Source of the DNA: Raillietiella orientalis
Lineage: Eukaryota
Direction of reading: 5' to 3'
Length of the DNA stretch: 64,000 nt
NCBI GenBank assembly: GCA_036172245.1
Contig: JAYWIR010000082.1
Coordinates: 62,001 to 126,000 of the forward strand
In this document: positions 1 to 64,000 of the stretch, piece after piece
Layout: each line of letters starts with the position of its first letter
Position numbering within the stretch: position 1 is the first letter of the stretch
Notes under the pieces: model-generated
The model's input: the letters and a program-made list of their open reading frames with translations, nothing else
What the model was told of the DNA's origin: nothing
The model's database searches: none
Translations under genes and position numbers: made by a program

Positions 1-116
1 ATAAATGCGTACACTCATTTGTTGATAAACATAACATTTGTTTATTACCAATGATTGAAAAATCAATTCCAACATTTTTGTCTGAAATGGAGTATCAATG
101 ACGGACCTGAAAAACT

Positions 117-3100
117 TTGACGGTTCCATTGATAACATGGATTCGGTCTCATTGGACTCCTGTTCGCGACGAGGGCAACATCCGTTGCTTCCGGGCAAGC
201 GGAAGATTCCCTTCCCTCCACCACAGCCAGCACCTGTGCAAGAGTGGAGGCATGGCGCCAACTGGCGCTTGGACATCGCTCAGGCTGCTCACCAATTTGC
301 TGGGCTTTCCTTTGCCTCATCCCTTGGTTCGGTTCTCCCTCCGGACGGAAAATCCACTGCGGAAAAAGACCACTAGGGCGGAGCTCATCTGCATGCCCGC
401 CTGGCTCGAGAGGCTTTTCTGTCACAAGGAAGTCATCGAGGCGATTCTGCATGACACATCCATCCGCAGAGTCGCCGACTGGGACAGACTGAAGCATCGT
501 ATCCATTTGTTCTGCAACATGCAGTTCGGGGACAAGAGACTGAGGCAGGAAGCGTTCCGGGAGCTAAACATCCAAGATGGCTCCCTCTCAAAGTACTATG
601 AACAGTACGAGAGTCGGTACGTCTTCCAAAACGTAAAAGGGGAAGTCAGCGCGCTGGTGAAGAAGAATCTGGCAACAGACATCTTCTGCATCTAGTACGG
701 CGGCTACAGCCGGCACACGTCGGAAGACAGAGCACGCCTGTCTCACTGGACACAGGGGAATGTGGATGCCCGATGCGTCGAGTGCGGTGAAAGGGAAACC
801 TTCCCGTATCTCACCCTCGAGTGTGTCGCCCTGGTTGGACTCTGGAGTAGAATGGCCCCAATCCTCCATCTTCCAGTAGGCGACCCTAAGGAAATTTACC
901 GTCGCCTCTTTCTGCGTAACAGCCTGCGCCCCGCTGCGTCTCTAGCAGTCCTCTTCTGTGTGCGCTGCATCGTGCAAAGGTGGAACGCGAGAATAAGAGG
1001 CCAAAGATTCAGGGACGCCATCCACTGGACGACGATCTCTTTGGAGACGGCGACAAGGTGGCGTCTACCTCCAATGCTAAAAGCAGAACTTGGCTGTATC
1101 CTGAACAGGATGCGGAGGACCGACCCAGGCGCCCCACTCCCTATTCCTTCCCTGCCCCCCACTCCCTCATGGAACTGTTTCCCTCCCCGTTATTTCTCTT
1201 TTTGATTCTTTTTGTTACAGTTTCCCCTCCCCCTGCGCCTCGGGAAAGGACCTAGCCGGTCTCGGCACCGGCTCCCGAAACGTCTGCCAGCGTGGGAAAA
1301 CCAAGTGTTTTCCCACAAAAAACTATTTACAGACTTTATTAACTAATTTTGTAGGAATTAGATTAATAAATGCCCCGGCATATCCGGGTGACAAACGTTG
1401 GAAGACATCGTGGAGGCCTTCCAAAGGCACTACACGGGACACTTCCGACGGCAACACCTGTGTCCGGCAATTCAAAAGGCTTTCCTGAGTCATCTTGAAA
1501 AGAAGACGGATGACCTCCAACGGAAGAGACTGGAAGAGGATTTCTCCGAAGACGAGGTGAACACTGCGTTTCGAGAATTACGCAAGGATGTGGCGGTAGG
1601 TCCTGATAGTGTCCCCATCACTCACTATCAGCGATACCTGCACGCCTACCTGCGTTCATTGCACCAGCTGACCCTCTGCATCTGACAAGAAGGAAGACTA
1701 CCAGAATCCTTCTACGAGAGCAGGATGAGATTGCTGCCGAAAGGAGGCGACCTAACCAAGGTTGCCCAATCTCAATCCTCAACCCCGATGCCAAGTGGTT
1801 GGCAAAGATGTGGGCCAACCGCGTAGGCAAGGTCATGCCGAAGCTCATTTCTCCAGTCCAGACATGCGTGATGCCCGGACGCCACATGTCGGATAATGTC
1901 AAATGCGCCCAGGCCACTGTCGATACATCCGTGAGAATCTTGTGCTGGTGTGCACTGACATGGAGAAAGTTTTCGACGCCATCGACCATGGGATGCTTCT
2001 GAAGATTCTGGAAAAACCGGGTCTTCCGGAATACTTCGGTAACTTCGTGAGGATGGTACTCCAGAAACAGTACTTCCGAATAAAAATAAACGGAGAAGAA
2101 ACAGCAGCTATTCGGATGGAACGAGGAGTCTGCCAGGGTGCGCGTACGATGCGGTTTGTTATCTACATGGAGGCGCTGTCTCCTTTTATCGAGAAAAGTG
2201 GACGTCTCCGTGGGATCACCATCGACGACGAGAATATCACTCATCTGGCTTACGTGGACGATCTCCTCTTCTTCATCAAAGGAGAGCGAGATCAGCAAGC
2301 GTTCCTGGATGTGGTGGAGCTGATGGAAGAGAGATTGGGCTTGAAGATCAACGTCCAGAAAAGTCAAATTTGGCCCGTCGGCATCCTGGATCTCTCCTCT
2401 CTCACGGGTAGGATTCCGTACGGTGCACAACTCCAAGTACCTAGGAGTCCAAATCGGCGACGACTCCGCGTCAAAACTACTGTGGACTAAAATTCTAGGG
2501 AAAATGGCGAAAGAGGCGGCAAAACCTCGACTGGACCTTGGGATGAAAAGGAAGGCCAACCTTTGGAATGAAGTACTTCTTCCGAAAATAGTCTTCGGAG
2601 AGACCTTCCACAGAATGAACCAGGACACCACCAAAGTAGAAAAGCTGCAGAGGAAAACTCTCTGGGGAAAATACCGCCCCAGGGTAAGACTGAAACCCTT
2701 GTGTCGTCCCAAGGAAGAGGGTGGAACCGGGATGAAGTCGCTTGCACATTCCGTGGAAACCATGGATACGCGACACATCCTGGATATCGCGGCTCATTGG
2801 GATCGCCGTATGCGGCGCATAGGGCCTATTCGTTGTTGTTGAACAACTCGAAGGGCCCTATGACAGCGTTGCTAGGCCGAGCAGGGGAATGGTTCACCAT
2901 CGATCCCACCTGGAGAAGGAACCAACAGCTGGTGCGAAAACACCAACTAAAGATCGTTCCAAGTAGAGAACTCTGGCAGGAGGAATCCATCCTGGTGACC
3001 CTTGGATGCTTCGAGTGCCCCTGGACACGAGAAGCTGGATCTACGATCTGCCCAGAGTTACCCTGCAACGAATCCAGGAATGGAGAAGAGGAAGATACCT

Positions 3101-3960
3101 TCACCATTCTCGTATACTCCGGTATATCGAGATGGTGTTGGGAAGATACACCCACAGGACACGTGAGGTGTGGAAAAACCACAGTGACTTTGCTTAGTCC
3201 AGGGTGAACAAACAGAACCTCCGAAGATTAATTAAAGAAAACCAAGATTTCAGTGCACTCCACGAAGCTGCCGATCGCTACGGGAGTTACAGAATCAACC
3301 TGTTAGCGATCGGTACACGCTCTGGAGGAGTGACCTTCCGCCGAACACTCAGGACTACTTCCTGATATTTTATCACGGAGGAATCCTGAGCGGGTCCAGA
3401 TTGAAGTATTTCACCGGAAGACGGAACGATGAAGACTGCAAGGCATGTGGAGACGCAGACAAAAGACCTCACATCTTGACGTGTCCCACGTTGCTCCACG
3501 ACTGGCTGATCCTGAAAAGGATCATAGGACTGATCCACCACCTCAGTAATGGGAATCCTTGCCGGGATTGCAAGGGAATGCAAACGTTCCCTGTTATAAT
3601 CCCACGGTAAGAACGACCATTGCTCTCTTCATCACCGTTATACTTGTGCGGTGGTGGAAGATGAGGAAAGCCAGGACAGCCGCATCCCCGATGGAGATCA
3701 TGAAAGGACTAATCCAGAAGATCAGCATCAAGAATTGTGGAAGTCTCCAAGCCTGGACGTACCGCTACATTCTGAAGAGGATTGAGGACGATGCTCGGGA
3801 AACAACAACGAGGAACCCACCCTGAGTGCAGAATTTGCGTCACCCAAAGTAGACTTCCAATTGAAAACAAGTGTTTGAGGCAGTACGAATGAGATTGTAA
3901 TGTGAACGATAAGATCAGAAAATAAATTTACCCCACCCCTCGTGGGACTTGGGGAAAAAA
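117..3960 (+). mobile_element. L1/Tx1-clade non-LTR retrotransposon, family A, 5'-truncated and degenerate (APE C-terminus, linker, RT, C-terminal zinc finger, 3' UTR); interrupted at 730-1391
   Basis: Frameshifted ORF2 pieces: HPLVRFSL (APE end), AVGPDSVP, LLPKGGDL, DMEKVFDAIDH, RGVCQG, LAYVDDL, KYLGV, LCRPKEEGGTG, CKACGDADKRPHILTC. Ends AATAAA (3921) + CCCCACCCCTCGTGGGACTTGGGG + A6. Confidence 0.9.
730..1391 (+). mobile_element. Family B L1/Tx1-like 3' fragment (zf-RVT-like CxxC..H..C domain plus structured 3' UTR) nested in the family A copy
   Basis: HWTQGNVDARCVECGERETFPYLTLEC. Flanked by an imperfect 16-bp direct repeat, CACACGTCGGAAGACA (714-729) / CAAACGTTGGAAGACA (1392-1407). The host frame resumes after it (compare the uninterrupted RQTSEEIVKAF at ~21060). 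Confidence 0.85.
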
Positions 3961-5064
3961 GTAGTAAACCCAGCCTAACCTAGCTGGTGTCATTTCACCT
4001 GAACTGACTTGGAAAGGAACTGGAAAAGTAGGATCATCTTGCTGAGTGATGCGTGTCTAAGAAATTCTTTCATGAAACTCGAATCTGTACACCGTGGTCC
4101 ACGTACTAAGTTCATTTCTTTGTCGCAGGCAGGAAGATGTACACACACCAACTCCCTCAGGGAACTGCGTACTGCCCGAAGTGATGCTACATTTTGACAT
4201 GCTGTTCAAAGGCGATTCACGCAGAAGTCGCGTACTCGCGAATGCGGATTCACGGAACTGAGGTTGCCTTCGTCACAGAGTGCGCGGACTCATGCGAACG
4301 GTCGCGAAAGGAATGACATGTACACATGTGGCACGTACATGATGATCCTTGACGAAACGAGGAACGCGTGCTTTCAATGTAGCGTCCGACCAGCTGCGTT
4401 CCCAGCGCGTAGCGTACTCACTGATGACCAAGCTGTGGATTCACGGAACAAGGAAGAAGCAATTCAGAAACCAACGGGAGAAATAATTTCAGATGACTTC
4501 AAGGGAACACAAGAAATTCAGCATCCTGATTGGAGAAAAGAATGTTTCCGATAGTCCGCATGTTTTTTCGTGTATCACTTTGCAGAGCACAGGCAAGAAC
4601 TTGACCAATGCACGGCTTGAGACTCTCCTCACTGCACTAGGGAGCTTGAGTGACGTCACGTCTGCAGCAAAGTATCTGCTCCGCAACGAACCCTGTTGCG
4701 TAGCAACAGAGATTTGTTTTCACGAAAGGCCAGCCAACGTAGACAGGAACATCGCCACCGCCCTCTCCTGGAGCAACCGACGATCGCGCCAGGAGCCACC
4801 CTTCCCCCCGAGGGCGCTCCCGGCTGCAGAACCGTGTCGCCATTCCTTCTCCACCGAAAATCCAGAGTTGCGTTCGCCGTGCCTAGGGGAGCGGTGCGTG
4901 AAGTCGGTGCCTTCGCCTCCCCAACTTTGGAATCCTCCGTTTCTGCAAACCTAACTTACAATGAAAAGCGAAAGAATGGAATTTCAACTGCTTTACCTTG
5001 GGTTCTCTGCTCCTTGAAAGCAACGCACACAAAGTTCCAAAATCGACTTTTTCAAAAAAAATCG

Positions 5065-6277
5065 ATCTTGGAACAGCGATTGGTACACGGCAGCCCGGAG
5101 CTCCGCAGACCAGCCCAGTGCGGGTTTCACCTGCGTCGCTTGGACGTTGTGGTTCGGGAGAACGCCTGGATCTCCTGCCTTCCCGGGAACTACTCTGCAT
5201 GGCTGCACGAGTCAGTCTCCACGTGGGAAAAGATCCACATTCCGGCGGGCACAAAGAACACTTGCCTGAAAAGGCACGCCCGCTGGACGCTGCAGGAGAT
5301 CGTACAGTCCCACGACAAGCTTATGTGGGCCCTGATTACTCCCCTTGCCCCAGAGCTGCCCTTCCTTATAAACGCCAGGGACAGTAGCGAGCAGGGGAAA
5401 TGGACAGTTTCCTGCACCATTGGCGGCAGGACACAACTGATCAAGGCGTGGACATCTCGGCAGCTAGCGGATGCTGCGACGCCGAGTGTCCCGCCCATCG
5501 GAATTCGACACTGGGGCGAGCTACTCAGACTATCTCCGGAGGAGATGAAGTGGCCCCCAGCGTCCTGGAACAGTGGATCCCTCCCCCTGAATTGGCAGGA
5601 GGTGGCGTTGCTTGTCGAACATTGGGGTTTACCCTGCAAAGCACGCCTGTATCACTCCACACGGGGGGCTGTGGATCCCCAGTGCGACCGGTGCGGGGAA
5701 AAAGAGACATTCCCCCACCTTCTACTTGAATGCGGTGCCATCTGCCCTCTCTGGGATCGTCTTGCGGCGATTCTGGACATTCGCGGAGGCGCCCCTAAGA
5801 ACGTTTTCAGTCGCCTCTTCTCTCGTGACGCCTTGTCCCTTCCCGCTTGTGTATCAGTTCTCTGCTGCATTCGAGGGATCGTGGCAGCTTGGAACGCCAC
5901 CAGAAGAAGGCGTCAGGCCAGCGGCAACGCCTTACACTGGACTCGCCTTTTCGTGCGAAGCGTGTGCAAGTGGCGCCATTTGGGCGCAGATAGGACGCAG
6001 CTTGTGAGGATCCTGAACAGGATCTAGAGGACCTCTCCGCGCGCACTGTGATCCCTTCCCCGCCCTCCCATCCCCAAAACATTAGTGCCCTCCCCGTTTG
6101 AATATTTTGTTTGTTTTGTTTGTTTTATCCCCTCCCCGCGCATCGGAAGGACCTCGCCGGTTCAACACCGGCAAACAGCAGGCTGCCTTGCTGTGGTGGA
6201 CCTTCGGGTTCGCCACGTGAAAATTCATTGTGCTTTTGTTTTTTACAAATAAACGCCCCGGTATATCCGGGTGTAAA
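5065..6277 (+). mobile_element. Family B retrotransposon, 5'-truncated, with an open C-terminal ORF2 segment and 3' UTR
   Basis: Open frame to 6027 with AATPS...RHWGELL, HWGLPCKAR, CDRCGEKETFPHLLLEC. 3' hairpins and AATAAA-CGCCCCGGTATATCCGGGTG at 6248-6273. Left boundary approximate. Confidence 0.85.
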
Positions 6278-6449
6278 AGCCCGGAGCTCCGCTCAGCGCC
6301 AGGTTGCCGTGTACCAACCGCTCAGAATCAACCAGGGGTAATGATAGTCGTACCGCAGGCTCAGCTCTGAGACGCGAATCACCCAGATATATCTCCGGAA
6401 TGGACGATAGCACTGCCAGGCCGGAGCTTGAGTCCGCCGGTGTGGCATG

Positions 6450-7060
6450 CAAAGGTGAGCTCGGCAGTGGCAGATCACGGTTCTCTCATTGGACACGAAA
6501 GAGAGTGCATGGCCATTGTACAAAGTGCGGCGAGAAGGAGACCTTCATGCACTTCTTGGTAGACTGTTCTGCCCTCCTACCCCTCTGGAATCGTATCTCG
6601 ACGATCCTAGCAAACCCGGAGGGCGAACTCAGGGACATTTTCCAACGCATCCTCCCGCGTACCGATCTGCTACTAGCTGCATCCTTATCAATTCTCTGCT
6701 GTATCAACGAAATCGTGGCATGCTGAAACGTGACGAGCAGTGGGCAAAATATCAGGGACTCCATCCACTAGACGACGATCTCTTTGAGGAACGCGTCGAG
6801 ATGACCCCACCTGGGCAACGCAAAAACAGCACTCCTCAGCATCCTGAACGGCAGAGAATGTCTCCAGGCGAACAGTATGATTCCTTTCCTGAGCCCTCCC
6901 TTCCTTAAGAAACTTTCCCCTCTTCTTTTTACTTTTTCTATTTTTTTTTTTTTTTTTTGGTTTTCTTACCCCATTCGCTGGTGGAACGGATCTCACCGGT
7001 CTGCGTACCGGTTTTTGGCAACTCATTCGCTTGTGGTAGAACCAAGTGTTCTTCCACGAA
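6450..7060 (+). mobile_element. Family B 3' fragment (zinc finger and partial 3' UTR, terminal hairpin missing)
   Basis: HWTRKRVHGHCTKCGEKETFMHFLVDC; hairpins ACCGGT-ctgcgt-ACCGGT (6995-7012) and GTGGTAGAAC-caagt-GTTCTTCCAC (7033-7057). Confidence 0.8.
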
Positions 7061-8056
7061 TCTGTAATCTAATCTAACGACTTTTGTGAGTTCCTGTATC
7101 AAGCAGGTCGAAAGGTCGGTGATCCTCCCCTGAAGACCCTGCCCTTGGACCGTTTGGAGGGTCTCGGAAAGAAACAACGTGCGTGCAAGGAATTTCTGCA
7201 CATCGGGAATAGCACACATGGGCACGTTTACATACTCAGAGCCGCAAACCTCTGTCTGCAACAACACATCCGGTGCAACCATGAAAAAGAAATTCTCATC
7301 AAGTGTTCTCAATCTCAAGCGCAGTTAGGTCTGACATTTCCCAGTCGGCAATCACAGAGAGTAGGAAGAAGCTGTGTGACGCATTGAATTGAACAGAATC
7401 TCCAGCCACTTCTTCACCTCAGACAGATAAGTTCGGTCCTCGGATTGCAGGTTCATCCGTGCACAGCGGCTAAGCGTCTTACCTGTTAGAGGGGTTGCAA
7501 GTCGTAAACAGGACCGTAGCTGAAGAAGATCTCAGTTTGAAGATGAGACACTCTGTCTCACGTATTAAACAACTGCCTGTGTCGCGCTCCCCAGTGGACT
7601 CAAAGGCACGGTACCTTGACTCACCTACTGACAGCGGCAGCTAGAGGAATTGGGGAGAGGTTCCCTGCAGCAATTTATTCCCTGGAGTGGACCTTAGCCT
7701 CCGTTCTGTACACTTTATCCCAAGGGGGAAGGAACGTCATTCTGGAAGTTGTTGCCTGCTCTACCAAGAACACCCCTTCAACTTTCGGGGGGGTGCTCGA
7801 GGGGTAAAGAAGGGCAAACACAAAGACCACTTTCTCACTGTGCCCCTGTCGACGAAAGGCGCTCAGGTGAAGGCCAGAGCCCTCATAACTGACCCACTCG
7901 TGTCCTGGAATCACCACAATCAGGTAGTATTGTGAAAGATGATGATGCTGGAGCGACACCTCCACAAGATAAGGCGCCTCTTTGGTGCCTTGAATATCGC
8001 AATTTGGCTGCTGTCGACAACGGCCCTTGGTTGTGACATCCCTGATGAGGAAATTT

Positions 8057-8470
8057 CTCTCCCGGTGACGCGGTGGCGTTTATTTAAAAAACAAAAAAAT
8101 ATAAACAAGCTGAAAGCTGAATCTCCAACCAAAGACAAAAGAAATACAAGGGATGAGGCATCCATCGACAAGCACGAAAGGAAATCTCAAACTAGGAAAC
8201 ACAAGGGAAGCGGCATCAAATAAATATGGAAATATCGAACGGTAGAAGCAAGGATCTTTGGTTAATCCCGTTCTTTATAGAGAAGAAAAAACCAGGAAAA
8301 ATCCGGAACGGGTGAGAGGGCAATAAAGAACAGAAAACAAACAAATAATTCAATAAATAAGGGATGGGCATCGGCCGTTCCTTTCTTTTCAAGTTGGTAC
8401 TGGATGTCGGCTATCTTCGACTTGAATTCGTCTTCCAGGTGAAGCCGCCTTGCAGCCATCCCCACGTTTC
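8057..8470 (-). mobile_element. Family B-related 3' fragment
   Basis: Minus strand MAARRLHLEDEFKSKIADIQYQLEKKG resembles the ORF2 C-terminus of the 22111-22892 copy; ends AATAAACGCCACCGCGTCACCGGGAG. Confidence 0.65.
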
Positions 8471-8620
8471 TCACCCGGATTTTCCCGGGCATTTATTATT
8501 GAGAATTTTTATCCAAAAAAATCTAGAATAAATTCGTCATAACTGTTCGTTTCGTGGTAGAACACTTGATGGTGCCACGCTCGGGAGAGTTGCTATGAAT
8601 CGGTATGCAGACCGGTGATG
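8471..8620 (-). mobile_element. Family B 3' UTR-only fragment
   Basis: Minus strand ACCGGTCTGCATACCG, CGTGG..CAAGTGTTCTACCACG, AATAAATGCCCGGGAAAATCCGGGTG. Confidence 0.75.
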
Positions 8621-8621
8621 C

Positions 8622-10060
8622 CACCCGGATACTCCGGGACGTTTATTTAAAACCTCTAGCATGGTCAATACAAAAAACGTGGTACCAGGTCCCACTAACG
8701 GCCACGCAACACCGGACCTGCCGGGACGCAGACCGGTGAGGTCCTCCCCAACGGCGAAGGGGAAGGGAAAAACAAAATAAACAAAAAGAATTGAAATGGG
8801 AAGAAAGATGCTTTTTGAGGAAGGGAGGGCTGGGAATGGATCACTGTTTGCCTGGATTGGTCCTCGGCGTCCTGTTCAGATGCTGACAAGTGCTGCTCTT
8901 GAATTACTCCGGTGGAGCAATCTTGAAACGGTCTCCAAGACGATCGTGGTCCAGTGAATGGCATCCCTGCTTTCTTGGCCTCTTCTTTTAGCGTTTCGCC
9001 TTGCCAGGATGCCGCAAACACAGCAGAGAACTGCTAGTTGCGGCGGGTGGAAGTGCATCACACCTGTAGAGGTGGCGGAAAATGTCTTTAGGGTCGCCTA
9101 CAGGAAGATTCAGAATCGACGAGAGTCGATGCCAAAGTTCGCGGAGGGCGAAATAGCTGTCTATTAAGAAATGCGAGAAGGTTCCCCTTTCGCCGCACTC
9201 TGCACAACGGGCATCCACACTCCCTAGTGTCCAGTGAGAGAGGCGTGCTCTGCATAGGATTCTCCAATGCAAAAGGAGCAATGCAGTCCGTTGCCGCTTC
9301 ATCGGAAGGGTGCCACTATCCTAACACTCTGGGGCCACTTCACCTCCTCCGGAGGTATTGCGAGCAGCTCGCCCCAGCGGGCAAGTCCTTCAAACGGGAC
9401 GCTCGGGGTCGCAGCCCCCACTAGCTCCCGAGTTTTCCACGCCTTTAACGATTTCTTCCTGCCTCCGATGAGGCAGGACACTCCCCGCATTGCCCGTCCG
9501 TCGCTGTCCCTAACGTTCCTGAGAGAGGGCAGCACTGCAACAAGGCGAGTAAAAGGAGTCAACAGCAAATTTCGTGGGTTGTTTACAATCTCCTGCAGGG
9601 GCTGACGAGCGTAGGTTCCTCTTCGGAGGCAGGAGTATTCCGCCTCGCTCGGGCCGTTGATTTTTCCCCATGCGGAAACTGACTCCTGAGGCCAGTCGGT
9701 GGAGTTCGCGGTAAGACAGGAGATCCACGTATTCTTCCTCACCAGGGCAACCATCTGGCGCAGCTGATGGCCACAATAACCCAGTCTGCGTTGATTCGCC
9801 ACGAGGATCGAAGACAATCCTTCGCAGCCGGTCGCTCTGCAGGAGAGGAGCCGTGCGGGTTCACATCAGGGCGTTATCCAGAAGTTCGCCGCATGGATGA
9901 GTCTCCGAAATCGGAGCTGCCGCTCCATGCGCTCCAGCGTCAGCAGACCCAATCCACCGTCCCTGCGTGGAGCGTCCAAGTCTTCCAAGCGGACACCGGA
10001 CCTCCCACTGCCCCACAGGTCTTGCCTCAGAGGACTCTTGGTCGGTCTTTTGATGATTTG
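8622..10060 (-). mobile_element. Family B retrotransposon, post-RT region to 3' end
   Basis: Minus frames: LWGSGRSGVRLEDLDAPRRDGGLGL (post-RT motif), AATPSVPFEGLARWGELL, HWTLGSVDARCAECGERGTFSHFLID; ends AATAAACGTCCCGGAGTATCCGGGTG. Confidence 0.85.
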
Positions 10061-10429
10061 TGGGGCGGGGCAAATAAAAAGTAAGGGGCGAAGAAGGGAG
10101 ACGCGAACGCATTCCACACAGCTTCACGTTCCTGCAAGGAAAACTTGTGGCATGTTGATGGAATAGATGGTTAAGTATGTAATTTATATTGTGGAAGATG
10201 TACTCATTGTGGAGGTTATTCATGCTATGTGGGAAATAGATGAATAGGTTATAAGTAGTCGGATAGGTCAGAGCTATGATAGGGGCTATTATGGCTCTGA
10301 GAATTGTGGAAGGTAGGATAATTGGTGATGGTGAGAGGGATATGATGAATATAGGGGTTAGTTTTTGTCAGGATAGTAGAATTGTGGTTGATAGTCATGA
10401 GGAGTTCTTGATGATGGGCAATAGTCAAT

Positions 10430-11190
10430 AATGAAATGGAAGTATGCCATCCCGGAACGGGCTGATCGTCCCCACGTAGGCGGCTGCCAGTACGGTGACC
10501 TCCCTTCGCCGCATCTGCCTCTCGAGCAGTTGGCGGGCCTTGACACAACACACGATGAGGAAATCGAAGAGAACATGGAAGACAACAAAAAAAGGGCACC
10601 AGCCGATGTAGATGTGGTCGAGGCTTCTCGCAAAAGACAGGATGATGGACAGGAGATGAAGAGGTGGAGATGGCAAAGATGGGGAAGATCGCAAAGAACC
10701 TGGTCCTTTCTCTCTATGCGATCTCCCTGTTCACCATCACTAGAGGAGATGGTTCACGCACGTCCTTGGGATGTCCAGCTCGTGCGGCATGCCGTCGTTC
10801 TTGAAACCCCTGCACCCCATTGAGCCGACAGCTCTGACACGAACCGATGCTTTGGGTCTTCCTGGGGATGAAAGCTCGTGGTTCAAATGTCTTTCCTCTT
10901 CGCATTTGTTTACACGGTACGCTGTCGGTGTGCTTTCGAATGGGCGACGCAAGTCGAACATCATGATGCCATTCGTCTTTCTGAGGAAGAGTTCAAGTCG
11001 CGAGAACGCCCTGTCGTCTAGCCAGGATCCTCCCTGCTTCCCCCTCTTGATCAGATGATGCAAAGTTGAAGGCGCCAGCTCCAAGGAATGTGTGACTCCG
11101 CCCACTCTGGAACCGACGGCTAGATCCACCCCTACCTGTTTCCCTTCGGTTGCTCAGGTAAAAGGAGATGAAAGCGTGCGACATGAAATG
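10430..11190 (-). mobile_element. Probable decayed LINE ORF1 (gag-like) remnant
   Basis: Degenerate zinc-knuckle-like stretches (VNKCEEERHLNHE; GCRGFKNDGMPH) in a GC-rich segment upstream of the minus-strand family B copy. Confidence 0.35.
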
Positions 11191-14100
11191 ACCCGGAAAA
11201 CATTAAGCATTAGAGTGATGCGGGAAGATTTACTCAATCGTGCGGATCTAGCAGACCGTACGTAACAAACAGAATAAGAGTATGGAGCCAGTACCTGACT
11301 TCCCAATTTGCTCTAGTGAGTTCTCGTGAACAACGATACCTTCAAGATAACTCAATGCCTCTAGGACGGCACGCTGATGTCGATAAAAAGTGATGGAAGG
11401 CATTTGAATGCCCTGCCAAATGAAGTGAATCCATCTGTGTGGACAATAATGATGAAGAGGAAAGATCCAGTTATCCACTGATGACATGCTCATGATTCCA
11501 TGGAGGATTAAGGGGAACTTTGGAATGATTTGAGATCATCTCGACGATCTTTCCTTTTTCGAGGAAGACAAAAAGCGGAACACGGTGTACCCGGTTGTCA
11601 GGTATTGAAAAGAACACTTTCGACGACAGAGCTGCTGCCACGTTCTTGCTGCATCTCAGGTGATGCACATCCGTTTCGCATACAACTTGTGTCCATCGTG
11701 CAGCCACTCCATCACTGAATTCTTTTCGATGTGAAAGATCCCGGAGGACTACGAAGCCCGACTTCAGTGTTACCCATGAAGCTGCTGAAGATTTCAAGCG
11801 GTTCGCGTCAATGAGCTTCGAGAGCGTTTGTGAATTCTAGGAAGAAAATTAACCTTCATGTCTTGGATTCCGTCGTCCTTCTGGAACAAACGCCTCCGTG
11901 TTCCTATTCTCTTGCATGAGCAGCTGATCCCCATCATGAACACCAGAGCACTTCAGAGTATCCGATTATATCTCATTTTCTTCCCAGAGTTCCTGCCTCC
12001 ATCATTTGTTGTAGGCGGCACGCAGATCGCCGCACTGGAACTGCCTGAATGTCTGTACATACGGAATTCCACCTATTTAAGAAGAATCTTAAAATCCTTA
12101 TTTCCGTGTTTCTCAATCTGCCCAACTATTAAAAAGGCAAATAAGAGGATGAGACGACGACACTTGGTTGCATGTTCCTTCCCGAACTCCATTAATTTCT
12201 GAATTTTAAAAACATGCGTTTCCTTCGAGGCCTTCTAGTGTGCTAAATGATCGAGCAGTGCCCTAAACTGTGGGTTCTCTCGAGTGAGTTCTGTGATTTC
12301 CCTTCCTCACGCTCACAGAGGGCCTCTGCTATTTCTGATATTGCCTGCTAGAGAACCCCCGTCCCTGAAGAGAGGACGCGCGGTGTTAGGGAGCGGTTTG
12401 CCAGTGAAAGACTTGAAGACCGCGCCTCGTCGCTATGGAGGTCGTACAAGCGCTTGTGTTGGCAGAACCCTGAACGCATGAAATAATGATCAAGGAGGAA
12501 AGGAGGAGAAAAATTACTTGACTGATATAGTAGAGAGCTCTCATGATGGAAGGGAGATTTCACGATATGCAGAGGTTGGGCATCTCCGGTGGTTTGACTA
12601 CGTGAAGACTCAATAGGAATTATTGAATTCAATAAGTGTTCCTACTAGCAACGAGAATGTCCCTGTCCGTACATCCCTTTGATTCGATTCGTGATCCAAA
12701 ACTGCTGTTGAAGTAGCATCTGAAGCATGTTTCCCCTGGGAGGTGGGCCACACCCGTCAGAACTCTGCGGCTCGTGCGGCTGCTGTTGCAGCTGCTGGGA
12801 TTTGCTTTGAGCGCCCTCCGGCCTGTACCTTCGCTCTCATCGCGCATGGGTGGTGCGATGCACCATGTGATCGTCAGTCCGAGAGTAAAAGACATCGCAG
12901 GTGGAGCAGCAGTTACCAAGTACATCACAAGTACTGGATTCAGCAGATGAAGGAGGGCTTTGTTCCTCGCTCTCATCTGTTGAATCCGGTTTCACTTTTG
13001 GAAACCCATTCCCCAAAATACTGATTAAAACGCTTCTTCTTCTAGCTCTAATTGACCGGACCGCGGCTCCTTGGCATCCATCGTCAACTTTTCTGGAAAA
13101 ATATTTTATCGTACGCTAAAGTTGGCTTGCACTGCTGTCCTAATCCACCTATGGTTCTATTTCTATCCAATTCTTCTTTTGCTTTCATCCCTTTCGAAGG
13201 TACTCTTCACAATTTCCACAGAGGCAAATCTGGTAACATCAATAAGATGTACTATTTATGGCCGACCATCTCTTCTCCTCTCCATGTAAATAGAAAGTGG
13301 GCACTGCTTTCAAGAGAGCCCCTTCACAAAATTACTCGTCCAGCCGTGGACTGGGAGAACTCGTGAGAAATGGAATGCTATCTCTTCATTATCCACATAT
13401 TCTTTCTATTCACACTTGGGGTTTTTTTTTTTCTTCCACTTTCCATGTGCAAAACCAAAGCTGCTCAGCACTTCCGAAGACGCACGAATCACGAACAACC
13501 CAAAAGAGAGCCACGTGGATGGCTTGCATCCAATCACAAACAAAAGGAAATCCTTCCCCATTTTAGACATCTGCAGAGGCATAAGTATATTTCTGCAGAG
13601 GTTTCTGTCATTAAAATGAGGAAGAATAAGTCTCCCGGGCGGAAAATAAGAAAGGAAATAATGTAGAACTTTAAAGATTTTTGTTTTATCTACAAGCGGA
13701 ATATTTGCAAGTGAACCCTTACTTTTCATTCCATTTCTCTGTCAAATACCAAGCAAAGTATCACTCGTGGACACTTGAGGAGCACACATAGAGGAAACAG
13801 CATTCTGAATGCAGGTGCTGCCATCGCAAAGAGTGCGGCTCGTGGAGTAAACATTCAAAAGTCATTTACCATCAGTCTTTGAAGATGAGTGAATAATCTC
13901 ATCGTCCGCTCTATTTACAAAGTGTTTCTCCTTGTCTTCAGGTTCCTCCATGAGCGCTGAAATTACTGCTGCTCAGCTGATGGGTGGAACATTTTCAGCA
14001 CTTTGAAAGGGAGAGTCCTTCCCATTCGTGGATCCGATGAGGTCAACTTCATCCCAGACTAACGAAAGATCCAATGCATCTTTAATCGTCTTTTTTATCT

Positions 14101-15530
14101 GTAGGTACTCATAGTCGTAATGAGGTGTTTTCTTCGTGTCGCACATGCCAGTAGCCTCTCAAACAGCTCCCTTTGTATCTTTTCTTCATTCCTTATTAAT
14201 TACAGTCCGTATTATTCTGCTGAGTAATTAGCTGCTATGTATTCTTGTTGATTATGGTTTTTCCTTGCAAGCTTTCAACTTGCAGTAACAGGGAATCATC
14301 CATCAGATCACGTATTTATGACTGCATTCAAATCTGAAGTCAAGAGCTTATAATTTGCTTGTACACATTGAAAGTTTCTTCTTTCGTTTGCAGTAAACTT
14401 TCTTATGATTTCATTTCAAGTTTGACTATTCGTTGCCGTGGTTTCATTTAAGGCAATTGCATTTGCTTTCCATCCTCCCACTTCCGCAAGTGAGAAGCCA
14501 GCTTGACTTGGAGGATCTCCTAGCCTTTGCTCCCAGTGCATGTCCCGGCTGTGTTGGATGCTGAATGACACCTATCCGGTTGACCGGAAAGTTCCATACA
14601 TTGCAGACATCCTGTTCTAGAAATTCCGACATCTTGATGAGAGGACGTCGATCGGGCGAAGTGACGGCTGGGTTGCTGATAGCAGAAGAGAAAGCACGTG
14701 CTGACCATGTTTTGATCTCTGTTCTTTCACGTGCCTTCATGGAGGTTGCCGTTTCGCTTTCAAACGCTCAGCACGTGACCGGTGGGAAAATGTTTTCTCT
14801 TTCCAGCACGAGACAGGCCCCAACAACGACTCATAGCAGCTATGCTTTGTGGATGAACAGGATCTCCCATCGCTTCTATATGTAATCGACCAAGGCGTTT
14901 CATCCCCTTAGCTGGGGAAGAATCTGACATGAGTAGCAGCGTTTTCGCCCAATGCTTGCGCTGAAGGCAAGATTGGTCGCCTGCCTGCACCCATGCCTGT
15001 TGTATAGATGAATTAGTAGCTGGCGATGAGTAGGGGATCACGCTCGTATGAAAAATGTCTGGCGGCACAATGCAATCTAACGCATTATATGGCCTTGTCT
15101 TGATAAGGATAGTTCTCGATCAGGGATCACCATGTCTCTCTTCATTCCATGGTTAGTATTCTCACCGCTATTCAATTCTTCACTACCATGAGTAGAGTTT
15201 TTTGAGGGAACTTGGAAGCAGTAGGTCAAGAGAGGTGAATGGTCTGAGGCGGCTATCTGCCAAAAACGAATTTTTTTTCTTCAGAAGGTTTACGGTGGCG
15301 AGACATCCGTTTGCTCGTCCATTATATTTGTCTTCGTTGGGAAGTTGGGAGTCAAGGATGGCTCACCAACTTCTAGATCTCTTCGTTATTGATAGTGTCT
15401 TCACTGTGCTCCCCAAATCGCTGATCCCTGGATGTGGCGAATGTGGAAAATAAGATGTTTTTATGGCATCTATCATTTTCCTTCTTGGAAGAAAGTCTTC
15501 TTGATGAGCATTTCGCATAGAATTTATTAC

Positions 15531-17252
15531 CAGAGAGGACATGAAGAACTGGTTAAGCTACTTTTGGAGAGTGGAGCTGACATTGATGCTCGGAATGATT
15601 GTAGTAAAACTGCACTACACTTTGCTGTTGAAAGAGGACATGAAAAAGTGGTTAAGCTACTTTTAGATGGCCGAGCTAATGTTGATGTTCAAGATAAGGA
15701 TGGTAAAACTGCCCTGTGCTCTGCTGTGAGAAGCAGATGTTCAGCAATTATTAAGCATGTTTTAAAGCATTTTCCTGATGTGAATAACAAGAGTAATAGG
15801 AGTGCTCTTAAGATTGCAGTCAGAGGCTATGGGAATCGGTATGGCAAGATTCTTGAAATTCTGCTTCAGTATGGTTGTACTGTCGATCCAGAAGATGTAA
15901 ATAATTGTGAATTTCTGCATGCTGCTGTTGCGAATTGTTGTCATTCGAAAATTGTTGGACAACTCTTAAAGTGCGGTACTGATGCAAGCATGAGGAGGTT
16001 GGCAAAGTGTTGATTAGCTATGGAGCTGATGTAAATGCTAAAAGCAAAATGGTTTAACGCCAATATTTTTTGCTGTTCGAAATTCCGATTTGGAAATTAC
16101 CGAGCTACTTCTAACTAATAAGGCTATTGTAAAAGATGATCCTAGGCTACTGTATGTTGCTGCTGAGGAGGGATGCAGACGAATTCGGAAAGCTCTTTTA
16201 CAATATTTTGCTAATTTTAATGCTAGTGATGGACTTGGAAGAACCGCATTGCATTTTACTGATGCAGGTGGCAAGTTTGGTGATTATGGAAGTAGTGATA
16301 TACATTGTAACCCCAAGGGAGAAATTGCCAAATTGCTTTTGAGTAAAGGAACTAATGTAAATGCTCAAACTAACGAGAGTATCACACCCCTTCATGAAGC
16401 TGATCGAAATGGTCAGCTAGCAGTTGTCGAGGTTCTCTTGAAATTTGGAGCCTGCATTGATTCTAAAGATGAAAGTGGTAGGAAAGCACTTCACACTGCT
16501 TCCCAAGGAGGAAAGGTAGAAGTCGTTGCTCTTCTAGATCATGGCTCTGATATTAACATCACCTGTAAAAATAATTATACAGCACTTGAGTTGGTTTGGA
16601 ATTTCACAGAACATATGGACATATGCTGCGGTTATTATCCATATAACGATTGGGCTTGACAGATTGAGAATCTTCGTTCGCCATATAAAATTCATCGAAT
16701 TCATAGGCGCTATATAGTCAAGATGGAAACTGCAAATTTCTATGTGAATAAAAAGAATTTTACTATCAGTTCATGAGGATGAAGTTGAAAGCGATTCTCA
16801 GAGAACGGATGACGACGATTTCGATTTTCGGATTCGATATATGGGAGAAATAGAAATAATGAAGAGTGAGAAGATTGGTAATTCGAACGCCTCATTTTAT
16901 GACATCTTGAGAAAAAATGTAAACCAATTAACTCTTGGGAAATGAAGATATAGTACAAGTCTTAAGATCGGACGATTATAAAATGAAATTTCGAATATAT
17001 GCCACTATGATAACTAATGGTTTCAGGAAGGGAGAAAGAAGGAAGGAATTGTTCGAGCAAATCAATGAAAATTGCCACATCTTTCCTGCGTTACTGCGTG
17101 AGTGTACTGAACACGTGCTCAGTTATCTAAGCAACGAAGATTTAAGAATTTTAATAGATGCTCATCAGCCTACTAATGCGAGTAGGCTTGATGGTAATAC
17201 TGACAACGTGGCAATCACTTCAACTGTGTCCAATACATCAGCATTACGTTGA
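15531..17252 (+). pseudogene. Wolbachia-like ankyrin-repeat protein with C-terminal PRANC/F-box-like domain; frameshifted, intronless (probable nuclear endosymbiont transfer)
   Basis: Many ankyrin repeats (GHEELVKLLLESGADIDAR..KTALHFAV; GRTALHF; ITPLHEA; GRKALHTAS), then YIVKMETANFYV..MKSEKIGNSNASFYDIL..LRSDDYKMKFRIYATMITNGFRKGERRKEL..LRECTEHVLSYLSNEDLRILIDA, which I recognise as the Wolbachia Ank-PRANC C-terminus. Frame breaks near 16000, 16659 and 16780-16935. Confidence 0.8.
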
Positions 17253-17729
17253 TATAATAGTAAGGCAACGAATAGGTAACGATTGCTGCATGATTTCATG
17301 TTATTTTAAGGAAGTTATTTCAATTACGAATTGACTTGGCATTTCTTATTTTTTCAATAGATTGTTTTTTGTTTATTTCAAAATGGTGTGCATGGTAATC
17401 GACTGTTCCACAGCTTCCATTTTCGTAGGGGAATTTAAAAACTCGGAAAAATGAAGGTTAGAACGAAACACCATGTATAACGGACGTATACTTAGGTCTT
17501 GTGCAGGTTTGGTACATGCCGACATCGTTTTCCCCTTTTAACTAAGCGTTCAATATGTTTTGGGCGGTCCTATTTCGATTTTGATTTAGGAGAAATCGTA
17601 GACAGTAAGTAACAGCATCGAATATTGTGAGTCACACTGTGGCTTTGAATGCATCGTAACCCACAACGTTTTCGAAATTCATTCTGCCATTGGCACCAAG
17701 GTGTTTCTCCCTCGCATTACCATCCACCC

Positions 17730-18894
17730 ATGCACACTGGAGTTATGGAAGCGTTTCTAGCAGTTTTGCCACACCATATCTTCTGAAGGTCAGCATGCAG
17801 ACATTCCTGAACGCCCAGAGATATTTGATGCCTCACCTGAGCTCAGCAGACGAAGAGGTGACCAAAAGTGGTTTGATGAGTTACTGGAATTGCCTACTGC
17901 AGAAGAGAGGCTCACGGAAATGAATGCCCCAAAATGCTGAGGATAGTTCGCAGTCGATGTGGTACCAAAATATGCACTGTATAATTGATTGCCGAGTATG
18001 CAGTTCTTTACAAAGACAAAAATATTCAGGGATGTCCATGCGGACGCTCACGAGGTCTCAGGAAAGGGGACTTAAGATGTGGTTAATGCTGCAGCCCCAA
18101 GACTTGCTGAGCCCATTCGGGTAGAACATTCTCGTATGTATGTGTGATTGAGTGTTCAGGCCAATATGAAGTAACATGTTTTAGAAATGCCGAAAGGCTG
18201 CCCGATGGGCGGAATCTGCGAATCTGTCCCCATATCTTCTCCGCCAATTCAGTTGTGTTCTGATGCATTTTCTTGCTTCCAAGGAGCACATTCTAACAAC
18301 CCAGATTGCCAGTTTATCCACATATGTAAATTTCGGATGAAATTCTTGCAGGTGGATCATGATCCCAGAATGGAAGCATTTTGGTTTCTGAGTGTCATGA
18401 AGAACACACGGGACTTGAGCCAAATTGAAGAGGCGGAGGACACATAACCCTGTTAGATCAACCTGTCCAGAACAGGTTTATCTTTCCATCCAGTTGGTTA
18501 GTAAGCAAATGTTTGATGGTCGAGCTGCCTGAATGCATTTTTTCGTTTCTTGGATGAGCAGTGTGGCCTCTCGTGAAGGAATCCCTTCTCGCATCCTCAC
18601 TTCGCACCGTGTGAGAGTGAATCTGCACCAAATGTACCCAATTTTGGTCATGATCCTGGAACACATTTGCTCGCCTCCAGCAGGAGTCCCCTTGTTTCAG
18701 TTCCTGGTTTTTGGTCCCCGGGTGAATGCAAGTTCCGCCAATCATCCTTTCTTAATCCCAAGCAAGTTGGAAAGTTTCAAGAAACCTTGGACCATTTTGA
18801 ACTGGAGGACCTCGGGGATTTTCTTTGCAGCCATTGGAATGCTTGGTTGAGTTCTGCGTGGTTGAATGCTGTGGCACTCTGTCAAGGTTGGTAG
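17730..18894 (+). pseudogene. mRpS30: Mitochondrial ribosomal protein S30 (mL65/PDCD9) pseudogene, partial, apparently retaining introns
   Basis: Frame PEIFDASPELSRRRGDQKWFDELLELPTAEERLTEMNAPK..YN*LPSMQFFTKT, later VDHDPRMEAFWF, VPNFGHDP, VPGFWSPG, AWLNAVALCQGW. In-frame stops at 17938, 17944 and 17986; short GT..AG intron at about 18138-18184. Confidence 0.7.
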
Positions 18895-19996
18895 TTTATG
18901 CAATTGCGGGTATGTGTTTTGTTGCACGTTCGCTTTCAGGTTTTGCGTTATTTCATACCCCCTGACCACTCAGATTATGAGAACCATTGGCAGGAGTGGG
19001 GTTCCTTCGTGTATTAAATGAACACGAACGTGTCCTCCTGTTCCAAGCTTCGTCCCGACAATAGGAAACTCCATGACATGATGTGGACACTGTACCCCGA
19101 TCTCCTGTTCAACGACATGAAGGGGCGGTCGGAAGGAAGAGTGCATTTTGTCTCGTCCTCAGAACACTTGTGCTTGTTCAATATTTGATCTTTGCATTTC
19201 TTGTTGTCGTTTCGGAGGCATGGATATCTGCATCTGTCTAAAGAATACATTTTGATTTGCGCCCATGCCTGAATTTCAAAGTACAAGGTCTCATCATAGT
19301 GTTCACTGAACCAAGCAATACGGTAATTACACTCGTAATTTACAGCAGTGCTTAGTTTTCACAAAGGTCTTCCAGACTCCTTTCTTTCTGTTTTCGATTG
19401 ATGGAATTCGGGCTGGTAGATGTGTTCAGCTTTTCCACGTTCTGCCTTCCCATTCAGTAACAGAAATACACTTTGCTTTCGAAGCCTCTTCAATGCGGAA
19501 ATAGGAAATGCGGAAGCTTTTCTTTGTTTTTCCAACTCCAAATCCACTTTGGATGCCACAGGCTCCCACCAATGCTTTCACAAACCACGAATGGTTGGGA
19601 CACCGATCACGGAAGCCCCCCATTTTTACCGGAGTCACCATTGGAGAAGCCCCGTCCATAATACACGAGCATATCGAAGCCATTTCCTGGATGATTTTTT
19701 ACAAAGGATCACCCACTCAGGTGATGCATAATGTTTTTTTTCACTCCATTACATTAGATAGCGTACCGTTCTGCAAACTGTTCCTCTATGTACTGGCAGT
19801 TTCCCATAGGGTTCCTTGCACAGTATTCGGCAATGAGATGAACGTTATTTGTTTCATTCATGTTTTCCTCATTGGTATAGTGAATGCCTTTAAGGCCATT
19901 CATTGCAATTCCTTGCGACAGAATTAGGTTATAAAGGTTAAGGCTTCTCGTCTTTGTTAATCAGAAGAGAAGTCACCTGTTGAGTTCTCATAATAA

Positions 19997-21445
19997 GTGA
20001 AGGGCGGTACTCCTTCCATCCCAGAAGGGACGAAGCTGCATTCGATTTTGCATGCGGCTGCTGGAGCGGGTGGAGCTGCCAGGCTCGGGTCTCGTTCGGC
20101 AGGAACGTTTGCCAGGGAAGTACAGGAAGCGCGGTGGGTTTCTCGGAGAAGTTCCTGGATTCATAAGGACAAATCTGAGCGGGAGCAAACTTCGATGCGC
20201 CGTCGCGACTCCATGCTGTTCTTGAGCCCGGAGGACAGGCAGACGAAGGGCGGTCACATCCTCGTCGTGAACATAATCGCGCACGACGTCCTGGAATCCT
20301 TTTCTCCTTGGTCCCAGCTCATCGTCCAAGTTCGGATGCCCTGCTCCGGAGCAGTTTACCTATTCCTGGTAATCGTGAACAGACCCCCCAGCAAAAGCAC
20401 CGGTGTGCTGAAGCTGTGCGGGATCTCCTGAGCAGCTGGGTCGCACCTATGGACATCGTCTCGTCGTAGGCGACCTGAATACCCCGGGCATCACGATCGA
20501 TTCCAGAAATACAGGGGTAAAGTGGGGGTATCGGCAGCTTTCTGAAGAGTTCGAACTGCTACGTCCTGAGAGTCAGCCACTAGACCATCCACCACGTGCT
20601 CTACAGTCAAGACATCGACAACCGCGTGCAGAGATTCCTAAACATGCAGACTCTGCTCTCGACCCGCCCCTTGCTGCGGTTCACACTGAAAACGGAGAAC
20701 CTCCGGAAACAGGCAAACACCAGGACAGCACTCATCTGCGTGCCCACCTGGCTCGAAACGCTTCCCTGTCACCAGCAATTGATAGAAACGATCCTGCAGG
20801 ACACCACAATACGCAGGGTCGGGGACTGGGACAGGTTGAAGCATAGCATCCACGTATTTTGAAACGCGCAATTTGGAAACAGGACGATGAGGCAGGAAGC
20901 GAACTGAGAGAAAAGCATCCAACATCAGTCCCTCTCCAGCTGCTGGGATCAGTTCGAGAGGCGGTACGTCTTACGCAACGTAAAAGGGAAGGTCGACGTG
21001 CAGGAGAGGAAGAATCTGGTGATGGATATCTTCTGCATCCAGCAGCAGGGCCAGCTGCGACAGACGTCGGAAGAAATAGTGAAGGCATTCCACCAACATG
21101 ACACCTTCCACTTTTCACGTGGGAACTCCCAAGAAGCGAGCAGGATGTTTTTCTGGATGCTTGCTGGATCGACTCATCAGGCAACAGCAGGGAGGTCTAG
21201 AAGAGGAAATCTGCATGGAAGAAGTGCAGTAGGTATTCAGCGGACTCCGCAAGAATGTGGCTGCAGGCCCTGACTGCGTGCTCATCTCACTCGCAGCATT
21301 ACGAGCACACCTACCTGCGGTTGTTCCACGAGCTGGCGCTTTGCATCCAAGAACGGAGGTTCCCCGAGTCGTTCCACGGGAGCAGGATGAGGCTGCTACC
21401 AATGAGAGCAGGTTTGACCAAGGTCAACCAACAGAGGCTCATCTT
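19997..21445 (+). mobile_element. Family A fragment (APE endonuclease, linker, start of RT), degenerate
   Basis: QTKGGHILV, LYSQDIDNRVQRF..LLRFTLKTENLRK..WDRLKHSIHVF, AAGPDCV, RLLPMRAGLTKVNQQR; collinear with 117-1760. Confidence 0.85.
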
Positions 21446-21459
21446 TTTTTTATTGAATT

Positions 21460-23700
21460 AATTTTGGCTACAACTGCAGAATCATTCCCGCTGGCTCTGC
21501 CTGCTCTTCCAACTTTTCCATTATGATTGACGAACTGCTGTTTAGTCCATAGTGGGGTTGTTCCTGTTTCATAATATAACTTAAGGGGTCGCTCGCATCG
21601 TCGGGTGGATGACCCAGTCTGTGGGTCCAGTAGATATCCCTGCTTGCCCTAATGCAGCAGGATACACACAGCTTTCTCAACTTTTTTACGTTGTTTTCTT
21701 TGATTCCTAGTAGTCGTAGTATGGTGTCGTTCTTGGATCCCACGATCCTAAGGCTTCTACGATGAATACTTGCATAGTTGCAGATCCGCCGGAATGGTTG
21801 ATGCTGTGGATTAGAGTTTGGTATTTTTCTTCCTTGATTTTTCTTGCTCCTGTGAGCGCATTTTCCTTGCCTTCGAATGGGCAAGTAATGTCCACCATGA
21901 TCCACTTTCCATGTTTCTCCAGTATGAGATCCGGCCTTAACAGGGAGTCGACTTCGGGTATGCTCTGGTCCACTGATAATAGCTTGCATCCTCCTACCTT
22001 TGTGGCGACATTTTGCAGTTTCAGCGCGAATGCATTCTGTCGAGAGATGTACATCGGGAAGTGCATTACTCGGTGATTCAATATGTGCGGTAATGTCTCG
22101 TCCTGACAGTCGCCGCCACGCCTCGCCACATCTCGAAGGGACTCCTTCGGTGAAGTGAACACTTGAGTGTGCCCCCCGAAGAACTTGTGGTCCCTCCCTC
22201 CTGTTTGAACACTTCTGTGTTCTACCTTTCGTGGAAGCAGGACGTCATCATGCTGGTGCATTGGGATTTTCACTCCAACCAGCGGACGAACCGTGTTTCC
22301 GGGGGAGTTGTCTCCCCGAACTGTAAGCGGTGCGGGGAAGTGGAAACGCTCCCGCACCTGCTCCTGGACTGCGGTGCCCTTCTAGGACTTTGGCGGAGGC
22401 TGGCCTCAGCTCTCCTGCACCAGAGGGACACCGCGAGGGACTTGATGCGCCGCTTCTTCACGCCAGGCGGCCTGTCTTTGGGTGCTGTCGTTGCAACCGT
22501 GTGTTGCACCCGCGCCATCGACAAGGCCCACCGAGAGTTGGAGAAGCTGGCCATCGTTCGTCAGCCCACCGGATTAGCCAGCGCAAGCATGTCGTCGGCT
22601 GCCGAGCGGGCCCATCTGCCACAGGACGTAAGGAGAGAGATCGCCGGCATCCATCGCCGGTTTTGAAAGGAAGGAACGGACTCACCAAAGACCCCTGTCC
22701 CATGCCCACCACATTTTTATTTTTATTTTTTATAGTAGTGTATTTGTGGTCCCCTCCCTCCTGTTCCGGACTTTCGCCATACCGACCTGCGTGTCGGGGA
22801 TCCCACCCCCTTCGTATCTTGTTTTCCCCTTTGTCCACGAACTCTGTTCCCGGATAGTTTTTAATAAACTCCCCGGCGCACCCGGGTGGTAAACAGTTGC
22901 ACCTTCGGCATATACGATCTTCTTGCTGCTCCTCTTATAGGCAGGATGTTTAGCCTTGCGGCGTGGATGAAGCGGTAATCGGCGAACCGAATATGGTCTT
23001 CCGAAGTAAGGAAGTGGCTGGAATCCTTATGTAATCCAGCGCTGCTGATGGCTTTCCCTAAGTCTGGGTGATTTTCTATCAAGGGAAGCCACATCTTTTC
23101 GCGTTGGATGGATCGGATGTTAGCCGCGAATTTCCTCCTTACCGTACTATCCAGAACTACTCCAAGTATTCTTAGTTTTGGTTCAGCCTTTTCAAATTCC
23201 CATGTTGCCTTAGTGCGGTTTGAAGCTCTCCTGGCCGTTGTCCATAGGCTCTTGATGTCCCCACCGCTTCTTTCAAATTTTCCTTTCAGGGAAAAGCAAA
23301 GCTTTTCCCTGAAAGGAATTGACCAGCTCCTCCTTCCGTGGGTTGTTGAAGTATTTTCTTTGCTACCGCCTCACGCAAAGATTCTCCGGCAAGATTTCTA
23401 CCGATTTGGTCTGGCGATGTTCGTAGCTTAAAGCAGCTGCTTTATCCGATAGATGAAGGTGTCCATGATGAAGGTGTCAGCTTCATCCGATAGCCTCATG
23501 AGTCCAAGGCAACCTTTCTTCTCGTCACCGTAGATATATTCGTTCGCGGAAGTCGGAGGGAGGTGGACTGTTTCCTTGACTAGCTGCTTTATCTCGATGT
23601 CCAGGTTTTTCCAGTCGGATTTCGGTTGCATCCCTAGCCTCTCGAAGTGGATGAGGCTAGGCAAGAAGAATACTTTCAATGCATCCAACTTTTGCCCTTT
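21460..23700 (-). mobile_element. NeSL/Utopia-like non-LTR retrotransposon with restriction-like endonuclease (RLE), 5'-truncated, interrupted at 22111-22892
   Basis: Minus frames: QKLDALKVFFLPSL, HLPPTSANEYIYGDEKKGCLG, SSHFLTSEDHIRFADYRFIHAARLNILP, ICRRCNC|QDETLPHILNH (CCHC), LRPDLIL..VDITCPFE..KEEKY..ALGSWDP (PD-(D/E)xK RLE). Confidence 0.9.
22111..22892 (+). mobile_element. Family B-related 3' fragment inserted into the NeSL/Utopia-like element
   Basis: AATP..GLL, CKRCGEVETLPHLLLDC; ends AATAAACTCCCCGGCGCACCCGGGTGGTAA; ACAGT duplicated at 22106-22110 and 22893-22897. Confidence 0.85.
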
Positions 23701-23975
23701 TCTGTAAATATACCTTTGAGTCTCTAATGTTCATGAAATTTGTTTTGCCTGTCTCATTTCGTTTATCCATGTCCGTGTACGCACGGGGACCGTGGCCGGT
23801 GCAACTTTTTGTGGGCATTTTTCCTCTTGGGAATTCCACTCGACATACAACCAACGCGTAGTGCCTTTGTGTGTTTCGGGCGTGCGTTCGTGTCCTACGA
23901 GAGTCCGGCAAACGGCTGTTCCCCATTCAATTCTCGAACCGTAAGGGAGAGCAGCGTACAATATCTTCTCCAAGA

Positions 23976-26900
23976 ATGGAATCGGTGACTCTTGCCAATG
24001 TACCATCAGGTTTAAGTGCTTTGTATTCTGCTTGTAGTAATCTGTATCCAAACCAATCCAACGCTTTACAGGTTTCAACTCTGAAAAAATTTTGGTAGTA
24101 TTTTTATTCCTTATGTTGTATGTTGTAATTTGTAAAAAAAAAAGAAAAAGTGAAAGTTGGTTTTTCCAAAGACGCCATGGTGATTCTTAGTAATGTAAAA
24201 TGAGATTTATGGAAGTAACAAGCCTGTTTGGCTCAAGCATGGGGATGTTTTTCACAGTACATAACTTAGAGAAACATAGAACTTAAAGCAATCATTTGAC
24301 CTTCTACGTTTGGAATTTTAATGCTTCGCCGAATTTGGAACTCGGGACATATTCTTCTTGATATGACAGATTACTGCAAGCATTCATGAGACGTTTAAAC
24401 AATTTTACCGAACCAATATATGTTACCAATGAATTGTTTTCATGTGCTTTTTGCAACATTATTGAGAAATAAACCAACTGATTGAGATTCCGTGTTTAAT
24501 TTGGTAGCAACCTCTATTTTTATCAAAGAAAAGTGCAAGGCATTTGCTGTTTTTTTTTTTTTCGTTTTTGTATGAATTAAATCAAATCTGTAACCATTGT
24601 AGACAGGAATTCATATTCAGATTTCATTATATCCATAGTTGAGATATAGTTTGGACATGTTACGAAGTAAAATATAGTCACTACTTTGATCCTGCCATGC
24701 TTTTTGAGAATTTTCGAGGATTTGCCAGTAGTGTCATTCTCATATTGTTTTGAGCATGTAAAATCATATTTTCAATAGACTTTGGATATGTATATTTGTA
24801 ACTCAACGCAGAAATACAAACGAGTAATCAATTTTTCTTTCCATTATACAAGGCTTGGAGGTCCTGATCCGCTTGATTATGTTAACATGTATTACAATAA
24901 TGGAGATTCTTCTGCTGGCATTCCACCCCACTGGCATTATGTTAGGTGATGTAATGATTATTGTCTCAGTGATGTAATGATGTTTTAGTTTCGGGTTATC
25001 TGATCTTCATGGGGACAATAGAGTTCATCATAGGAAAGATAGTGATCTAATTAGTGGTTTTGGAATAGAACTGACATTCAGATTGAAGTGTGAACTCAAT
25101 GAAACAGAACCACCATTGTGGCCAGCCAAACTCTTACAGTTATTAGCTTCTTATGTATTTCAGTCAGGTAAGATATTTTGTTCCCTATTTAAGTTTGCCT
25201 AGTTTTGCTCATTTGCATTGTTCAATCTTCAGCTAAGCATTCATTGATTTGAACAAATGCACTGTTTGGATACTTTTGTTCACATCAGTGGTGTAATTTG
25301 GTGTTAATTCCATTTTTGCCAAATAGTTTTACGTATTTTTTCCAGTATTGTGTTTTTTTGTTTGTGTGATTGTATCCAGTGGAAGTTTCCTCCATTTTTT
25401 AATTTTTTTTTCACATCAGCCTTAAAGGGTGGGCAGTCTAAGAGAAGTGGGAACCACTTTGCCTTATGTTACTTTCCTGAAGAGGAATGAGTTCATCAGA
25501 GCCATAGATGCATATGTCCTTGGGAAATGTTTCTCTGCAGTGGAAACAAACCATCATGCAACATGAAGTCCCTGCACATCCAAAAATAGCTCTTAAGTTA
25601 AACATCGTTTTGGTCATGTGTTCCAAAAAAAAAATATAATTCTACTTGGGAAGGAAAAGGTCTAGAGTATGTGAAACTAGTCAAATGTTTTTGTCGTGCA
25701 GTTTTGATTTCTTGAAGCCATAGGAAATATTATTTCTTGTGAATGTATCATGTGTTAGCCATTGCTGAGGGTTGATGTGCTATCCTATCCTTTGAAGTTC
25801 CCTAACTAGAGCCAAACATTCACTCAGGGGAATTTATGTTTGTTGTGGTACAAAAGGATTATTTTGTTAACCTGTTTGACACTACTCAGATGACCAATAT
25901 TCCAGCCTGATGCATGTGGCCATTAGTGTTGTACTTAAAAACTAAGTATTTTTATTTATGGACAGACCATATGAAATCAGCATGCAACATTTGGAGTTTG
26001 CTGCCATTGCAAACATTATGTTTGATCAGCTAATCAAGTTTTGTCATCATTATGTGTTCTGACTAGTTCTTTTGAATGGATTTCTCACAAAGCTTGTTCT
26101 TATAACAGTATTGGTCCATCCATCTTTTACATGAATTGCTTGACTTACTGTTCAAAAAACATATCCTAATAATCTAAAAGCAAGTCTCATTTATTTGATG
26201 TCCCTATGGAGAACTAGCTGAGAGATGATGTCATTTGTTACTTTAGTATTTTCTCTTCAGGCAATGTGCTGTGTGCTGGAGACCATATACCATGGCACAG
26301 ATCTCTAGATGGCAGTGATTCACGGATCCAACATATGTTGTTAGCAGCAGACTGTCAGTTACACTCTCTTAGAACACCCTTTGGCAAAGTGGATTTTATT
26401 CAGGTTGTGGGAGTATGTGCTGAAGAACTTCATGCTGCACAATGGTGGAATGGTCATAGTATAATCAGTATCATGCAGAAGCTTCCAGGGTATGCTATGC
26501 CTATACGAATAGGAAAAATTATTGAGCTAGATTTGGAAATGCCTGTTTGATCACTGACATGAGAAGAGGTGAAACCATTTTTGATATTTCCCCTCAGGTG
26601 GAAGATGAAGTGAATCGGGGCATTCAGGAGCAGGGATCCAATCTTTCTGGTGAATATTAACTTGTTGAAGCAGAATGTTAGCAGACTTCCAATTCAAGGA
26701 GTAAGTGCTCATTGTTACTGGCAGAAGTATCAGGGAGCGGAAGATGTGTCTGATGAGGAAGAAGGAGATGAAGTAGAGATGATGCCATTAATGCGTGTCC
26801 TGTCAGGCGTGCACTTATATTTTGATCACGATGCTGGAAAATTGCTGCCACTTGTTCTTCAAGGACGATTACATCATGGACGCCATTTTACTTTCAGTTG

Positions 26901-27179
26901 CCCAGTAAATGGCTTAGCAGTAACATTTGTGACACCAAAAGTAGAAGGAACCTGGGCTAGTGAACAGCAGCTTTATGTTGCTCGTGGCTGGTGGCTGCAT
27001 ATACTTTTAACAGAACCTATGCAACATGAAGTTCTTGCAGATTTGCACTTGCTGGATTCTAAAGAAGTAAGCACATAATATCCTGAATATTCAACCTTCT
27101 GTTTTAGTTAGTTCTTCCTCACACATTCTATTGGTGTAAACACCATTTGGTATTCACTATTGTAGAAAATGAATACTGA
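23976..27179 (+). CDS. Sufu: Suppressor of fused, 7 coding exons (23976-24094, 24853-24945, 24989-25167, 26261-26489, 26531-26649, 26699-27066, 27108-27179), 392 aa
   Basis: GLSALYSACSNLYPNQSNALQV..FWLGGPDPLDYV, PHWHYVSFGLSDLHGD, GFGIELTFRL, GDHIPW, LITDMRRGETIF, GSNLSGVS, GRLHHGRHFTF. All introns GT-AG; exon sum 1179 nt is in frame. Confidence 0.93.
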
Positions 27180-27889
27180 TACAACCTACACAATAAAGTT
27201 ATGTAGGTTGTAGGACTGTCATGAAGTTTTTGGACAATTGATGATGGTCACTGGATAGAAACACAAAACAACACTAGGCCATGTCAGCTGAATTTGCTTC
27301 TGCATTTCATGAAATCAGATCCTTGAAATGGAGCTGTGTTGTGCAAATCAGTCAGTAACCAGGTGATGATGTGAAGACTATTACTTAACACGAAGTAGCA
27401 GATCTGACTTGAAAAAACACATACATGAATATAAGTAAAGCAACTAAAAGAATGAGTTTCATGTTCCAAAGAATGGAAACGATGCAACTGGGTCATCATT
27501 CATGCCAAATGTGACAATAAATGGATTGCAGTTTGGATGAACATCACTTTTTTTTCTCTCTCTTCACAATTGCGTATTTCAAAAGAGTATTGCCAATTAT
27601 CCATCAAATGTCTGCAGATCATAATTTGGGGATTTTAGTTGCTATTCCAGTTCTTTGTTTTGTGCTTTCTTCCAGTTTCCCTGCATGTTTACATGGTAAC
27701 AGCATTTACCAATTTTTTCATTTATATGAAACACTAGATTTGTTGAAAATTTTAACCATGTTAACCTACAATGCAATTCCGTTTTTGGATTCAGAGCATG
27801 AACTCGGGGAACAGATGCGAGTAGGTGTGCAGGTACGTGTGAGAGATGTGGGAGATGGGCACACTATCCAGGCTGATTGCCACTCCCTT

Positions 27890-30040
27890 GCATAGTCCCT
27901 AGAACGCGCTTTCCACTTCTGTGTAGATTCCTTCTTTAATTTTGCCTTTTTCCTGTGAGTTCATTCTCTGCGCAGATTGTTCAGAATGAATTCCAGTTCT
28001 GAAAAGTGAATCTTGAACACATCTTGACATTGGAAGTAATTGGCATAATGGTGCTTGAAAGTCACCACGCTTCCTTCCGACGTTTGACGGGCTTGGCCAT
28101 CACACTGGATGCAGAAGATACCAATGGAGATGTTCTTCTTTTCCAGTACAGCGATTTCTCCTTTCACATTTTGAGGGATACAGTACCCCTTGCGATGATC
28201 ACGGTATCTCTAGAGGGAGAGGTCATGGATGTTCTCCCAGTGTGCTTACTGCCTTATCCTCCTGTCTCCAGCTTGTACGTATTGAAGAACAGATGAATCA
28301 TCTGTTTGGGGTCTGTACCAGTTGACGACTCTGCAGATGGTTGTGCTTGTAAAATTTCCTTGATGACTTCCTAGTGATTAGATAGCGTCTCAAACCAGAT
28401 GGGCATGCAGATGAGAGCTGCCCAGGTACCATTCTTCCTCCAAGGGTTTTAGGTTCTCACAGTGAACTGCAGCAGGGGATGATCTGACAGCAGAGTGTGT
28501 GTGTCTCTGAACCTCTGTTTGCAGTTCCCTATCTCTTGACTATAGAGAACTTGTTCCATTGGTTTGTGGCTTGCTGTTGGCCACAGCAGTCCGAATCCCT
28601 CGGACAGCTGCCAATACTTTCTTTCCTCGGGCATCTTTGGAATAAGTGATCTTGTTCAACATGTTAAGGTCACACACGATGATAGCGATGACTTTGGATG
28701 TGACTTTGTCGCACAGAGGAGGCTGCACTGTCTCTGCACATCGGTGTTTTTCTTTGTGAGGTCCTTACATGTTGATCAGGAACAGGTAGACGCTTCCGGA
28801 TTAGGACATTCGAAAGCCAATGATTCGACCAGACCATGGAGTGAACGTCTCAAGGACGGTGTATGCGATCTCTTTCTTCACGAGGATCGCCTTCCCCTTC
28901 GTCTTCCCACCAGTGATGAATATCTTCCAGTCGTCACTTGAGTTCCAATCCGATCTTGTAACCTATATTGTGGGTTTCTTTCATAACATGATGTGGCCAC
29001 GCTCGTTGATCCGCATAACATGTCTCCTGGTGTCCTGGTTCCACAATCCGTTGATTATGCAGGAAACGAATTCTACGTTTCTAACCGTCGGCCGGAAGGA
29101 GGCCTTCGGAATTTACATGAAATCTCCGGTCTGCTTGAGCTTCGGCTAAAATGACCGCTTTTGGCTTTTGGTAGTCGCTTGTTCTTCCCCAACGTCGCTT
29201 TCGGACGTAACATAATTCATGCTGTCTACGACAGTGGACTGCGAGGTTTGACCTTGTTTTTCGACCCTGGTCGCCCTCTTCCTGGATCGGTGACGTGCTC
29301 ACCATCTCAATCAATGCCTTTAGCCTCCACGGCGAGCAGTCTGTTCTCTAGCTGGAAACGGTGTTCGTTTTTGTAAAGTTGCTGAAGGATGACTTCCCAT
29401 ACTGAGTATAGTTGGCGCGGTAGCATCGTGTCCTAGGGCAACACCGACTCGGCGATCAGAAAAACTCTTGCAACCGATGTGAAGCAATGGTTGCTGGCCT
29501 GTGCCTTATCTGTACATCCTGAACGTGCACTTCGATGTTTGCCACCATTGAGATCTTGGATCCTAGTGCATCTTCATTCGGAAGATACCTTCCCACACCA
29601 TGTAAGAGAACCTTGCCTTGCATACTGTTCCGGGGTCGGATTCACCTATCCCACGCAGCAGATGCCCATTCCACGAATGTGTTTGTCTGCGTAGACAGTG
29701 AATCCACTGACACGCGGAGCGATTGCTTCGATAGCCTCCAATTCGACGTTCCTCTTGTACAGCGCAAGGTTGACTTTTCTCATTTTGAGTGGCCCCATCT
29801 TGAAAGTTACCGCCTTGACCTCAGGATCTACTTTGACCATTAGGGCACCCTCCATAATTTTGGCTTAATGGGAGTACGCTTGGTATTTTGCGTTGCTCTT
29901 CCCAAATTGCCAGTGACTGCCATTGCTTGAGGTGCATCTAACATCACCGTGTAAGACATGAGCGGTGCTGCCGCCGTCGCCGCTGGCATGGTTACCTCCG
30001 CGGTGGTCAGAGACGTGTGTCTGACACGCGTCCATGGATC
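27890..30040 (-). mobile_element. Family A 5' portion (ORF1 start, APE endonuclease, linker), degenerate
   Basis: Minus: MPAATAAAPLMSY (ORF1 start ~29989), TKGKAILVKK, IIVCDLN, TLLSDHPLLQFTVRT (APE SDH motif), IFCIQCDGQARQTSEG. Confidence 0.8.
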
Positions 30041-30271
30041 TGGTCATTTGCTCTCATCCATGTGTAGCCTTAAAGTTTGGTAGTTTTCCCACACTCGATG
30101 TCAGAAGTTCCGTAGCCCCTAGCCATATTCTGGTTTCTCGACAAAATCGCCTCGAAGCCAAAAAATAGTTATTCGAATCAACAATGGAATGTGCAAATAC
30201 ATATTTATAGGAATGTATAAACTGGACTATTTTTGTGACTTCACGACAAGATCAAATAATCAAAAGGAACA

Positions 30272-32242
30272 CTTCAGCAACTTCGTGAGGGCGATACTCC
30301 AAAAAACCAGTACTGCCGTATCAAAATCAACGGTCAAGAGACGGCAGCAATCAGGATGGAACGGGGAGTCCGGCAGGGCGACTCGCTAAGTCCGATGCTG
30401 TTCGTGATCTATATGGAGGCGCTGTCCTCTTACATCGAGAGGAGCGGACGCCTAAATGGAATTTCCATCGATGGTCAGCAACTTACCCATCTGGCGTACG
30501 CGGATGATCTCTTCTTCATCAAGGGAGAGAGGAATCAGCGAGCGTTCCTGGATGTGGTAGACCTCATGGAACAGGGCCTGGGTCTGAAGATCAACGCCCA
30601 GAAGAGTCAGCTTTTACCCGTCGGAATCCTGGACCTCTCCGCTCTCACGGGGAGTGGATTCCGTACGGTGGATACGGCCAAGTACCTGGGAGTCTACATC
30701 GGCGACGACTCTGCATCGAAGCTGCTGTGGACGGAAATCCTGGGGAAAACGGCCAAGGAAGCAGCAAAGTACACTCGAGTGGACTTTAACATGAAGCGAA
30801 GAGCCAACCTGTGGAACGGAGTACTTCTTCCAAAGGTACTCTTTGGGGCGGCCTTCGCAAGAATGAATAAAGAAACCACGAGAGAAGTAGAGAAGCTGCA
30901 GCGTAAAACACTGTGGGGCCACTACCGCCCAAGAGTTCGTCTTAAACCCCTGTGTCGTCCCAGGGAAGAAGGCGGTTCCGGGATGAAGTTGCCTGCACAT
31001 TCCATGGAAATCATGGATACGCGACACATCCTGGACATAGCCACTCACTGGGATGACTGGCCATATGCGGCGCACAGGGCCTACGCGTTGTTGCTCAACA
31101 ACTCGAAAGGCCTGATGACTGCGCTGCTAGGCCGAGCAGGAGAATGGATCTCCATCGACCCGACCTGGAGACGAAAACAACGGCTCGTGCGAAAGCACAA
31201 GATGAAGATCGTGCCAAGAAGCAGGGAACTCTGGCAGGAGGAATCCATCCTGGTGATCCCTTGGATGCTTCCGGTCCCTCCGGACACGAGAAGCTGGATC
31301 TACCAGCGGCCCAGAGTTACCCTCTCAACGGATCCAGGAATGGCGCCGAGGAGGATACCTACATCATTCTCGTGTACTCCGGTACATAGAGATGATGCTA
31401 GGGAGGTTTACCCACCAGACCCGCGAGGTGTGGATTAACCACAACGACTTCGCGTGGTCCAGGGTAACCAGAATGAACCTCCGTAGGATGATCAAGGATG
31501 AAGACAAAGACACTAGTGCCCTCCAAGAAGCCGCCGACCGCTACGGGAGCGATCGCATCAACCTGTTGGCGATCGGCACAACGCTCTGGAGGAGTGACCT
31601 TCCGCCGGACACCCAGGACAACCTCCTGATGTTCTACCATGGAGGAATCCTGACGGGGTCCAGACTACAGCACTTCACGAGAAGAAGGGAAGACAGAGAC
31701 TGCACGGCGTGTGGTGACACCGACACAAGACTTCACATCTTGACGTGTCCCACACTGCTTCACGACTGGCTGATCCTGAAAAGGATCATCGGACGGATCA
31801 CCAGCTCCGTAATGGAGATCCTCGCCGGGATGTTTCAGGGAGATGGTAATGTTCCCTGTTACAATCCCATGGTGAGGACGACCATCGCCCTCTTCATCAC
31901 CGCCATACTTGTGCGGTGGTGGAAGATGAGGAAAGCCAGGAGAGCCGCACCTCCGATGGAGATCCTCCAGGGACTCCTGAAGAAGGAAATCAGCATCAGG
32001 AACTGTGGAAGAATCCAAGCCTGGACGTACAGATTCATCCTGAAGAGGATCGAGGACGACGCCCGGGACCATCCAGCTGGAATCCCACCCTGAAAAGCAG
32101 AACTCTAGTGACCCCAAAGAACTTCAAAGTGAAAAAGTGGTAGTATAACGAGTGAATGAGAGTGTGAATGTGAAATTGTAGTGTGAATGTTATTTTTATA
32201 GAAAAATAAATTTACCCCACCCCTTGTGGGACCTGGGGAAAA
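30272..32242 (+). mobile_element. Family A 3' half (RT, C-terminal zinc finger, 3' UTR), few lesions
   Basis: RGVRQGDSLSPMLF, LAYADDL, KYLGV, LCRPREEGGSG, CTACGDTDTRLHILTC; ends AATAAATTTACCCCACCCCTTGTGGGACCTGGGGAAAA. Confidence 0.92.
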
Positions 32243-32269
32243 TCAAATAATCAAAAGTCATCTATGAAG

Positions 32270-33594
32270 GATGGAGGCAGTGTGACTACTCACTCCGCGC
32301 GTGGTACCAAGCGTTGCTGGTTCGAATCCTCACGTGAAGGATCTACATCGAGAAAAGGGTGCATCATGTCTTTAGACTTTTGCTGCGTCGTACGAGCACG
32401 CCTTACACGTGCTGACCGCTGAAACAGATATTGATAAGCGCGTTACGCCAGCAGGAGCGCAGATAATCCAGGAAGACTTCCGGGAAGCCCATGCGTCCCA
32501 GAAGCTCCAGAAGGAGTTCCTGGTCGATGCAGTCGAATGCTTCGTGGGCACAGTGAGGCATGCAACGCGCCCAACAGGAACGACGCTTCCTGTTTGGGTG
32601 CTACAGAAGCTGCACGCTCCGAGAGATCCTGGAGGATCCGAAGAAGAGAGCGTGGTCAGGAAGAACCCCCCTCGCTGCTGCGCTGGCCTCCCTAATGGAA
32701 GATCAGGACAGCGATGTTGCGGCGAAGTGGGAGGTTAGAGTAACTATCTCCGGGAAGAAGAAGAAGATAGGAGAGTGGAAGACGGGCCAGCTAACAGACG
32801 CTGCAACCCCGAGTACGCCTCCCAATGGACTTCTGCGCTGGGGCGCGCTGCTCGATGTTCCCATTGAACATCTGAAGTGGCCCCCGGTGCTCATGAACAC
32901 TTCCACCCTCCCCTTAAAATGGCAGGAGTCGGCTCTACTGTTGCAGCACTGGGGACTCCCCTGCAACGCCCGCCGGCAACACTGGACCTGGGGAGCGGTG
33001 AACCCCAATTGTGTTAGGCGTGGGGAACCGGAGTCCCTCCCCCACATACTAGTGGATTGTGTTGCCCTTCGGCCCCTTTGGTTCCGCTTTGCCGCGGCCA
33101 TCGGAATCCCCTGCGGCAACCCCAGGGACGCATTGAAAGCCCTCTTCGTTGCCGACGCCCTTCGGCCTGCGGCCTCGATAGCAGCCCTGTGCTGCCTACG
33201 CGGGACTGTCGCCGCTTGGAGTAAGGCTACGGGAGGACCTCGCGATAAGGGTGCCATCCAGCACGCCTTTGAATTTTTGAGGAGGGCGTCGCGGTGACCC
33301 CACCTGGATCCAGGAATGCAGAAAGAGCTTGCCGGCATCCTGCGAAGGATGCAACGGCCCCAGCAGCAACAGTGATCCCTTCCCTTACCCTCCCACCTTT
33401 TTCTTTTCTTTTGGTTTAGTTTTTTTGTTTATCCCCCTTCCTCCTGCTGCCGTGGTGGACCGTACCGGTCTGCGAACCGGTGACCCGGCAGGCTCTGTGT
33501 TTCTTCGTGCGTGGCTGGAGCACTGTCCAGTCATAGCACGTCATTGTAAAAGTTTATTTTTTTAATAAACGCCCCGGCGAAATCCGGGTGAAAA
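32270..33594 (+). mobile_element. Family B retrotransposon, 3' part
   Basis: AATPSTPPNGLLRWGALL, QHWGLPCNARRQHWTWGAVNPNC..ESLPHILVDC; hairpins at 33464-33481 and 33506-33540; AATAAACGCCCCGGCGAAATCCGGGTGAAAA. Confidence 0.85.
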
Positions 33595-33599
33595 TCGAA

Positions 33600-34710
33600 T
33601 ACTTCGCGCCGACTGATCACGACCACAAGGGTTTCAGGGCATGTCTGCTTTTTGATGGCCTTCTCCTTCCTGGTCAGAGGAGAATCAGGGATTCTCGTGA
33701 CTTATCAGCAAAACCCGCTGTATCAATTGCCACCATGAGCTCGCGATAACAGACTGACCTTCATGATTCGTCCGAGAACAGAGTTCAGTCTGCTTCTGAC
33801 TGACCACGGCTTTTGCCACCCATCCCAGTCGCTCCGCCTCCAGTTTGACAAGCAGCTAGGCGTTCGCGTTTACTACCGTGATCGGCCGCCATTCACCAAC
33901 GTCGCTCAAGTCTCCTGTTTTGGGAAAGAGACGTACTCTTGTTGACCAGAACGAGACGCGTACCTTGCCTGTTTCACTGATCAGCGTGCGTAGCTCGGCG
34001 TTCCAGGATAACAAGCTCTGTCACGAGATGTTTGTAATACTCCGCAAGGCCGTCCTCTCCTGGTGCTGTTGTCTCGTGAGCTTTCTGATGACGATCTCCG
34101 ACATCGTGAACGGCTCGCCGAGACTTCTTTGCTCCTCCTCCCCTAACTCTGGTCAGCCTTCGGGCAGCAAACGCTGCTCAAAATCGTGCTCTGAGTATAT
34201 CCCTGCATAGAGGGAAGAGTAGAGATAATGAAAAATTCACCCCACCTTTGCTGGGACCGGTAAGGTGTGCAGATACGTCTTTTCTTTTCTTAATCCCCGA
34301 AGCCTGGAGGAAGCCGATTTAGGAAGTAACTGGTCGCAGAACTCTGTCAAACTGTCCCACTCTTCGAGTGTCTGCAGTTCAAACTCTCGCAGGAATTCAC
34401 AGAGGTATTCTGTTGCTCCTAAGAGGTTCAACCAGTCCCCTGGAAGGCGTCACTCTTGAGAGGGAGGACCCCTGTCTCTCGGATTAACTTCCGGCTCAAG
34501 CCGGGAGTGGTTGACCTTATGGTACCTCTATTTCCCACTTGTGTACACAGGTGGTTGTCGAGGAACGCGCGGTCGATGCTTTCCTCCATCTCGGCTTGTC
34601 CAGTTGGTCTATATTCAGGTGTGCCGCACGAATATAGGCCAACCACAGTCATTTTGCGGGGAAACTCGAACCCACGACGCACCCTTTTCTCGAAGTCGGT
34701 CCTTTATTTT
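33600..34710 (-). mobile_element. Degenerate L1/Tx1-like ORF2 fragment (APE end, linker, RT N-terminus)
   Basis: Minus frames: ESIDRAFLD, LEEWDSL, LGEPFTMSEI, RLFPKTGDLSDVGEWRPITVVNAN. Confidence 0.75.
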
Positions 34711-35460
34711 CACCCGGTTACGCCAGGACGTTCATGGTAAAAAAATATTCGCAAAAAAGCATCCATATACAAGATGAAAAATGTCTTTCTTCGTAGGAGC
34801 TTCACGCCACCACTAAGGAGGGAGATGCGTCGGTGGCGCTGCTTCTTGTGAGCAGCTCCCCGATGAGGTCTGCACAGGAGGAGTGGTGGAAGGGCTAAGC
34901 AGAAACAAAAACAAAAAAAACTTGGGTTTAAAAATGTTTTAGGGAAGGAGCAGGGAAAGGAAAGGGATCACAGATTTCTTTCCGGCGTCCTCGGCATCCT
35001 CCATAGGATGCTGAGGACGAAAGGAGGAAGTTGCCAACATCCTCCAGAGGATGCTTTCCTCCTTTGACAGAGATGTGACCATCTTGTCTCCTTCCTTATG
35101 AAGGAGCAGATGATTGCGATGACCTCATCATTCGACTGATCTCTTTCGGCGCGACTTCTCTCCGTCAAAATCCCACGGAGTCAGCACAAGGCTGCAAGAG
35201 AAGCTGCAGGAGACATCAAGTCGCGCGTGAATAGGCACCGCAAGACCTCTCTGCCGTTGTCCATCGGGAGTGAGAGGACCGCAGCGAAGCGTTCCCGGAC
35301 ACTCAGGAGGGCAACACAATCGAACAGCAGGTGCGGGATGGTTTCCCGTTCCCCCTCATCTGGCACAGCCTGGGGCCACGCTCCCCTCGTCCAGTGATGG
35401 ACTCGTGCATTGCATGGAGCAGTGGGCTCTGGCTGTCTCCTTGCCGATTCCTTTACGGAT
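34711..35460 (-). mobile_element. Family B 3' fragment
   Basis: PCNARVHHWTRGA..ERETIPHLLFDC; terminal ATGAACGTCCTGGCGTAACCGGGTGAAAA on the minus strand. Confidence 0.8.
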
Positions 35461-35519
35461 ATTCGAACCCGCAACGCTTTACCACGCGAGGAGACGGTAG
35501 CCACACGGTTTCCAGAGCG

Positions 35520-36140
35520 GACTTCGGGTGAGGCGCTGGTGGAAGTCAGAAACCGGATGACCCGTTGACTGGTCGGGAGTGGAAGCTGACCCTCCGGGGT
35601 CCTTCTAGGAATCAAAGAATGCCTCGGGACTCCCTTTCGGTTGTGAAAATGGAGCCGTTCCATGGAGCTGGTTGATACCCCTTCAGCAGGAGTAATATTC
35701 AAGAAGTGGGGTTGCCTCTTCACTGTGTAAGAAAAGCGCTGCTCCTTTCGGGGAGCGTCCTTCAGAGAAATTTGGAAGAGTCCCTTCAAGTTCTCTTCAG
35801 AGGGGGGAACAAGAAATGATTCAATTGCGGGTTCCCTGCAAAGAAGGAATTCAGGAGCGGAACCTTTCCTGGTTTCCTTCAGAGAAGAAATAATGAAGCG
35901 ACTCCTTCCGGGGGCCCTTAGGGAACAATATGGGCAAGGGCCTCCCCTTCGGGATTTTCTAACAAGAGTAAGAGGAACGGACTCCATCCTCCAGAACCTT
36001 CTAGGATTCATAGGGTGATCCCTCTGAGGTTGCTCCCTAACTTGAAGAGTTATACTCCCCTCGGGTGGTGTGGACAGTGTTAAAGAGCCTCGTGAGCTTC
36101 TCCTAAGGAAGCGAACGGTTCTTGAGGGTCTAACCCCCAT
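35520..36140 (+). mobile_element. Possible divergent LINE ORF2 C-terminal remnant
   Basis: Plus frame CSFRGASFREIWKSP..SIAGSL loosely resembles family B CYRSCTLREILEDP..LAAALASL; GC-rich with stops. Confidence 0.35.
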
Positions 36141-36585
36141 CCATCCACCTCACCCCTTCCTTTGAAAAAACAAAACAAAAAAAAAGCTGGGAGGAAAGCA
36201 GAGAAAACAGAAGAACCCAAAAGGATTTCGATAACCAATTTTCAAATTGATCTGTGTAAGTGAATGGAAATTGGGCTAAGGTGCCCAATACAAAGACGAA
36301 AAATGCAAAGCGAAAATTTGAAAAGTCACCTCTTAAGTCACAGAGTTTTAGTTCATCAAAGTAGCATTTCATTAATAGTAAGCAGAACAGTAAATGTGAT
36401 TAAGATAAACCTTTTCCTGAAGATCGTAGCCATAGCTCAAGCAAACAAATAAATAAGCACAGGTCTGATAGAAGCATTTCTGACAGAAATAATCAACTGG
36501 AAAACATTCTCATAAGCATTAAGAAAAAAAGAAGTATACTGAACATCAGAAATAAAATAAAGAAAGCACGAAGTTTTCTTTTCTT

Positions 36586-36631
36586 ATAGATTTCATTATA
36601 AGCTGTTGAAACAGCTTATAATGAAATCTAT
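36586..36631. repeat. Perfect inverted repeat, 22-bp arms with 2-nt spacer
   Basis: ATAGATTTCATTATAAGCTGTT-GA-AACAGCTTATAATGAAATCTAT. Confidence 0.95.
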
Positions 36632-37731
36632 TAGAAATTATCTATTAGCATTATGAATGCTATGCTAATTAAATCTAGTTTGTAACAATTAAAGAGTTGC
36701 CAAACCTGTAATAATAATTAAATGCGTGCATTCCATTTTTTTTGCCAAAAAAAAAGTGTATTGAGAATATTTTTTGGAACTTTGAATGTGGAAGATTATT
36801 GATCGCTAAACTCCAAGTTCTGTTTGAAGTTTTCAGATTGCAGTTTAGCACTTATGAAAGTGCACATATTACCTATGTATATTGATATATGTAATGCTCA
36901 TAAATTTTTTAATAATTTTCCATATATATGTCAATAATATGATCAACAACTTATTAATTATATTGATAAAATGAGTTCATAAATCTAATAAATATATATG
37001 CCCCAATAATATTACTGTTAGCATACTTATTATTATATTGTACTGATAAATGTAACTATGTATACTCAAGTAAATTTGTATATTACTATATTGAGAATGA
37101 GCATATATGTTTATATTTTTATGATCTTTCGGGATTTCGATCGTTCAGGATTTTAAACCAGATTCCTTTGCTTCGTGTCTTCTGAAGACGTTGCGACATG
37201 CAAGTGAGCTCCTTGAAGCAGAAAGTCACTCTCCTATGCAACCCTTTGTTGCAGCTGAAGGCAGTTATGTCCACATCTCCTCACTTTGCAGGGACCTCCA
37301 TGTATTGCAGCTGTAGCTGCTGCATCCCCATAATCCTCATGGAAGATGATTTCGCAAGGCTAGGTTTCTCACGGCTTTATCGACGCAGAAGGGAACTCCC
37401 TGTTACACTTCTTCCTGATAGGTAGACGATTTTATGTGGGAACCATCACACGGACACCACAAGAAAATCACAATCTCATTGCCTCTACAACGCTTTCGGA
37501 ATTTCCGACTCTTCAGACTTCAGGGCAACTTGTCCGAGTTGCTTACTGTGTACTTTTCCCTTCTGGACTGCAGGAGGAGCTCAAAGCACATCTTGTCTAT
37601 CAAGGATGGGAAAAATAGTCTTAGAGACTTCAATCTCAGCAGCCTGATGCTGCATGAACAATCTTTGCTCCAAGTGCTCAACCTTGGATTTAGTAATGTC
37701 TACGCTAACTACATGTGTAAATTTCATTGGA

Positions 37732-37765
37732 ATCGCTTCTCGGCCTTTTGGCTAAGATCAAAGTG
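37732..37765 (+). pseudogene. U2: U2 snRNA 5' fragment (3'-truncated pseudogene)
   Basis: ATCGCTTCTCGGCCTTTTGGCTAAGATCAAAGTG is the first 34 nt of invertebrate U2; the match stops before the expected TAGTATCTGTTCTT. Confidence 0.9.
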
Positions 37766-40700
37766 GAATTCGTGGTTAACTGTGTTCAGTGTAGATATTC
37801 TTCATTTGAATTAGAGGCAGAACATAAGTTGTATATTATTCCTATGTTAAACGGCTAAGTAAAAGTATCCCAAAGAGCTTCCTCAAACTCGAAGAAGGGT
37901 TGAGGATATGGAAGCCAATCCGATCCCTGACACTGAGAAATTCAATTCTCTTTGTGATGCAGAATTTCTTGTAGACATCTCTCTGTCTACTCGTCAAATC
38001 TGGAGATAAAACTTTGAAGTCCTGAACAAGTGATGAACTCGTTCTGCTATCAAATGAGAAATTACTATAAAAATTTTTAATTTACGAAATGGTCATTCGT
38101 TTGTCTAAAATTGTAACTCTCAGAACATCTGTTCAATGAAATGCAGTCTCGACCATATTTGTGGGACGGTCATGAGGCTCATTGAGACAAAGTGGTTGCC
38201 CACCACTTTACTAAATTTTTTCTCAGAATACTAAGATTCCTAAATGTGAACATGTTGCCTGCTGCTACACGAAGAGTGGAGGTTCTAAAGTTTACATTGC
38301 GAAACTTTTTGTCTCTGAACATCTTATTATGATGTAGGCGTGTCTTCAGCTAGTTCTACATACCAGTTGTTACTCATAATTAAGTATCATTAATCAGAGT
38401 TAAGCTTATTATGAACATAACTATGCACTAATTTTCCTTGTGTTGTAGCTATTCAATAACAGTTTTCAGTTTAGCATCTCAGTTCAATGAGTATATGGAT
38501 CTTCTGACCAATTTCATTTCTGCCCCACTTTTCAATATTGCTATTATCACGATTCGTATGCATCGTGGATACACAAGCATATTAAAATAATGCTTTTTAA
38601 AAAAATAATAAATCAACCAACCTTATTGGGAAGAATGATTATGGTGCCCTTTTTATTTGTTAGGTGTAAACACGTAACTGGTATTGTAAACAAATGATTA
38701 CTTCTGAGACAAGAGCAGTTGACAAAACAGTGTTTGTTCTTAAATTTCAAGGAGTGGCACTCTTGGAAATAATAATAATGAATAAATGACAATGAATGAC
38801 ACTCATGGAAACAATAAAGCAAATTCATTTTTCGAAATATCAGCTTATTTTTCAATAGCCATAATAGTACTTCCCAAATGCCATTTTATAACTGAATTAA
38901 TAAAGTTTTTCTGTAAGTCTTCATAAGCGATTGCTTATGAATTCTTCATTCGTATTTATAGTTGTTGCCCGACAGTCGAGATAATTGAAAAATTATAGAT
39001 TGCTTGATTTCTGCATTTACTAAGTAATTGTTTCATAAAAGAATTTGCTGAGAATGATTAGCTTTGTAGGAAGATCTAAAAACGAACACAAAATCCCTGA
39101 ATTTTTTTAAAATATCAGAGAATACCTTGATTTGATAGTGGAAAACCAACAATCATGATTACTGGATTCAGCAACGATACGAAATAAATATATAAATAAT
39201 ATAATGTACGAATTTATAATTTTATGTATTTCGATTTTGGAAACGCTGAAGGAATTCCCATGAAGAAGGCATTAGCTAATGAATGCATTGATATTTGAAC
39301 CAGAGACATATAGGAAATGGTCGTTTTCGATTAAATCAACACATAAAAAGGTTTTAGTTTTTAGCTTCCCTCTTTTCGATCCAAAGTCAACTTATAAATA
39401 ATCGAAAATAATAAAATCCACCCATTTCACATGATTGAGTGTAGTTTTGACATAATATGGTCGTTTATAAAAATCCTTCTTAAGCAAATCACTGAAGACA
39501 TCAGTACCCCATTATCCATAGCAAAGGTATTTTAAGGATTGCTGAACAGACAATTTTTTCTTTTCACTTGTTTAAAAGTTGCTTCCGGTTTTAAAAAAAA
39601 ACCACTGATACCAAATTTCGAGACAATTTGGTTCCACTTCCGAAAATTTCTTATGAATCTACGATCTTCTGATTTCACATGCAATATTAATGAAAAATTT
39701 CAATTAGTCAAATTTAGCTCTTTTAAATTCAAACACAATATTTGAAGTGGACACGAGTTATTTCCGAACTGTGAAAAGAATTCATATGTGAACTATATTG
39801 AAGAAGACAAAAATGAAGCATAAATAAAATAAGTCACTTGAAAACGACTTGCCTGAATTACAACAGAAACTTATGCTCTGTACAGTAATGATTTGTATTT
39901 TCGAACCCTCCGTAAATTTATTCAGAGATTTATTCAATTTGAAGCATCATTAAAAAAATTAAATTATTAGATGTCACTCATTACTCTTAACGATGTAGTA
40001 TTTAAAGATATCCTAAGATTTGGATCAAATCTGAAACCAAGACAAAACTGATTCCTAAATTCTTGAATTTTAAATAGGAAAAATGCAATAGAATTACGGC
40101 AATTGGAAATAGATTTTGAGGAATCACCATATATATATATATATACATATACATATATGCTTACAGATATTGTATTCATGCAAATATATTTTTAATGTTC
40201 CTTCTTGTATCATTCGTTACATACTTTGAATTATGGGATAACATATTAAATGAATATTGCTTCCAAAGATTTTTAATCGGTATTTTGAATGCATTTTTCA
40301 ATTTGCTAAGATTTGTATACGTGTTGCAACAATAATGCCTAAATTCAACTTTTATTATTGTCACAATAGGTATTTCAGTCTGCAATGAGTAACACTTAAT
40401 TTCATTAAACATCAGAAAGCTGAAATCATAGTGTATTGATCTCAATAAATTTCTATTTAAAATCTGAATTCGTGGTAAGCTCAATTCTATGGGTTTTTTT
40501 TATTGATATAGTGTTGTTTTCATATTATTAAGTGGCACCAAAGCTATTTAAAATGCACTAAGGATTTGTTCTTTACATTGCACACTTTCAGTTCCCTTCA
40601 CACTTTTGTGAGGAATCGTTTTCGATTTGGTTCTTAGGAATCGAACTTTGAAATGTTGATTTGTATACCAACTTGCTTAACTGACTTACAGAAACTCTTC

Positions 40701-41325
40701 CGCTATGTTCAGCAATGCTAGTAAATATTTACACTGATATTCATATAATGGATGAATAATGAATATGTTCACCATATGATGTTGTCAAATGTAGCAACAT
40801 ATATAGAAAATAAACACTACATTCGTTTTGAACTTATTTCCAACAAATGTGTCATTATTCATCGTTCGTTGATGGAATTGATCGAAAGCAGTAAATACCA
40901 TCGTTGAATATATCGTTGATCAAGCTACTGATTGATCACATGACAGCAACCTTACTGATTATGAAATCATTAATTCAATTGATTTTTCTTTAGTTTTTTG
41001 TTGTATTGCCAATAATAGACCCTTAGGTTGCGAGTTTTTGAATAGTCAGGAGCATGAGGCGGTTGTAATGCAATTTATTTTTTTTTGCCTATTTTATCCA
41101 TCTGTTTCAAGAATGACATCTTTAAATGAGTTTTAACAAACTGAACACTTGCATTTATAACTCATATATTTCTAAGTAAGAAAACATTTATTGACTGACG
41201 AAAAAGCGCTCTTATTTTAGAGTGATGAATTCCATCAACAGCCTTTCCCCCTCTTGTATGTTCACTTAATGTAAATGATGTACACTACAGAAAGTTCAAT
41301 CATGCTTTGGAAGTTCCTCTATTTG

Positions 41326-41560
41326 AACCCCGTTCCGCAGGGATGTTTATTGTAATCGGTTGATATACAATAAGACCTGGGGTCCAACCACCCGAGGGTA
41401 GATGTGTAACCAGCCTGCTGGTCAGCGAGGTCCGCTTTGGGAAGGTGGGGAAGGAAAAGAAAAAATAAACAAATAGGAAGCTTTCTATGGGATGCCTTGA
41501 GAGGGAATAGAGAAAGGATAAAGTTCCTCTGAGTGCTCAGGCATTCAAACATTCTGTCAA
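41326..41560 (-). mobile_element. Solo 3' end of a family B-related element
   Basis: Minus: pyrimidine tract, GGACCTCGC, then AATAAACATCCCTGCGGAACGGGGTT; a GC-rich island in AT-rich DNA. Confidence 0.55.
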
Positions 41561-42999
41561 AGATTTGTCAGTGAATTTGGGATACAGTTCTGAAATAAAA
41601 ACATTAATGGAACATTATGGTCAAATATGAAACGTATTATAATAGAACTGTAGAATACTCTAAATCTTTGTTGGTAATATGGAGTGTATTGATCAACCTG
41701 ACAAAAGCTACGGGAGGATTGCACAAGTCATTCCCATTGTAAACTGCCTTAAATAAGGGAATAACACAAATTGTTATGCAACACACATTGTAATATTTCC
41801 ATCAAAAATTGATTACTAGCGTTAGAGTATCTATAATGTAACTATGAACGTCTCTTTGTTTCTCACATTTGTCAGCGGAAAACAAATAGGGTATCCTGAT
41901 TTAACATGTTCTTGAAAGATGACACAAATTTATAACATTATTTTCATCTGAAAACCTGCATTCGAGCAGCATTGAATGTGAGCACGAAACTGATAGTCTT
42001 GTGTTCATGTAAGAGGAATTCCAGTGAAAGAGATATCCTCAAAGGTGTCTTCTCATTTCACTATCTTTGGATATCAAACGATGTTTTTAAAGAATGACTG
42101 GAATTTGGAGAAGCCCATTAAGAATGCATAGAATCATAAGATTCGTCCAAATGCAGACCTTAATCAATTTGATTTTATCACTATTTCCAAGTTCCATTTT
42201 ACAAAGTTCACTGATTATTGTGTTCAATCAATTTTTGGATTTTGATTTTGTTCATATTTTCAAAGCAGTTTAATTTCAACTATACAATTCTATAAAAAGA
42301 ACTAAATGGTTGAGATCTTTGAAACTTATCAAATATACCTTTTGTCCTTTCTGTTGAAACATGTTTACTCTGAAATACATTGATAAGTATTACTGAAAGA
42401 GATAAACTGTATTCTTCATATATACATATAGAACTTTTAAAATGGGCCATTTGTAAAATCCAATGAGTCATACAAAGATTTCTTAAAACGGAATTTATTA
42501 AGGTTTTTTTAAAACCGATACTTAAATGCACATATTTCTGCAATTATTATTCTCGTTCGTTTTATTTTGCTGGATTTAAGACAGTGTTTCATTTTCATAG
42601 AATTTCTTGGGGAGGTATATTGTAATACATCAGAGAATGCATTCCTTCTGATCCATTATATAATATGATTTCCAGTATGGAAGCACCGTAATGGCTGAAT
42701 TGAAAAAAAGTGGAATGGTGATCGCTTCTACCAAAGACGGAAAAAAAGTCTTAGTCTCTTCTGAAAAACTGGCTGCTCTAAAAGCTGCCAGAGATAAAAT
42801 TCCAAAGAATCTGCAAGGAAATGAAAAATCTCATGCACAGGATTTTTCTTCCTCCATTGATTTAAGCAAACAAACAGGTAGTTTATTTTCTGCCAAGAGT
42901 CTCACTCTAATAATAACAAGAAACATAATAAAATGAAGGTACGCGTATAAAAATAATTGAGAGTTTATATTCTGACCATAAAACTGAAGCTCTGTATCC

Positions 43000-44450
43000 T
43001 TTTAGCATAGTTTTTGCGTTTTGCTGCAATTGCCGGTAATTGTCTGATCCGGCTAATTTTTGTCACCAGTGGAAAGTCTTGTTTAATCAGTTTTTTCTTA
43101 CGTTTATAAAGGAAACCCTTTTTGCTTAGTGAGAATTTATGTCATCTCCTTTTCAACTTCATGCGTGAATGAAGAACTGTTTTTCAGTTTGTCATTTTTT
43201 GAAATATCGCATTTTAGTTTTATCCATTAACCGGATATTTGAGGTGTTTCTGAAAGCAGTGCATAAAGTTCAACAGATTGCTTCCAGCATTCCGAGAATT
43301 TTTCATCAGCCCCACTTTACTAGAGGACCAAAGTGACCCAAAGGTTCTTTCTGAAATGAAATGTGGGCATGCAAGTAGTCACAAAAACATAAACAATGCC
43401 CCATACGTTACTATAATTAGCATAATTAATCACATGAGCATCAGATCATCATGTTCAAGAGCGGAAGTTTGTAACCGGAATCGGACAGAATCGCCAGTCA
43501 AATTTAAAAGTTTCAGAGCATTCCAGCCTGTTTTACCCAACCATTCCATCCACTGACATACTGTGGCCCTTTGTTTCCCCAAAAGCATTGGATTAAACGA
43601 GAGGTTTCTTGTGAATGAACCCACATGTGGGTTCAGTCAGAAGAAATTCCTGGTTAACAATCTTTTTGAGATAATCATTTGTATTGTTTTCTGTGTTCTT
43701 GTACAATGCATTTTACAAAATGAAATTCAAACAGATTCAGCTCATTCAACACTTAGAACTTGAGATCTGTCTGATCTTAGGACATATGGGTGCTTTGATA
43801 CACTATGATTTTACTTATCTCGATTGATCATGCAGTCTTCGTTGTGCTCAGTATGTCTGTCTAAATTAAGAAACGTTTTAACGCTATGTATTTTCTTCAG
43901 AACCGAAGCTAGGGTGAAATTTGTTCGATCTGCGATAGTCATAACATTTTCTGATATCAAAATTATAATGATCAATCATTCTAATTGCTGCAATAAGCTC
44001 TTATATAAGTGAAATCACGCAGTAATTCTCAAAAATAGCTGCATGTTCTAAAATCACGTTAATCATGGTTTAGAAACGAACTAAATGGGCACACATTGTT
44101 TCAAATAGGGTGTCGCATATCAGCTGATTGACGACTTTCTATGTGCTTACAAAGCAGTTTGGAGTGCTTGCTTTCCATATGTTTAAAAAATGCCTTGACA
44201 ATATGGATTCCTGTTTCCTCCATTGCATTTAAAGAGCAGCCAACAGCTTTCTCCTTTCTGGAGTGTGAATAACAGGCGTGTTTACTGGAGAGCCTCTCAC
44301 ATAAGCAACGCACAAAGAAAATTTTTTATCCATTTGTTTAGGACAGCAATTCGAAACAGAAAAATATGTGGAGGTTCAATTTATTGACCACCAAGCAGTG
44401 TACATCTGTTTGGGTATGAAGAATTTCTGCCTCCCTCTCCAAAAGTTTGC
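43000..44450 (-). mobile_element. Heavily decayed putative DNA-transposon coding remnant
   Basis: Broken minus-strand coding-like fragments (C/H-rich stretch at ~44100-44400); no diagnostic catalytic motif or TIR found. Confidence 0.2.
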
Positions 44451-47400
44451 ATCTTTTCAAACACAAAAACTGTACTGGATCTCACGTTTCCCAGAAACGT
44501 TTATCTCATTCTGGAAACTATCTGAACAATTATGTACCAGCATGTTTGCTTTTAGGAAAGTTCTGAAAAAATATCCTTGTATAATTTCCATTCGAATGCT
44601 TCATCGTTCTTTCTCTTCCTCAGAAGTAGATCCTTCACCACCCAAGAGAATCCGCGTTCAGAGAGCCTCAAATTTTCACCATCTCTCTTAATGACTGGTC
44701 ATTTTGTTTCTGCTCCTCTATTTCAAAGAATTGAACACGGATTCAACACTTTTCCGCGCTTGCATTTTAAAAAGTTATTATGGGTCTTGATTAACAGATA
44801 TGAGTACTTTTTTTTTGTTCGTACTCAAGAAAATAACTTTGAATTTCTTTCTTTTATTTGAACATACTGATATCAGGTTGTTTTACTGATGAATTTGATC
44901 GAAATTATCAAGTTGGAAATATTCGACCCTTCCCACTTCTGATTACGTAATATCCGTTATTTACGGTAAGGTACGTGCAGCACATTTTCAGAAATCTGAT
45001 TAAAAATCGCTTAATTAGTGGGGCTTCAAGAAAAACGAACACAAAACTATACTTAACTCTCGAAACTTATCGATTCGAGACAATACTTTTTTTCCACAAA
45101 TTTATGAAAATTTGCGAAACGCGTGACCAGATCACCTTTGGGCTGTGCGTACAAATAAAACACCAACATTTGGTGCACGGAAGTTGGTACTGGCTTATTC
45201 ACCGAGACCAAGTGCATCTCAAAACAGTATTCGAAATATACAAAATTTGCGAATCAGCATGATTAGCAGGTAACTGTGGTTACCCTGTGATGGACAAAAT
45301 TTCTCGTGCTTTTATGTGCATTTTTTGCCGTTCTAGCAGCATTTTCTTTGCTGATTTTTCTGCCTTCTTGCCGTCGTCCGCATTTTATTTAAAGTCCTGA
45401 TTTCAAAAGGTGAAAACTCTTATTTAGAGTCCGTAACGTGACCAGCGTACGATGTAGTTTTTTTCTTCTTCTGGATTTGTCGTTTTCAAAGAATCACGTA
45501 GCCCAAGTTCTATTGTGTAAGGCTCAATGGAATATCTCTCTTCCGTTGATTCAAGTTTTCGGCTGAGATCAGATTTGCATGGAATTGCAAATTATTAATC
45601 AGCGAATTTCGGGGCGATCGGTATCGGGATATTAAGAAAAGAGTTGGAGATACGTTTTGGAGAGGACGAGTAGACAGAGAGAGCTTTCATTACATGTGCA
45701 ATCTTGCGGTAACAGCTGTAAATGAAATCCTGGGGTTTCCTATGTCAGCCCAAAAAGAGTAAGCGGAAGATTGCATGAAGATTTCAATGTTCAGTTCGAA
45801 ATGCACATCAGTGTGAATATTAACGCATATCAGCACATCAATGTCTGTCAAATCAGCACCGAAGATAAAAATTAGGAATAGAATGACAAAATGTCAATTA
45901 TGCAATAATGTGACTAATTTCAATTTCTTCGTTACTGCTTCCAATGACTTTTCAAATTCCCGTTTAATTCAAGGCTGTTTTGACTCCTGTAGAGATAAAG
46001 GATGAAGTTGATGTGTGTGGCTTGCGATAAGAGGAATCTGAACGATGCTCCTCAAACCGGAAAAGTAGAGTTCCATGTTGGGTCACTAATGCCTGCTTGC
46101 TTAGGAACCGTGAATTGCTTAATGGACAAACTTTCAATCGAATTCATTTCCAAAGAAGAAGTTGTTAAAAATTTTCAGCAAATAGTAAACCGATTTGAAT
46201 TTCAGGAAATATTATGAAACCCAACACGGAAGACTTTCTCAATAGAATTTCGTAAGACGCTTCTAAATATCTATTATCGCTGCAGTATGGATTGATGAAC
46301 GGTACACATTTATTTTTGTTGCGTGCAGAATTGTTGGATTCGGAATTTGCATGAGAAAAACCCTTTGAGCGTGTGATTTATGTCTTCCCCAATCCGACCA
46401 GCAGTAAGGTAAAGCAAAGTGGCGAAAACACAGAAGCCAACTTGCGTCTGCATTCTGACATGCGGACATAGAAGAGTTAAGGACAGCTCAACTCATCTAT
46501 TCAGCATGCTTCACCAAAAAGTCAACTGAAATCAAATGAGAGCAGAAAGCATCATTTGCTTTAGATGAAGGTAATATATTCAGATGGAATCACCCCAACA
46601 CAGAACAAATGAAGCAGAATAAAACAGATTGGTCATGCAACAGCAACAAGCCTTGAATCTCACAGTAATATTTAATAATACTGGATTGACCTAAATCGAA
46701 TTGATTCCGTATCGGTACTCAGATTGACATTGTAATTCACGAAAAATTCATTTCACAACGATGGAGATAAACACATTTGTTTAAAATTTGATGGAGGTCA
46801 GTTTCTATATATACGAAAGATTTGTTTCAAAAATCAGGCATTAGAGTGAGCACAACCAAGTGCTTTATACCAGGTTTAAAAGGAACTTTAGTTTTGATAT
46901 TTCCAAGAATTCTTCTTGGAAAAGCATTAGTGTCTTCATAATTTATTTCTTTGGACATACGTAAGCGTATATTCCAATATGAAACTTTCTTATTTAAAAA
47001 AAAAAAGAAAATCAGCTTCAGTCTTAGCCATATGATACATAAAAACAAAAGGAAGACATCTAAGAAACCAGCTTGCTTCAATAATTCATTAATAAATGCA
47101 CCAATAATTTTACGTGAATTCTTGTAATTACTATTCAGTGATTTGGTTGTTTTATTTATTATTATTATTTTTATACTGTAGTCTTAAATTGGCACAAGTC
47201 TTGAATCAACTATGTTTTGAATCATGTGTTTCGTGGAACTTAGGATTATTTGGAATCTTTGGAATACTTGCATCCTATCAGTGGTATTTATGTGGAATGC
47301 TTACCATCTTCCTGCTACCTGTTTTATTGTTAATATATGTGAGAGGATGTAGGAGAAAGATCACTAATGGTTTATCTGCTGTGAGTATAAGATCTTATAC

Positions 47401-48783
47401 CATAGGTGTAATTCACATAATGCAATCAACTTATTAAGTTAGCACTCTTTCTTGAAATTTTTTCGACATCACTGTTTTTGTAGCCTATAATGTTGATATC
47501 CATAAGATCCATGATCTCATTTTGCATCAGGTTGTTTTTGATGCAACTATGTCTTCATTTCAGTCTGTGCTGCACAGACTGAGAAGCAGTTTGTCGTCAT
47601 TAAAGCCAAACGATTATTATTAACAACAGACTAAAATTTCTCTTGATTTTTCACAATACTATCTTCTGCAACGGATGTAAGTCAATTTCATACGTTAATG
47701 TAAATTAATTTTTAAAGTGAATCCGTTGCACTTCATCTCTGAAAGTTCTCTCTCCTTCCTATCTTAGTAAGCAGTAGAATGCAACATCGTTAATTTGATT
47801 TCTGATGGCTTGATTCTTTCTATTTTCCCAAGTGCATTGAAATAATTAAATTCTTATCAAAATCCTTGGTATATAAGTGTATAGCCGAATGATGAGTTTG
47901 CACGCTTAATATTTTGATAAAAATTCCTAAAAGCAAATTTTCTTTTTTGGTATGCGGTATTATAAAATTAATTCCCTTACTGAGACCATTTGAACTTCCT
48001 GTACGTACTCTTTGAATATTTGTATGCTTTTCTTTCGACGAATCATTTGAAACCTTCAACTTACAGGTTGCTTTTCTTTTGTTATTTCTTTTTTTTTTAT
48101 TTTAATTCATGGTATTATTCTTGAAATAGGTATATTCAATTGGATATATACATATATACATACATACATTTTTGTCGCTGGTTGTGAAAATAACGTTAGA
48201 AAAGATGAACGCCGACCAAGTTTTCACTTTTCAGGATAGCACACTTTTAAAAGTAATCTTTATTGATATTTTTCACACATATTTGGAAATTTTATTTCTT
48301 CATCTTATTCTCAGCATTTGAGATTATTAGATTTGGATAAATAATTTTTAATTTCACATGAAAACTAAAAACTAAGGATATCTAGATTCAATTAATCGAA
48401 TAGTCGGATGTCTGTGAACGTTTACTCGTCTTTTCCATCGATAAGCTGAACTCATGAGATATCACAATTCTTAAATGAGAGCACATTGAATTCTCGTTTC
48501 CATGAGCGTAAATTGTGCAATACAAGTTTCCAATAGCTTGGAAGGCTTGGTTACATCCTTTTGAATCAAATAAACCTTATAATCAACTTTATTATAATCC
48601 AACTGACTCGAAATAATTTAACTGGGTTCGAAAACATGACAGATATATCGTGTAAACACACTTTCAGTCATATTTCTCCTTTGTTTTTTTCATAAACATC
48701 TTCTAATAAGGGCTTAGTTCTAGAAATTAAAATAGTAATCTATATCTTTACCATTGTATTGTTTTAATCTGTTTCAGAGTAAT

Positions 48784-49163
48784 ATGGACTCTGAAAAAAA
48801 AGGGATGGAATTAATTATGAAAGAATTGCATGAGGTTTGTTTAGCAAAATATGATTTGTCATCAATTCTAAAAACTTTTAGATTCGATCTTCGCTGGCTT
48901 CTCTACAAGATTCTATTAATGTCTTCAATGCTAACATTAATGGCAAAGCTCGTTTGCTTACTACTACCGAAAAAAACGAGTTGTTGAGAGAAAAAACAAA
49001 AATGCTTCAAGGTAACTCGATTTATGAAAAACTGCGTGGTGAACTCAATAAAGAAATGAAAGCAAAGCTGCACACGAGATTTGGAACTGAATCAACAACG
49101 CCAGAAACTGAAGGTATGTTACAAAACCTGGGGTTACTGGAAGAAGATAAACAGGAACAATGA
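48784..49163 (+). CDS. Putative 110-aa orphan coiled-coil protein, 2 coding exons (48784-48834, 48882-49163)
   Basis: A 47-nt GT-AG intron joins MDSEKKGMELIMKELHE in frame to IRSSLASLQDSINVFNANING...LGLLEEDKQEQ*; an acceptor-like TTTCAG precedes the ATG. Confidence 0.5.
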
Positions 49164-52100
49164 TATACGATTCAGTGGTGGAATAGGCATAACAGGTATC
49201 TTCAAATGTAATTCTAATATTATTATGTAATAGCAATATCTAAGATTACTCACACATTCATTTAACGCATCAATACAAAAACCAAATGCATCCGGACATA
49301 TGTATGTGACAAATTAAATAGCCATTTGCTGTTTGCATCTCTAGGTTTCAAAAATCCAAATTTCTAGTGCATGCTGTCACAAAATTTTCTAACGCTTGTA
49401 GACTCCGTGATGGATGGTTATGATTTTTTTGTATAAAAAGCTTTGAACTCTTCTACATAGCATCGAAAAGATTACTCGTCTGATATGAAATTCTTAATTT
49501 TCTTCGACTTACCTTTTCATTTAGCAAATACAAAATAATGAAAAATGAAATTAACTGCCATAAGGTAAGGCATGGGTCAAAAAAGTTTTCTGGCGCCGTA
49601 GTTTCCACTGGCAATTTCATTAGAATAATGAGTTGAGCTGAGTATGGGAATAACAAGCGACAGCTCGGAATTCATTCTTGAATAGCCTTCAAACTTCTAG
49701 AAAGTACATTTCTGGTTTCCAGTGACACACTATATAGGGTGTACTTTACTCAGTCAAGATGAAAGATACAATTCCACTGTATTCAAATCTATCCACTACT
49801 GTTTTTCAACACATAGTAAACATTCGATCTATTTGGACTCTCATCTTAGATATATTGTAGTTCTCTCAAGATTTAATGGAACAATAAAAGATTTAAGCTT
49901 TTGCCTTGCTTTGAGAATCACGAGGGGTTACATATGTCAGCTATTGAATTGCACAAACGCAGAACATATTTTTGAAAATTGTTTGCAACCAAATTTCGTT
50001 AATGGAAATGATTCTTGAATTCAGACATGACCAGATGGAGATTCAAGTGATTCTTCGTATTCAAGGAAAGATTGCAGCCTATCAGAGCAGAGAATTATAC
50101 CATTTCATCGATATTTGTGATGAAGTATAGAATAAAACTTTTTTGAAAAAAATTGTGAAGCTTGGTTCCTATTTCTTATCCAGTGATTAACAAACATTAT
50201 AAGTGTGCCGTATCAGTAAGAGGAGACATAATACGAAACAAATTTGTTGTTGACAGTTGAGCTCGTTTTGAGTTTCCCCCCAAACTGTCAATCTTTGCAA
50301 AATGGTCTGGTCTTTCCAAAGCCTGTGCTACCACATTATTCAAAGGAATGCCTTTCTAAACAGGCATACATTTATTTTCAAAGTGACGAATCATTTGTAC
50401 AAAATCAATTGTATCAATCATTATTTCTCGAGTCACGTGAAGTTCTTCGATTTTGATAACTATCATTTACTCCATGTCATTTTCACTATTGTTTTTTCCA
50501 TTTTCACGAAACTTGTTCGTATTTTAAAGTTCATTGCAACTGATTGAGAAGCGAATATGAATGCGTAGATTTTGATCTTAATTTGCATTATTTTCTGTTC
50601 GTTTGCTATTCTATTTAGCTTCTCATGTTTCTGAAAAAGGAAGGCAAAGAAGAAACGGATAGCAGCAAATCATACTCTTGATGTATTTCATTCAGTGTTA
50701 TAGAAGAGTACTTTGTTATAGTAAAGTGACATCTTATTTTAATAAAATGTCGATTCACTGTCAATTCCAAAAGATACTTTTAATAAGTAAGGAATCTTCC
50801 ATTCTGAAAAATAGCTGAATCAGAGATTTGATTTCTTTGATACATCATGGCATTTCTTTAATTTGCGACTCAGTACAGAATACTGGCTCGTTACTCAATA
50901 ATTGGCAATATTCAAATGATGCACCCATTTTTCAATTATTCCAAGTTAATTACTTCAGTATTGGGTAATTACATATACTCTATCTCTGGGTGTTCTGAAA
51001 TGACACAAATGTAGTGAACACGGAAGCATTTATGCATTATGATTGCATCACGAATGGTTAAAAATTGATAGCAAAGCAACAGATTTAATTTTTCTGCAAC
51101 ATTCGAAAAAATTCTATCAAGTAACGCCATCAAATTCAGTCAAGTCAGTATTAGATCCGATCTGATCTGTTTTTATTTTTGTTGATCAGATCCTTGTTTT
51201 CTCTGCATTTAAGCAGTTTAATTCTTTTAGAAATTAAGCTGCTCTTTCCCCCCTTCTTGCCAGTAGTTACAAAAGCTCGCTAACCTCAAGTAAACGTGAA
51301 TCTTACTTACAATTTCTTATGTAACTCCTCCATTTTCATATAGAAAAGCTTATTTTAATTTTAAATTGTACCTCATCTTGACTAATACATTTGTATCTTT
51401 GAAACACGATGCATATCTGTGAACACAAGCATAATATACATGTTGCCCACGCATATATTTGTAAATTTATGCATCTGTGTATATACATATATATTTATAA
51501 TAAAGTTTAAAATCTTTTACACTTATTATATGTTTAGCTTTTATTGCTATATCTTTTATTGTATGCTGTTCCTATCCGAAACAAGTTATAAATAAGAAAA
51601 AAAATTTGCAGCCTGACCGGAAAAGCATGTTGGAAACTCACGTATAGTATTAATGTTTAAAAAGTGTTTGATTCTTGTCAATTGTGGTGCACTGAAAAAA
51701 TAGATGTCAATCTTTGATTCTTAATTAAAAACAAAACCTTTAGAAAGTAATGAGGATGTAAAGTATAATAGCCCCTATGTGTGTGTAATAATATAATAGC
51801 GCTTTTTTGAATGCACACAGAAATACGGTCATCGCAATTTTACGTTACAAAGAAGCGCATGGAATGGAAAGCAATTCGTTATGGGGAACGTGGGAATGGA
51901 AATTAGACTGTTATGTAGGTATGATATTTGCAAGCCGTTTGAGGTTTGGCGAAAGGAGTTGTATTATGAATTAGATTTGTATCCATGTTGTACATGTTTT
52001 TGCACCCCCCCTCCCCCACAAAATAGTGGATAAGAACATTTCTTGGCTGGGTGATAGATTATGTCTTATTCTCATTAAATATATGAAAGAACTGTTTCCA

Positions 52101-52232
52101 TGTGGTTAATAAATTCAAGTTTTGTTTCAGATTTAAAGTTTTGATGCAAATCATTTCAGACTGATTTGCAATTTGAACATACTTGAAATTTTCATGTTGA
52201 TGTGATTTTTTTTAATCCATTTTATCCTAAAC

Positions 52233-55200
52233 ATGCCTAAACCAAAAGCAGCAGAGGAGCAAGATAAACTTACTAGAATAGCAATTGTAAGTTCTGATAA
52301 GTGCAAACCCAAAAGGTGCAGGCAAGAATGCAAAAAATCATGCCCTGTTGTAAGAATGGGGAAATTATGTATTGAGGTGACACCTAATGATAAAATTGCA
52401 GTTATATCCGAAGAGCTATGCATTGGTTGTGGAATTTGCGTAAAGGTCAGTTTTTACATAACAAGAAAGTGTGATATCTATCTACTGTTTTTCGAGATCG
52501 CAGTTTAGAACTTAATTTGTGTGATCGACAGTAAACAGCGTTTATTCAGTGTATATTCTCTAGTGTTGTATTTTGCTTAATTCTTGATTGTATATGTGTG
52601 AGTATTAGGAACAATATTTGATTTCCAGTGAGCTGTATCTAATTTTTGTATATTATTCAGGTTATTTTCACCCAAAATTAGCTTACACCAAAAATGTGCC
52701 AATGGAAGGATTTCGGATGAATTATCAGAATTAGTGTTCATTTGTTGGAGGGTCTTTATGATGCCTTTCAAAATTACTTGTCACAAACACAGTTAACCTT
52801 TAAAAGCAAATTAATTTGAAGTAACTTCAGATATTAAATTGCATGAATTTAATGATGTAACATTCATAGGGATATAAAATTCACTCATGCAATTTTTCCT
52901 AATAAATGTGTATTTAACAATAAAGCAGTATTAATTTCAAACAAAAGGTGATATCAAATAATGAAATTTTACCCAAATCTGTGTCCCTCAACTGCTTGTA
53001 TAAAATTCTTGAATTTTGCCTCAGTAATCATTCAAAACTACTAAGTTCATCATGTAAAACAATTTGTGTTTAACCACAGTTATAAGTGTGATTCCCTCTG
53101 GAATGTGTGATTCTTATTTCTCACGGCATTCTAACAATTGCATCTTTCATGGTGACAGAAATACTAAAATGGTTCTCTACTCAGAGAAATAGAAAATTAG
53201 ATTTTCGGTACAGTCATGTTATCACATTTATGCTGCATATTGCACAGAAGGGGCAGGATTGTGCTGCCCAATAATGCTCTCTAATCTGGATCGTAATGCT
53301 TTTGTCATTGATAGGTGAAATGGCTTTTTTATGTTTATTATGAAATCCAAAGCTGACATTATTTTATTATGAACTTTATAAACATGACTAAATATTTTCC
53401 TGTTCAGCATGTTTTTCATAATTAAAGCAACTCATTTATAGCTTTTTCTAGAGAGAAATAAAATATTGTAACAAATTTTTTGTTCCCTGCTGTACTTGGT
53501 ATGTTTTATGAGGAACCAAAGTATGATTCCTTTTTTAGGACATGGATTAGGGCATAAAAACGATCCACTTGTTAATCTTTTTATGTGCACATATGTGTGC
53601 ATGTTTCAAGATTGTATTTGTTTTTTTTTTACCAATTTTTTTTTTTTATCTGATGTTTCTGCTTTTTTGGTTTATTCATATTTCAGTGTACATTCACATG
53701 TTGTTATTTTGTCTAGTGTTTTATTTTGTTTTTAAGAATGTGATGCTCATATCTTGATCTTTCATTTATGCTTGTGCAGTATTGCTTTATTCAGTTTAAA
53801 CATTTTTACTTTTACATATGAAAATATCATTTTAGCCATGCACTATCTATTCTAAGGTCTTCATTAGGTTTATCAGACTATATGTGAGAAGTTTTATGTG
53901 GCATTATTTATTTACCTTGCTGTTAAAGTAGAATTTGAAATTAGAATCCCTATTTTACTCAGAATTGGGACCAGTGAAAACCAGTTTTTCTCAGTCTTAT
54001 TACTTTTAGTAACCAAGAATTCATTGTGATTGAAATGAAATTGTGTTAGTTTAAGTCAGTGATCCAAGAGCAGTCATATGTTCAGATGCTGTCATGTAAA
54101 TGTTGCGTTTTTGTTTTTGTTTTGTTGAGCCACCAATTGTTTCTAGGAAACACGTAGATACTAGGAAAAACTTCGATTACTTATGTATCTAAGTGTTTGT
54201 AGATAATTATTCAAACATTCTCATTTTAAGATAGTAATCAGAATTGTCATAATCAAAATTACCTTATTATAGTGCAGGATTGTGTTTTTATATCTGCTTT
54301 ATAGATCATCAGTAGTTTAAAAACCAGTAAGGAACTTTAATCTGGCATGTTATACATGAGTGCTTATGACAAGTAATTACATGACATTTCTTTAACAATT
54401 CTGTGATTATAAGTTTCAAACGTATAATCGTTGCATAACTTATTTGACACTAGTCAACAGCTTATTAATGATTTCCATCTTTTGAATTGTTTAAAAAGAA
54501 CTTTCTGTAAAGTTGTTGACTTTTAATTGTAGATACTGTTGATTCTGTTATCATTGTAGATGACTTTTCATGTTTGCATCATAGCAAGCTGAACAAGCAT
54601 TTGTATTAGCATTATTCTGTAGACACCAGAAGTACTTTTCGGGAATTATTCAATCTGATGCTTGGAGCAAATTGTCTTGTTATTTTTGATAGGTTTATCT
54701 TATCAGATCCTAGCATTTTATTTAGTCAAAAAATGCTAGTATTTAATAAAGTAATTGTAAATGTTGCAAAAGCTACTTATAATTTGTTTTGTTCCCTATA
54801 AGAGCTTTTTCTTTATTATTTTTTCAATTTATTACAAAAAGCTTAATATAAAAAAGTGGGTTATCAATGGGAACTAAGCTTTATTAGAGATGTGTTAGAT
54901 TTTTTTGCAGAGGATGGTTTATCAAGCTTTTTAATGCATTTGTTGAATAAATTGGAATTAGTGCATTAATTCTGTTTCAAAACTTAGCAAATTTTCAAAA
55001 TTTTTGAATTTTTAGGAGGGAGTAAATTTTTATGTTAATATTTCTGCTGAATTTATTATTGTTCTCTAGCTTGGCTAGTTTTGCATATTTCCACAATTCT
55101 ACTCTTCAAGTCTGTTCTATCTAGTCATCTTTTCTTTTGAGCTTTGTTAGTGCAAACTTCATTTGTCTGCATTGATTTTTGAGTTAATGTGAATGTTTTT

Positions 55201-57639
55201 ACGATGATTTTTTTTACAGTAACATGACTTTGATTATGAAGTGAAGTATGCACAGTCTTCTACATAAGTTGGATAGACCAAAAATTTCTTTTGAAGATAG
55301 ACTGTAACAGAAGGCAAATCCTTTTTTGGTGGCTTACAGAATCTCCTATGCATACATTGTGAATTATTAAGAGACAGGTTGAGATAAAAAGATCTTAGGA
55401 AATGAAAAATTTTGTTTTAAAAACTTTTGGATTAAAGTTATCTGTTTCCTTTCTGTGATGCCTCCTTGTAACGTTTATCAAAGAAATATGCTTTAATCAC
55501 AGAGTAAAATTTTTTTTAAAGCGATGCTTGTTAATTTCTATTGAAAATTGAAATCATTAAAAACTAGCATGTCATGTGTGTGTGTGTGTGTGTGTGTGTT
55601 TTGATCATGGCTAAGTATATCGTCAATCATTTTAGAAATGTCCCTTTGAAGCCATCACAATCATCAATTTGCCAAGCAATCTTGAAAAAGACACCACTCA
55701 TCGTTATTCTCAAAACTCTTTCAAACTGCATCGTTTGCCTATCCCACGCCCAGGAGAAGTCTTAGGATTAGTGGGCACAAATGGGATTGGAAAATCTACT
55801 GCTCTCAAAATTTTGGCTGGAAAATTGAAGCCAAACTTAGGCAGATATAGTGTGAGCAAAAAATTCAGCATTTTGATATCCTCTGTTGCGTATAGGATCC
55901 TCCAGACTGGACAGAAATTTTGACTTATTTCAGAGGGTCAGAGCTTCAGAATTATTTTACAAAAATTCTCGAAGATCATCTGAAAGCCCTGATCAAACCA
56001 CAATATGTTGATCAGATTCCCAAAGCAGTCAAAGGATCTGTACAGCAACTGCTTAACAAAAAGGATGAACAAAAAAACCAGGATGAGGTGTGCAGCTTAT
56101 TGGGTAGGCTTAGCTACTGATGCTAGGTTTGCATGAAATGGGATTCGAGTTTGCCGAGTTGGTTCCTAAGATATCTTTTTGTAGATCTGCAGAATGTCAA
56201 AGATCGCCAGATAGAGGATTTGTCAGGAGGAGAATTACAGCGATTTGCTTGTGCCATGGTATGCATCCAGCAGGCCAACATTTTCATGTTTGATGAGCCT
56301 TCTAGCTATTTAGATGTAAAGCAACGTCTGAATGCAGCAGTAGCTATTCGTTCCCTTAGTGGTGTAGATAGGTATTTGGCTTTTTTCCCATGCTTGTATA
56401 TTGTTTGTAGGTATGTTATTGTAGTGGAACACGACCTTTCTGTGTTGGACTATTTGTCTGATTTCATTTGCTGTTTATATGGAGTTCCTGGTGTATATGG
56501 AGTAGTCACCATGCCATTCTCTGTGCGAGAAGGTGAGAACAAACATTGCAATACTGATCAGTGGCTTGCATCCAGGCATCAACATCTTTTTGGACGGTTT
56601 TGTGCCTACAGAAAATTTGCGTTTCCGAGAAGATGCTCTTGTCTTTAAGGTGGCAGAATCAGCTACCGAAGAAGAAGTGAAACGCATGTGTCGTTATACC
56701 TATCCTTCCATGTCTAAACATATGGGCGATTTCCATTTATCAGTGAATGAAGGAACATTTAGTGATTCAGAAATTATTGTCCTATTAGGCGAGAATGGAT
56801 CAGGCAAAACTACTCTTATCCGGATGATGGCTGGTAATTTGAAACCTGATGAAGGTTCTGGTAAGAAATTCTATGGGAGAAGGCTTGTTTTTAACGTTTC
56901 CGCTTTCTACTAGGGGAGATTCCACAACTAAATATTAGTTATAAACCTCAGAAAATCAGTCCCAAATCTGTCTGCACAGTGAGACAACTTCTGCATGAAA
57001 AAATTCGAGATGCGTACATCCATCCTCAGGTGAAAAAATAAACTTTAACGTTTCATAAATGTGTTCTGCTGCAGTTCGTTACTGATGTTATGAAACCACT
57101 TAAGATCGATGACATTATTGATCAAGAGGTGCAGAATTTGTCTGGTGGGGAACTCCAGAGACTTGCATTGGCTCTGTGTTTGGGAAAACCAGCTGATGTT
57201 TATCTTATTGATGAACCATCTGCCTACCTAGATTCAGAACAGCGTCTTGTTGCTGCACGTGTTATCAAAAGGTAACCAGCATAAGATCTGGCGTGTCTTA
57301 GGCTTGTAGATTCATTTTGCATGCCAAGAAGACAGGGTTTGTAGTGGAGCATGATTTCATCATGGCGACCTATCTAGCTGATCGGGTGATAGTATTTGAA
57401 GGCACACCATCAGTGGAGACTGTGGCTTGTTCTCCACAAACTCTGCTCAATGGAATGAACAAATTTTTGGAACAGTTGCAAATTACTTTCAGACGGGACC
57501 CCAATAACTTTCGTCCCCGTATCAATAAGCTTAATTCTGTAAAGGTAAGGTGTAATCCTAACTGTGAATCTGAATAAAATTCCCTTGTTAGGATTGTGAA
57601 CAGAAGAAATCAGGAAATTTCTTTTTCCTAGAGGATTGA
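52233..57639 (+). CDS. ABCE1: ABCE1 / RNase L inhibitor (pixie), 10 coding exons (52233-52445, 55636-55851, 55896-56103, 56185-56371, 56411-56532, 56576-56860, 56914-57029, 57075-57271, 57310-57544, 57592-57639), 608 aa
   Basis: FeS domain [27 protein letters not shown]; Walker A GTNGIGKS and [16 protein letters not shown] twice; [24 protein letters not shown]; exon sum 1827 nt is in frame. Confidence 0.97.
55575..55599. repeat. (TG)n microsatellite
   Basis: TG run in ABCE1 intron 1, just upstream of exon 2. Confidence 0.9.
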
Positions 57640-57855
57640 TTTCTACAATAAAGATTCCAGGACAAGTTGTTTTTATTGCAGTGCACCCGTTGGCACGGCC
57701 CAGAAAGGCCGGAGGGGCACAAAGCAATTGTTTTTCTAGTATTTACTTTGGGACCATCTTTTCAGGTGTTTGGTGTTCTGCTTTTCCCAACTTTCTGCCA
57801 TTAGTTGCTTCACAAGAGGACTTGCTACTGGTAGGAAGTTAAATGTCTTTATTGG

Positions 57856-60800
57856 TCAAAGAGGGGAGGGATGGAGGGCCCATGTATGCTTGATCATATC
57901 AGCTGCCTTCTCAGCTATCATGATGACAGGTGCATTGGTATTGCCAGAAACTATGCTTGGCATAATGGAACAATCTGCTACTCGCAATCTGTGTACTCCA
58001 TGCACCCTGTGCGTATTTCATAAGTGACCAAATGCTCTTCCTTTTACCGTAATTCCGGGTCCACAACAGTGCTTGCATCCCATCTAGGTCCCATTTTGGC
58101 TGTACCACAGGGGTGGTAAATAGTGGAAGTGTAATGATGAGTCAGACATTGCAGATAGGCATCAGAAAGAAACTGATAGCCTTCACAACCTGGGAAAGGC
58201 TTGGAATACAATTGAGTACCATATTTTTGGAATGCTTTGGTCTGAGACATAGTCAGCACAAGCTTTAAACCTGAGTGTGCAACAAAGGATGAGAAATCTC
58301 TGTTCCATCCAGCCATTACCATCAACCAGAACTTTGACATCATCTGGATGTTTGAGATAGTTTGGGATGATGCAGGGATGTACATAAGGATCACTGCTGC
58401 GCAACTCCAAATATCCTATACTTTTTGGTCGCAGAAGTGTTGGGAATGCTGACCAGGACTCTTGGAAAGCAATAGGCTTGTAGTACTGGTCCCACACCTC
58501 ATCCCTTAATCCTTGCATCACCTTAATCACTCTTCCTCCGTCTGATGCAGGAGTTGCAGAGACAAAATGGAATTGCATGTCTGGAAAATCCTGGGAGGGA
58601 TTGGCATAACGTGTATTTACGAATGCCAGTCCTTCAACTCCACCCAGTGTTGTGAGAGGACCTCCATTATTAAATGCGTACTGCAGAAGGGTAGAGGGTG
58701 TTTCTAAGCGCTTTTGTAATAGGGAAACCGATTGATTGACGAGAAATGTCAAGCCTCCTATGCCGATGTGATCTTGCAGATTCCTCCCTACTTGCAAGTT
58801 TTTCTTTACTGGAATCTACCTTTTTTTTTAGGATGACACATTTTATATGTTTGTTACCCCTATTGACGATAGATGATGTTGTGGTCCTATTCCGGAAAGC
58901 ATAAGCAGTTGAGCAGATCCAATGCTTCCTGCTGATAGAATTACTTCGCGTTTGGCGAAAACGCGACGAATCTTGTTTTTCCTCTCATATTGTACTCCAT
59001 ATGCCACATTGTTTGACCCAATCAGGACCTACGGTATTATCATTTTATTTCTGTGATTGTAGGCAGAAATGAATGCTAATCCTGGATCCAGCAACTCGAA
59101 TCTGGAAAATCTGGCACCTATCATCATCAAACGAGTGACGCGAGAACTACAAGAACTTATCAGTAATCCACCGGAGGGGATTCGTGTTGAAGTGAGTGAG
59201 TCGGATGTTACGGATATCCAGGCTTGGATCAATGGTCCTGATGGAACCCCTTATAATGGAGGAATTTTTAGACTCCGACTTGTCTTAGGCAAAGATTTTC
59301 CTCAGTGCCCTCCCAAAGGATATTTTATTACCAAAATTTTCCATCCCAACGTGGCCAGTAACGGTGAAATTTGTGTGAACACGTTAAAGCAAGATTGGAC
59401 GCCCACCACCGGTATCCGACAGATTCTTTTGGTCATAAGATGTTTGCTCATCATGCCCAATCCCGAATCGGCACTAAACGAAGAAGCCGGCAAGCTTTTA
59501 CTCGAACGATATGATGACTATTACTCGCGCGCAAAAATGGTCACGGAGATCCATGCGTTTCCCCGACCCACGGATGAACCTGCCGTCAAAAAGCAATCGT
59601 TTCTCGACACCAAAGATGTGCATGTGGACAAGAGACGTCCTTTCAAAGATAAAAAGAAAACGCTGAAGCGCTTGTGAATCTGTACAGGTTATTAAAAAAA
59701 AAAAAAAAAATTTCCTCGTGTTGTGCAGGCAATAAATATGAATTTTCATGTGTTAACTTACTCTGTGGACGTGAGCTCCTTGCGTTATGTGCAGATTCCG
59801 CCTTTTGCTTGCAGGTATTAAGAACGCTCTTGCAGTGGAACAGCGAGATCCCTTGCGTACTGTGCCTTGTGGAGTAGAGAAACCTAAAACCGAGCAATAA
59901 ATCTGTTTTAGAATATGCACCGTTTACCCGTCTGAGTATGACCGTTAGCGTCGATTATATCGTATCCCATCTCTTTACCAGCTTTAAGAAAAGCCTTTGC
60001 TAAAGGAGAGTGCCACGCTGCTTCTTTTACGGTCAGTAAACCTCCCGTTCCATGATATTTTTCTAAGTTGCAATTTTAAACAGAGCTGTATTTTCAAAAT
60101 GAGCGTACTATTCTTGGCCAGTTGAGGATTGCGGTTGTCCTCTGATTTTATGAAATACGGCAATACATCATCATAGCTCCATCCGTAATTTCCAGCCGCC
60201 GCCCAATTGTCATAGTCTTTTTTATTGCCTCGTATATAAAGCATGAAATTTAAAACACTGCTACCGCCAAGCACTTTCCCTCTTGGCCAGTTGCAAGACT
60301 AAAAGAAAACAGATTTCAGAAATTTCAATGCATTTTGTGTGCCTTGGAAGAGAATGTGCCAGACGGGCGCTACTACTTTCATGGGACATTTATCCAAGGG
60401 ACATTTCGAGGATTCGTCTTGGAAAACCGATCTCGGAACTTTTTTTTTTTTTTGCACTTGCAACCATCCCGTGTTCGTGTACGGAGTGGTTGCAAGCAGC
60501 AAAAGCACGCAGTTCGTGATCCCACAAGTAAAATATATAGTAGTTCACGGGCATACTGAATCATAGGCTCTAACATTTTCATTGACGAGTGTTTTTGTTT
60601 CGTTCGTCGTGTGTTTGCACCGCCTCTTCGAGCAAACTGTGGCGCTCCTCGTGGAACGTAGAAGGAATGGCTTAATCCACAGAGAGGGTGATGGAAACGA
60701 AAGTGTCGTCTTCTTCGTCACTCTGCAGATTGAATGTCAGTTTAATGTAAGCGACGCAGGGATTCGTGATGCAACTTTCCACGTGGGTTGCAAGCGACGT

Positions 60801-61552
60801 GCCAAAAAAGTCTCGGGACGCAAGTCCAAGAACGAAAAGAAAATGCCCCCCGAAAATCCCTCCTGATCGTGCGGGTGGTGTCTTGATAGCAAAGGACACC
60901 AACCAAGTCAGAAAACGCCAAACGCCTCACATATTCACAAGTCGAGATTCCTTGTTTTTCACACGCGTGTCAATTAAATCGTTACCAGGTTTAGAATCCT
61001 AAAGATTGCATCCGAAAACAGTCCGGGCTCTAATCTATGCTATCACATACCTGATTGATCATTGCCTGGCATGCGGACGGTTGAGGCTCCGTTTTGTATT
61101 TCCAATCGAATTTTCCCAGCTGAAGAAAACTAGCGAGAGCAGGGATGTCTGAGACTTCCGTCTCCTGATACCCGGCTTCCAGTAAGAGGACACTAACTCT
61201 AGGATCTTCCGAAAGCCGTGATGCAAGCACTGCTCCAGCAGAGCCACCGCCAACTTTCGGAAAACAATAAATGATTGAAGATGGCAACCATGAAACAGTT
61301 GCGTTCGTAAACGTTTGTACATTGGCAACAGTTTCAGAACTTTTGTTCAGGGAATATCAGTATCTTACCTACAATAAAATCGTACGTCTTCAGCGGATTT
61401 GCCGTGTCGGGAATACGCAACTCTGGATTACCGGAATCTTTTGTTATCCTGATGAGTAGCAGCCAGGGAAGAAAAATTGGCATGAACCAAGCATGTGCTC
61501 CTAAACCAAGAGAACGAGATACCGCAATCGCACCAAGATCACTCCCTATCAT
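57856..61552 (-). CDS. GMC oxidoreductase (glucose dehydrogenase [FAD]-like), 9 exons (61552-61369, 61253-61051, 60298-60109, 60062-59928, 59883-59762, 59028-58858, 58815-58320, 58270-58048, 58006-57856), 624 aa
   Basis: [80 protein letters not shown]; exon sum 1875 nt is in frame. Confidence 0.95.
59069..59677 (+). CDS. UBE2S: Ubiquitin-conjugating enzyme E2 S, intronless CDS nested antisense in GMC intron 5 (59029-59761)
   Basis: [60 protein letters not shown]; basic C-terminal KKKTLKRL typical of UBE2S. Confidence 0.93.
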
Positions 61553-63479
61553 TTTTTTTCTGTACAATCTGTATCTTATTCTCTCTAAATCACCACTAAG
61601 TCATAGATTGGATTTTCTTGTCTTTTGAAAAGCTGACCTTACTTTCATTATCTGACCTATTTAAGCGATATTAAGAAAAGGTGAAGTCGAAGTAAAGTCC
61701 TTTTCTCTTTCGTAATGGTCTTCATGACGGACCTCCAAAATGTAATGTAAAATGATAATTTACACGGCGTTTAATACGGTGTCTGCACGGCGATTTTCTT
61801 GAGCAAAACCGAAAATTTTCATTCAAAGTCTGCAAGTTTTCGGGCGCTTCGAGCATCGACTATCGTTCATTTAGTGGAGTTGTACTGAGCAACGTTTCTC
61901 TACTGCTTTCTTCCAAACTTAACAAGGTTTAGCCATTACAATCATCATCATCCATGACTTCTGATTCCTAGGTGGATTTGTTAGTTTGAATTTTCTTTTG
62001 CTTTTGCACTATAATGATGGCATTTCGAAAGGTGAAATGCTGAAAAGACAGTAATGGTTTCCGATCACAAAAAGCAACTAAGATTTTAGGTGTTCCTGTA
62101 AGAAGTCTTTTTCCTTTCCCCTTAAAAACATTTTTCCATTTTTGATTTCTATTATTTTCGTTTATGATGGTTTTGAATGTGAAGGGTTATTGCCGTCATC
62201 ATTTTCAGGAGAAATACTTTTCGTTCGAATTTCTGTAACTGTATTGCATAAGGTTCTTGCTAAGTCGTCTGACGTAACTCCTGAAAGCATCTTAGAAATG
62301 AAAATTTCACGTTTTGTTTTTCAAACAGATGCCACCAAACTGTCATCCATGAAACTGGAAAGAGATCACTGCTCGGGAGATGATTGGAGCAAAGGTCGCC
62401 GGAGGGATAAGGTCATAAAAAAAAAGCTTAGCAATAGGGTGTACCGAAAAGGTCATAGTTGTGCTACTAACCTCATTTGAATATGCCTGGATCTCACACG
62501 TAATTTCCGATACATATCTTTGATACTTTCGACATGTGTCACTTAAATGTACAGTGTAAATGGATTACATTGCAATTACCGGACTTGACTGATAGCAATC
62601 ATTCATGTCAATTTTTAAGTCAAAATGCTGGGAATTAGTCAGAGAGAGTTGTTTTCTTTTTTTAGAATGATGCGAAACTGTAATGTCTCGTAACATTTCA
62701 TATTGTCTACGAAGAGCGAAATCTTGAATAAACAACAGGCAGAGATCCATAGCTTCGAAAACAAGTTCATTCCCCTCCCCTCCCCTCCCCCCCATTTTTT
62801 CATTTTAATGGAAGCAGAGATTCATACACAGAAGTATTAGTTACGTTACAGTAATGAAATTCAGCAGCCGTAAAAGAAATCAGGAACAATAAAAGATTGT
62901 ATTAGCCAGACTGATGCGAGCCTTTCTCTTTCCTATGCATCATCGAAAGATGTGTTGTAAACATCAGGCTCGAAAGTCGATTTGCTGGTATTTAAAAAGC
63001 AGTTTCCCCCCCCCCCCATGTGTAAGGGTCTTCTGAGGAAAAGAGGTATAAGAGGACACTTTCCATTACAAATAAATACAAACTAAGGTGGCAGGAGTAT
63101 GGTTCCCACATACTGGAAATTGCATGGAACTTCCTTCGAGAAACTACTTGTGAGCCATAAGTTATTCGCGATCAGAGTATTGCGTTTGCTAATTTGCTTT
63201 CAGTAGCGTCATAGTTTTTATTTATTCGTTTGTTGATGGACAAGGATCTGGATATCTATGTTTCCCCTTTTTCTTTCTCTTCCTTCCTTTTTTTCTTCAA
63301 TCGTCCTCAAGTGTTTGAAAACCAATGAGAGTCAGACAACTGGAAACTAATCTTGAAAACGGAAACAACGACCCACAGCGATTACAGTTTCACGTTTTCG
63401 AAGTGCCTTTTGCTTTATTTTCATCATTTTGATGAACTCATTTAAATGATCGCTTTTAAAAGGTCATGGCTTAGCGTTC

Positions 63480-63810
63480 GACAAGTGGCACGATTTTGAG
63501 CAGCACCATATTCGTTTCCTGAATTTGTTTTTGTGTGCAATTTCTACTCTAAAAGGCCGGAGCAGGATGAGCCTTCACGGGCAGCCCCAGGATTTGCTCA
63601 ACGGTGGCGTCTTCCGCGTTAAGGAGGAGGATTGCTGCCTGCTTGTTGGATGACGAGTTTGTGCCGAAAAGCCGGATTCTTCTACGGGTTCCGTATGTTC
63701 CTGGAAGACCTAGAATCAATCTCCCTGACTGAGATGGATCCGCACTGATGCGTTAGGAAGTCATCAAAAGGGATAAAAGCAACGGTGGAGTTGGGTTAGT
63801 TCAACCTTGC
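63480..63810 (+). mobile_element. Degenerate LINE post-RT fragment
   Basis: RMSLHG, PGRPRI, KRDKSNGGVGL resemble the L1-type LSLxGR and RPKxEGGLG motifs. Confidence 0.4.
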
Positions 63811-64000
63811 ATCCATCCATCAAGTTCTCCCTTCTCCCCCCCCCCCCCACACACACACACACACTAAGTGAATCTTGAGTAATAACATCGGATGTTGAGA
63901 ATAAAACGTCGGGGCAATTGCGAATTTAGACATGGAAGACACAAATAAGCAATGGCGAAGAGCTAACCTCGTAAAATCGGAATACAAATCCTTGTACAAA

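Follow-up and report, generated by a model that had tools for sequence, protein, structure and literature searches.

The 64-kb window (the whole stretch of DNA analysed here) contains ten 5'-truncated, decayed copies of one family (family B) of an L1-like non-LTR retrotransposon, and their 3' ends raise the question of how the reverse transcriptase (RT) of such an element selects its template. A sequence-only reading of this DNA had claimed that about nine divergent copies share a multi-hairpin 3' RNA module, and this is borne out: a pair of upstream hairpins (HP1/HP2) is present in nine family-B copies and a terminal AATAAA-hairpin in nine, both modules being combined in eight. The hairpin set common to these copies, together with the near absence of poly(A), suggests that the copying enzyme recognises the folded 3' end. 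Our best reading, to which we give a probability of roughly 0.55, is that the module represents a 3' tail of the 'stringent type', in which the terminal hairpin positions the RT and copying starts at a fixed distance. Two features of such tails were found: the 3' terminus is the best conserved part of the element, and there are stem-loops with compensatory changes, namely, HP1 and HP2 only.

The RT (RVT_1) domain is detected in the window elements with E values of 1e-13 to 1e-14, and the closest solved structure is human L1 ORF2p (E 1e-14), with R2 at 4e-10 or weaker. The named protein relatives, about 30% identical, are plant 'LINE-1 ORF2' and 'Transposon TX1', the latter being an automatic source label on plant proteins. 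Among 1.84 billion representatives, there is no close protein relative (best E 1e-29), and the ESM Atlas matches are generic RVT_1 clusters only. A CX2CX7HX4C motif is conserved at the C-terminus in family B and in another L1-like family of the window, the distantly related family A; zf-RVT matches reach 20.4 and 17.1 bits, below the Pfam cut-off of 27.5, and zf-RVT is present in 7 of the 14 nearest relatives. The C-terminal ORF had no match in the protein collection, the best solved-structure match having an E value of 0.55. Exo_endo_phos has no matches in the scanned window ORFs, all copies being 5'-truncated, and PF03372 occurs in 9 of the 14 nearest relatives scanned. By their RT and CCHC motif, the elements are L1-like, as had been proposed from the sequence, and apparently belong to the L1 clade (L1/Tx1).

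The module is sharply delimited within the window. The pattern AATAAAYGYCCCGG-N5-CCGGGTG occurs 7 times with <=3 mismatches allowed, where 0.01 occurrences would be expected. A terminal covariance model (R2) detects 9 sites (E <= 6.4e-6; next-best score 13.5 bits), and an HP1+HP2 covariance model (R1) detects exactly 9 (E <= 9e-7), the next-best score, 17 bits, being the antisense of one of these sites; the 64 kb contain no further sequence resembling the 9 terminal and 9 HP1/HP2 modules. In Rfam 15, self-cleaving ribozymes included, a comparison that the sequence-only reading had proposed, no family matches the module: there are no matches at the gathering score and three at E <= 1, none of them in the module. 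The terminal pattern also matches 9 metagenome, 0 viral and 6 prokaryote-genome loci in public collections, and we consider these to be chance matches because all 15 loci lie in a GC-rich, bacterial-type context with upstream sequence unlike family B and because HP1/HP2 was found in none of them (top score with the HP1+HP2 model 10.4 bits, E 0.08).

No full-length or intact element occurs in the 64-kb window, and every module within it is part of a LINE fragment. In the sense transcript, the order would be pyrimidine tract, GGACCU, HP1, HP2, A/U-rich spacer, AAUAAA, GC-rich terminal hairpin, UG and ~4 nt. The motifs quoted in the sequence-only reading, that is, GGACCT, five HP1 sites and three HP2 sites, were all verified at the positions given there. 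Copy c1 (730..1394, plus strand), a 5'-truncated family-B fragment of 665 nt, has a family-A element as its host site and carries GGACCT (1248-1253), HP1 (1254-1273), HP2 (1292-1316), AATAAA (1365-1370), the terminal hairpin (1374-1388), GTG to 1390 and the tail ACAA (1391-1394), within a 13-bp target-site duplication with 1 mismatch (717-729 / 1395-1407); its fold z-score is -3.6. Copy c2 (5107..6277, plus strand; 5'-truncated, 1171 nt; z-score -2.9) has HP1 at 6156-6172, HP2 at 6193-6216, AATAAA at 6248-6253, the terminal hairpin at 6257-6271 and the tail TAAA at 6274-6277, with an exact 15-bp duplication (5092-5106 / 6278-6292); the UUCG tetraloop ascribed to its HP2 is confirmed as a C-UUCG-G loop. 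Copy c3 (6988..7059, plus strand), consisting of GGATCT, HP1 (6995-7012) and HP2 (7033-7057), is the top match of the HP1+HP2 model (72.5 bits) and lacks the terminal AATAAA-hairpin, there being no downstream match of the terminal model; it is 3'-truncated or interrupted. Copy c4 (22768..22892, plus strand), of a divergent lineage, has HP1 at 22782-22797 (CCGAC/GTCGG, two compensatory pairs), no HP2, AATAAA at 22863-22868 and the terminal hairpin at 22872-22886, followed by GTAA. Copy c5 (32547..33594, plus strand; 5'-truncated, 1048 nt) is inserted into a minus-strand RT-bearing element, consecutive minus-strand RT pieces of which flank it, and has HP1 at 33464-33481, HP2 at 33511-33534, AATAAA at 33564-33569, the terminal hairpin with a 6-nt loop at 33573-33588 and the tail AAAA at 33591-33594, within a 14-bp duplication with 2 mismatches (32533-32546 / 33595-33608).

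The remaining copies are on the minus strand. Copy c6 is split by the insertion of c8 and c7: its 3' part (8055..8466), c4-like and with HP1/HP2 not recognisable, ends in a terminal AATAAA-hairpin with a decayed stem (8059-8084; 43 bits with the terminal model) and the tail AGAA (8055-8058), the 5' part is found at 10467-10553, and the whole is bounded by an exact 11-bp duplication (10554-10564 / 8044-8054). Copy c8 (8622..10466; 1.8 kb) has an HP1 variant (8720-8737), a short HP2 and the terminal module at 8622-8647, directly after which c7 (8468..8621) is joined to it head to tail; c7 is a 150-nt copy that begins at HP1 (8599-8616) and has a decayed HP2, the terminal module at 8472-8497 and the tail AGAA (8468-8471). 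The flanks of c8 and c7 pair as one unit, in a joint 11-bp duplication with 1 mismatch (10467-10477 / 8457-8467). In the divergent copy c9 (34707..34871; 31 bits with the HP1+HP2 model, 46 bits with the terminal model), an extended hairpin replaces HP1, HP2 is rearranged, CATGAA stands for AATAAA, and the terminal hairpin (34711-34736) has one U.G pair; a search for a target-site duplication of this copy found none. Copy c10 (41322..41520; 199 nt, 3' UTR only), within AT-rich host DNA, has a wobble-rich HP1/HP2 (41365-41433; 41 bits), the terminal hairpin CCCTG/CGGGG (41326-41351; 39 bits) and the tail CAAA, within an 11-bp duplication with 1 mismatch (41521-41531 / 41311-41321).

Family A is represented by copy E2 (30267..32241, plus strand), which encodes an RT and the C-terminal CCHC domain and ends in AATAAA (32205-32210), TTTA, a hairpin (32215-32238; CCCCA.CCC...GGG...UGGGG) and the tail AAA, within an exact 16-bp duplication (30251-30266 / 32242-32257), and by copy E, which shares 78.6% identity with E2 along 1.9 kb and whose plus-strand end (3921..3960) consists of AATAAA-TTTA-hairpin (3921-3954) followed by AAAAAA. 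The C-terminal CCHC domains of families A and B are 27% identical (E 2e-8). The layout of the family-A end is that of family B: AAUAAA is followed after 4 nt by a GC hairpin, of 8 bp and with a different stem, and then by AAA.

Seven insertions, six of family B and one of family A (E2), are bounded by duplications of 11-16 bp; they are 199-2499 nt long and show the 5' truncation that is characteristic of the L1 clade. Their tails, 3-4 nt past the hairpin, are ACAA, TAAA, AAAA, AGAA, AGAA, CAAA and AAA, and therefore there is no poly(A) tail; such a tail, which is usual but not universal in the L1 clade, is absent from 7/7 duplication-bounded ends. The earlier claim that the element ends immediately past its final hairpin and has next to no poly(A) thus holds for the six family-B insertions with duplications. 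Of the two ends that had been taken as duplication-defined, 1391 and 22892, the first is 1394, or 1391 by an alternative 16-bp reading; the second, that of c4 (22888-22892), was searched and no duplication was found. A duplication at offset 4 is seen at 6 of 8 family-B ends, compared with 16% of 2000 positions chosen at random. Only one tail offset fits in three of the six family-B cases (c2, c6 and c7); c1 and c5 could have shorter tails, provided that a mismatch is tolerated. Between the two sides of the duplications, 5 of 75 positions differ, and most of the divergence among the copies therefore predates insertion.

The terminal ~26 nt show extreme conservation. Pairwise identity is 0.63-0.75 over the last ~45 nt (0.84 among c1, c2, c5 and c8) and 0.36-0.58 in the coding and UTR blocks, and the C-terminal proteins of family B are 33-49% identical. 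Of the 45 arm cells of the terminal hairpin, 42 are paired, and no two of the nine copies share a loop; no covariation was detected within family B, the one both-sided change being matched by 98 of 500 shuffles. Thus, the terminal hairpin of family B is conserved by sequence, without covariation and with a free loop, and the claim that pairing is kept despite sequence drift, which is upheld for HP1/HP2, is not supported here. A purely sequence-specific or DNA-level role of this hairpin is therefore possible. AATAAA is followed by a GC hairpin at 10 of 125 sites, 9 of these 10 being family A/B element ends, compared with 0-1 of 68-159 sites for seven control hexamers.

Eight of 9 family-B ends and both family-A ends retain AAUAAA itself, 20-28 nt before the element end, which is the usual distance from a polyadenylation signal to cleavage. 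This placement, along with ends that fall 3-6 nt past the stem, is what would be seen if the terminal hairpin served mainly in transcript 3'-end formation or stability, defining or strengthening polyadenylation without downstream host sequence, or stopping 3' exonucleases a few nucleotides beyond the stem, while the RT started at the physical end of the RNA. We regard this explanation as unlikely. It does not account for the missing poly(A) if the RNA was polyadenylated, unless initiation was also positioned, nor does it explain the covarying HP1 and HP2. Further, no ribozyme or other known processing RNA matches the module, and the idea of a processing module put forward in the sequence-only reading finds no support in the same Rfam comparison. 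A candidate fourth hairpin, in which AAUAAA is sequestered by an upstream UUUAUU, was rejected: shuffled spacers are at least as good in a fraction of 0.10-0.55 (9 copies), so that this test, too, lends the 3'-end formation role nothing significant.

In HP1 and HP2, compensatory changes have preserved the pairing. Over both hairpins, 82.2% of 135 cells are paired, compared with 26-47% with the 3' partner slid 1-3 columns out of register, a control that preserves the relatedness among the copies. Both-sided changes occur in 9 of 17 pairs (shuffles 5.1 +/- 1.5; 4 of 500 reach 9) and in 14 cells (shuffles 6.3 +/- 2.0; 0 of 500), whereas a measure of further pair types is weaker (reached by 41-47 of 500 shuffles); these shuffle tests are inflated because the copies are related, the shuffle control ignoring relatedness among 9-10 dead copies from a single window. 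The covariation result is unchanged on a model-fitted alignment. For six core copies, RNAalifold predicts the HP1 and HP2 helices unaided, with 6 of 16 pairs compensatory; for all nine copies, it recovers HP1 and not HP2 because gaps or misalignment affect the HP2 of c4, c8, c9 and c10. HP2, which the sequence-only reading had ascribed to the fuller copies, is intact in only about 6 of 9: c4 has none, that of c9 is rearranged and that of c7 is decayed. HP2 is not recognisable in c6 either, and is therefore not universal. The pyrimidine tract and GGACCU upstream of HP1 are conserved as well. A closing helix formed by GGACCU and sequence ahead of AAUAAA appears only in the c8 and c10 folds and was rejected by eye.

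Given the invariant terminal stem, with its lack of covariation, the inflated shuffle tests and the head-to-tail junction of c8 and c7, which indicates that template switching at 3' ends does occur, it could be argued that the module has no structural function and reflects common descent combined with 3'-tail exchange by template switching, the hairpins being incidental GC palindromes. This is improbable: the HP2 block has the lowest identity (0.36) yet retains 87.5% pairing, both partners having changed in 5 of its 10 pairs; the loops vary freely and the arms do not; family A has a different stem in the same place; and the excess of pairing over the slid-partner control persists with relatedness preserved. 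As for the strand that folds, G.U cells outnumber A.C cells (20 vs 9), which favours the sense strand; the sense folds have z <= -2.1 in 6 of 9 copies (range -3.6 to -0.8) and the antisense z-scores range from -4.7 to 0.0, so that folding energy does not separate the strands. Least probable of all is a role at another level, as ORF1p or host-factor sites (export, translation, silencing) or as a single-stranded cDNA fold in second-strand synthesis, for which the equally good antisense folding energy and the conserved pyrimidine tract and GGACCU, to which we assign no role, could be cited, and against which stand the G.U excess on the sense strand and the extreme 3' position with its fixed short tail, which point to the initiation of reverse transcription.

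Under the stringent-tail reading, the module would be the structured 3' UTR of an L1-like (APE-type) non-LTR retrotransposon. AAUAAA would set the mRNA 3' end just beyond the hairpin. The ORF2 protein would then bind the terminal hairpin with its conserved flanks, and target-primed reverse transcription (TPRT) would begin at a fixed point 3-4 nt past the hairpin, yielding new copies without poly(A). HP1 and HP2 may be family-specific accessory structures involved in RNP assembly or stability. In this scheme, we infer the RNA-binding partner, the RNA end and the hairpin-directed initiation.

A broader proposition, which we advance tentatively and rate below even odds, is that an animal L1-clade lineage gave up the poly(A) handle, with a unit of ~20-28 nt, AAUAAA plus GC hairpin, both setting the mRNA 3' end and positioning an RT that starts 3-4 nt past the stem; the two families, with CCHC domains 27% identical, would have retained the same layout with different stems. 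If so, families A and B would possess co-evolved, mutually exclusive RT-hairpin pairs, and the window elements would lend support, from an animal, to Ohshima's view that the L1 clade started out with stringent recognition.

The principle of stringent 3' recognition is already established, L1-clade LINEs of plants and algae being among the cases, and the window elements are a well-documented example. Stringent LINEs recognise a 3' stem-loop, and Ohshima's table has L1-clade families without a 3' repeat both in flowering plants (9 of 233) and in green algae (5 of 15) (PMC3472496). The monocot '1a' LINEs (LINE1-1_ZM, with ZmSINE2/3) and L1-1_CR of Chlamydomonas are members of the L1 clade for which stringent recognition has been inferred, as it is here (PMC3472496; available text of PMC3747384). 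In the monocot lineage, a 3' hairpin is conserved and shows compensatory changes, as seen here, and the last ~45 nt are much less diverged than the remainder (0.144 vs 0.570; PMC3472496), comparable to the identity of 0.63-0.84 vs 0.36-0.58 in family B. The literature search, partly weak on the wording "3' UTR", found no animal L1/Tx1 family described with such a 3' structure; 'TX1' in the available text of PMC4176376 denotes mutant protein names, not the Tx1 clade. Compared with the monocot and algal L1 LINEs, the elements described here have an animal-type host, three hairpins (family B), AAUAAA abutting the terminal hairpin and tails of 3-4 nt.

The RT of the R2 element initiates precisely and jumps between templates. 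According to the available parts of the respective sources, the R2 protein binds the 3' UTR RNA specifically for TPRT (PMC11194090), as does the protein of SART1 (R1 clade), which keeps poly(A) (PMC3747384); both elements are site-specific and belong to other clades. In UnaL2, ZfL2-1 and ZfL2-2, of the L2 clade, recognition of the 3' stem-loop by a region of their own ORF2 has been demonstrated experimentally, whereas here such binding is proposed, and L2-clade families within one genome have distinct cognate stem-loops, a situation that families A and B may match (available text of PMC4176376 and PMC3747384). In this different clade, the ends carry short repeats (TGTAA) for slippage, and the AAUAAA-hairpin arrangement is not reported in the available text of the same sources (PMC4176376; PMC3747384).

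Mammalian L1, an element of the relaxed type, resembles the window elements in several ways: the RT (closest to human ORF2p among solved structures), a C-terminal CCHC motif, truncated 5' ends, duplications of 11-16 bp and an AATAAA close to the 3' end. It depends on poly(A), which its copies carry (available text of PMC3747384), whereas the copies in the window have tails of 3-4 nt; a 3' UTR stem-loop has been proposed even for human L1 and Alu (available text of PMC5135761). The choice of template by L1-clade RTs bears on the mobilisation of Alu and mRNAs by mammalian L1, and on whether dependence on poly(A) was the original state or arose later. If initiation does occur at a fixed point next to the hairpin, the elements described here would offer a useful comparison with the human enzyme and a possible source of precisely initiating RTs.

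The 3' UTRs (untranslated regions) of family B, an L1-like non-LTR retrotransposon with ten decayed copies in the window (c1-c10), carry a structured module that is real and non-random. The 3' UTR begins at the ORF2 stop (the TGA within CAGTGATCC), from which a C/T-rich tract and a T-rich tract lead to GGACCT, a first hairpin (HP1), a spacer, a second hairpin (HP2), an A/T-rich spacer and AATAAA, with 2-3 nt, a terminal CCCGG-loop-CCGGG hairpin and TG completing the element. All coordinates in the sequence-only reading that proposed this module were checked in the sequence and are correct. The terminal pattern AATAAAYGYCCCGG-N5-CCGGGTG has 7 matches in the window at up to 3 mismatches, and the HP1 consensus has 4, against 0.01 expected for each. 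Two covariance models, built from family-B copies and run unfiltered across the window, each detect exactly nine sites, at 29.6-72.5 bits for HP1+HP2 (next match, 17 bits) and 39-51 bits for the terminal module (next match, 13.5 bits). Both modules are present in 8 of the 10 copies; c3 is without the terminal hairpin, and c6 has no recognisable HP1/HP2. No ribozyme or other family in Rfam matches the module.

The proposed assignment of these elements to the L1/Tx1 clade is retained as 'L1-like', on account of the RT similarity, the domains and names of the relatives, and the CX2CX7HX4C motif that follows the RT in both family B and the second L1-like family of the window, family A. The elements include an RVT_1 domain, and the best solved relative of the RT is human L1 ORF2p (E 1e-14), ahead of the R2 LINE. 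Among 1.84 billion representatives, no protein relative is closer than E 1e-29 (~30% identity); those with names come from plants and are called 'LINE-1 ORF2' or 'Transposon TX1', and the 14 nearest relatives scanned include 9 with an APE endonuclease domain and 7 with zf-RVT. All copies are 5'-truncated, and no preserved endonuclease domain or ORF1 was detected in the window.

The covariation claimed for HP1 and HP2 holds: pairing is kept with changes on both sides, above shuffle and slide controls. With the originally proposed helices imposed on a plain MAFFT alignment of all nine HP1/HP2 modules, standard pairs fill 82.2% of 135 cells; sliding the 3' partners by 1-3 columns lowers this to 26-47%. 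Against 500 shuffles, a control that ignores the relatedness of these related copies, 9 of 17 pairs changed on both sides (shuffles, 5.1 +/- 1.5; 9 reached by 4/500), as did 14 cells (6.3 +/- 2.0; reached by 0/500), and the covariation score is 0.312 versus 0.214 (1/500); the count of further pair types is weaker (41/500). An alignment fitted to the model agrees. Given six core copies, RNAalifold finds both hairpins unaided, 6 of the 16 pairs being compensatory; given all nine copies, it recovers HP1 alone. The second pair of HP1 is G-C in c1 and c2 and A-U in c3, c5 and c7, c4 has compensatory changes from G-C to A-U and from U-A to C-G, and the middle pairs of HP2 vary among G-C, C-G, U-A and U.G. 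HP2 is the block with the lowest sequence conservation (0.36 pairwise identity), yet it is 87.5% paired; c4 has no HP2, in c9 it is rearranged and in c7 one arm has decayed. Both hairpins are constrained in structure and specific to the family. The excess of G.U over A.C cells (20 vs 9) favours the sense RNA as the folding strand; fold energies do not discriminate the strands (z-scores, sense -3.6 to -0.8, antisense -4.7 to 0.0).

Covariation of the terminal hairpin within family B, also claimed, was not borne out, the single both-sided change being equalled by 98/500 shuffles. The hairpin is paired in 93% of 45 cells; its arms and flanks are conserved in sequence, and its loops differ in all nine copies. 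Pairwise identity over the last ~45 nt is 0.63-0.75 (0.84 among c1, c2, c5 and c8), that of the upstream coding and UTR blocks is 0.36-0.58, and the C-terminal ORF2 pieces share 33-49% protein identity. Family-B target-site duplications are mismatched at only 5/75 positions, so there has been little decay since insertion; most of the divergence lies between the source lineages, in all of which the terminal ~26 nt were kept nonetheless.

Target-site duplications were identified on both sides of seven insertions, and poly(A) is absent from every end that can be judged, as the sequence-only reading had it. The six in family B are c1 (13 bp, 1 mismatch, tail ACAA), c2 (15 bp, exact, TAAA), c5 (14 bp, 2 mismatches, AAAA), c6 (11 bp, exact, AGAA), the c8.c7 pair (11 bp, 1 mismatch, AGAA) and c10 (11 bp, 1 mismatch, CAAA); the family-A insertion, E2, has an exact 16-bp duplication and the tail AAA. 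The duplication reported at 22892 (c4) was not found, nor was one for c9. The same rule yields duplications of at least 10 bp at 16% of 2000 random positions, so the 6 seen at 8 family-B ends are a large excess over chance. The flanks of c1 are contiguous parts of the family-A element E, and those of c5 carry successive fragments of an RT gene on the minus strand (32412-32543 and 33748-33975), which places c5 within an older, oppositely oriented element. The 4-nt tail offset is unambiguous in c2, c6 and c7; in c1 and c5 a shorter tail is possible if a mismatch is accepted. At 8468-10466 (minus strand), within 8055-10553, copies c8 and c7 are joined in head-to-tail order: about 3 nt after the GTG of c8, the 150-nt c7, of another sub-lineage, starts at HP1. 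A single duplication surrounds both, and the pair is nested inside c6, which has a duplication of its own; the arrangement suggests that, within one insertion, the template was switched to a second RNA at its 3' end.

Family A carries the RT domains of the window in E (ending at 3954-3960) and E2 (30267-32241; 30251-32257 with the duplication), which are 78.6% identical; its CCHC domain shares only 27% identity with that of family B (E 2e-8). Its 3' UTR is purine-rich and GTGAAT-like, with no HP1/HP2 equivalent, and ends in AATAAA-TTTA, a hairpin CCCCA.CCC....GGG...UGGGG (-13 kcal/mol) and AAA or AAAAAA (3921-3960 in E). The two families thus keep one terminal layout, in which AAUAAA precedes a GC hairpin and a very short run of A, and differ in the sequence of the stem. 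Of the window's 125 AATAAA sites, 10 have a GC-rich hairpin within the next 6 nt, and 9 of the 10 are ends of these elements. For seven control hexamers the count is 0-1 among 68-159 sites, and for AAATAA, which overlaps AATAAA, it is 5 among 119.

At a probability of roughly 0.55, these ends reflect stringent-type template recognition in an L1-like element, a reasonable interpretation drawn from nine or ten dead copies. AAUAAA lies 20-28 nt upstream of the element end, which fits the usual distance from signal to cleavage, and the transcript would be cleaved just past the terminal hairpin. Such spacing would also suit a hairpin that mainly forms the 3' end or blocks exonuclease, which we consider unlikely; copies without poly(A) and with a fixed 3-4-nt tail require a set start point for reverse transcription beside the hairpin. 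A module that has no structural role and merely reflects common descent and the exchange of tails would agree with the relatedness of the copies and sits poorly with the both-sided changes in HP1 and HP2; we rate this as improbable. Other binding roles, or roles at the cDNA level, compatible with the strand-neutral energies and less so with the G.U excess, seem the least probable. Under stringent-type recognition, a protein bound to the terminal hairpin would fix the start of reverse transcription beside it, and HP1 and HP2 may act as accessory RNP or stability elements.

All results are drawn from one 64-kb window, which is eukaryotic and animal-like. Its host stretches (GC 31-37%) encode SUFU with SUFU_C (exons, 26218-27075), ankyrin repeats, an E2 ubiquitin-conjugating enzyme (59063-59674), a GMC oxidoreductase (58047-58815, minus strand) and an ABC transporter (pieces, 56127-56910). 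Two ankyrin-repeat frames of 205 codons occupy 15396-16656 (+), with an internal direct repeat (15534-15628 vs 15633-15727, 75% identity). The regions 1-11 kb, 20-23 kb and 28-36 kb (GC ~52%) are packed with nested non-LTR retrotransposon fragments, mutually 65-79% identical over alignable parts. The ORF2 stretch between endonuclease and RT occurs three times in the window (321-727, 20668-21074 and 28074-28423, minus; 68-73% identity). A 457-codon open frame at 4654-6024 (+) spans the 5' junction (5107) between c2 and its host, the older c3 element, and is thus a composite of two insertions, not a single gene. At 37732-37864 (+), the 5' end of U2 snRNA is present in near-perfect form over the first ~33 nt (ATCGCTTCTCGGCCTTTTGGCTAAGATCAAGTG), and the sequence after it is diverged; Rfam scores the locus as U2 at 36.8 bits, below the gathering score of 46. 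It may be a pseudogene of U2, or else a retroposon whose head derives from U2 like that described for crocodilian SINEU / Tx1 (PMC4494074).

Recognition of a 3' stem-loop by most LINEs, and the reliance of mammalian L1 on poly(A), are established (PMC3747384, PMC4176376). Within the L1 clade, Ohshima describes a monocot lineage whose conserved last 45 nt fold into a hairpin that shows compensatory changes, adds a green-algal case, lists in the tables L1-clade families without a 3' repeat, and proposes stringent recognition as the ancestral state of the clade (PMC3472496). For SINEU, associated with Tx1-clade elements, poly(A) is mentioned (PMC4494074). Searches of the open-access literature turned up no description of the present 3' structure in an animal L1/Tx1 family. 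The principle of 3'-hairpin recognition is thus known, including in the L1 clade, and this element is probably a further example. Particular to it are the three hairpins of family B, an AAUAAA that abuts the terminal stem, tails of 3-4 nt, and the occurrence of two families whose stems differ.

Follow-up and report, generated by a model that had tools for sequence, protein, structure and literature searches.

The DNA analysed here is a 64-kb stretch of the Raillietiella orientalis genome, and this whole stretch is referred to below as the window. Near one end of it, a gene for an E2 enzyme of the UBE2S type lies in an intron of a GMC oxidoreductase gene, and a gene for ABCE1 lies upstream of UBE2S. 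The features of the locus are given below, with positions counted from the first letter of the window.

52233–57639, plus strand: ABCE1, the same-strand upstream neighbour of UBE2S, 10 exons, 608 aa, joined ORF clean
57856–61552, minus strand: GLD-like GMC oxidoreductase, the host gene, 9 exons, 624 aa, from homology and the joined ORF
58858–59028, minus strand: GMC exon 6, separated from the downstream UBE2S ATG by 40 nt
59029–59761, minus strand: GMC intron 5, the host intron, 733 nt, phase 0, GTAAGT...AG, from homology and the host ORF
59040–59045, plus strand: Inr-like TCATTT (a match to TCAKTY, the Drosophila consensus), candidate start that would give a 27-nt leader
59043–59062, plus strand: T-rich tract with TTGTAG at its end, candidate splice acceptor; the UBE2S ATG follows after 6 nt
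59069–59677, plus strand: UBE2S CDS, single exon, 202 aa plus stop, from matches to Pfam UQ_con and human UBE2S
59694–59710, plus strand: run of 17 A (A17), 16 nt past the UBE2S stop, possible poly(A)-tail relic
59731–59754, plus strand: likely UBE2S poly(A) site, with AATAAA at 59731–59736, CA at 59747–59748 and TGTGTT at 59749–59754, read directly
59762–59883, minus strand: GMC exon 5, 84 nt past the UBE2S stop

The exons of the host gene were mapped using three arthropod GLD-like proteins. Its coding sequence runs on the minus strand from an ATG at 61552 to a stop codon at 57858–57856, and the nine exons, when joined, form a single uninterrupted ORF that aligns end-to-end with arthropod glucose dehydrogenase-like proteins at 50–55% identity over ~570–600 residues. 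Pfam matches to GMC_oxred_N and GMC_oxred_C fall on five exon ORFs, and the FAD-binding GxGxxG motif is found in exon 2 as GGGSAG. The introns measure, in order, 115, 752, 46, 44, 733, 42, 49 and 41 nt. Intron 5 is bordered on the minus strand by a GTAAGT donor at 59761 and an AG acceptor at 59030–59029, and the exons on either side of it carry consecutive parts (115–152 and 157–208) of the Pfam GMC_oxred_N profile. With the borders placed by homology and by the 624-aa host ORF, the entire UBE2S CDS falls inside this one intron on the opposite strand, where it occupies 609 of the 733 nt (83%) and leaves a 5′ flank of 40 nt (59029–59068) and a 3′ flank of 84 nt. The preliminary description had reported an intronless CDS and an intron of just these lengths, the same filled proportion and an ATG 40 nt from the exon, and all of its coordinates hold. 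Elsewhere at the locus, the ORFs of GMC intron 2 matched no Pfam family apart from one sub-threshold match, and no noteworthy ORF was seen in intron 1 of ABCE1.

The guest ORF extends from an ATG at 59069–59071 to a TGA at 59675–59677, a length of 609 nt that is not interrupted by an intron. Its product matches the UQ_con family of Pfam over residues 22–157 (2.1e-39). Against solved structures, the best match is human UBE2S (PDB 1zdn, 5l9t and 6qhk) at 3e-69 over residues 5–165, and six UBE2S chains score from 3e-69 to 8e-67, whereas the next E2 family scores 1.7e-30. The ORF shares its catalytic core with the human protein, and its Lys-rich tail is of the same type, ending in L-K/R-R-L. Every named protein with a subfamily label among the best 120 protein matches to the ORF is labelled E2 S, and the best relatives in a search of 5.8 billion proteins are 56–72% identical to it over the aligned part. 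In an alignment of 15 sequences, comprising the ORF and 14 named UBE2S proteins, the HPN motif (H92, P93 and N94) and the catalytic Cys (C102) are invariant throughout, as is the C-terminal LKRL (L199, K200, R201 and L202) in which the Lys-rich extension of the ORF terminates; the linker between core and tail in the ORF is the shortest of the 15. The N-terminus is complete, with the alignment starting at residue 5 and the ORF being ~3–4 residues longer than named UBE2S proteins, and an upstream coding exon is therefore unnecessary. In the systems studied, UBE2S serves the APC/C as the E2 for extension of K11-linked ubiquitin chains, and the L-K/R-R-L peptide has a role in APC/C binding. By its sequence, the ORF is a complete UBE2S orthologue, to which no other E2 family comes as near, and K11-linked chain elongation with the APC/C is its putative activity here.

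Comparison with a close relative of this organism was provided by RNA run X1, a metatranscriptome available in contig form (0.04 share of words), from which eight contigs were compared; these leave 58134–59222, and with it the 5′ end of UBE2S, as well as 59579–61053 uncovered. Two contigs that lie over 59223–59578 in UBE2S are 94–98% identical to it, with 3 differences in 151 letters and 13 in 221. All 12 of the differences listed are synonymous, comprising 11 at third positions and one CTA/TTA leucine exchange; the gene is therefore under selection, and the pattern indicates strong purifying selection on UBE2S between this organism and its relative. That UBE2S is a functional gene nested antisense in the GMC intron is close to certain.

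Splicing is also evident in the same run, where the 41-nt intron of GMC has been removed in one contig. The UBE2S contigs themselves are short, and an RNA origin is unprovable for an intronless gene, with DNA in the library being possible. A different UBE2S locus of that organism is likewise a possible source of these contigs.

The neighbourhood of UBE2S is densely packed. The introns of ABCE1 measure 3190, 44, 81, 39, 43, 53, 45, 38 and 47 nt, and none of the 17 coding introns mapped in ABCE1 and GMC is shorter than the 38-nt one (57272–57309). ABCE1 and GMC are convergent, with stop codons 216 nt apart. An AATAAA occurs only 2 nt past the GMC stop, and another lies 8 nt past the ABCE1 stop (at 57647), followed by a T/G-rich stretch. 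The closest named relatives of ABCE1 among the best 120 matches are from scorpions (88% identity), and those of GMC are from Artemia (55%), a planthopper (54%) and a spider (52%). Judged by these features, the genome is very compact and arthropod-like. Poly(A) signals placed 2 and 8 nt past neighbouring stops weaken any argument from lack of room.

Two poly(A) hexamers are found past the UBE2S stop codon, namely ATTAAA at 59691–59696, which is overlapped by A17, and the AATAAA at 59731–59736, which the preliminary description had already located correctly. The combination of this second hexamer with the CA and TGTGTT that follow it is a likely poly(A) site, and its elements end 7 nt short of host exon 5. 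A textbook site of this kind inside the intron means that the UBE2S transcript can terminate within the host intron; in the proposed model, it would end at this site, just within the intron.

At the 5′ end, the TTGTAG claimed earlier as an acceptor 6 nt before the ATG does lie there, at 59057–59062, and was scored with a splice-site weight matrix built on the 17 mapped introns of ABCE1 and GMC. The site ending at 59062 scores 8.42 bits, which places it at the 99.1st percentile of 7694 AGs and above 15 of the 17 true acceptors in leave-one-out scoring. Sites scoring at least as high number ~72 in the 128 kb of strand, or roughly 1 per 1.8 kb, and an acceptor of this strength would fall within 40 nt of a given ATG by chance in ~2% of cases. 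TTGTAG is also the acceptor of three of the nine ABCE1 introns. The acceptor of host intron 5, by comparison, has an A-rich tract and scores only 4.2 bits; the T-rich tract lies on the UBE2S strand and is therefore unexplained by the needs of the host. Taken together, the strength of the acceptor, its placement and the failure of the host to account for the tract suggest that the site is probably used.

A donor for this acceptor must be sought beyond the intron. The only usable one within it, a GT at 59034, yields an intron of 29 nt, which is below the 38-nt minimum, as had been pointed out before. The best upstream candidates on the plus strand are 58691 (95.9th percentile, giving a 372-nt intron to 59062) and 57831 (98.1st percentile, giving a 1232-nt intron), the latter located between the convergent poly(A) sites of ABCE1 and GMC. 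Such donors are not enriched, with three or four at the 96th percentile being expected in 1.4 kb. In the proposed model, transcription would start upstream, over the opposite-strand coding exons of GMC, and a short non-coding leader would be joined to the acceptor at 59062; the supply of this leader in cis by an upstream non-coding exon is a reasonable possibility, adopted with reservation.

Acceptor-like sites also precede the ATGs of other genes in the window. That of ABCE1 is at the 99.7th percentile and lies 103 nt before the ATG; that of SUFU, 1 nt before the ATG, is weaker, at the 90.7th percentile. No good acceptor was found within 240 nt before the ATG of GMC. The sites at ABCE1 and SUFU would fit common 5′-UTR introns as well as they would fit spliced-leader (SL) trans-splicing.

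The preliminary description had also concluded that the intron leaves no room for a promoter, which does not follow, given how tightly signals are packed here, the Inr-like TCATTT at 59040 and the possibility of overlap with the exon. Core promoters are able to extend into exons of the opposite strand. Whichever model is chosen, SL trans-splicing among them, the distances imply that transcription starts within 40 nt of GMC exon 6 or else upstream of that, so that the core promoter would extend over GMC coding sequence or be located past it. From the same distances, GMC exon 6 would serve either as the UBE2S promoter or as part of an antisense transcript contributing to the leader.

How the UBE2S transcript begins can be explained in several ways besides a leader spliced in cis. 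One is a short, unspliced leader, with transcription starting inside the 40-nt flank (for example at A 59042, with a resulting 5′ UTR of 27 nt) or somewhere in the ~65 nt that precede the ATG, a promoter that overlaps GMC exon 6, and a TTGTAG that only happens to resemble an acceptor. The TCATTT at 59040 is the only TCAKTY in 58700–59070, where 0.07 would be expected per 40 nt; TCAKTY is the fly (Drosophila) Inr consensus, and its derivation from Drosophila counts against the reading. The last upstream ATG, at 59001, opens a 23-codon uORF whose TGA overlaps the UBE2S start codon, and no ATG occurs between 59004 and that codon, which has an A at −3. The sequence CCAATCAG at 59018–59025 is similar to an NF-Y box, and the extreme compaction of the neighbouring UTRs is in keeping with so short a leader. 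On the other side stand the low chance probability of so strong an acceptor this close to the ATG and the absence, by eye, of a TATA or DPE match at the correct spacing. An unspliced start is conceivable, though rather doubtful.

An alternative that would make use of the acceptor is SL trans-splicing, in which 59062/59063 would receive the leader of an SL RNA and the upstream outron would be lost. This would suit a strong acceptor 6 nt before an ATG with no usable donor in the 340 nt upstream, as well as the sites before the ABCE1 and SUFU ATGs. In the available parts of two reports, SL trans-splicing is described from two groups of arthropods, the copepods and the amphipods (PMC7986045; PMC4664967), whose trans-spliced genes, like UBE2S, have a strong acceptor a few nt before the ATG and no nearby donor; the resemblance is nevertheless confined to the acceptor. 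The best named relatives of the present genes are from a scorpion (ABCE1) and from Artemia and insects (GMC), the 64-kb window contains no SL RNA gene (0 Rfam matches), and GMC is without a good acceptor before its ATG. The promoter problem would also remain, with the outron being transcribed across GMC exon 6, and this explanation is considered improbable. Least probable by far is a link to ABCE1, whereby read-through past the ABCE1 poly(A) signal and splicing to 59062 would yield a dicistron or a chimera. ABCE1 lies on the same strand, 1.43 kb upstream; if its phase-0 donor at 57545 were joined to 59063, the reading frame would continue into that of UBE2S (a 1-in-3 chance), and the donor at 57831 lies 190 nt past its stop. 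Read-through is disfavoured because ABCE1 has its own poly(A) signal 8 nt past its stop, with the T/G-rich stretch beyond, and UBE2S would be poorly translated from a dicistron. No X1 contig joins ABCE1 and UBE2S, which carries no weight given the thin cover.

The origin of the guest gene is a separate question. The preliminary description proposed a retroposed E2, and the intronless CDS and the A-run after the stop agree with this, whereas a target-site duplication, which would also be looked for, is absent. At the rate of the neighbouring genes (17 introns per 3702 nt of ABCE1 and GMC CDS), 2.8 introns would be predicted in the UBE2S CDS, and there are none (Poisson P0 = 0.06). The run of 17 A, which lies where the earlier account put it, is the longest A-run on the plus strand of the window, in which A or T runs of at least 14 number three in 64 kb; by arithmetic from these counts, the chance of an A-run of at least 14 within 40 nt past a given stop is ~0.1%. 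Excision of the segment from 59063 or 59069 to 59710 leaves an intron of 85–91 nt, and 14 of the 17 mapped introns span 38–115 nt. LINE-type reverse transcriptase ORFs are present in the same window. In the proposed scenario, a UBE2S mRNA copy would have been reverse-transcribed into a formerly short GMC intron of ~85–91 nt, with A17 as the trace left by retroposition, possibly a relic of the poly(A) tail. On balance, retroposition is the origin toward which we lean, with some hesitation.

A candidate target-site duplication was examined at 59047–59074 and 59710–59743, which look similar by eye. Their alignment score of 15 is that of the null, for which the mean is 14.5–15.1; a score of 15 was reached by 874 of 2000 shuffles and, in controls drawn from real sequence, by 100 of 187 and 482 of 1153. 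A repeat search likewise found no direct repeat pairing the two flanks of the UBE2S insert. Old insertions can lose their target-site duplications.

The competing account is that UBE2S is not a retrogene at all but an old resident of the intron, or a gene moved there as DNA, which has lost its introns, with A17 being either incidental or a functional 3′-UTR element between ATTAAA and AATAAA. Compact genomes commonly lose introns without retroposition, and short, highly expressed genes in them are often intronless. In addition to the lack of a target-site duplication flanking the insert, A17 begins within the ATTAAA hexamer at 59691–59696, which would speak against retroposition in that tails are not normally added there. 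The run is also unbroken despite measurable divergence from the X1 relative, and so pure a run is unusual in an insertion whose age allows for ~4.5% divergence from X1. Against this account, the longest A-run lies beside the stop of the only intronless conserved gene in the window, a coincidence of ~0.1%, and the naming of many UBE2S records from arthropods as “isoform X1/X2” is an indirect hint of multi-exon orthologues. The account is a credible one that falls somewhat short of conviction. A neighbouring GMC or ABCE1 gene was seen beside a UBE2S relative at none of 57 metagenome loci, where the best relative is 68% identical. The explanation preferred as a whole, that of a functional, nested and probably retroposed UBE2S with a spliced short leader, is put forward tentatively.

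Nested genes are a known arrangement. For example, intronic genes are reported to make up ~6% of Drosophila genes, and 2mit is nested antisense in an intron of tim2, according to the portions of PMC3786989 available. The preliminary description placed insect GMC clusters in a Flo-2 intron, and for four insects this is right, going by the available portion of PMC1891103; there, GMC is the guest, whereas here it is the host, and those clusters have no bearing on this single GMC gene. In comparison with both arrangements, as presented in these extracts (PMC3786989; PMC1891103), the intron here is only 733 nt long, the guest fills 83% of it, and the promoter of the guest and the splice signals of the host share flanks of 40 and 84 nt. 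Some retrocopies, according to the accessible text of PMC4772013, draw on upstream exons or on the promoters of neighbours, and amphioxus SYCP1 provides a further comparison on the subject of retrogenes and retrogene replacement (PMC5803294, in part). The route by which such copies are documented to become expressed is the recruitment of a promoter from a neighbour or of new 5′ exons. Like the functional intronic retrogenes covered there, UBE2S is intronless, has an A-run past its stop, is borne in an intron and shows purifying selection. It differs from functional retrogenes in its lack of target-site duplications, and from the host-exon chimeras documented in the accessible text of PMC4772013 in that these are sense and UBE2S is antisense. 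A limited literature search found no publication describing UBE2S as the guest of a GMC gene. The arrangement belongs to an ordinary class of nested genes, this one being probably retro-copied, and as it stands it calls for no new mechanism. Only two things about it are unusual, how closely the guest fits its intron and the antisense overlap that this forces, such that the splice signals of the host and the start and end signals of the guest share 40 and 84 nt.

A more far-reaching interpretation, regarded as unlikely, is that UBE2S is an orphan retrogene that has replaced its parent and would be expressed only through the opposite-strand coding sequence of its host, either from a promoter in GMC exon 6 or by way of a leader exon, located among or beyond the last GMC exons, that is spliced to 59062. 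In the latter case, the two genes would be interlocked, each having exons in an intron of the other. In a bolder variant, 59062 may accept a spliced leader in an arthropod lineage without described trans-splicing. If this were the sole UBE2S of the organism, the promoter or leader on which an essential mitotic enzyme depends would overlap the opposite-strand coding exons of an unrelated gene. Were this true, the locus would be well suited, as a clean natural example, to studies of transcriptional interference, of dual-use sequence and of promoter acquisition by a retrogene in a highly compact animal genome.

UBE2S, a single-exon plus-strand gene lying antisense within a 733-nt intron of the GMC oxidoreductase gene, is preceded by a candidate TTGTAG acceptor. 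Joined to the phase-0 donor of the penultimate exon of ABCE1 (57545), the plus-strand neighbour upstream, this acceptor (first base after it, 59063) would yield a hypothetical ABCE1-UBE2S chimera that is predicted to be in frame. The same site is spanned by an inverted repeat (59044-59073; 10 nt, 90% complementary, arms 10 nt apart), giving a small hairpin with the TTGTAG acceptor in its loop and the UBE2S start codon in its stem. This arrangement around acceptor and start codon may be due to chance.

Acceptor-like sites also precede other start codons. In ABCE1, one that scores at the 99.7th percentile (52111-52130) lies 103 nt upstream of the ATG, and a 5′-UTR intron is therefore likely in this gene. 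Upstream of SUFU (ATG 23976), a 34-nt intron-like unit, GTAAGG...CCAAG (23941-23974), ends 1 nt before the ATG and resembles the 29-nt GT...TTGTAG unit upstream of UBE2S.

Compaction is extreme at the 3′ ends of ABCE1 and GMC (57637-57858), where the convergent stops are separated by 216 nt and AATAAA follows the stop by 8 nt in ABCE1 and by 2 nt in GMC. The poly(A) sites of both genes flank a GC-rich stretch (about 57683-57725). In ABCE1 intron 1, a (TG)n microsatellite (55568-55609) occupies the end of the intron, just ahead of its acceptor (55635).

Besides the intron that houses UBE2S, the GMC gene has one other long intron (752 nt, 60299-61050). Within 60440-60497 it contains a T14 run, which reads as A14 on the host strand and is there preceded by a 10-13 bp hairpin:

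About 60457-60469 and 60483-60496, read on the host strand: arms of the hairpin preceding A14, 752-nt GMC intron

Together, A14 and hairpin may represent the tail of another retro-insertion. The rest of the window contains no further copy, and the ORFs of this intron matched no Pfam family. LINE-like ORFs (zf-RVT, RVT_1) occur at 4654-6027 and 30260-31438, and two inverted repeats sharing 68% identity (6501-7011 versus 8721-9222) lie near a T18 run (6941-6958). GC content is about 50% over the window's first 35 kb, versus 31-35% in 36-55 kb.

One further exon bears on the lineage itself:

26614-27078: SUFU C-terminal exon (Pfam SUFU_C, 9.5e-31)

A word-indexed protein search returned zero relatives of this exon, a result pointing to a lineage that is either fast-evolving or unsampled.
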